Source of the DNA: Geotalea uraniireducens Rf4
GTDB taxonomy: Bacteria; Desulfobacterota; Desulfuromonadia; Geobacterales; Geobacteraceae
NCBI RefSeq assembly: GCF_000016745.1
Contig: NC_009483.1
Coordinates: 4,050,001-4,082,000, forward strand
Reading direction: 5' to 3'
Length of the DNA stretch: 32,000 nt
The notes beneath the pieces were generated by a model that searched no databases, had not been told where the DNA came from, and worked only from the letters and a program-made list of their open reading frames with translations. Position numbers and translations under genes: made by a program. This document shows positions 1 to 32,000 of the stretch, in pieces. Position 1 is the stretch's first letter. Every line of letters starts with the position of its first letter.

Positions 1-464
1 ACCGTATATGCCCGCCCCGGGGTGATCGTCTGCGCCGGCCTTATGGTCTGCAATGCGCTCAAGTTCTCCTTGCCGTCAAAGACAAACGTCTGTTTAAGTA
101 CCCGCGGGTCTTTCTCGGCAAGCTCCAGCCAGGCGATCATCACCGGCACCTTCATCATGCTGGCCGGATTATACTCCACTTTCTCGTTGATCCCAAACCA
201 CGGCCCATCAGACAGGTCACGGTAATAAACCGACAGGTTCCGAACCCGGCCGTTGTCGATCTGCCACTGCACGAAATCCTTGATCTTGCGCTTGAAGGGG
301 ATAGGCTCCTGTCTGACTCCGTATCCTTCCGGGAGTTCTACATCGACCAGCGGACTGATGAAACGATACCCCGTAAGTCTGACCCGTCTATGGGCAGCAG
401 AATGAAAGTGACGGTGATACCAGCCGTGGGCGTGCCACCCGGCGCCCAGCAACAGAACCGACAT
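1..464 (-). CDS. Serine hydrolase, class A beta-lactamase-like (N-terminal part; gene runs off the left edge)
   Basis: Absent from the ORF track because it has no stop in the window. My minus-strand translation from ATG at 464 reads MSVLLLGAGWHAHGWY...YNPASMMKVPVMIAWLELAEKDPRVL... It has a hydrophobic N-terminus followed by an S-x-x-K (SMMK) motif, as in PF13354-type serine hydrolases. The start is uncertain: the SD before 464 is weak and there is an in-frame TTG at 512. Confidence 0.55.
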   Translation of the reverse strand, partial: MSVLLLGAGWHAHGWYHRHFHSAAHRRVRLTGYRFISPLVDVELPEGYGVRQEPIPFKRKIKDFVQWQIDNGRVRNLSVYYRDLSDGPWFGINEKVEYNPASMMKVPVMIAWLELAEKDPRVLKQTFVFDGKENLSALQTIRPAQTITPGRAYT

Positions 465-961
465 GGCCAGATATAAAGTGATATGTCGAATGTTAATTTT
501 CCCTCCCTGCAATCGCCAGCAAAACCCTGCCCACCATATATGTCCCCTTCGGATTGCCCTGTTCCTTTTTTGTTACACCGACTAAAATTTACTAGGAAGC
601 CTTCAGGCTTGTCAACTGCAAATCCGGGCAGGAACCCACGACATAAGGTATCCCGGAAACAGCAATGCCGGCCGATTTCCCTTGGAAATGGTCATTGTTG
701 TCTCCGCATTCCGAAAAATAGGGTCAACCTGTATGGTCACCCTTTCTAATAATTGTATACACTTTCTCATTTTTTATTAGGCAATTACCTTGAGTTATCC
801 ACTAAATTTCAGCATCTTGGGTGTCGTCCACTCATTTCGTATCGTTAGAAAAATTCACTTGCGCGAAAATAAGTATTGACACGTAATTACAAGTAGTTAG
901 ACAGCTGCCTTTCAAATAGTCAAAAAGCAGAAGTGCTTGAAGAAACGTTATATTTACAAAT

Positions 962-1005
962 TTTATCCACAGTTATGGCCTGTTTATCCACATGGTTTGT
1001 GGATA
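962..1005. promoter_or_regulatory. Core cluster of three DnaA boxes (TTATCCACA x2 direct, GTATCCACA inverted)
   Basis: Exact TTATCCACA at 962-970 and 983-991. TGTGGATAC at 997-1005 is the reverse complement of GTATCCACA. Further one-mismatch boxes are TTATCCACT at 795-803 and TCATCCACA at 1237-1245. All lie in an AT-rich intergenic stretch. Confidence 0.6.
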
Positions 1006-1203
1006 CACTTTAAACCTGACAATTATTCTAATAATTCATCTTACATTTGAGGCAGATGTCCCACAATTCCACCAACTGACCCAACCCATCCCTACTGGCT
1101 TTACCACAGGGGTACGTTAAACGCCCTGTTTAAAACAAAAAGAAAAAGCCCCTGAATTTCTCAAAGGCTTTTGTTCTTCTCCGGCCCTTGCAGGACCTTT
1201 AAT

Positions 1204-1230
1204 TGGAGGTGGCGGGAATCAATCCGCGTC
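1204..1230 (-). other. tRNA/tmRNA 3'-end-like fragment (T-arm plus acceptor strand), not a complete RNA gene
   Basis: The minus strand reads ...GCGGATTGATTCCCGCCACCTCCA. This resembles a T-arm/T-loop plus 3' acceptor strand plus discriminator. No matching 5' acceptor strand (GGAGGTG or GGGGGTG) occurs within 76-100 nt, and a tmRNA-length body would overlap the DUF2147 CDS. Confidence 0.25.
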
Positions 1231-1297
1231 CGAAAATCATCCACAGAAGGCGTCTGCATGCTTATAACAGTTTTGGGAGTCTATATTGATCAAGGTG

Positions 1298-1744
1298 CTA
1301 TCTGGTTAACGTGTAGGTACGACCAATGAAGGAAAAACCGATATACCCGCGCAAGTCAAGCCTGTCCGGAGCGACAAACCGCATCTTGCACTTGTAGGAT
1401 TTGCCACTTTCGGGGTCGTAACATACGCCTTTTTCCCACCTGTTGTCCCCGGCATAGATCAGCCGTTCGATTACCTGTAGTCCCAAAATGAGGCGTTTCT
1501 GCAGGGCCGGATCGGGATTTCTCCAATCGATTTTCACCTCCCCAACCGGGCCGTCTTCACTGCGGGTAAACCGGGGCTCCCTGAGCCAGCCGACCTTGCC
1601 GCAGATCTTCTCGCCACATCGGTACAACTCGATCCTCGACCGGTCACCAGCGGTTTTCCACAGCCCGAGCACATCATCGGGACCACTGGCAAATGCTGGT
1701 GCAGCCAGTAGAATCAATGTGACAACAATGAGCAGCTTATCCAT
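1298..1744 (-). CDS. DUF2147 domain-containing periplasmic protein
   Basis: 148-aa ORF with signal peptide MDKLLIVVTLILLAAPAFA. Contains GLWKT...SRIELYRCGEKICGKVGWL...NPDPALQKRLILGL, which matches the DUF2147 pattern. Confidence 0.8.
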   Translation of the reverse strand: MDKLLIVVTLILLAAPAFASGPDDVLGLWKTAGDRSRIELYRCGEKICGKVGWLREPRFTRSEDGPVGEVKIDWRNPDPALQKRLILGLQVIERLIYAGDNRWEKGVCYDPESGKSYKCKMRFVAPDRLDLRGYIGFSFIGRTYTLTR

Positions 1745-1768
1745 GTATCACACATTCTACCCCGGTGC

Positions 1769-2143
1769 TCATGCTTCGGGTCTCTGGTAATCCGGGTTCA
1801 TCTGCCAAAGCGCCAGCGTAGCCCCGGTCGGATCGGTGATCACGCTGAACCAGCCGATACCGGGTATCTCGGTGACCTCCTTGCAGATCGTCGCCCCCAG
1901 AGATTTGGCCTTTTCGGTGGCGGCGACCGCATCGGCCACCAGGACGTAGGCCAGCCAGAACGAAGGGGAATCGGGCATCGGGTTTTTCATCATGCCGCCT
2001 CCCGTCCCCTCACCCACCTTGATCAAGGTATAGTCCATCCCGGGGATGTCTTCCAGTTTCCAGTCAAACAACGCGGTATAGAATTTCCTGGCTTCAGCCA
2101 CGTCATTGGTCACCAACTCTACATGCACAAACGGATTTGCCAT
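1769..2143 (-). CDS. VOC family protein (glyoxalase/bleomycin-resistance fold)
   Basis: MANPFVHVELVTNDVAEARKFYTALFDWKLE...GWFSVITDPTGATLALWQ is typical of the VOC/glyoxalase family. I moved the start from the track's GTG (2152) to ATG 2143, which has an AAAGGGG SD about 8 nt upstream. Confidence 0.8.
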   Translation of the reverse strand: MANPFVHVELVTNDVAEARKFYTALFDWKLEDIPGMDYTLIKVGEGTGGGMMKNPMPDSPSFWLAYVLVADAVAATEKAKSLGATICKEVTEIPGIGWFSVITDPTGATLALWQMNPDYQRPEA

Positions 2144-2237
2144 CTCTCTCACCCCTTTCTCACGGTGCAGTCCCGGAATAACCCAATGGGTTAATTAGTT
2201 GCCATCCGGAAAACTCCGGATGAGAAACTATCGGAAA

Positions 2238-3179
2238 CTAATTATTGCGTTCCCGGCCTCGATCCTCCTCTTTCCTCTGCCTTTCCCCTTGGCCCCGATC
2301 GGGCTCCTGCGACCGCTCCCTCTCCTTCAGTCTTTGTTCCCGGCCTTGCGGCCTTGGCTCCTGCGACCTCTCCCTATCCCGCACTCTTTGTTCCCGGCCT
2401 TGCTGCCTAGGCTCCTGCTGCTCACGCTGTACACCCCCTGGCTGCTCCCTCCGTTCCCGGAATGCCGGTCCTCGCTGCTGCCGGGGCTCCGTCGGACGCT
2501 GGATCTCCTGCTGCCCCGGCCCTCTCATCCGAGGCTCTTCCTGCCTTCTCCGCTGAGCAGGTGCGGGCGCCCTTTGCTCTCCCCGCTGCTGAAAGTGCCG
2601 GCGGACTTCCTTATCGCGCGGCTGGTAACGATAATGCTGGCGGCGTAGCGTCTGCTGCTGCTCCACCCGGGGATACCGATCTCTCGAATACCGCCGCTGG
2701 TAGACAGGCAGCGGCGCGCGCGGCGGAGCAGAGCCGCGCTTCCACCTGTCCCATCCTCTTCGATGCTGCTCCCATTCACGGCCCCAGTGTTCACCCCAGC
2801 GGGGCGGCGCATTCGACCGCCACCCGCGAAAGTACACAGGAGGATGCCGGTAGTAGCGCACGGGGATACGCAGGATGAACAGCGGCAGGACCTCCGGCTC
2901 CACAAACCACCAGGGGCCGTTGTACCAGTAACTCGCGTACCACTCATCGTCCTGGTAAACCCAGTACATGCCGTCGTAAAAGAAATAGTTGGCAGCCACC
3001 CGTGGAGCGTAATAGACCGGGTAGCCCGGCACCGGCACGAGTTCCGGGAACAACGGCAGGTTGATCCCGATGCTCACGTTGGGGAGCCCGATACCGATGC
3101 TCACCTGGGCTGAGACAGACGTCACCGAGCAGCACAACAGCATCCACAGCACAATGACTCCGCAGCGTATTTTCCGCAT
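2238..3179 (-). CDS. Secreted protein: aromatic-rich N-terminal domain plus R/Q/E-rich repetitive C-terminal tail (unknown function)
   Basis: Internal ATG at 3179 is preceded by a GGAGGA SD. Signal peptide is MRKIRCGVIVLWMLLCCSVTSVSA. A Y/W-rich segment follows (YFFYDGMYWVYQDDEWYASYWYNGPWWF), then about 170 aa rich in R/Q/E/P. The 61 codons upstream in the track ORF have no SD or signal logic. Confidence 0.6.
   Translation of the reverse strand: MRKIRCGVIVLWMLLCCSVTSVSAQVSIGIGLPNVSIGINLPLFPELVPVPGYPVYYAPRVAANYFFYDGMYWVYQDDEWYASYWYNGPWWFVEPEVLPLFILRIPVRYYRHPPVYFRGWRSNAPPRWGEHWGREWEQHRRGWDRWKRGSAPPRAPLPVYQRRYSRDRYPRVEQQQTLRRQHYRYQPRDKEVRRHFQQRGEQRAPAPAQRRRQEEPRMRGPGQQEIQRPTEPRQQRGPAFRERREQPGGVQREQQEPRQQGREQRVRDRERSQEPRPQGREQRLKERERSQEPDRGQGERQRKEEDRGRERNN
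2302..2427. repeat. 54-bp tandem repeat (about 2.3 copies) inside the CDS, encoding 18-aa units REQR(V/L)(R/K)(D/E)RERSQEP(R/D)(P/R)(Q/G)(G/Q)
   Basis: GGCTCCTGCGACC... units start at 2302, 2356 and 2410 (the last is partial). The period of 54 bp was read directly from the sequence. Confidence 0.75.
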
Positions 3180-3426
3180 TTTGTTCCTCCATTTCGATAA
3201 GCACGGTCGTGGGCATTGCTTGTCAATTGGAAAGTGACAACGGCCCCAACTCTCGGTATAACCTGCGGTCGGGTGGTTACGTATCGTTTTGAGTTTATCC
3301 CATGCTGCTGACCTGTCAATCAGGGCAACCTGTGGGGCACCAATCCCCCTCTGAAACTGCATGCATCCCCCGGCGAATATTGCTATACTAAGACCTCAGC
3401 AATTTCTAACCGACAAGGAGCACCCC

Positions 3427-4086
3427 ATGAAAATGAACCTGGCCGAGGTGGAGATCAGGATACTCGGCTGCCTCATCGAAAAAGAACTGACCACCCCGGA
3501 GAACTACCCCTTGAGCCTCAACACCCTCACCAATGCCTGCAACCAGAAGTCGAACCGCGCCCCACTCATGGACCTGGCGGAGGCGGACGTGGTGCGCGGC
3601 CTCGACAAACTGGGGGCCCGGGGGCTGGCGCGGCTCACTACGACCGGCGGGCGGGTCGCCAAGTACCGTCATTCCCTCGACGACAGCCTGCACCTGGCTC
3701 CCCCTGCGCTGGCGGTACTCGCCGAGCTCATGCTGCGTGGCCCGCAGACGGCGGGCGAGTTGCGCAACCGGGCCGAGCGCATGACCCCGCTCGCCGACAT
3801 TGCCTCGGTGGAGGAGATCCTCGGGGCGCTGATGGAGTTCGGCCCGCCTCTGGTGACCCGCCTCCCCCGTCAGCCCGGCCGCAAGGAGCAACGCTACGCC
3901 CAGCTCTTTGCCGGCGAGCCGGACCTGCCGGACGACACGCCTGCCCCTCCCCCCGAACCGGCACGGCAGCGGGTCATGGCCGAGAACGAGCGGCTCGCCA
4001 GGCTCGATGGGGAAGTATCCGCGTTGCGCGCCGAGATCGCTTCCCTGCGCAGCACGATCGAGGAACTCCGGGTGCTGTTCGAGTAA
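3427..4086 (+). CDS. yceH: YceH family protein (DUF480/UPF0502)
   Basis: MKMNLAEVEIRILGCLIEKELTTPENYPLSLNTLTNACNQKSNRAPLM...LRGPQTAGELRNRAERM...RLPRQPGRKEQRYAQLF is collinear with E. coli YceH. AAGGAG SD lies upstream of ATG 3427. A C-terminal coiled-coil tail is present. Confidence 0.85.
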   Translation: MKMNLAEVEIRILGCLIEKELTTPENYPLSLNTLTNACNQKSNRAPLMDLAEADVVRGLDKLGARGLARLTTTGGRVAKYRHSLDDSLHLAPPALAVLAELMLRGPQTAGELRNRAERMTPLADIASVEEILGALMEFGPPLVTRLPRQPGRKEQRYAQLFAGEPDLPDDTPAPPPEPARQRVMAENERLARLDGEVSALRAEIASLRSTIEELRVLFE

Positions 4087-4227
4087 GCTCCCGGCCTGTC
4101 GGCCGATGATGTCCGCCTTTCACCCAGATGGAGAAGGAAGGGCTCATTGTCCGCAAACGGGGGGGAAACACTTTGTGGCGTGAGGCGATTTCGAGGACAT
4201 CCGCGTCAGGATGGGAAAGGAGTGACC

Positions 4228-4698
4228 ATGGCCTACTGGCTCTTCAAAAGCGAACCGGGCAGCTTCTCCATCGAGGACCTGCGCCACCGGCCCGGCATGA
4301 CCGAACACTGGGACGGGGTGCGCAACTACCAGGCTCGCAACTACCTGCGTGATGCCGTCAAGCCGGGGGACCTGGTGCTGTTCTATCACAGCAATATCCC
4401 TGAGCCGGCAGTGGTCGGGATTGCCGAGGTCGTCCGCGGAGGGTACCCGGACTACACCGCATTTAATCCCGGCAGTGAGCATTTCGACCCGAAATCATCC
4501 CCCGTCAGCCCGATCTGGTACATGGTGGACGTGCGCTACGTCGCCGCCATGCCCCGCCCGGTGCCGCTGGAGCAGATCAAGGGGAACCCGCTGTTGGCGG
4601 CCATGCCGCTGGTGAAGCGCAGCCGCCTCTCCATCCAGCCGGTGACCCCGGAAGAGTGGCGGACCATCCTTGCCATGGGGGGGATGACCGACTTGTGA
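4228..4698 (+). CDS. EVE domain-containing protein (PUA-like, THYN1/DUF55 family)
   Basis: MAYWLFKSEPGSFSIEDL...WDGVRNYQARNYLRDAVKPGDLVLFYHSN...VGIAEVV matches the EVE domain signature. AAAGGAG SD lies before ATG 4228. Confidence 0.85.
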   Translation: MAYWLFKSEPGSFSIEDLRHRPGMTEHWDGVRNYQARNYLRDAVKPGDLVLFYHSNIPEPAVVGIAEVVRGGYPDYTAFNPGSEHFDPKSSPVSPIWYMVDVRYVAAMPRPVPLEQIKGNPLLAAMPLVKRSRLSIQPVTPEEWRTILAMGGMTDL

Positions 4699-4766
4699 CG
4701 GATGAGACTAAGCCTTGGCAAAACTTGCGCAGAAGCGCGGGGTCTCAATAGGGGGACAATGTGCGG

Positions 4767-5237
4767 CTACGTGTTCCCGCCACCAAGCGTCAACCCTCGT
4801 ATGAAGTTGCGAAGTATTTGGTCGCCACAGGGCTTGTAATTTCTGTGCCCTTTTGCTCGAAACATCGCGGACAATTCGGATTTTGAGAGCTGGACGCCGG
4901 CCTTTCCGAAGATCGCGAGCATTGCCTCATCATTCAATTCCAGAGCTATTCTGAGTTTCCTCAGAATGAGATTATTGTGCAACGCCATGTCCGTCGTTAT
5001 AGCCGAACCGGGCTTCGGATCGTGCGCGCCTCGCCTGGAGATGATCAGGCCGTCCAGGAACGCGCCCATCACCGTGTCGTCGCAGGCCACAAAGCCGGGC
5101 TCTTCCTCTTTTTTCAGCAGTTTCAGCACGTCTATCGGTCTGATTTCATGCCCGCCCAACTTGCATAATTCGGCTATGGTTTCGCCATTCAGGTTCAGCG
5201 CGTAGCGGAGCCTGCGGAGCAGATCGTTATTGGTCAT
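4767..5237 (-). CDS. yehS: DUF1456 family protein (YehS-like)
   Basis: MTNNDLLRRLRYALNLN...EEEPGFVACDD..FLDGLI..RG....NNLILRKLRIALEL...CGDQILRNFIRGL shows the two DUF1456 repeats and is collinear with E. coli YehS. Confidence 0.8.
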   Translation of the reverse strand: MTNNDLLRRLRYALNLNGETIAELCKLGGHEIRPIDVLKLLKKEEEPGFVACDDTVMGAFLDGLIISRRGAHDPKPGSAITTDMALHNNLILRKLRIALELNDEAMLAIFGKAGVQLSKSELSAMFRAKGHRNYKPCGDQILRNFIRGLTLGGGNT

Positions 5238-5271
5238 GGTTTTTCCCTTCGTGAGTGTTTATTGTGGAAGG

Positions 5272-5440
5272 CTAGGAGCCAGTCGGACTTAGGGAATCGT
5301 AACGAGAGAATGGCAAATCGAGGACAGATTATCGGAAATTTGAGAGCGAATAGTGGACCTATTTGTCGAAAATTTCCGGGGATATGGACCGATTTTCCGT
5401 TCTCGCAGTAGATTCATTCCTAAGTCCGACAAGCTCCTAG
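5272..5440 (+). mobile_element. MITE-like 169-bp palindromic repeat element, copy 1
   Basis: Terminal inverted repeats CTAGGAGCCAGTCGGACTTAGG...CCTAAGTCCGACAAGCTCCTAG. The interior is also self-complementary (CGGAAATTT/AAATTTCCG, CGAGAGAATGG/CCGTTCTCG). It is the reverse complement of 20211-20379 with 7 mismatches by manual alignment. No coding capacity. Confidence 0.75.
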
Positions 5441-5463
5441 GAGACGCTTTTCTGCGTTCGCGG

Positions 5464-6093
5464 TTACAGTGATGGCATGGGTACGGCGTGTGCCAGAGCC
5501 ACGGCCAGCTCCTCCAGGGTGGCCACCGCCAGGTCGGCCAGCTCCGGCCAGCGGAAGGCGCCGCTGCGGTCCACATGGATGGTGGCAGTGCCGGCGGCGC
5601 GTCCCACCTGCAAGTCGAACAGGTAGTCCCCCACCATCACTGTCTCGTCCGGTGCGCTCCCCCAGGCGGCGAGGAGTTTCTCGATCCCCTCCGGATGGGG
5701 CTTGGGCGCGGCCTCTTCCCGGCCGAGGATGGCGTCGGAGGTAAAGTACCCTTTAAGACCGATCTGGCCGAGGGTGTGGAGGGCGATCTCCCGCGTGTTG
5801 CGGGTGAGGATGCCGACGCGGGCGTCGCGCCGGAGCAGCTGGTCGAGCAGCCGCCCGGCGCCGGGGGCGGCTGCGGTCTTGGCGGCCAGCTCATACTCGA
5901 TCTCGATCAACCGGGCGTGCCTGGCCGCGGCCTCGGCCGCAGGCAGAGAAGCGAGGAACTGGAGGATGTCGGCGTCGGACTCCGTCATGCCGAGCGCGCT
6001 GCGGATGGCGGCAAAATCATGCACCGGAAGGGTCAGCGTCCCATCCAGGTCGAATATCCAGCAGCGTCGGGCGAGGATGTGGTGAGCAGTCAT
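5464..6093 (-). CDS. HAD family hydrolase (phosphatase-like)
   Basis: MTAHHILARRCWIFDLDGTLT (motif I DxDGT), ...GILTRN (motif II), ...MVGDYLFDLQVGRAAG (motifs III/IV). The start is ambiguous between ATG 6093 and ATG 6120. The track's longer N-terminal extension looks non-coding. Confidence 0.75.
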   Translation of the reverse strand: MTAHHILARRCWIFDLDGTLTLPVHDFAAIRSALGMTESDADILQFLASLPAAEAAARHARLIEIEYELAAKTAAAPGAGRLLDQLLRRDARVGILTRNTREIALHTLGQIGLKGYFTSDAILGREEAAPKPHPEGIEKLLAAWGSAPDETVMVGDYLFDLQVGRAAGTATIHVDRSGAFRWPELADLAVATLEELAVALAHAVPMPSL

Positions 6094-6362
6094 GTTCGCA
6101 GGATACCTTTTTTCCGCCATTCCGGCAACGGCAGACTGCACTATAAAAGAGGACCGACTACTTTTCGCCATCATAGCGCCCATTACGCCCGCTACCACGG
6201 CTGTTTTTCCGGTCAATCCGCATTTGCGGACGGCTCGAAGCCGCGGCGGCTTAAAGAGTCCCAGTTTCGGCACTGGCTCGCCCCCCTCCCCCCTCAAGAA
6301 ATGCTCGGCTGATGCGGTACATGGGGTCTCCTTCTACTGCCCCGATATACGCCGGACCTGAC

Positions 6363-7271
6363 TCATTTGTGCTTGATGAACGTCCCCTTCTCGTACTCCT
6401 CGAAGGCAATCCGCAGCTCCTCCTGGGTGTTCATGACGATCGGCCCGTACCAGGCGACCGGCTCGCCGATCGGCTGGCCCGATACGAGGAGAAACCGGAC
6501 CGGCTGCTCCTGGGTGGTGATGGCCACCATGTCGCCGTCCCCGTAGAGGATGAGATTCTCCGCGCCGCAGGCGCAGTCCCGCTTCATGTCGAAATAGTTG
6601 GTCCCCACCACCTCGTGGGCATAGGCGTTCCGTTCCGGATCGAAATACCCCTCCCCGTCCACAACGTAGGCGAAGACCTTGTGCCCCCGCCTGACCGGGT
6701 GCGTGAAGGTCGTTTCCGGCGGCACCGTCACGTCCAGATACTCGGGATCGATGACCACGTCTTGCACCGGCCCCTTCACCCCGCCGATCTCGCCACAGAT
6801 GACCTTCACCCGGACGTCCCCCTTGAGGGTCGCCGTCGGGATCTCTGCGGCGACAAGGCCCCGATAACGGGGATCCATCATCTTATGGGAAGCAGGGAGG
6901 TTCGCCCAGAGCTGGAACCCCCACATGAGGCCGGCGTCGTCCCCCTTGGGCATCTCCTGGTGGATGATGCCGCTCCCCGCGGTCATCCACTGCACGTCCC
7001 CCGACTCGATGACCCCCTTGTTCCCCATGCTGTCGCCGTGCTCCACCCGACCGTGGAGGACATAGGTGATCGTCTCGATCCCCCGGTGCGGGTGCCAGGG
7101 GAACCCCTTCAAATAGTCCGGGGGATAGTTGGAATGAAAATCGTCGAGCAGCAGAAAAGGGTCGAACAGCGGCACCTGGTAATAGCCGAGGGCCCGTTTC
7201 AGGTGGACGCCGGCCCCCTCGATGGTCGGCTTGCTCTTCCAGACTTTGCTGATCTTGCGCACGGATGTCAT
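6363..7271 (-). CDS. Pirin family protein (bicupin)
   Basis: ...GFPWHPHRGIETITYVLHGRVEHGDSMGN...GDVQWMTAGSGIIHQEMP... is the canonical pirin N-terminal cupin motif. ATG 7271 is preceded by GGAGGA. The track start at 7283 is a TTG inside the SD. Confidence 0.85.
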   Translation of the reverse strand: MTSVRKISKVWKSKPTIEGAGVHLKRALGYYQVPLFDPFLLLDDFHSNYPPDYLKGFPWHPHRGIETITYVLHGRVEHGDSMGNKGVIESGDVQWMTAGSGIIHQEMPKGDDAGLMWGFQLWANLPASHKMMDPRYRGLVAAEIPTATLKGDVRVKVICGEIGGVKGPVQDVVIDPEYLDVTVPPETTFTHPVRRGHKVFAYVVDGEGYFDPERNAYAHEVVGTNYFDMKRDCACGAENLILYGDGDMVAITTQEQPVRFLLVSGQPIGEPVAWYGPIVMNTQEELRIAFEEYEKGTFIKHK

Positions 7272-7460
7272 ATCTTCCTCCAATCGCGGGGTGATTTTTC
7301 ACAGAAAACCGAAATCCACCACGAAAGCGTTCATATCTTCATCTCCCTAAGCCAGCAAAGCCGGAATCAAAACATATATTTCACGCAACGACGCGACGAC
7401 GCAACGTTTTAAAACTGCCGTAACGACTCAAGTCGTAAGTGACTAACGGGCGCCTCGGCG

Positions 7461-8282
7461 TCACTCCTTGAGGAACGCGAGCAGATCCGCGTTGACCCGG
7501 TCCTTATGGGTCGAGCAGAGGCCGTGGGGCGCACCCGGATAGATCTTCAGCGTGGCGCCCTTGACGAGCCTGGCCGAGAGCAGGGCCGAGGCGCCGATCG
7601 GCACGATCTGGTCGTCGTCACCGTGGATGATCAGGGTCGGCACGTCGAATTTCTCGAGATCTTTCGTGAAGTCCGTCTCGGAGAACGCCTTGATGCAGTC
7701 GATGACCCCTTTGAAACCGGCCTGCATCCCCTGGAGCCAGAACGAATCCCGCAGCCCCTGCGAAACATTGGCGCCCGGCCTGTTGGCGCCATAGAAAGGC
7801 ATGGTGAGATCCTTGAAGAACTGCGAGCGGTCTTTGATAACGCTGGCGCGGATCTGGTCGAACGCTTCCATCGGCAGGCCGCCTGGATTGGCGGCCGTCT
7901 TCAACATCAGCGGCGGCACCGCGCCGATCAGCACGGCCTTGGCCACCCGTTTCGTACCAAAGCGGCCGATATAGCGGGCGACTTCGCCGCCGCCCGTGGA
8001 GTGGCCGACATGGATCGCGTTCGTCAGGTCGAGCGTTTCGACGAGTGTCGCCAGGTCGGCGGCGTAGGTGTCCATGTCGTTGCCATTCCAGGGCTGGCTC
8101 GATCGGCCATGGCCGCGGCGGTCATGGGCAATGCAGCGGTAGCCTTGGGAGCCGAGAAACACCATCTGGTCTTCCCAGGCGTCCGCGGAGAGCGGCCAGC
8201 CATGGCTGAAGACTACGGGCTGTCCGCTCCCCCAGTCCTTGAAATATATCTGCATGCCGTCTTTGGTCGTGATCGTGGGCAT
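7461..8282 (-). CDS. Alpha/beta hydrolase, non-heme haloperoxidase/arylesterase-like
   Basis: [39 protein letters not shown]...[10 protein letters not shown]...[11 protein letters not shown]...APHGL. Collinear with the bacterial cofactor-free chloroperoxidase/esterase family, with the Ser-Asp-His triad context. Confidence 0.85.
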
Positions 8283-8339
8283 AGGATTTTCTCCTTTCTT
8301 TGGTTGGAAGATAGAGAAGCGTTTGCCTGCCTGGCTATT

Positions 8340-9089
8340 TCAGCCGGTGTCACCGGCAGGCTTGCGGCGGGATATGGCGACATCGGTGGCGGCAAGCTCA
8401 AGAAAACGTACCGCCATTTCGGGCCCTTTGGCCTCCTCCTCGTGCTTGAAAAAAACGAAAACATCCTCCCATTTTTGCGCGAGGATCATGTCCATCCATT
8501 GGGAGAGGTCGGCATCCGTATAATCGGAACGGCGCAGGCGCAGGTATCCCCAGGACGCCGTGCTGACGATCTCATGGGCCGGGTTCTCGTCGGTATCCTC
8601 GATGCACAGGCTGTATCCCCGTTCACGCAGGAGGTCCGCAATTCCGGCATCGAGCCAGGTCGGGCTGCGGAGATCAAAGGCGCAGTGCACGTTTTCCGGA
8701 ATCAGGGGGAGAAAATCTTCCAGCGCAGCGCGGTTCTTTTTCGCATGAAAACTCTTGGGAAACTGAAAGAGGGCCGGCCCCAGTTTCCGCTCCAGGACCG
8801 ACAGTGTCCTGAAGAAGTAGTCGGTCTCCTCACCCACGTTTCGGAGCTGCTTCAGATGCGTTATGACCTGGGGCGCCTTGAGCGCGAAGGCAAAATCGTC
8901 GGGGACCTGTTCCGCCCAAGGTGCGAGGACCCCCACTGTGGGCATGTGATAAAAGGTATAATTGATCTCCACCGCGTTGAGGCGTTCTCCATAGAAGCGG
9001 AGCATTTCCTTGGGCGAGATCTTTTCCGGATAGAATATTCCTTTCCATTCCTTGTATCCGTACCCGCTCGTACCGACATGGATTTTCAT
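8340..9089 (-). CDS. DUF72 (UPF0759, YecE-like) domain-containing protein
   Basis: MKIHVGTSGYGYKEWKGIFYPEK......FYGERLNAVEINYTFY..P.......W....P.DF.F.LKAPQ.ITH...L...FQFP.SF.....WGY.RL is the typical DUF72 pattern. Its ATG (9089-9087) overlaps the LigD TGA (9088-9086) as ATGA. GGAGG SD lies upstream. Confidence 0.85.
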   Translation of the reverse strand: MKIHVGTSGYGYKEWKGIFYPEKISPKEMLRFYGERLNAVEINYTFYHMPTVGVLAPWAEQVPDDFAFALKAPQVITHLKQLRNVGEETDYFFRTLSVLERKLGPALFQFPKSFHAKKNRAALEDFLPLIPENVHCAFDLRSPTWLDAGIADLLRERGYSLCIEDTDENPAHEIVSTASWGYLRLRRSDYTDADLSQWMDMILAQKWEDVFVFFKHEEEAKGPEMAVRFLELAATDVAISRRKPAGDTG

Positions 9090-10690
9090 AGGTTACCTCC
9101 TTCGCCGCCGCTGTCGCGCACCACTTCGCGGGCGGTTTTGTCCTCGCGCAGCCGCAGGAAAACGGGGTGTCTCATGACGGCATCTTCAGTCCAGCCGGAT
9201 AAGGAAATCTCGCAGACCAGCTCCGGCTTTACCCAGGTGGCCGGGGTATTGGTCTCCGGCCGCACTTTAAAAGGGCATTCCTTCCGGATCAGGGGCTCCA
9301 GTTTCGCGCGGATTTCCTGCAGATCTTTCGCCCCGAATCCGCCTCCCGAATGGCCGATGTAGATCAGCTCGTCCCCTTGGAACACGCCCAGGACGAGGGT
9401 GCCGAAACACTTTCTCCCACCCCTCGGTTCCGTGAAACCGGCGATCACCCCCTCCTGCGTGAGCCGCGTCTTCACCTTCAGCCACTGCCGGCTCCTTATC
9501 CCCATCTGGTACGCGCTTTGCGCATGTTTGGCGATGATCCCCTCCAGTCCCTTTTCTCTTACGACGGTGAAAAACAGGACCCCATCTTTCCATACGTGAT
9601 CGCTGTATTTTATTTTCGGGGCTGAAGGGAGGATTTTTTTCAGGATCTCTTTCCTCCTGAGCAGGGGGAGGCCGGTCAGATCATGTCCCTGGAAGTAGAG
9701 GAGGTCGAAGACGTAGTAAAGAAGATGGCCGTTTCCAGACTTCTGGTAATTCTGCAGCAACTGGAAATCGGGATGTCCCCGATCATCCACGACGACGATT
9801 TCGCCGTCCAGAACCGCATCGAATCTGCATTCCCGCAACGCGTCCGCGATGGGAGAAAACTTTTGTTGCAACGAGAGCAGGTTTCGGGAATAGAGCGCGA
9901 CGTCTCCGTCCCGCATCTCTGCGATGGCCCGGTACCCGTCCCATTTCACTTCGAAGACCCAGTCCGGATGGTCGAACGGTTCCCTGGCCAGGGTCGCGAG
10001 CATCGGTTTTATGTTGTGCGGCATCGGTTTAACCGGCGCATCATGCAGCTCTTCGCTTTCCTTCGCTTCGTGAAGCCGGATCTGATTTATTTTTTTTTGT
10101 TTGAAAGATTTCTGGCCGCCGGCTTCGAGCATCTCCTCCAGGGTTTTATGGGACACGACGGAACGGTTCTCCTGGAGAATTTCCCCCTTGCTTGCATAGC
10201 GGTCTTTTTTCTTCAGGAGCAGCCACGACTTCCCGTCCTTTCCCATCCTGACCAGCGCGAATTCACCCCGAAGTTTTTCCCCTTCGAGGACAAACTTCAT
10301 ATCCCCTTTTCTTAATCCGTCCAGAAGAAGTTTCTCGTTTTCGTTCTCATCTCCTGCAGAGGGGTGACGATAGAAACCCCGGTCCCAGATGATAACGCTT
10401 CCTGCGCCGTAATTACCCTCCGGGATAACCCCCTCGAAATCCCTGTAATCGAGCGGATGGTCTTCAACCATAACGGCCAGCCTTTTTACGGAAGGATCCA
10501 GCGAGGGTCCCTTCGGCACGGCCCAGCTTTTCAGAACCCCTTCCAGCTCCAGCCTGAGATCATAATGAAGGGCCCGGGCCGCGTGTTTGTGCACGACGAA
10601 CACGAGACGGCGCCCCTCGTGAGGAACGTCCGGTTTCGGTTCGGGTGTTTTCTCGAATCGCCGTTTGGATGCGTATTCCTTTAAGCCCAT
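9086..10690 (-). CDS. ligD: DNA ligase D, 3'-phosphoesterase domain plus ATP-dependent ligase domain (no polymerase domain)
   Basis: The N-terminus FVVHKHAARALHYDLRLELEGVLKSWAVPKGPS is the LigD PE domain. FEVKWDGYRAI is ligase motif I (KxDG), followed by OB-fold region motifs. Start assigned to ATG 10690 (MGLKEY...). Confidence 0.85.
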   Translation of the reverse strand: MGLKEYASKRRFEKTPEPKPDVPHEGRRLVFVVHKHAARALHYDLRLELEGVLKSWAVPKGPSLDPSVKRLAVMVEDHPLDYRDFEGVIPEGNYGAGSVIIWDRGFYRHPSAGDENENEKLLLDGLRKGDMKFVLEGEKLRGEFALVRMGKDGKSWLLLKKKDRYASKGEILQENRSVVSHKTLEEMLEAGGQKSFKQKKINQIRLHEAKESEELHDAPVKPMPHNIKPMLATLAREPFDHPDWVFEVKWDGYRAIAEMRDGDVALYSRNLLSLQQKFSPIADALRECRFDAVLDGEIVVVDDRGHPDFQLLQNYQKSGNGHLLYYVFDLLYFQGHDLTGLPLLRRKEILKKILPSAPKIKYSDHVWKDGVLFFTVVREKGLEGIIAKHAQSAYQMGIRSRQWLKVKTRLTQEGVIAGFTEPRGGRKCFGTLVLGVFQGDELIYIGHSGGGFGAKDLQEIRAKLEPLIRKECPFKVRPETNTPATWVKPELVCEISLSGWTEDAVMRHPVFLRLREDKTAREVVRDSGGEGGNL

Positions 10691-10713
10691 GTTGGTTGTT
10701 TGCCTCAAGGATT

Positions 10714-10809
10714 CATAACCCCTCCTAACCTCCCCTTATCTTAAGGGGAGGGACCCAAAATACAAGGCTTCCCCCTCTTAAGATTAAGAGGGGGTCAGGG
10801 GGAGTTATG
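10714..10809. repeat. Compound palindromic (REP/BIME-like) element between the LigD-Pol and LigD-PE/Lig genes
   Basis: Hairpin 1: CCTCCCCTTA (10729-10738) pairs with TAAGGGGAGG (10742-10751). Hairpin 2: CCCCCTCTTAA (10771-10781) pairs with TTAAGAGGGGG (10784-10794). Outer arms CATAACCCCTCCTAACC (10714-10730) and GGTCAGGGGGAGTTATG (10793-10809) are imperfectly complementary. Confidence 0.7.
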
Positions 10810-10817
10810 AGGTTCTT

Positions 10818-11723
10818 TCACAGATGAGGCAGCCTTTGCTTTTTCACCAGCACCTCCCTGAATAGGTCACCCTTTTCTTCGGCCCTGCGAACAGCCTCCG
10901 CATGGATGACCTGCAACCTTTCCGGGTCACCAAGCCCGGCCAGCCGCTCCAGTTCCCGCCATTCGAGGGGAAACGAAACATATGGTTTTTCCCGGGCCCG
11001 CAGGGAATACACACAGATCATCGTCGCTTTAGCATCATTTTGAGACCAGTTGATAAAGATCTTTGCCTTCCGGTAATCCTTCGCCATTCGTGCTGTCACC
11101 AGGTCCGGATAGTTTTTCTGAAGGATAACTGCCACGGCTTTTGAAAAAGTCTTGGTATCCTCAAAGGTCGTCTCCGGGCAGTTCAAGGGGACATAGACAT
11201 GGAGGCCTTTCTGGCCCGAGGTTTTCACAAAGCTTGCCAGCCGCAAGCGGGAGAGCAGGTCCCGCAGTATCAACGCCACCCGGGCGCAATCCAGGATGTC
11301 AGCCTCATCGCCGGGATCCAGATCGAAGACCATGGCATCGGGCGTTTCAGGGGAACCAGCCCTGGCGAGAGGCACATGGAGTTCAAGGGACGCAAGGTTC
11401 GCCACCCATATCAGCGTTTCCAGATCGTTGACCAGGCAGACCGTCATCCGCTCTCCGTCTTCCCTGCGGAGCTCTGCCGTTTTCGCCCAGGCCGGATGAT
11501 GGGAAGGACAACGCTTCTCGAAAAAGAACGCATCTTCCACCCCCTCGGGATAGCGTTTCAAGGTCAGTGCCCGGTCCTGCAGATGGGGGAGGATGAACGG
11601 TGCGATCCGGCGATAGTACGCCAGGACGTGGGCCTTGGTGAAGCCGTAGGAGGGGTAGAGCTCCTTTTCCAGGTTCGACAGGGAGAGCCTTCTCCCGCCG
11701 ATGGCGACGACTTTCCGGCTCAC
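10818..11723 (-). CDS. ligD: Stand-alone LigD polymerase/primase domain protein (NHEJ polymerase, AEP superfamily)
   Basis: ...LSNLEKELYPSYGFTKAHVLAYYRRIAPFILPHLQDRALTLKRYPEG...MVFDLDPG...FVKTSGQKGLHVYVPL... is the canonical LigD PolDom. Its GTG start at 11723 overlaps the Ku stop as GTGA. Confidence 0.85.
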   Translation of the reverse strand: MSRKVVAIGGRRLSLSNLEKELYPSYGFTKAHVLAYYRRIAPFILPHLQDRALTLKRYPEGVEDAFFFEKRCPSHHPAWAKTAELRREDGERMTVCLVNDLETLIWVANLASLELHVPLARAGSPETPDAMVFDLDPGDEADILDCARVALILRDLLSRLRLASFVKTSGQKGLHVYVPLNCPETTFEDTKTFSKAVAVILQKNYPDLVTARMAKDYRKAKIFINWSQNDAKATMICVYSLRAREKPYVSFPLEWRELERLAGLGDPERLQVIHAEAVRRAEEKGDLFREVLVKKQRLPHL

Positions 11724-12505
11724 CGGTTCTTCTTCACTTCGCGCATGATCTCCTCCAGCGCGGCGATCAGGTCGGCCGGGCCTTCTCCCTCTGCTTTCTC
11801 CACTTCAGGGGCCGCAACCGGCGCTTTTTCCTTCACCTTCTTCTTCAGGAGATCCATGACCTTGTCCCGGCGCTCGTCCGCATATTTCCCCGGGTTAAAG
11901 TCGGCCATCATGTTCTTGATGCTTTTCTTGATGCCGCTTTTAACTTCGGCCGCGATCTTTCCTTCTTTCGGCGCGATGTCTTCATCGGAAAGTACTTCGT
12001 CGCTGTAATGGAGCGTGATCAGGGTCAGTGCCCCCTCCGTGCTTTTGACCGCCACGAGATACTCACGCTCGGCCAGAACGAATTTTGCGAGCCCGGCCTT
12101 GTTTGTCCGGCGCATCACCTCCACCAGCAGCCGGTAAGCTTTTTCGCCCCCCTTCAAAGGAACGAGATAATACGGGTGATCGTAATAGATCGGATCCACT
12201 TCATTCATGTCGATGAACTCAACGATCTCGATCGTGCGACTCCGTTCGGGCGACACGGATTCCAGTTCCTCGTCCGTTATCGGCAGGTACCTGTCGGGCC
12301 CGATTTCGTATCCCCTGATGATCTCATCCGGGGGGACCATCTTTTCCTGTTCCGGGCAGAACATCCTTCTTGCGAGGGGAGAGTAATCCTTATCGTGGAG
12401 CAGGCGAAAAGAGACCCGGCCGATTGCAACGGCCTTCACCAACTGTACCGGAATTGCCACCAGGCTGAAACTGATCGTCCCGCTCCATATTCCCTGTACC
12501 GCCAT
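11720..12505 (-). CDS. ku: Ku protein (NHEJ DNA end-binding), paralog 1
   Basis: MAVQGIWSGTISFSLVAIPVQLVKA......FRLLH......L...M.CP......V..DEI.RGYE...D.Y..ITDEEL.......SRTIEI.EF.........YYD.PYYL.P matches the bacterial Ku core. It has a K-rich C-terminal tail. Confidence 0.9.
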   Translation of the reverse strand: MAVQGIWSGTISFSLVAIPVQLVKAVAIGRVSFRLLHDKDYSPLARRMFCPEQEKMVPPDEIIRGYEIGPDRYLPITDEELESVSPERSRTIEIVEFIDMNEVDPIYYDHPYYLVPLKGGEKAYRLLVEVMRRTNKAGLAKFVLAEREYLVAVKSTEGALTLITLHYSDEVLSDEDIAPKEGKIAAEVKSGIKKSIKNMMADFNPGKYADERRDKVMDLLKKKVKEKAPVAAPEVEKAEGEGPADLIAALEEIMREVKKNR

Positions 12506-12526
12506 TTCATCCCCCCTGACTGACCT

Positions 12527-13297
12527 TTACGCGACTTTCTTCAGACTCTCTTCAAGGGCCTGCAGCAGCTTGTCCGATGCTGTCGGTTTCAAGAGCCTGG
12601 GGCGCAGGAGTGCAATTTTTTCTCCGCGGGCTTTTTTCTCGATCAACTTTTGCAGCTTTTTCTCATGCTCGTTTTCGAATTTCTGCGGCTGAAAAGGAGT
12701 GGTCAACTGGTTGATCAGATCGCTCCCGATTTTCAGTTCCTTTTCGGACACTGGACTTTCCTGTAGCTCAAGGGATTTTACCGAAATCACTTCGTCGGCA
12801 TACCGCAGGGTATTCAGGCGAAGAATCTTTCCGCTTGCCTGCAAGGCCCCGAGATAGGAGCGATTCCTCATGGTCCAGGTGCAGATACCTTCTGCGCCCA
12901 TCTCCTGCAAAGCCCCGACAAGCTCGCTGTAACCTTCGGAATGAAGATCCGGCTCCAGGTAGTAGACGCGATCAAGGAAGATGGGGTCGATCTGTCCGGT
13001 CTTGACGAATTCGTGGACTTCGATCATCCGGCTGCTTTCAGGAGCGGTTTGTTCCAGCTCATCCGGGTCGACGATGATATATTTCCCCTCCTCCACTTCA
13101 AACCCCTTGGTCTGCGCTTCCGTCGGCACGGGTATTTTTTCGTAGGCACAGATCATCTGTTGGTGCAATTTCACATGATCGCGCTTGTGAAGGAGGTGAA
13201 ACTGAATCCGCTCCGCCTTGACCGCGGCATGCAGCTTCACGGCTACATCCGTATCCGCAAAGTGGATATATCCTTTCCAGATCGTTCCTCCTGCCAT
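12527..13297 (-). CDS. ku: Ku protein, divergent paralog 2
   Basis: MAGGTIWKGYIHFADTDVAVKLHAA......FHLLHKRD..KL.QQMIC......V......KGFEVEEGKYIIVDPDELE...PESSRMIEVHEFV.....DPIFLDRVYYLEP. Same core architecture as paralog 1 but clearly diverged. GGAGGA SD lies before ATG 13297. Confidence 0.85.
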   Translation of the reverse strand: MAGGTIWKGYIHFADTDVAVKLHAAVKAERIQFHLLHKRDHVKLHQQMICAYEKIPVPTEAQTKGFEVEEGKYIIVDPDELEQTAPESSRMIEVHEFVKTGQIDPIFLDRVYYLEPDLHSEGYSELVGALQEMGAEGICTWTMRNRSYLGALQASGKILRLNTLRYADEVISVKSLELQESPVSEKELKIGSDLINQLTTPFQPQKFENEHEKKLQKLIEKKARGEKIALLRPRLLKPTASDKLLQALEESLKKVA

Positions 13298-13383
13298 TGA
13301 AAATCCTCCACAGTTCCGGGCCGTTTGTTTTGCCCTTTTATGGGCTTACCTACAAGAGAAGTATCGCACAAAATGTCCCGCTG

Positions 13384-13715
13384 TCACGTTGTATCAATCA
13401 GTGGAATGGAGAACCCATGGAAGCCGAGGCTGGGGTTCAGGTCGATGAAGTTGACCGGGCCGATCAGTCCCGCCTCGCTGAAATAGGCCCCTTCGGGAAA
13501 AGGGGGGTGAAGGTTTGCGGCACGTACTTGAGCGGGTCCCACAGCTCGGTGCGCCGGCTGGGGGCGGCTAGATATCGATAATCCTCGTCGGCGCAGTCAA
13601 GCCGGTAGGGAGCGGACTGGAAGAGAGTTCCCGTGTCGGCAGTTGCACCCTCCGGGCGGCTGAGAAGCAACGCGGCCAAAATGAAAAATAAGCTGACCCC
13701 TTGCAAAGTGGACAT
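13384..13715 (-). pseudogene. Truncated, frameshifted 5' remnant of an alginate-export-like outer-membrane protein gene
   Basis: 83-aa ORF with a GGAGGGGG SD and signal peptide MSTLQGVSLFFILAALLL. It then reads APYRLDCADEDYRYLAAPSRRTELWDPLKYVP, which resembles the conserved N-terminus of alginate-export family porins (normally about 450 aa). The reading frame breaks near 13464, and a shifted frame (GAYFSEAGLIGPVNF...) stops at 13384. Confidence 0.35.
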
Positions 13716-13896
13716 CGATACCCCCTCCGGAACTCAAGCCCCCTGTACAAACCCTGAAACCCGAACTCGACGAGCGCCTGCCGGTAGGCCGACTCACCGG
13801 CGGGAATGCCGTTTATCCGCTCCACCTTGATCTGTTTCCGGTGGTTGAACTCCAGGGAGACGAAGCGATACGTGCCGATATGCTGCAAGGCTGAAT

Positions 13897-15138
13897 TTAG
13901 GGTTGCTTCACCGTCACATCGACAAGGTTTTGCAACGTATCCGAACCGATCGTCTTTACTTCCATTTCGGCATCAGAGAAAACATATTCTGGTCCTTTTC
14001 CATTGAAATTCTCCCGCGAATAAAGGACATCAACCCCTTTCCCGACAAGATACTCCGCAAGCTTTATCCCTTTCCCTTTATCCATCGCCACAAAGGGGTT
14101 TTCCACTATTTCACGATAAAGGACTGCTCCGTCCGTAATTCTCTTATCCCACAGCGCGACAAACGGAGCGGCACCAAAGTGCGCTGATATTTCGCCGTCG
14201 CGGTTTGCGAGCGGCACGGCGAATCGCAGCCATTCTTTCCTTTCAGGCTCATAGTGGATGGTTACCTTTTCCACGAACGGAATCCGTTGCCGTATCTCTC
14301 GCTCCATCCTGTCGACTACCTCATGGGCCTCTTTCAGCCTCTTTAGAGAGAGCCGCACTTCAATGCCCACAAAGACGAACCTGCCGGAGTTGCGGGCCAC
14401 GATGGAAACGATTTCCGAAACTTCGTGAAAACCTCGGACGATCCCTGTCATTTCGTCCAGAGTGGCCTCACCGACGGAAGCGTCGAGGAGGCTCCTTATC
14501 GAATTCCGAGCGATTTCGTAACCGACCTTGAGGACCAGGAGCAAGACCACAAAGGCAGCGGCCCTGTCAAGAAAGGGGTAGGTAAGCCGTGCTCCGGCTA
14601 TCCCCGCCGTCACCACGGCCAATGGAGCCAGGTCGGTCCGCCAGTTTTCGGCGTCGGCCAGCAGAGAAGGGGAGTTGAGCGACCTTGCCCGCTCACGCTC
14701 GTAGCGGAAGAAAAAAAAGATCGGCAGTGTCATCAGGAAGAGGATGGCTATGGTTACATCGAGGTGTTTCAGCCCGCCTAAGGATGGATGAATTATAGTC
14801 TTTGCAATTTCGTAGGCGGAGATGAATATCAATCCTGCCGAAAGGAGCGCCGCAAGGTTTTCCGCCTTGTAGAGACCCCATGGGAATTTCGCCGATTTTA
14901 TCCCGGCAAGGCTTATCCCCCCAAGGACGAGGAGGCTTCCTACAACATCGCTTAATGAATGAACGGTTTCAGCAAGAAGCGCGGTACTGCTGGTGAGCAG
15001 ATAGAGGAAGTATTTTGCGATGGTCAGGGATAAATTGAGACCGAGGGAATACACAGCGAGTCTCTTTCCTTCATTTGCAGCGGCCGGTGCGCTGTTTACC
15101 GCTCCCCCGCCCGATAAGATTCCGAAAAATCCGATCAT
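13897..15138 (-). CDS. Cation diffusion facilitator (CDF) transporter fused to a C-terminal NifX/NifB-like (dinitrogenase FeMo-cofactor biosynthesis, PF02579-like) domain
   Basis: The CDF membrane domain has ETVHSLSDVVGS in TM2 and ADAENWRTD in TM5. The CDF cytoplasmic domain reads ...VSEIVSIVARNSGRFVFVGIEVRL...IHYEPE. About 110 extra residues follow (RFAVPLANRDGEISAHFGAAPFVALWD...GKGIKLAEYLVGKGVDVLYS...), matching the NifX/NifB-C fold signature. Confidence 0.75.
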   Translation of the reverse strand: MIGFFGILSGGGAVNSAPAAANEGKRLAVYSLGLNLSLTIAKYFLYLLTSSTALLAETVHSLSDVVGSLLVLGGISLAGIKSAKFPWGLYKAENLAALLSAGLIFISAYEIAKTIIHPSLGGLKHLDVTIAILFLMTLPIFFFFRYERERARSLNSPSLLADAENWRTDLAPLAVVTAGIAGARLTYPFLDRAAAFVVLLLVLKVGYEIARNSIRSLLDASVGEATLDEMTGIVRGFHEVSEIVSIVARNSGRFVFVGIEVRLSLKRLKEAHEVVDRMEREIRQRIPFVEKVTIHYEPERKEWLRFAVPLANRDGEISAHFGAAPFVALWDKRITDGAVLYREIVENPFVAMDKGKGIKLAEYLVGKGVDVLYSRENFNGKGPEYVFSDAEMEVKTIGSDTLQNLVDVTVKQP

Positions 15139-15205
15139 ATCTTATCTCAACCCCTCAGTAGCGATAACCGTGCCGACGCCCGCATAACGGCAACACAAAT
15201 CCGCC

Positions 15206-16717
15206 TCATGCACCCCGCCCTTTTCTGCCGAATTTCTCCCTATACATCCGCTCGTCGGCCAGCTTGAGGACTTCCCCAAGGCTTTCCCCCGTTTCTGCGG
15301 TTGCCGTGCCCAAGGAGAGGCTCAATCTGAAGACGCTGTTCGCACGGTTGACTCCTGCCTGGCAACTTTCGACCCTCTTGAGAATATCTTTCACCATAGC
15401 GCTGTCCGCGCCGGGCAGGAGGACCGCAAACTCGTCACCGCCTATGCGCGCCACCACATCATCGCTGCGAAAAGCCGCCAGCAGGACTTTAGCTGCCTCC
15501 TGAAGCAGTCGATCCCCCACCGCATGCCCATGGCGGTCGTTCACTTCTTTCAGCCCATCAACATCCGCCATAACGACGCTGATGGGGAATTCCCTTCCGC
15601 CGGCAAGCCGCCCGAGTTCCGCGTCGAAGTAAGCCCGGTTGTACAGGCCGGTCAGATTGTCGTGGGTGCTCAGGTAGCGGAGTTGCTCCTCCGCCTGCTT
15701 ACGTTCGGTTATATCGCGGTTGCTGCCGCTTATTCCCAAGAAAGTACCACTGTTGTCGTGGATCGGACGACAGATGTGGCTAATCCAGCGCATTTCCCCC
15801 TGTTTGGTAACAATGCGGAATTCGATTGGACTGGACGCCCCTCCCCGGTCTACCTCGCGGACATGAAGGCGCCATAGTTCATGATCATCGGAATGAATGA
15901 TAGCATCGCAGGTTTCCGGGAAATGAGACAGTTCCTCGACACTGAAGCCTGTAATATGTTCGGCTGCCGGAGAAATGTAGCGCATTTTCCCCTCCGGTGT
16001 CCGCCAGTAGAGCCATTCCGCCGAAGAATCGGCCAACCGCTGGAACATCCCGTTACTCTTCATCACTTCCTTTAACGTATCGTGCAGCGATTCCATGCCT
16101 CTGACCACGGCGAAGGCACCGATGCCCCGTCCCGCGCGAAAGGACTCGACCTCCCTCATCTCCTGCAGGGGCCTGAAGAGGGTCTGCACCCAATCCTGGC
16201 TGGGGAAGCCGCTTTCTTTCAGCATTTTCTCGACCTCTTCGGCGCGGTAGAAGGTGGCCTCGCGGTAGAAAGCGCTTTGGGACCGATTCTCCAGGTACTG
16301 CTGCCCCAAGGCGCTCCCCTTGTCGACTAACCCGATCACCAGACTCCCCTCAGGCTTGATGACCCGCCTTGCCTCGCGCAACATGGCGCGGGGATCATCC
16401 ACGAAGCAGATGGTAGTTACAATCAGGGCGTAATCAAAGCTTGCGGTAGCGAACGGGAGCCGCTCGGCGACGCCCCGCATGACACTAATGCCCCTTGCGC
16501 TGGCAAGTTTCAGCATGGCCGCCGAAGGATCGACACCTACCCGAACGCCAAGTGGCGCCGCGAAGCGCCCGCTTCCCACGCCGATCTCCAGGCCGAGCCC
16601 CTTCCACGGCAACAGCGCCCGTACTGCCAGCAGTTCGGAGCAGTAGGCGGCACCATGGGTGTCGTACCAGTTGTCGTAACGTTGGTGGTACGTGTTAAAT
16701 GGTTCGTTTCCGGACAT
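15206..16717 (-). CDS. Class I SAM-dependent methyltransferase domain - PAS - GGDEF diguanylate cyclase fusion protein
   Basis: From ATG 16717 (AAGGAA SD). LEIGVGSGRFAAPLG...VDPSAAML...LPFATASFDYALIVTTICFVDDP...IKPEGSLVIG is a Methyltransf_11-like domain. A PAS segment follows (WLYWRTPEGKMRYISPAAEHITGFS...). The GGDEF domain has an intact RIGGDEFAV and an RSDD (RxxD) I-site 5 residues upstream. Confidence 0.8.
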   Translation of the reverse strand: MSGNEPFNTYHQRYDNWYDTHGAAYCSELLAVRALLPWKGLGLEIGVGSGRFAAPLGVRVGVDPSAAMLKLASARGISVMRGVAERLPFATASFDYALIVTTICFVDDPRAMLREARRVIKPEGSLVIGLVDKGSALGQQYLENRSQSAFYREATFYRAEEVEKMLKESGFPSQDWVQTLFRPLQEMREVESFRAGRGIGAFAVVRGMESLHDTLKEVMKSNGMFQRLADSSAEWLYWRTPEGKMRYISPAAEHITGFSVEELSHFPETCDAIIHSDDHELWRLHVREVDRGGASSPIEFRIVTKQGEMRWISHICRPIHDNSGTFLGISGSNRDITERKQAEEQLRYLSTHDNLTGLYNRAYFDAELGRLAGGREFPISVVMADVDGLKEVNDRHGHAVGDRLLQEAAKVLLAAFRSDDVVARIGGDEFAVLLPGADSAMVKDILKRVESCQAGVNRANSVFRLSLSLGTATAETGESLGEVLKLADERMYREKFGRKGRGA

Positions 16718-16881
16718 CAGAGCAATTCCTTGATGGCAGCTACGAAGCGCGCATTGTCCTCTGGCAGGGCAGTGGTGATAAGCATGTAGCCCGGCCTCAA
16801 ATGTGGACCATACAAAAAAATGATGCGCTTCTGCAGCGGCGTATTGGGCAACCACTGCATGCACCTTGTCAGGTGACCCTC

Positions 16882-17622
16882 TCAATGATGAAACTTATAC
16901 GCCAGGTACAGCATGCAGAGAATACCGGCAGCAAAGCAGCTGAAGTGCAGCACCGCCCTGCCAATGTCGGGCTGTGCCTTGATCTCTGGCACAAGGTCTG
17001 AGGCGCCAATGTAGATGAAGTTGCCGGCGCCGAACAAGATCAAACCTGCGACTTCAAATCGGATTGACAACGCAAATGCCATGAGAGCGCCCAGTAGGAA
17101 TGTCAAACCGGAGAGGAAGTTCCAGGTCAGAGCCCGGCGGCGATCCCAACCACCATGGACAAGTATTCCGAAATCACCGAGCTCCTGTGGCACTTCATGA
17201 GCCGCTGCTGCAAGCCAGGCCATGACACCGGCACGTGGATCGACCAAAAAAGTGCTGGCAATGCCCAAACCACCCAGAAAGTTGTGAAGCGCATCCCCCA
17301 GGAGAATCAGATAGGTCATTGGACTCCTGCATTCCGCAGAGGCGCGTCTACAGTGGTGCCAGTGAAGAAATTGCTCAAGCCCGAGAAACGTGGCAAAGCC
17401 GCCTAGAAGCCACGCTCCGGCATTGATCGCGCCAAGTGCCGCAAAACCTGCGGGAATCATATGAAGGACTGCGCCGCCGAGCAAAGTGCCGGCAGCAAGA
17501 GAGACCAAGGGAAGAAGCAAACGATCCAAGGTGGCAGGTCGCAGCACAGTGGTGAGGCTTCCGACCAGCGCTATCGTGCTCATGAGCAAACCGCCCAGAA
17601 TGATCCATATGAGACTGTTCAT
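16882..17622 (-). CDS. ZIP family metal transporter (ZupT-like)
   Basis: Eight predicted TM segments from ATG 17622. There is a His/Cys-rich loop (HWHHCRRASAEC) and conserved motifs LGDALHNFLGGLGIA and AAAAHEVPQELGDFGIL. The track ORF extends to a GTG at 17748, which would add one extra hydrophobic segment, so the start is uncertain. Confidence 0.8.
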   Translation of the reverse strand: MNSLIWIILGGLLMSTIALVGSLTTVLRPATLDRLLLPLVSLAAGTLLGGAVLHMIPAGFAALGAINAGAWLLGGFATFLGLEQFLHWHHCRRASAECRSPMTYLILLGDALHNFLGGLGIASTFLVDPRAGVMAWLAAAAHEVPQELGDFGILVHGGWDRRRALTWNFLSGLTFLLGALMAFALSIRFEVAGLILFGAGNFIYIGASDLVPEIKAQPDIGRAVLHFSCFAAGILCMLYLAYKFHH

Positions 17623-17767
17623 ACGCGTCCCGGCCCAAATTATTGCGATAACTGCGATGGCGGCAATGAAAACGAGGAGGCTTCCCAAATTCCAGGGACA
17701 AACTCCTCTGCTCCTCTTGCCGCCCTTTATCCGGCGCTTTCTCTCCACTCAAGTAGCGGACGAAAAA

Positions 17768-18223
17768 CTATCTCCTCCAACCCGCCCAGACAGGAACGCC
17801 GTTGTCGTCGCGGAGTCTGAGCACTGAATCGCCCTTCTTCATCTCGGCCGCAATGATTGCCGGTTTACTGGCAACGGTGACCCTTGATCCCTTGACCTCA
17901 ACCTTGTCGCCCTTCTCTATTTTGACATCGAGCCGCTCGATGAACCAGGAAGGCCCCAGGTGGACGGAAATGGTCTCCTTGCCGGTCTTGAGCTGAAGAT
18001 GGATGCCGGCGCCCATACCTTTCATCGGAGTGACTTTGTCCACGGCAACTACCTCGCCGCTAACGGTTTCCACTGTGGCGGGGTTGTACATACGCTGATA
18101 GGCGCCCCCCATTCCCCAACCGCTACTGCCGCGCCACCCTTGCCACGGGGCGGCGAAAGTCGTCGAGACGAATGAAACCACGAGCATTGTTGCCAGAATA
18201 CTTGCGACGCTTTTCGCTTTCAT
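17768..18223 (-). CDS. Periplasmic protein of unknown function (Gly/Trp-rich N-terminus plus beta-rich domain)
   Basis: AAAGGAGG SD and signal peptide MKAKSVASILATMLVVSFVSTTFA. The body reads ...VSGEVVAVDKVTP..GMGAGIHLQLKTGKETISVHLGPSWF......I.KGDKVEVKGS......PAIIAAEMKKGD..LRLRDDNGVPVW. I recall similar proteins annotated as MamS/MamX-like or OB-fold-like, but that assignment is tentative. Confidence 0.6.
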   Translation of the reverse strand: MKAKSVASILATMLVVSFVSTTFAAPWQGWRGSSGWGMGGAYQRMYNPATVETVSGEVVAVDKVTPMKGMGAGIHLQLKTGKETISVHLGPSWFIERLDVKIEKGDKVEVKGSRVTVASKPAIIAAEMKKGDSVLRLRDDNGVPVWAGWRR

Positions 18224-18268
18224 GGAAACCTCCTTTGTCGTTATTCTACAGTATACCGCCGTTCTTTT

Positions 18269-19210
18269 TCATGCTTTCCCGAACCTTTGCAAGTAGTATT
18301 TCCGACCTTCGTATTCCGTTTCCGCCAGAAGTCCCGAATCGATCAGTTTCTTCACAACGGCCCAATCGCCACCCGCCTTTGCCAGCAGCTCCCGCACCGC
18401 CTCTTCTCTCATCGGATGCACCGCGGTAATGGCTAGTAGGTCCTCCGCTACATCTCCCATGCAGGCAAAGGCGTTCTCTTCGTAACCGGTCAGAAGCTCC
18501 ACCCGTTCGACCTTCCTGCGGAGGATCTGAAAGGCCCGGTTGACGGTCTCCTCGGAGGGAGGCTTCACCCATAGTTCCGCCGGAGGGCGGGTGGGGATGG
18601 CCAAATACGCCTTGGCGGGTTTCAGCGCCATGAGAAAATCGGCGAGCAGTTCGAGGTGCTCTTCAGCGTCATTGAGACCTTTTACCAGCATCGTTTCCGT
18701 CGCCAGCTCCCCTCCGTATCTTTTTGCAAAGCCGATCATGCCGGTGAGAAGGTCCATAAATTCCAGCAAAGGGCTGGGCCGATTAAGCTTGCGCCAGACA
18801 TCCTCTCTAACTGTGTCCACTTTCAACGAAACCCAATTCGCTTTGCGCAACGCCTCCGCCACGTCGCTGCGCCAGATGAGGGAGGCGTTGGTTATCACCG
18901 CGATCCTGATCCCGAGCGGCCGCAGGAGCTCGATTTCGCGCGCCAGGTTGATGTCCAGGGTCGGTTCGCCATCGGCAACGAAGGTCAGATAGTCTATCTG
19001 TTCGCCGTTTTCTCTCGCCACTCTCACCTTGTTTTCCACCTCCGCCGCGATCTCTTCAGGCCAGTAGAAGGCACGGCGGTCGACCTGCGTCTTAATGGTG
19101 CGTCCCACCTGGCAGTAGACGCAAGAATAGGTGCAAACCTTGGGCGTAATGTTGTTGATCCCCAGGCTGCGCCCCAGGCGCCTGGACGGCACCGGCCCGA
19201 ATACTATCAT
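18269..19210 (-). CDS. Radical SAM protein (unknown substrate) with C-terminal winged-helix-like extension
   Basis: MIVFGPVPSRRLGRSLGINNITPKVCTYSCVYCQVG contains the CxxxCxxC cluster motif. ...DGEPTL is a SAM-binding GGE-like motif. ATG 19210 follows a GGGGAGGTG SD, and the track's GTG start lies inside that SD. Confidence 0.8.
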   Translation of the reverse strand: MIVFGPVPSRRLGRSLGINNITPKVCTYSCVYCQVGRTIKTQVDRRAFYWPEEIAAEVENKVRVARENGEQIDYLTFVADGEPTLDINLAREIELLRPLGIRIAVITNASLIWRSDVAEALRKANWVSLKVDTVREDVWRKLNRPSPLLEFMDLLTGMIGFAKRYGGELATETMLVKGLNDAEEHLELLADFLMALKPAKAYLAIPTRPPAELWVKPPSEETVNRAFQILRRKVERVELLTGYEENAFACMGDVAEDLLAITAVHPMREEAVRELLAKAGGDWAVVKKLIDSGLLAETEYEGRKYYLQRFGKA

Positions 19211-19226
19211 GTGCGTCACCTCCCCA

Positions 19227-20108
19227 TTATCTCTCCTTCATCCTGCAATACTCGTTTTCGTAACCGATCTCGACCGTCGTATGCTCGAAATCCGCATTTT
19301 CGAGCAGTAATCTGACCCGGTTTCTTATCTTCAGGACGTCTTTCCTGGTTGCGTCCGCCTCGACCACCAGATGGGTCGTCAATACGTTGTGCTCGCCGTC
19401 CAGCGACCAGACGTGGGTATGATGGACGGATTTCACCTTGTCGATGGCTAGGAGTTTCTTCTCGATTTCGCCGGTATCGATCCCACCGGGTACGGCCTGA
19501 AGGAACAACTGCACTGTCTTTTTCAGGTTCCTCGACACGTTGAACAGGACATACGACGTTATAAGGATAGAGAGGATCGGGTCGAGGAGTGGCAGGTCCT
19601 TGAACAGCAGGACGGAACTCACCGACAAGACGGCCGCCCAGCCCAGCAAATCCCCCAGCAGATGCCAAGTGACGATCCGGGCGTTCAGCGTCCTCCCCCC
19701 CCTCACGCGCAGCAGCGCCAAGCCATTGACCGCGATCCCGACGACGGCAAGGAGCGCCATCCCCCCTGCATTGGGATGTTCCGGTCGCAGGAGCCTCGGC
19801 ACAGCCTCCGACAGGACCAGCAGGCTCCCCACCATCAGGACGAGGGCGGTCGCCAGTGCCCCCAGCAGCGAAAAGCGCCGGTATCCGTAGGAATACCTCC
19901 TGTCGCTCTCCTTTTCGGCATAGCCGGCCAGGTACCAGGCAAGCCCCAGCGACAGGCAGTCTCCCAAGTCATGGACGGCGTTCGAGATGATGGCTATACT
20001 GTTCGTCCAGAGTCCGCCGAACAGTTCCAGCAGGGTGAAGCAGAGGTTCAGCAGGAAGGCCAGTCGGAGACCCGCCGTAGCAGCACAGTAATGGCTAGAT
20101 CGGTCCAT
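19227..20108 (-). CDS. CDF family divalent-metal efflux transporter, CzcD/ZitB-like
   Basis: From ATG 20108. TM2 has NAVHDLGDCLS and TM5 has TWHLLGDLLGW (HxxxD/HxxxD site A, as in Zn/Co/Cd CDFs). The C-terminal domain reads ...VKSVHHTHVWSLDGEHNVLTTHLVV... Confidence 0.85.
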   Translation of the reverse strand: MDRSSHYCAATAGLRLAFLLNLCFTLLELFGGLWTNSIAIISNAVHDLGDCLSLGLAWYLAGYAEKESDRRYSYGYRRFSLLGALATALVLMVGSLLVLSEAVPRLLRPEHPNAGGMALLAVVGIAVNGLALLRVRGGRTLNARIVTWHLLGDLLGWAAVLSVSSVLLFKDLPLLDPILSILITSYVLFNVSRNLKKTVQLFLQAVPGGIDTGEIEKKLLAIDKVKSVHHTHVWSLDGEHNVLTTHLVVEADATRKDVLKIRNRVRLLLENADFEHTTVEIGYENEYCRMKER

Positions 20109-20210
20109 GTTCTCGCGTCCCCGAATATACAGGATGTTAAGAGCCGAAATAACGGAGCGTCCTCCGAATATCGTCAACGCCGAAGGAGGTGTCGAAGCAG
20201 CCCGTGCCGG

Positions 20211-20379
20211 CTAGGAGCCTGTCGGACTTAGGAATGAATCTACTGCGAGAACGGAAAATCGGTCCATATTCCCGGAAATTTTCGACAAATAGGTCCACTA
20301 TTCGCTCTCAAATTTCCGAAAATCTGTCCTCAATTTGCCATTCTCTCGCTACGATTCCCTAAGTCCGACAGACTCCTAG
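20211..20379 (-). mobile_element. MITE-like 169-bp palindromic repeat element, copy 2 (inverted relative to copy 1)
   Basis: The reverse complement aligns end-to-end with 5272-5440, with 7 mismatches and no indels by manual alignment. Same terminal inverted repeats CTAGGAGC..GTCGGACTTAGG. Confidence 0.75.
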
Positions 20380-20661
20380 GGGTTGTATTCCCGGACCTGT
20401 CTGACGAGCGTCTCCACGAGTTGCCTCCGTCCAGAGCCCGGCAACCACGATTTTCCGGCGCCCGGTCCGCTCGATTGTCGCCTTGAAATTTTGCCTGGTT
20501 CTCCGATTTTCTTGGTCATATACAAGGCAAACATATCGCCCTTTTATTCAATGTCAAATACAAGCCCTACAGCGTGCCACCTTTACCTAAAGCATTGATT
20601 TTACATAATTGCCAAGCTGTAAGAACTTATATGATCTCAACTTTCGCAGTTACCTATAGCC

Positions 20662-20767
20662 CCCTCCCCCTTGGATGGGGGAGGGTTGGGGTTGGGGTGC
20701 AAGGCAGCGATTTTTCGATGATCAACTTGCACCCTCCCCCTAGCCCCCTCCCATCGAAGGGAGGGGG
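20662..20767. repeat. G/C-rich compound REP-like element (three hairpins)
   Basis: CCCTCCCCC (20662-20670) pairs with GGGGGAGGG (20677-20685). GGGTGCAAG (20695-20703) pairs with CTTGCACCC (20726-20734). CCCCCTCCC (20744-20752) pairs with GGGAGGGGG (20759-20767). It contains the GGGTTGGGGT motif also seen at 22402-22411. Confidence 0.7.
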
Positions 20768-20879
20768 GATATTTGTGGAGCAACATGTTTGTTTTACGGC
20801 TAAACGGTGTATTTGTGCTGTTTGAGAGTTGTTTTGGCTCTGCTAAAGTTGAGTATATGATCTTTTTTGCGGACATCCG

Positions 20880-20907
20880 TTGCTTCCCGCCACATCGATA
20901 CTACAAT
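20880..20907 (+). promoter_or_regulatory. Candidate sigma70-type promoter for the PhnB-like VOC gene
   Basis: TTGCTT (20880-20885), a 16-nt spacer, then TACAAT (20902-20907), about 100 nt upstream of ATG 21007. Sequence match only. Confidence 0.3.
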
Positions 20908-21006
20908 TAAGGTAAAGAGCCGGGTATGATTGCTCGCCGAAGGGCAATTTCCCGTCTTAAAACGAAGGGGGAGCCGGCCGCTTTCCCACAGACAAGGAGG
21001 AGCACC

Positions 21007-21480
21007 ATGACAAAAGCAATCCCGGAAGGATTTCACACCATCACACCGATGTTCATGTTCAAGGATGCCCGTAAGGCCATCGAATTCTACAAACAGGCCT
21101 TCGGCGCACAGGAGCGGTTCGCCATGCCGGGGCCCGACGGCAAAGGGGTGATGCACGCCGAGGTCCGGATCGGCAACTCGATCTTCATGATGGGGGAGGA
21201 AAACCCGCAGGAGCCCTGCAAAAGTGCAGAAACCATCGGCGGCTCCCCGGTCAGTTTTTACATTTATCTGGAAAACGTGGACGAGGCATTCAGGATAGCC
21301 ATGGAAGCGGGCGCACAGGTCCGGATGCCTGTCCAGGACATGTTCTGGGGGGACCGCGTCGGGACCGTGCAAGACCCCTTCGGTTACAGCTGGACCCTTG
21401 CCACCCATATCAAGGACCTGACCCCGCAGGAAATCCAGGAGGGAGCTCTGGCCGCTTTCGCTGAGATGGGAAGGAAATGA
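21007..21480 (+). CDS. VOC family protein, PhnB/YjdN-like
   Basis: MTKAIPEGFHTITPMFMFKDARKAIEFYKQAFGAQE......P.DGKGVMHAEVRIGNS.FMMGEE......VSFYIYLENVDEAF..A..AGA.V.MPV.DMFWGDR.G.V.DPFGY.W.LATH is the typical PhnB-like pattern. AAGGAGG SD lies before ATG 21007. Confidence 0.85.
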   Translation: MTKAIPEGFHTITPMFMFKDARKAIEFYKQAFGAQERFAMPGPDGKGVMHAEVRIGNSIFMMGEENPQEPCKSAETIGGSPVSFYIYLENVDEAFRIAMEAGAQVRMPVQDMFWGDRVGTVQDPFGYSWTLATHIKDLTPQEIQEGALAAFAEMGRK

Positions 21481-21518
21481 ACCGCTGCGGAGACGTTTCG
21501 GAAAGGAAATGAGGCTAT

Positions 21519-21552
21519 TTCGGGGGCACAATGTATGGTGCCCCCGAATTTG
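21519..21552. terminator. Bidirectional intrinsic terminator between convergent genes
   Basis: TTCGGGGGCAC (21519-21529), an 8-nt loop, then GTGCCCCCGAA (21538-21548), giving an 11-bp GC-rich stem. It is flanked by TATTT upstream and TTTG downstream. Confidence 0.7.
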
Positions 21553-21583
21553 ACTGGAGCGGCATTCAGCGTCAAAAACCTCC

Positions 21584-21976
21584 TTATTTCATCTCTTTCA
21601 ACTGATTGATGTCTTTCTGCCCCTGTTCCTTCATGAGCTCCAGCTGTTTCTGCCGGTCTTCCTTCATCTTTTTCAGCTCTTCAGTTTTTTGCTCCTTTTT
21701 ACCCTTCATTTCCTTTACTTTCGCTGCCCCCTTCTGCGGTTTTGCCTTGATCTTCTCTTCCTGCTTTTTCTTCTTCTCTTTTATTTCGCTTTCCTTCTTT
21801 ATGGCCTTTTCCCTGGTATCGCTCTCTATCTTGAGCGCCTTTCCCTTCAGAATCTCTTCTTTCTTCAACAACTCCCCGGTCGGCGAGTACCCGGTTCCCT
21901 GCTCGGCAGCAAGGAGAGTTGTCGCAAATAGGCAGACAGCAAAAAAACTCGTAACAGCAATAGTTTTTCGTTTCAT
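21584..21976 (-). CDS. Secreted Lys/Glu-rich coiled-coil-like protein (unknown function)
   Basis: 130-aa ORF with GGAGGCAACGA SD context and signal peptide MKRKTIAVTSFFAVCLFATTLLAA. The rest is highly charged low-complexity K/E sequence. The antisense ORFs here are low-complexity artefacts. Confidence 0.6.
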   Translation of the reverse strand: MKRKTIAVTSFFAVCLFATTLLAAEQGTGYSPTGELLKKEEILKGKALKIESDTREKAIKKESEIKEKKKKQEEKIKAKPQKGAAKVKEMKGKKEQKTEELKKMKEDRQKQLELMKEQGQKDINQLKEMK

Positions 21977-22222
21977 TCGTTGCCTCCGTAAATTAATTTT
22001 TACTTACAATCATTGTACTAGACAATCAGCTGCATGCAAAAATGGCTGCCAAAAAGTTGCCGGGTTACCATGGGATCCGCACAGCATCCGATTTTCCCTA
22101 CGTCCCCGCAAACCGATTTTTTAATTATTAGATTGCAATTTACTGATATTACAACAAAAAAATGATCCTATAAATCAAGCACATACCGTGCGAGAAAATT
22201 CGTGGCATGATTTTTTGATCGC

Positions 22223-22250
22223 TTGACTCGGCAGGATGTCTGATTATAGT
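22223..22250 (+). promoter_or_regulatory. Candidate sigma70-type promoter of the RND cluster
   Basis: TTGACT (22223-22228), a 16-nt spacer, then TATAGT (22245-22250), in an AT-rich spacer. It implies a leader of about 285 nt before ATG 22541. Sequence match only. Confidence 0.4.
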
Positions 22251-22381
22251 TAATTTATAATTGGTGGCCTGAATCTTTGATATGTTTTCATAACCATCTA
22301 AGTTCTTTGAGAAATTATCCATGATGCAATGCCGTATTTTTGATGCAATAACATGGGACTTTTGAAAATCCCCGAAAAAAT

Positions 22382-22446
22382 CTCTCCCCCTTGACGGGGA
22401 AGGGTTGGGGTGCAGGTGAAAGTTCCGGTCAAGGGGGGGGAAAGAG
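22382..22446. repeat. REP-like long hairpin in the RND leader
   Basis: CTCTCCCCCTTGAC (22382-22395) is complementary to GTCAAGGGGGGGGAAAGAG (22428-22446). The loop carries GGGTTGGGGT, as in the 20662-20767 element. Confidence 0.65.
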
Positions 22447-22540
22447 TCTTGCAAAGGGCTCCTGTTACTGAACTTACCGTCATGGAATCAGGATTAATTG
22501 GCGCATCATAACGACCTGACAAGAAGGGAGGGCCCCGGCA

Positions 22541-25500
22541 ATGATACGTTGGATCATTGGATCGAGCTTGAAGCTTCGACTCGTGGTGGCTGCACTCGCG
22601 GTGTTGCTGATGGTTTTCGGCTTCTCTCAGCTTGGAGAGCTTGAGGAGCTACCGGTGGATGTCTTGCCCGAATTCTCACGGCCGCATGTGGAGGTTCAAA
22701 CCGAGGCCCTGGGTCTGTCTGCCGAGGAAATTGAAGCGTTGATAACCACTCCCATGGAGGCGGATTTGCTCAACGGGGTGTCGTGGGTGAAGGAGATCCG
22801 CTCCGAGTCAATTCCCGGCCTGTCGTCCATCGTTCTCATCTTCGAGAAAGGCACCGACGTCATGCGTGCCCGGCAAATGGTGCAGGAGCGGCTGATCGGG
22901 GTGTATGTGTTGCCGAACGTGGCGACGCCGCCTACCATGATCAATCCCCTATCCTCGGTCAGCCGGTGCATGGAGATCGGGCTGACCTCGAAAACAATGT
23001 CCCTGATTGATATGTCGGTGCTCGCCCGTTGGACGATCAAGCCCCGCTTGATGGGCGTACCCGGCGTGGCGAATGTGTCGATTTGGGGCCAGCGGGAGCG
23101 GCAGTTGCAGGTGCAGGTCGATCCGAAAAGGTTGCGGGATGAAGGCGTTTCGCTGATGCAAGTCATCAGAACCACAGGCAATGCGCTGTGGGTGTCCCCC
23201 TTGACCTTTCTGGAAGCATCGACACCCGGCACCGGGGGGTGGATCGATACCCCCAATCAAAGGCTCGGAGTCCGACACGTCCTGCCCATTAAAACGGCGG
23301 AGGACCTGGGCCGGGTGACCATCGAGGACGCGCCATCGAAGGACCTGCATGATGTAGCCACAGTGGTGGAAGACCATCAACCGCTCATCGGTGATGCCAT
23401 CGTTGACGACGCCCCGGCGCTCATGTTGGTCGTTGAGAAATTTCCATGGGCCAATACGCTGGAAGTGACTCAGGAGGTGGAAGAGGCGCTGGCGGCCTTA
23501 CGGCCCGGACTATCCGGGTTGGAGATGAACTCCTCCCTCTTTCGACCGGCGACCTTCCTTGAGTTGGCGGTCAGGAATCTCTCCACGGCTCTGCTCATCG
23601 GTGCCGTTCTCATAATTGTGGCGCTCTTTGCCTTTTTTTTCAACTGGCGTACCGCGCTGATCAGCATCGTGGCACTCCTGGTGTCTGTGTTCGCAGCCGG
23701 GACCGTGCTCTACGCATGCTGGGCAAAATTCAACATGCTGGTTATCGCCGGGCTGATAGTAACCCTCGGCGTCATCATCGACGACGCGATCGTCGACACG
23801 GAAAATATCGTACGGCGTCTCCGACAGGCCCGAGAAGAGAACAACGGCAAATCAACTGCGGCCATCATTTTCGAGGCTGCGGTCGAGATGCGCAGCCCCA
23901 TCATCTACGCGACGCTGATCGCAGTGCTGGCGTTGATACCGCTTTTGTTCCTGGAAGGCGTGTCCGGCGCATTCTGGAAGCCCATCGCCATCTCTTACAT
24001 GCTGGCGATGCTCGCCTCCACGGCGGTTGCCATGACCGTCACGCCGGCGTTGAGTCTGCTGTTCTTGCGTAAAGACTCGCTCCAGAGGGGCGATTCTCCG
24101 GTCATGGCGATGCTGCGCCGTATCCACAGCGCCATTTTCGGGTGGGCCGGCCGCACTCCGCGCCTGGCATTCGTCGCTGTTTGCGCCGTCCTCGTTGCCG
24201 GACTCGTCTCCATACCATTCCTCCGTCAGGAATCACTGCTGCCGGACTTCAAGGAAACGGATCTCGTGATTCGGTGGGAAGGTGGTTCCGGCGCATCTCT
24301 TCCGGCAATGAGCCGGATCACGACTCTGGCCAGCCGCGAACTGCGCTCCATTCCAGGGATCCGCAACGTCAGTGCCCATGAGGGGCGCGCCATCATGTCG
24401 GATAAGCGCGCGGGAATCAACTCCGGTGAACTTTGGATCAGCATCGATCCTGCCGCCGACTATGACGCGACAGTGGCCTCGGTAAAAGAAGCGGTCGCAG
24501 GCTACCCCGGTCTGTCTCCTGAAGTACTGACCTACCTGGAAGCGAAAGTCAGAGAGGAGCTGCCGGGGACGGGCGAATCCTTCATTGTGCGCGTTTACGG
24601 CGAGGACATGAAGATGATCCGCTCCAAGGCGGAAGAGATACAGAAAGTCCTGGCGGGGATCAACGGAATCGTTGATGCAAAAGTGCAGTATCCAAAGGAA
24701 GAGCCGACTCTGGAAATCGAAGTAGATCTTGAGAAAGCGAAACGCTACGGCCTCAAACCCGGCGATGTGCGACGCGCGGCGACCACATTGGCGTCAGGCC
24801 TTTTAGTCGGCAACCTTTTCGAGGAACAGAAGGTATTCGAAGTGGTGGTGCTGGGCACGCCCGAAACCCGCCGCAGCGTGAACAGTATTAAAGATCTTCT
24901 GATAGACACGCCCGGGGGGGGGCACGTGCGTTTGCAGGAAGTGGCCAACGTGCGCATTACGCCGGCTGCCACCGTCATCAATCGAGATGCCGTTGCGCGC
25001 CGCATGGACGTAACCGCCAGCGTGCATGGACGCAATCCCGCCACTGTCGCGGCCGACGTCAACCGCGGCATTCAGCAGGTCAGCTTCCCGCTTGAGTACC
25101 GCGCGGAACTGTTAGGGGAGTATGCGGAGCGCCTCGCTGCCCGAGAGCGTGTGTTCGCCTTTGCAATTGCCGCTGCCATCGGGATTTTCCTGCTCCTGCA
25201 GGCCTTCTTCCTGAGCTGGCGCCTGGCGACAGTCGTCTTCCTGACCCTGCCGATGGCCCTGATGGGGGGTGTGCTGGCAGCGTTCCTGAGCGGCGGCCTT
25301 ATCTCGCTCGGTTCGATCATCGGCTTTTTCGCGGTATTGGGAATTGCCGTGCGCAACTGTATTTCGCTGGTCAGCCGCTATCGCCATCTCGATCGCCATG
25401 AAGACGAACCCGTCAGCGCCGACCTGGTCCAGCGCGGCACCAGCGAACGGTCCGGCACGATCTTGATGGCTGCGGCAACAACAGCATTGGCGTTCTCCCC

Positions 25501-25714
25501 CTTGGCACTATTCGGCAATATTGCCGGCCTCGAAATTGTGCAGCCGATGGCCATCGTCGTTCTGGGCGGCCTGGTCACGACGACATTTTTCACCCTGGCC
25601 GGTGTGCCCGCCATCTACTTGTTGTTTGGCACCAAGCGCGAACCCGATCTTGAGCTGGAAGTGCGTGAGGCCATCCCGAACGGTCAAGGGGTGGAGGAAG
25701 TCGTGCCGAAGTAG
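22541..25714 (+). CDS. RND efflux transporter permease, HME (CusA/CzcA)-like, paralog 1
   Basis: 1057 aa with AGGGAGG SD. The N-terminus MIRWIIGSSLKLRLVV... is CusA-like. It has 12-TM plus two large periplasmic loops. The TM4 motif is LGVIIDDAIVDTENIVRRL. Confidence 0.9.
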   Translation: MIRWIIGSSLKLRLVVAALAVLLMVFGFSQLGELEELPVDVLPEFSRPHVEVQTEALGLSAEEIEALITTPMEADLLNGVSWVKEIRSESIPGLSSIVLIFEKGTDVMRARQMVQERLIGVYVLPNVATPPTMINPLSSVSRCMEIGLTSKTMSLIDMSVLARWTIKPRLMGVPGVANVSIWGQRERQLQVQVDPKRLRDEGVSLMQVIRTTGNALWVSPLTFLEASTPGTGGWIDTPNQRLGVRHVLPIKTAEDLGRVTIEDAPSKDLHDVATVVEDHQPLIGDAIVDDAPALMLVVEKFPWANTLEVTQEVEEALAALRPGLSGLEMNSSLFRPATFLELAVRNLSTALLIGAVLIIVALFAFFFNWRTALISIVALLVSVFAAGTVLYACWAKFNMLVIAGLIVTLGVIIDDAIVDTENIVRRLRQAREENNGKSTAAIIFEAAVEMRSPIIYATLIAVLALIPLLFLEGVSGAFWKPIAISYMLAMLASTAVAMTVTPALSLLFLRKDSLQRGDSPVMAMLRRIHSAIFGWAGRTPRLAFVAVCAVLVAGLVSIPFLRQESLLPDFKETDLVIRWEGGSGASLPAMSRITTLASRELRSIPGIRNVSAHEGRAIMSDKRAGINSGELWISIDPAADYDATVASVKEAVAGYPGLSPEVLTYLEAKVREELPGTGESFIVRVYGEDMKMIRSKAEEIQKVLAGINGIVDAKVQYPKEEPTLEIEVDLEKAKRYGLKPGDVRRAATTLASGLLVGNLFEEQKVFEVVVLGTPETRRSVNSIKDLLIDTPGGGHVRLQEVANVRITPAATVINRDAVARRMDVTASVHGRNPATVAADVNRGIQQVSFPLEYRAELLGEYAERLAARERVFAFAIAAAIGIFLLLQAFFLSWRLATVVFLTLPMALMGGVLAAFLSGGLISLGSIIGFFAVLGIAVRNCISLVSRYRHLDRHEDEPVSADLVQRGTSERSGTILMAAATTALAFSPLALFGNIAGLEIVQPMAIVVLGGLVTTTFFTLAGVPAIYLLFGTKREPDLELEVREAIPNGQGVEEVVPK

Positions 25715-25747
25715 GGAACGATATGAGACAAGTAACGGGAGGCAACA

Positions 25748-26197
25748 ATGCAGAAGCACATGAATCGTATGACGGCTTTAGCACTGGTCATCGCAGTTAT
25801 GCTTCTTGCGGCGTGCAAGAAAACCCATGGCACGCAAGACACCGAGCATCCGGCTGAGGTCAAGAAGGTCGAGGGGACGGAACTGAGCCGTGTGACGTTG
25901 AGCGAGAAGGCCATGCAACGGATTGACCTCAAAACCGACCTGGTCCGTGAACAACGGGTGTCGCGCTCGGCCTCACCGCAAAAGGTCGTCCCCTATTCTT
26001 CGCTGATATACGACCCGCAAGGCCAATGCTGGATATACACCTGTCCTCAACCTCGAACCTTCGTGAGGCATAAAGTGGAAGTCGATTACATCGAAGGCGA
26101 TCTCGCTGTTCTGAAGGACGGCCCACCTATCGGCACGGTCATCGCGTCCGTAGGAGTGGCGGAGTTGTATGGCACCGAGTTCAAGGTTGGACATTGA
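25748..26197 (+). CDS. Small lipoprotein resembling a minimal membrane-fusion (periplasmic adaptor) protein that lacks the lipoyl and alpha-hairpin domains
   Basis: GGGAGG SD and lipobox LLAAC (signal MQKHMNRMTALALVIAVMLLAAC). VTLSEKAMQRIDLKTDLV resembles the MFP N-terminal beta-strand. VVPYSSLIYDPQGQCWIYT...FVRHKVEVDYIEGDLAVLKDGPPIGTVIASVGVAELYG resembles the MFP C-terminal beta-barrel region. Total length is only 149 aa. Confidence 0.55.
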   Translation: MQKHMNRMTALALVIAVMLLAACKKTHGTQDTEHPAEVKKVEGTELSRVTLSEKAMQRIDLKTDLVREQRVSRSASPQKVVPYSSLIYDPQGQCWIYTCPQPRTFVRHKVEVDYIEGDLAVLKDGPPIGTVIASVGVAELYGTEFKVGH

Positions 26198-26266
26198 CCA
26201 AGGATCCAAGGATCTGTCAGGAAATAAGTTTGTTTCGTGACAGGCCCTAAAGAGGGGTTTACAGCC

Positions 26267-29419
<3,153 letters not shown>

Positions 29420-29444
29420 ACTATAAATAGGAGGAGAAGATACA

Positions 29445-30380
29445 ATGAAATCAAGATGCCGCATCCCGTCGCCATTTTACGTGATACTGGTATCCTTCGC
29501 TTGTTGCATCGGGCTGTTGAGTGGCTGCACCAAGGCTCAGGAAAGCAAGACCGAAACCAAGGCCGAAACCAGGACCGACAGCCAGCCTTCCGAGAAAAAG
29601 TTCGAGGACTTCGTCCCCAACAACTTTTCCGATCCAACCAGGATCGACAACGAATGGCTGCCCATGAAACCGGGAACGCGATGGGTTTATGAGGGCATCA
29701 CCATCGAGGATGACGGCAAGGCCGTTCCTCATCGCGTAGTGACGAACGTCACCGATCTGACCAAGGTGATCGGCGGCATCCGCTCGGTGGTTTCCTATGA
29801 TCTGGACTACAGCGATGGCGAACTGGTGGAGGCGGAGCTCGCTCTTTTCGCTCAGGATAACGCCGGTAACGTTTGGCGCATAGGCGAGTACCCCGAGGAA
29901 TACGAAGACGGAAAGCTCATCGCGGCAAAGCCCTGGATCCATGGCCTTGAGAATGCGAGAGCCGGGATAATGATGAAGGCCAAGCCGCAGGTCGGGACTC
30001 CGAGTTATGCCCAGGGATGGGGACCCGCAGTCGATTGGACGGACCGCGGAAAGGTGGATCAGATGGGCCAGGAGACCCGTGTCCCAACGGGCAATTACAA
30101 GGACGTTCTGGTTATTGCCGAGACCAGCCAATCGGAACCGGATGCCGAACAGCTCAAGTACTACGCACGCGGTGTGGGGAATGTACGCGTGGGCTGGAGA
30201 GGGGCGGGAGAAAAAACAAAAGAGACACTGGAACTGGTCAAGTTTGAGCAGCTCGGTCCGAAGGCCCTGGCCGAGGTTCGTCAGAAGGCGATGAAACTGG
30301 AGAAGAGCGCCTACAAGAACAGCGGGAAGCTGTTCTCTCTGACGCCGCCGGCGGAGCCGATGCCCGGCAGAGCTCAATAA
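29445..30380 (+). CDS. Lipoprotein of unknown function (paralog A of the following gene)
   Basis: AGGAGGAG SD and lipobox LLSGC. ...IDNEWLPMKPGTRWVYEG...VTNVTDLTKVIGGIRSVVS...LFAQDNAGNVW..GEY...YEDGK...GIMM...VG..Y.QG...YYARGVGNVRV. I recognise no named family. Confidence 0.7.
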   Translation: MKSRCRIPSPFYVILVSFACCIGLLSGCTKAQESKTETKAETRTDSQPSEKKFEDFVPNNFSDPTRIDNEWLPMKPGTRWVYEGITIEDDGKAVPHRVVTNVTDLTKVIGGIRSVVSYDLDYSDGELVEAELALFAQDNAGNVWRIGEYPEEYEDGKLIAAKPWIHGLENARAGIMMKAKPQVGTPSYAQGWGPAVDWTDRGKVDQMGQETRVPTGNYKDVLVIAETSQSEPDAEQLKYYARGVGNVRVGWRGAGEKTKETLELVKFEQLGPKALAEVRQKAMKLEKSAYKNSGKLFSLTPPAEPMPGRAQ

Positions 30381-30459
30381 GTGAATTGTGAATCCGTGAG
30401 GGCTCGGGGCTCGATCAGGTTGGCTTTTGATCAGAAAAAAAGAGAAAAGAGATGACAAA

Positions 30460-31173
30460 ATGATTAAAAAAATGCGTCCGTATTTTCTCATCATGGCTTT
30501 AGTTGCCGCTCTGTCTTGTGTCGCAAGCAACCATGCCTTGGCGGAAGAGTGGCTGGAAGATTTCAATTTAGCCGCCCGAAAACTGACTACTACCGGGAAA
30601 TCAAAATATTTCGTTCTTGTTCCTGGATTCCAGATTGTTCTGGAATCCCCGACGGAAAAGATCACGATAACGGTGCTTGACGAAACAAAGGAGATAAACG
30701 GCATCACCACGAGGGTAGTTGAAGAAAGGGAACTGAAAAACGGAAAGTTGCACGAAATTTCGAGAAACTTCTTTGCCCTGGACCCGAAAACCGGTGATGT
30801 TTTTTATTTCGGTGAAGATGTGGATGACTATAAGGAGGGGAAAATCACGAGTCATTCAGGGACGTGGAAGGCGTATGAAAATGGAAACAAACCCGGTCTG
30901 ATCATGCCCGGAAATGCTGAAGTCGGGAAAAAGTATTACCAGGAGATCGCGCCGGGCGTAGCAATGGATCGGGCTGAAGTCGTCAGTGTGTCCGAGACGA
31001 TGAAAACTCCGGCAGGAACATTCGATAATTGTTTAAAAATCCGGGAATCTTCAAAAGATAAACCGGCACCGGCAGAATACAAAACTTATGCACCCGGCAT
31101 TGGGTTGATACAAAAAGAAGATGCGAAGTTGATTCGCCATGGATACCTGAAGGGAAAGAGTGCTCCGAAGTAA
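30460..31173 (+). CDS. Secreted protein of unknown function (paralog B)
   Basis: Signal peptide MIKKMRPYFLIMALVAALSCVASNHALA. It aligns block-wise with 29445..30380 (KYFVLVPG..., VLDETKEINGITTRVV, FFALDPKTGDVFYFGED...YKEGK, GLIMP, VGKKYYQE, TPAGTFDNCLKI, YAPGIGLIQ). An alternative start is ATG 30472. Confidence 0.7.
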   Translation: MIKKMRPYFLIMALVAALSCVASNHALAEEWLEDFNLAARKLTTTGKSKYFVLVPGFQIVLESPTEKITITVLDETKEINGITTRVVEERELKNGKLHEISRNFFALDPKTGDVFYFGEDVDDYKEGKITSHSGTWKAYENGNKPGLIMPGNAEVGKKYYQEIAPGVAMDRAEVVSVSETMKTPAGTFDNCLKIRESSKDKPAPAEYKTYAPGIGLIQKEDAKLIRHGYLKGKSAPK

Positions 31174-31201
31174 CATATAAAAACAGAGGAGACAAGATAT
31201 C

Positions 31202-31531
31202 ATGGAATCGAGCAACAGTCGTTTCAGGAAGGGTGCATGGTCTATCGCGGTGGTGATCGTTTCGGTTTTCACCTGGTTCGGCTCGGCCGGTGACCTTTTG
31301 GCGGCGGCCGGGAACAAACCGCGGTTGGAGCAGCCGGTTGCAAAGATCTCAGGGGAAAAGGCGACCGAGATCGCGCTGAAGGAAGTGCCCGGCAAGGTTA
31401 CCTCCGTTGTCATCGAAAGAAAACGCGGCAAGAACGTGTACGTTGTCGAGATCATCGAGAAGAGCAGCGGAGGGGAAGTCGATGTTCTGGTTGATATGAA
31501 GACGGGGAAAGTGTTGGGAACGGAAAGGTAA
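31202..31531 (+). CDS. PepSY domain-containing membrane-anchored protein
   Basis: GAGGAG SD and N-terminal TM AWSIAVVIVSVFTWFG. ISGEKATEIALKEVPGKVTSVVIERKRGKNVYVVEIIE.SSGGEVDVLVDMKTGKVLG is the PepSY (PF03413) pattern. Confidence 0.8.
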   Translation: MESSNSRFRKGAWSIAVVIVSVFTWFGSAGDLLAAAGNKPRLEQPVAKISGEKATEIALKEVPGKVTSVVIERKRGKNVYVVEIIEKSSGGEVDVLVDMKTGKVLGTER

Positions 31532-31592
31532 TGATTAGCACCCCACGCCGCCTCGACGGCGCTTTATCGGGGAAAAACCTCGGTGAAACGCG

Positions 31593-31638
31593 CTTCGACT
31601 CCGCTCAGCGCACGAACGTTCCCTGAGCGGAGTCGAAG
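31593..31638. repeat. 16-bp-stem GC-rich hairpin (REP-like or atypical terminator) downstream of the PepSY gene
   Basis: CTTCGACTCCGCTCAG (31593-31608), a 14-nt loop, then CTGAGCGGAGTCGAAG (31623-31638). No T-tract follows. Confidence 0.5.
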
Positions 31639-31691
31639 GGAACTGAACTTACTCAGAAGTCTGAATTATTTGTACCAAGGAGCTTGCTACC

Positions 31692-32000
31692 ATGAAAAAT
31701 ATGATTCAGGCAATTGGGACGATCGTTGTGATCATCCTCTTTGCCGGCAACGTTTGCGCCCAGGCCCAGGGCAGTCCGGGTACCGAGGAGTTCGGCCTGA
31801 CCCCAAAGCAGCTTGTCCAGTCCATCGAGAAGGTTGAAGCGCTGATCTCCAGGTGCATGCGTGACCATGGGTTTCAGTACGTTCCCGTTGACTATATCAC
31901 GGTGCGCAATGGCATGGGCGCCGACAAAAACATGCCCGGGCTCAGCGAGGAGGAATTCATCAGCAAGTACGGATTCGGCGTTTCGACAATGTACACGGGT
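31692..32000 (+). CDS. Secreted protein of unknown function (N-terminal 103 codons; runs off the right edge)
   Basis: Absent from the track because it has no stop. AAGGAG SD lies 9 nt upstream of ATG 31692. My translation is MKNMIQAIGTIVVIILFAGNVCAQAQGSPGTEEFGLTPKQLVQSIEKVEALISRCMRDHGFQYVPVDY..., which includes a signal peptide. Confidence 0.6.
   Translation, partial: MKNMIQAIGTIVVIILFAGNVCAQAQGSPGTEEFGLTPKQLVQSIEKVEALISRCMRDHGFQYVPVDYITVRNGMGADKNMPGLSEEEFISKYGFGVSTMYTG

Follow-up and report, generated by a model that had tools for sequence, protein, structure and literature searches.

A conserved RND cluster of Geotalea uraniireducens with two paralogous permeases and a predicted miniature adaptor

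The window, a 32,000-nucleotide stretch of DNA from Geotalea uraniireducens Rf4, contains a cluster of six co-directional genes (Table 1), all found where the initial annotation had placed them and separated by intergenic gaps of 25–79 nt. The promoter proposed in front of them is also borne out as a candidate, matching consensus at 10 of 12 positions and scoring highest between 21500 and 32000. No Rfam match was found in the 290-nt leader that follows it, even at E ≤ 1, and neither a riboswitch nor a metal-sensing regulator was detected. The window also carries two CDF genes and a ZIP gene, 5' of the cluster. At the other end, the 161-nt intergenic region downstream of the PepSY gene folds with −62.8 kcal/mol (z = −4.67), and its stem-loop may serve in ending, processing, or attenuating the transcript. 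Exact protein matches were obtained to ABQ27623.1 (Gura_3467, the mini-adaptor), ABQ27624.1, and ABQ27625.1.

Table 1. Features of the RND cluster, in window coordinates
Feature	Position	Strand	Remarks
Candidate promoter, sigma-70-like	22223..22250	+	TTGACT-16 nt-TATAGT
RND1, "U-type" permease, 1057 aa	22541..25714	+	
Mini-adaptor, 149-aa lipoprotein	25748..26197	+	lipobox LLAAC
RND2, "D-type" permease, 1050 aa	26267..29419	+	alternative GTG start 26237
311-aa lipoprotein	29445..30380	+	lipobox LLSGC
237-aa exported paralog of the 311-aa protein	30460..31173	+	ORF from TTG 30427
PepSY-domain protein, 109 aa	31202..31531	+	PF03413, E = 1e-16
Strong 16-bp stem-loop, 3' of PepSY	31593..31638	+	no U-run
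291-aa exported protein, 5' part of gene	31693..32000	+	

Both permeases are full-length ACR_tran proteins (E = 8e-179 for RND1 and 5e-215 for RND2), and their proposed paralogy is upheld by 50.5% identity over 1032 aligned columns. The top PDB match of each is ZneA (374 bits for RND2, 279 bits for RND1), with CusA next, whereas HpnN is matched at only E = 2e-3. The alignment of RND2 with ZneA runs end to end, indicating that the docking domains are retained at full length. The HME pumps (ZneCBA and CzcCBA of Cupriavidus, CusCFBA of E. coli) thus supply the nearest solved permeases, but RND1 and RND2 score 447 and 585 bits against the HME model TIGR00914, both below its curated cut-off of 701, and the pattern D-F-G...D-G-A...V-E-N of ZneA TM4 is replaced by DDAIxDxEN. 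This TM4 motif, which reads IIDDAIVDTEN in RND1 and has an 11-residue counterpart in RND2, had been put forward as a sign of an atypical system. It is indeed present in both permeases, but it is not diagnostic: AcrB, MdtB, and MdtC have the DD pair as well as the E-N, and the full DDAIIDxEN, extra Asp included, recurs in sister-clade permeases of ordinary two-component-system–TolC–MFP–RND operons.

In a neighbor-joining tree, built without bootstrap support, the U and D clades agree with gene position, and their joint sister group consists of permeases from canonical TolC–MFP–RND operons of Methylomonas and Hymenobacter. The tree shows, as far as sequence can, a single duplication of the permease gene, basal to the family. 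The sister operons are plasmid-borne, in Methylomonas koyamae (pFW12EY) and Hymenobacter spp., and their permeases are 53–55% identical to RND2, with TM4 VVDDAIIDVEN, TM10 AARN, and H/F/E cleft residues in common. They differ from the present cluster in being canonical, with a two-component system, a TolC-family gene, an MFP of 314–405 aa, and a single permease. Most likely, both permeases are HME-related and descended from a metal-pump-like tripartite ancestor.

The 149-aa lipoprotein encoded between the permeases had been called a miniature adaptor, and homology and a structural model now identify it as a membrane-fusion protein (MFP) cut to the membrane-proximal (MP) domain. No sequence match to it was found in Pfam, NCBIfam, or the PDB. 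The best Foldseek matches of its AF2 model (pLDDT 84) are CusB, AcrA, TMexC, a SilB N-terminus plus MP construct, ZneB, and MexA, all of which are MFPs; the MP domains of CusB, SilB, and ZneB superpose on the mini-adaptor. Taken alone, the Foldseek E-values are weak, at best the 3e-3 obtained with CusB (3ne5; chain B, rmsd 1.8 Å over 62 columns), and the SilB NMR construct (5a4g) aligns over 82 columns with a TM-score of 0.45 and an rmsd of 3.1 Å. In phmmer searches, members of the mini family match full-length MFPs of Hymenobacter and Methylomonas at E = 1e-10 to 1e-21, and the Hymenobacter MFP exceeds the Pfam HlyD_3 and HlyD_D23 cut-offs. Among full-length relatives, these sister-clade MFPs stand closest to the mini-adaptor, with which they share the C-terminal AELFGTEFG motif. 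Alignment with full-length MFPs reveals that both halves of the MP domain, the N-terminal strand and the C-terminal part, are kept, with the barrel, lipoyl domain, and alpha-hairpin cleanly excised. "Midi" adaptors of 240–330 aa, with barrel and MP domain, are intermediates that occupy the same genomic slot, and lengths are bimodal: among the best 150 of 2220 adaptor-family representatives at 50% identity, 80 have at most 200 aa and 66 have 201–340 aa. These comparisons show an adaptor gene whose predicted product is reduced to the MP domain (mini) or to barrel plus MP domain (midi). Because the mini protein is an MFP homolog and fills the ancestral MFP slot, it appears to replace the MFP rather than to be added to one.

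An internal deletion in an MFP gene would leave just such an ORF, and the 149-aa frame could in principle be the non-functional remnant of a truncated gene in a decaying operon. We find this hardly credible, and the conservation data effectively refute it: the mini family comprises 630 clusters at 90% identity, all of about 148 aa and 60–81% identical to the query, its alignment contains 27 invariant columns, the adaptor family has 2220 representatives at 50% identity, and the lipobox is retained, monoderm members included. Modularity and domain loss in adaptors have been reviewed (PMC4446572), and losses in BesA of Borrelia and EmrA of Aquifex show adaptors to be modular (PMC3807786, PMC4158417). 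In BesA, however, the hairpin is the sole part missing and function with the TolC homolog BesC is retained, whereas EmrA is missing the MP domain. An adaptor consisting of the MP domain alone is absent from the architectures reviewed in PMC4446572.

The neighborhood survey covered 80 related loci, of which 56 were testable for gene order with crude ORF calling. The order RND1–mini–RND2 is kept in about 50 of these 56; in 46 the adaptor has an RND gene no more than 900 bp away on each side, and in most of the others an ABC-2 transporter intervenes. More than 12 phyla contain the trio, Actinomycetota and Chloroflexota among them, and the idea of an atypical RND module is strengthened to that of a conserved one whose order recurs across phyla. 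This conserved trio has not been described. The reported lack of an OMF gene extends from the window to about 5 kb past its end and to all 80 loci: no TolC-type gene was found with an OMF HMM and phmmer over the 868 ORFs of these loci, nor any HlyD-type or OEP/TolC-type Pfam domain in the ORFs tested across the 32 kb. An MFP-like gene was found downstream. Its 556-aa product (PG_binding_1, a coiled coil, and a barrel/MP-like C-terminus) starts about 700 bp beyond the window end and is apparently the adaptor of the fused MacB-type ABC transporter encoded next. The 291-aa protein, the 556-aa protein, and the MacB-type transporter accompany the RND core in 7 of the 80 loci and are a second export module, separate from it.

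Monoderm phyla (Actinomycetota and Chloroflexota) account for 30 of the 80 loci and diderm phyla for 50, a distribution that speaks against trans-envelope efflux being tied to a TolC duct. In diderms, G. uraniireducens among them, a full-length MFP and an OMF encoded elsewhere could still be recruited, with the 149-aa protein acting as an AcrZ/YbjP-like modulator of a pump that remains tripartite. The full-length docking domains of the permeases would suit such an arrangement, and OMFs and MFPs are used promiscuously in Enterobacteria (PMC6975555). We nevertheless consider this quite improbable, as MFP and TolC genes are adjacent in the sister clade but at none of the 80 loci here, the 30 monoderm loci belong to phyla without an outer membrane, and the mini protein is itself the MFP homolog in the ancestral slot. 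A small membrane-anchored "adaptor" likewise adjoins an RND permease that has no TolC-type duct in MmpS5–MmpL5 of mycobacteria (PMC12346298, PMC12122801, PMC12501195). MmpL, however, is an HAE2/MMPL-family protein, MmpS shares no homology with MFPs, and no MmpS structure is among the best 50 Foldseek matches listed for the mini-adaptor.

Residue conservation differs between the two permeases. RND2 has a periplasmic cleft lined by Glu and His (E577, H583, E627, E635, E673, R674, E677, E760, and E1005), conserved across the 61 D-clade sequences (E577, E673, and E760 in 61; E627 in 60; H583, E635, and E677 in 59; E1005 in 58). These residues align with the Met triad of CusA (M573, M623, and M672), which is His/Phe/Glu here, and with D602, E610, D654, and D658 of ZneA, where RND2 likewise has acidic residues. 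The same positions are variable in the U clade, and RND1 is without a Glu/His cleft. The TM proton relay is complete in the conserved RND2 (D419, D420, D424, E426, N427, R943, R975, and T982), which is probably the catalytic subunit. RND1 retains most of the TM4/TM10 relay.

Two independent homotrimeric pumps, a cation pump formed by RND2 and a pump for a different, acquired substrate formed by RND1, could share one operon and one mini-adaptor and would be compatible with the same synteny. Purifying selection acts on the U-type permeases, where 26 invariant columns are U-specific, their relay is kept in most of 56 sequences (D414 in 52, D415 in 51, R938 in 47), and cleft residues systematically unlike those of the D type fit a different specificity. 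Yet this relay is partly degenerate (at the "EN" Glu, 32 of the 56 have E and 16 have D, and 36 retain the Asn), about 50 of 56 loci have a strict gene order and just one adaptor gene, and U and D co-evolve, their pairwise distances across loci being correlated (r = 0.81). An 11-residue extension in the region aligned with the AcrB inter-protomer loop is also conserved in different versions in U and D and is absent from the sister clade. Finally, the tandem RND precedent, MdtBC, is a heterotrimer (PMC10872679). We therefore regard separate homotrimers as a possible but less favored arrangement and an RND1/RND2 heterotrimer as plausible. Like the present cluster, MdtABC and MuxABC (MdtB2C-type heterotrimers) combine in one operon a pair of permease paralogs with about 50% identity, derived from a single ancient duplication. 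MdtABC differs in its full-length MFP and its use of TolC; the G. uraniireducens cluster has no linked duct. Moreover, MdtBC belongs to HAE-1 clade B, the only clade with tandem pairs among 6205 permeases (PMC10872679), whereas the pair here is HME-related, with the adaptor gene between the permeases.

The accessory set of the initial annotation survives in part: relatives of the 311- and 237-aa proteins lie within the fetched flanks of 34 of the 80 loci, but PepSY genes of only 4, and the PepSY protein is a lineage-specific accessory outside the conserved core. The 237-aa protein is a paralog of the 311-aa lipoprotein (BLASTP, 28% identity, E = 3e-18) with a weak DUF3108_like match (21.7 bits; cut-off 27). 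None of the 4087 homolog clusters of the 311-aa lipoprotein has a Pfam domain. Its AF2 model (pLDDT 82) is an open, YmcC/DUF3108/LolA-like beta-barrel that ends in a helix at the C-terminus, with Foldseek matches to 3fzx (E = 3e-6), 4fvs, DUF1849, LolA3, VtrC, and EPDR1. In P0320, P0257, and P0265, each known from a single short metagenomic contig, the 311-aa domain is fused into the adaptor beside RND genes; these rare fusions tie the lipoprotein to the adaptor and make it a candidate periplasmic partner.

The initial annotation had suggested periplasm-directed or envelope-lipid/metal handling as examples. A non-TolC route and a metal-type cation are now favored; the lipid option is not. In an HpnN/MmpL-style system for a hydrophobic or envelope-lipid substrate, the LolA/YmcC-like lipoproteins would be periplasmic carriers, as their likeness to the YmcC-like, DUF1849, LolA3, EPDR1, and bile-salt-binding VtrC folds might suggest, and the adaptor fusions point to hand-off at the pump; the HAE-type DD pair in TM4 would agree. 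We think this unlikely, given the conserved Glu/His cluster that the D clade has where the metal sites of CusA and ZneA lie, the distance to HpnN compared with ZneA and CusA, and the residues conserved in the 311-aa protein, where Asp, Glu, His, and Trp abound in place of an apolar lining. The recurrent diderm neighbors are, moreover, porins and not lipid machinery: Porin_5 or Porin_O_P genes occur at 21 of the 50 diderm-phylum loci and at 0 of the 30 monoderm-phylum loci, in many cases immediately 3' of RND2. Conserved residues and neighbors thus favor a cation over a lipid. The 311-aa fold is typical of hydrophobic-ligand binders and counts against the cation reading, as do the sub-cut-off HME scores of both permeases and the DD pair.

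Overall, we give roughly an even chance to the cluster being a duct-independent RND cation exporter of HME-related tripartite origin, probably heteromeric. Compared with HME tripartite pumps, it has no OMF, two permease paralogs, and an adaptor without barrel, lipoyl domain, or hairpin. In such an exporter, RND2 would be the working proton-driven subunit, its Glu/His cleft binding a cation that is most probably a divalent transition metal, and RND1 would co-assemble with it as a diverged, non-equivalent protomer. The MP domains of AcrA, MacA, and CusB have an "activator/assembly" role. We predict that the lipid-anchored MP-domain protein docks onto the porter domain and keeps this role, its reach to an outer-membrane duct having been lost. 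Because the mini-adaptor would be unable to reach such a duct, substrate would be released to the outer periplasm in diderms and to the wall zone in monoderms. From there it may pass to the acidic YmcC/LolA-like beta-barrel lipoprotein, and in many diderm relatives its exit may be via the porin encoded beside RND2.

All six genes of the co-directional array that the initial annotation had described were recovered where it had placed them, with gaps of 25-79 nt between neighbors. They encode an upstream permease (RND1, U-type), a 149-aa lipoprotein (the mini-adaptor), a downstream permease (RND2, D-type), a 311-aa lipoprotein (Lpp311), its 237-aa paralog, and a PepSY protein. The candidate promoter proposed ahead of the array proved to be the top sigma-70 match of the region (10/12). 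The 290-nt leader that follows is unusually long and contains C-rich and G-rich runs (e.g. 22376-22442); a riboswitch or other leader RNA was considered there and rejected, as the leader gave zero Rfam matches at the gathering threshold or at E≤1. Between the PepSY gene and the next gene lies a strong stem-loop with a 16-bp perfect stem and without a U-run, and the intergenic region 3' of the PepSY gene folds with z = −4.67. Exact protein matches link the mini-adaptor (Gura_3467, ABQ27623.1), RND2 (ABQ27624.1), and Lpp311 (ABQ27625.1) to database entries whose annotations go no further than hypothetical protein, lipoprotein, or generic RND permease. Upstream of the array, on the − strand, the window also holds a metal-homeostasis group (within 11720-20177) and a non-homologous end-joining set (9086-13297) with two Ku genes and a split LigD.

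Features of the RND array and of the upstream gene groups (window positions)
Feature	Position	Strand	Remarks
LigD, phosphoesterase and ligase part	9086-10708	−	end-joining set
LigD, Prim-Pol part	10818-11723	−	end-joining set
Ku genes (two)	11720-12505 and 12527-13297	−	end-joining set
Second CDF, fused to Nitro_FeMo-Co (dinitrogenase cofactor-binding) domain	13897-15138	−	metal-homeostasis group
Methyltransferase-PAS-GGDEF protein	15206-16885	−	metal-homeostasis group
ZIP	16882-17748	−	metal-homeostasis group
Radical-SAM protein	18269-19219	−	metal-homeostasis group
CDF	19227-20177	−	metal-homeostasis group
Candidate promoter	22223-22250		
Leader	22251-22540		
RND1	22541-25714	+	1057 aa
Mini-adaptor	25748-26197	+	149 aa; lipobox LLAAC
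RND2	26267-29419	+	1050 aa; ORF reaches GTG at 26237
Lpp311	29445-30380	+	311 aa; lipobox LLSGC
Paralog of Lpp311	30460-31173	+	237 aa; BLASTP 28% identity, E=3e-18
PepSY protein	31202-31531	+	PF03413
Stem-loop	31593-31638		

RND1 and RND2 are full-length members of the RND superfamily, scoring 597 and 717 bits, respectively, against ACR_tran (PF00873; cut-off 28) with profile positions 4-1020 covered, and the paralogy claimed for them is borne out by 50.5% identity over 1032 columns. The top NCBIfam model for both is TIGR00914 (CusA/CzcA, HME), despite scores of 447 and 585 bits that lie under its curated cut-off of 701.45. Neither permease is of the HAE-1 (AcrB/MdtBC) type: the scores fall below the cut-offs of NF033617 (385 and 489 bits; cut-off 1250) and TIGR00915 (233 and 335 bits; cut-off 940), and TM10 carries an arginine (R938 in RND1, R943 in RND2) where AcrB has K940. 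The closest solved structures are ZneA (279 bits for RND1, 374 for RND2), then CusA, and then HAE-1 pumps. Divalent-metal HME pumps have the TM4 signature D-F-G...D-G-A...V-E-N, and monovalent-metal pumps have the Met triad of CusA; as judged by alignment, RND1 and RND2 appear to have neither. The TM4 sequence of ZneA is DFGIIVDGAIVVMEN, whereas that of RND2 departs from the signature pattern. The metal-binding CusA triad of M573, M623, and M672 is replaced by H583, F633, and E677 in RND2 and by R, S, and E in RND1.

TM4 of RND1 reads IIDDAIVDTEN. Its DD pair and E-N are common to RND1, RND2, AcrB, MdtB, and MdtC, whereas the extra Asp two residues ahead of the Glu is present in RND1 and RND2 and not in the other three. 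The idea that this motif marks an atypical system had to be given up, since canonical permeases of the sister clade, the plasmid-borne single permeases of Methylomonas koyamae and Hymenobacter, carry it too.

The cluster is an RND module related to the HME family, and its permease has been duplicated. In a neighbor-joining tree, built without support values, the U and D permeases form two clades that correspond to gene position across phyla. Sister to both are the Methylomonas and Hymenobacter proteins, single permeases from ordinary two-component-system-TolC-MFP-RND operons (MFP, membrane-fusion protein), with CusA outside and MdtB, MdtC, and AcrB further out. This branching argues that one ancient duplication gave rise to the U and D clades. 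The comparison with MdtBC that had been drawn for the pair holds insofar as these are paralogs in one operon that stem from a single duplication; it fails on placement, as they lie outside HAE-1 clade B and branch with CusA and the sister clade. Among 6205 RND permeases surveyed in 920 Gram-negative proteomes, tandem permease pairs occurred solely in the MdtBC clade (PMC10872679), and the RND1/RND2 pair would therefore be an independent case.

The D-type permeases combine a conserved periplasmic cleft with an intact proton relay. In the cleft, E577, E673, and E760 are present in 61/61 sequences, E627 in 60/61, H583, E635, and E677 in 59/61, and R674 and E1005 in 58/61. In the TM relay, D419, D420, E426, N427, and R943 are each present in 61/61, R975 and T982 in 60/61, and D424 in 58/61. 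Residues D602, E610, D654, and D658 of ZneA, which are presumably its proximal metal-site ligands (their numbering alone was verified on the alignment), align with E627, E635, E673, and E677 of RND2 (59-61 of 61 in the D clade), and ZneA E136 aligns with R139. These features would fit RND2 as an exporter of cations powered by protons, the probable substrate being a divalent transition metal, and the two CDF genes and the ZIP gene upstream in the window may be cited beside this assignment. The rival is a hydrophobic or lipid substrate. On a Hymenobacter radiodurans plasmid (L087 839-13400), the canonical sister TolC-MFP-RND operon sits amid envelope-modification genes for GT39, an NAD-dependent epimerase, a protein with a lipid-A-disaccharide synthase N-terminal domain, and an undecaprenyl-diphosphate phosphatase, a context that hints that non-metal substrates are possible for this branch.

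In the U-type permeases, cleft positions are variable (the equivalent of E627 is K, Q, E, or R), and the TM relay is partly degenerate. These permeases still have their own set of 26 invariant columns. U is the faster-evolving clade, with mean identities of 53% in U and 64% in D, and the between-locus distances of U and D are correlated (r=0.81). Both clades have an 11-residue extension that the sister clade does not have. It lies in the region aligning with the inter-protomer loop of AcrB, and it comes in two paralog-specific conserved versions, with the strongest conservation in U. Paralog-specific versions of this kind would be expected if a mixed trimer had protomers that are not equivalent, and they provide an indirect hint that RND1 and RND2 could assemble together rather than as two independent homotrimers, which is the rival arrangement. 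In a mixed trimer, RND1 would be the co-assembling, non-equivalent protomer.

The mini-adaptor had zero sequence matches in Pfam, NCBIfam, or the PDB apart from a spurious PDB match to PsaH (E=0.5). It is a member of a highly conserved family that counts 630 clusters at 90% identity, almost all of them ∼148 aa long, and homologs among the matches listed are 60-81% identical. Its AlphaFold2 model (pLDDT 84) is a single small β domain, for which the best Foldseek matches are nearly all MFPs (CusB, AcrA, TMexC, ZneB, MexA, and TriA); the match to the SilB NMR construct, which comprises the N-terminal metal site and the membrane-proximal (MP) domain, has a TM score of 0.45 and an rmsd of 3.1 Å over 82 columns. 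The Foldseek E-values are modest, 3e-3 at best, and it is the sequence comparison that settles the point. When the two sister-clade MFPs encoded beside the closest plasmid-borne RND2 relatives (the 405-aa Hymenobacter protein, which scores above the Pfam HlyD_3 and HlyD_D23 cut-offs, and the 314-aa Methylomonas protein) were compared by phmmer with the 80 loci, mini proteins were matched at essentially every locus with E=1e-10 to 1e-21. The mini-adaptor is thus homologous to MFPs of the HlyD superfamily and is MFP-derived.

The alignment to the sister MFPs shows what was lost. An N-terminal MP strand (..VTLSEKAMQRIDLKT..) is joined straight to the C-terminal MP part (..VVPYSSLIYD...VAELYGTEFKVGH), with the β-barrel, lipoyl, and α-hairpin domains excised; Pfam HlyD, Biotin_lipoyl, and barrel matches are all absent from the protein. 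Of the full MFP architecture (MP, β-barrel, lipoyl, and α-hairpin), only the two MP halves remain. The suggestion of a miniature adaptor therefore stands, by MFP homology and domain alignment, as an MFP reduced to its MP domain. Intermediate "midi" forms of 275-330 aa, with barrel and MP domain and without lipoyl domain or hairpin, occupy the same slot in L051, L061, L076, and L080. Across 1.84 billion representative proteins, profile searching recovered 2220 members of the family, of which 1720 scored E≤1e-10. Lengths are bimodal among the best 150 of the 2220 (≤200 aa in 80, 201-340 aa in 66), and the last residue in these 150 is His in 64, Lys in 53, and another residue in 33. Gene decay, by which the mini-adaptor would be a pseudogene remnant of a larger MFP, is excluded by the conservation of the family (630 and 2220 clusters). 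A role as a metallochaperone acting through E33-H34 and a C-terminal His was also discarded, as H34 is lost in distant members and the final His is not universal. Some homologs carry the JGI label "nitrous oxide reductase accessory protein NosL," and others are labeled "streptogramin lyase" or "outer membrane receptor" (e.g. P0002 and P0012 among the mislabeled set); Pfam and NCBIfam matches back none of the three.

A review of adaptor architectures gives BesA, without the hairpin, and EmrA, without the MP domain, as the known reduced adaptors; hairpin-less adaptors were anticipated in Gram-positive bacteria, yet genome surveys did not turn them up (PMC4446572). A literature search covering MP-only adaptors, HME-type tandem permeases, and the locus tags Gura_3465-3470 turned up neither an adaptor consisting of the MP domain only nor any account of the system, and reviews in which the sediment transcriptome of G. 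uraniireducens comes up contain nothing on these genes.

Conservation was scanned with one genome per species, which gave 80 loci, all from MAGs, with phylum labels as given in the database records and ORFs called by a simple longest-ORF procedure. The RND module is found in both diderm and monoderm envelope types, and its carriers include complete MAG chromosomes such as CP070743.1, OZ241372.1, and OZ244987.1. The diderm loci are from Desulfobacterota (labeled Geobacter), Ignavibacteriota, Bacteroidota, Acidobacteriota, Nitrospirota, KSB1, Planctomycetota, Rokubacteria/Methylomirabilota, Gemmatimonadota, Spirochaetota, and Proteobacteria, and 30 of the 80 are from Chloroflexota and Actinomycetota (the monoderm-phylum set). 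An RND gene lies ≤900 bp from the adaptor gene on both sides in 46 of the 56 loci with sufficient flanks, and in most of the others an ABC-2 transporter is inserted between RND1 and the adaptor, or the gene calls overlap or are broken. The conserved synteny that had been proposed is thus found for the RND1-mini-adaptor-RND2 core with its non-canonical partner set but does not extend to the PepSY protein, a real PF03413 gene (61.3 bits; cut-off 24) that is near the core in just 4/80 loci and so is not a conserved partner. KSB1-like, Gemmatimonadota, and Vicinamibacterales loci (L006, L007, L009, L010, L015, and L023; e.g. L023 5940-9455 and 14394-15098) have an ABC ATPase and an ABC-2 permease (PF12679, NosY-type family) beside the RND genes, sometimes between RND1 and the mini-adaptor, and a second mini-adaptor paralog nearby (33-36% identical, 200-325 aa).

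No duct gene is linked to the cluster. Among the 868 ORFs of the 80 loci, no TolC-family gene was found with an outer-membrane factor (OMF) HMM built from three sequences or with phmmer using three OMFs, and the MFP-like matches are solely mini, midi, and mini-paralog proteins. A search for a canonical MFP and OMF directly downstream of 32000 found instead, on the same strand, a 291-aa exported protein, a 556-aa PG_binding_1/MFP-like protein, and a fused MacB-type ABC transporter, with the MacB module at 10491-15169 of the flanking sequence L088, followed by a gene of 516 codons' worth of protein (516 aa) that runs convergently and has no Pfam domain. An MFP-like gene is therefore present there, as part of the MacB module, and an OMF gene is not. 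The MacB module is beside the RND core in 7/80 loci from widely different phyla (L003, L016, L019, L026, L051, L059, and L063), in reversed orientation in one of them, and it has the look of a separate export system that brings an adaptor of its own. Across the window, ∼5 kb past its end, and the 80 loci, there is no OMF gene and no tripartite set of a linked OMF and a hairpin able to reach it; over this range, the core of the initial annotation, a miniature adaptor without a full-length MFP or OMF, holds.

How substrate would cross an outer membrane, where one exists, may be indicated by neighboring genes. Porin_5 or Porin_O_P is present in 21/50 diderm-phylum loci versus 0/30 monoderm-phylum loci, DUF5916 in 17/50 versus 0/30, and in many of the porin loci the porin gene is immediately 3' of RND2. 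Several of the loci with porin or DUF5916 genes are within L006-L050 (e.g. L012 13675-15012, L034 13577-14806, and L028 2709-5045). The restriction of porins beside RND2 to diderm loci suggests passage by diffusion through a dedicated porin, not a TolC duct; the rival is that diderm hosts recruit a distal MFP and OMF.

The Lpp311 family comprises 4087 clusters and has no Pfam domain. DUF3108_like matches the 237-aa paralog alone, below cut-off (21.7 versus 27), and tandem two-domain forms of 386-538 aa account for 18 of the best 120 homologs (e.g. P0121-P0134). The Lpp311 model (pLDDT 82) is an open β-barrel similar to YmcC-like, DUF1849, LolA3, and VtrC proteins (Foldseek match to 3fzx: E=3e-6, TM 0.36-0.49), with conserved residues that are mainly Asp, Glu, His, and Trp. 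Relatives of Lpp311 or its paralog are inside the fetched flanks in 34/80 loci, usually directly upstream of RND1 or directly downstream of RND2. Three representative proteins, each from a single short contig, fuse an Lpp311-type domain to the adaptor. In P0320 (L089 912-2165), this domain is exactly between the MP halves, in place of barrel, lipoyl domain, and hairpin; P0257 (L090 3305-4807) is a midi adaptor with a C-terminal Lpp311-type domain, encoded between two RND genes; and P0265 has a more complex arrangement. As Rosetta-stone evidence, these fusions suggest that the β-barrel protein works at the adaptor.

We envision that the mini-adaptor retains the role that MP domains have in activating or assembling the transporter and that substrate would leave the pump for the periplasm or wall zone, where the β-barrel lipoprotein may receive it. 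In its most complete form, the proposal is that a catalytic permease lined with Glu and His and its diverged paralog, serving as a scaffold, form an obligate heterotrimer, with the MP-only adaptor as a switch and a YmcC/LolA-like barrel docked at the site of the lost domains to take the exported cation, working duct-free in monoderms and diderms alike as a widespread, undescribed class of RND exporter. We offer this full combination tentatively, as a possibility that is somewhat more likely to fail than to hold.

Adaptors of tripartite pumps have two roles, to bridge to the outer-membrane duct and to activate or assemble the inner-membrane transporter, and the two are hard to separate experimentally. 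The MP domain alone appears to have been kept in thousands of sequence clusters from >12 phyla. Such an MP-only adaptor offers a natural minimal system for studying activation and, if the reading is true, the activator function of MFPs has been isolated in nature from the bridge function. The permease pair would represent a second, independent origin of paired RND permeases, outside the MdtBC clade, and Actinomycetota and Chloroflexota are shown to have HME-like RND pumps of full size whose partner derives from an MFP. Families could be defined for the 149-aa and 311-aa lipoproteins, neither of which has a Pfam or NCBIfam model. Overall, the system is widespread, undescribed in the searchable literature, and present in a cultured organism; because G. 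uraniireducens Rf4, isolated at a uranium-bioremediation site, is both cultured and sequenced, metal-resistance phenotypes of the cluster are directly testable.
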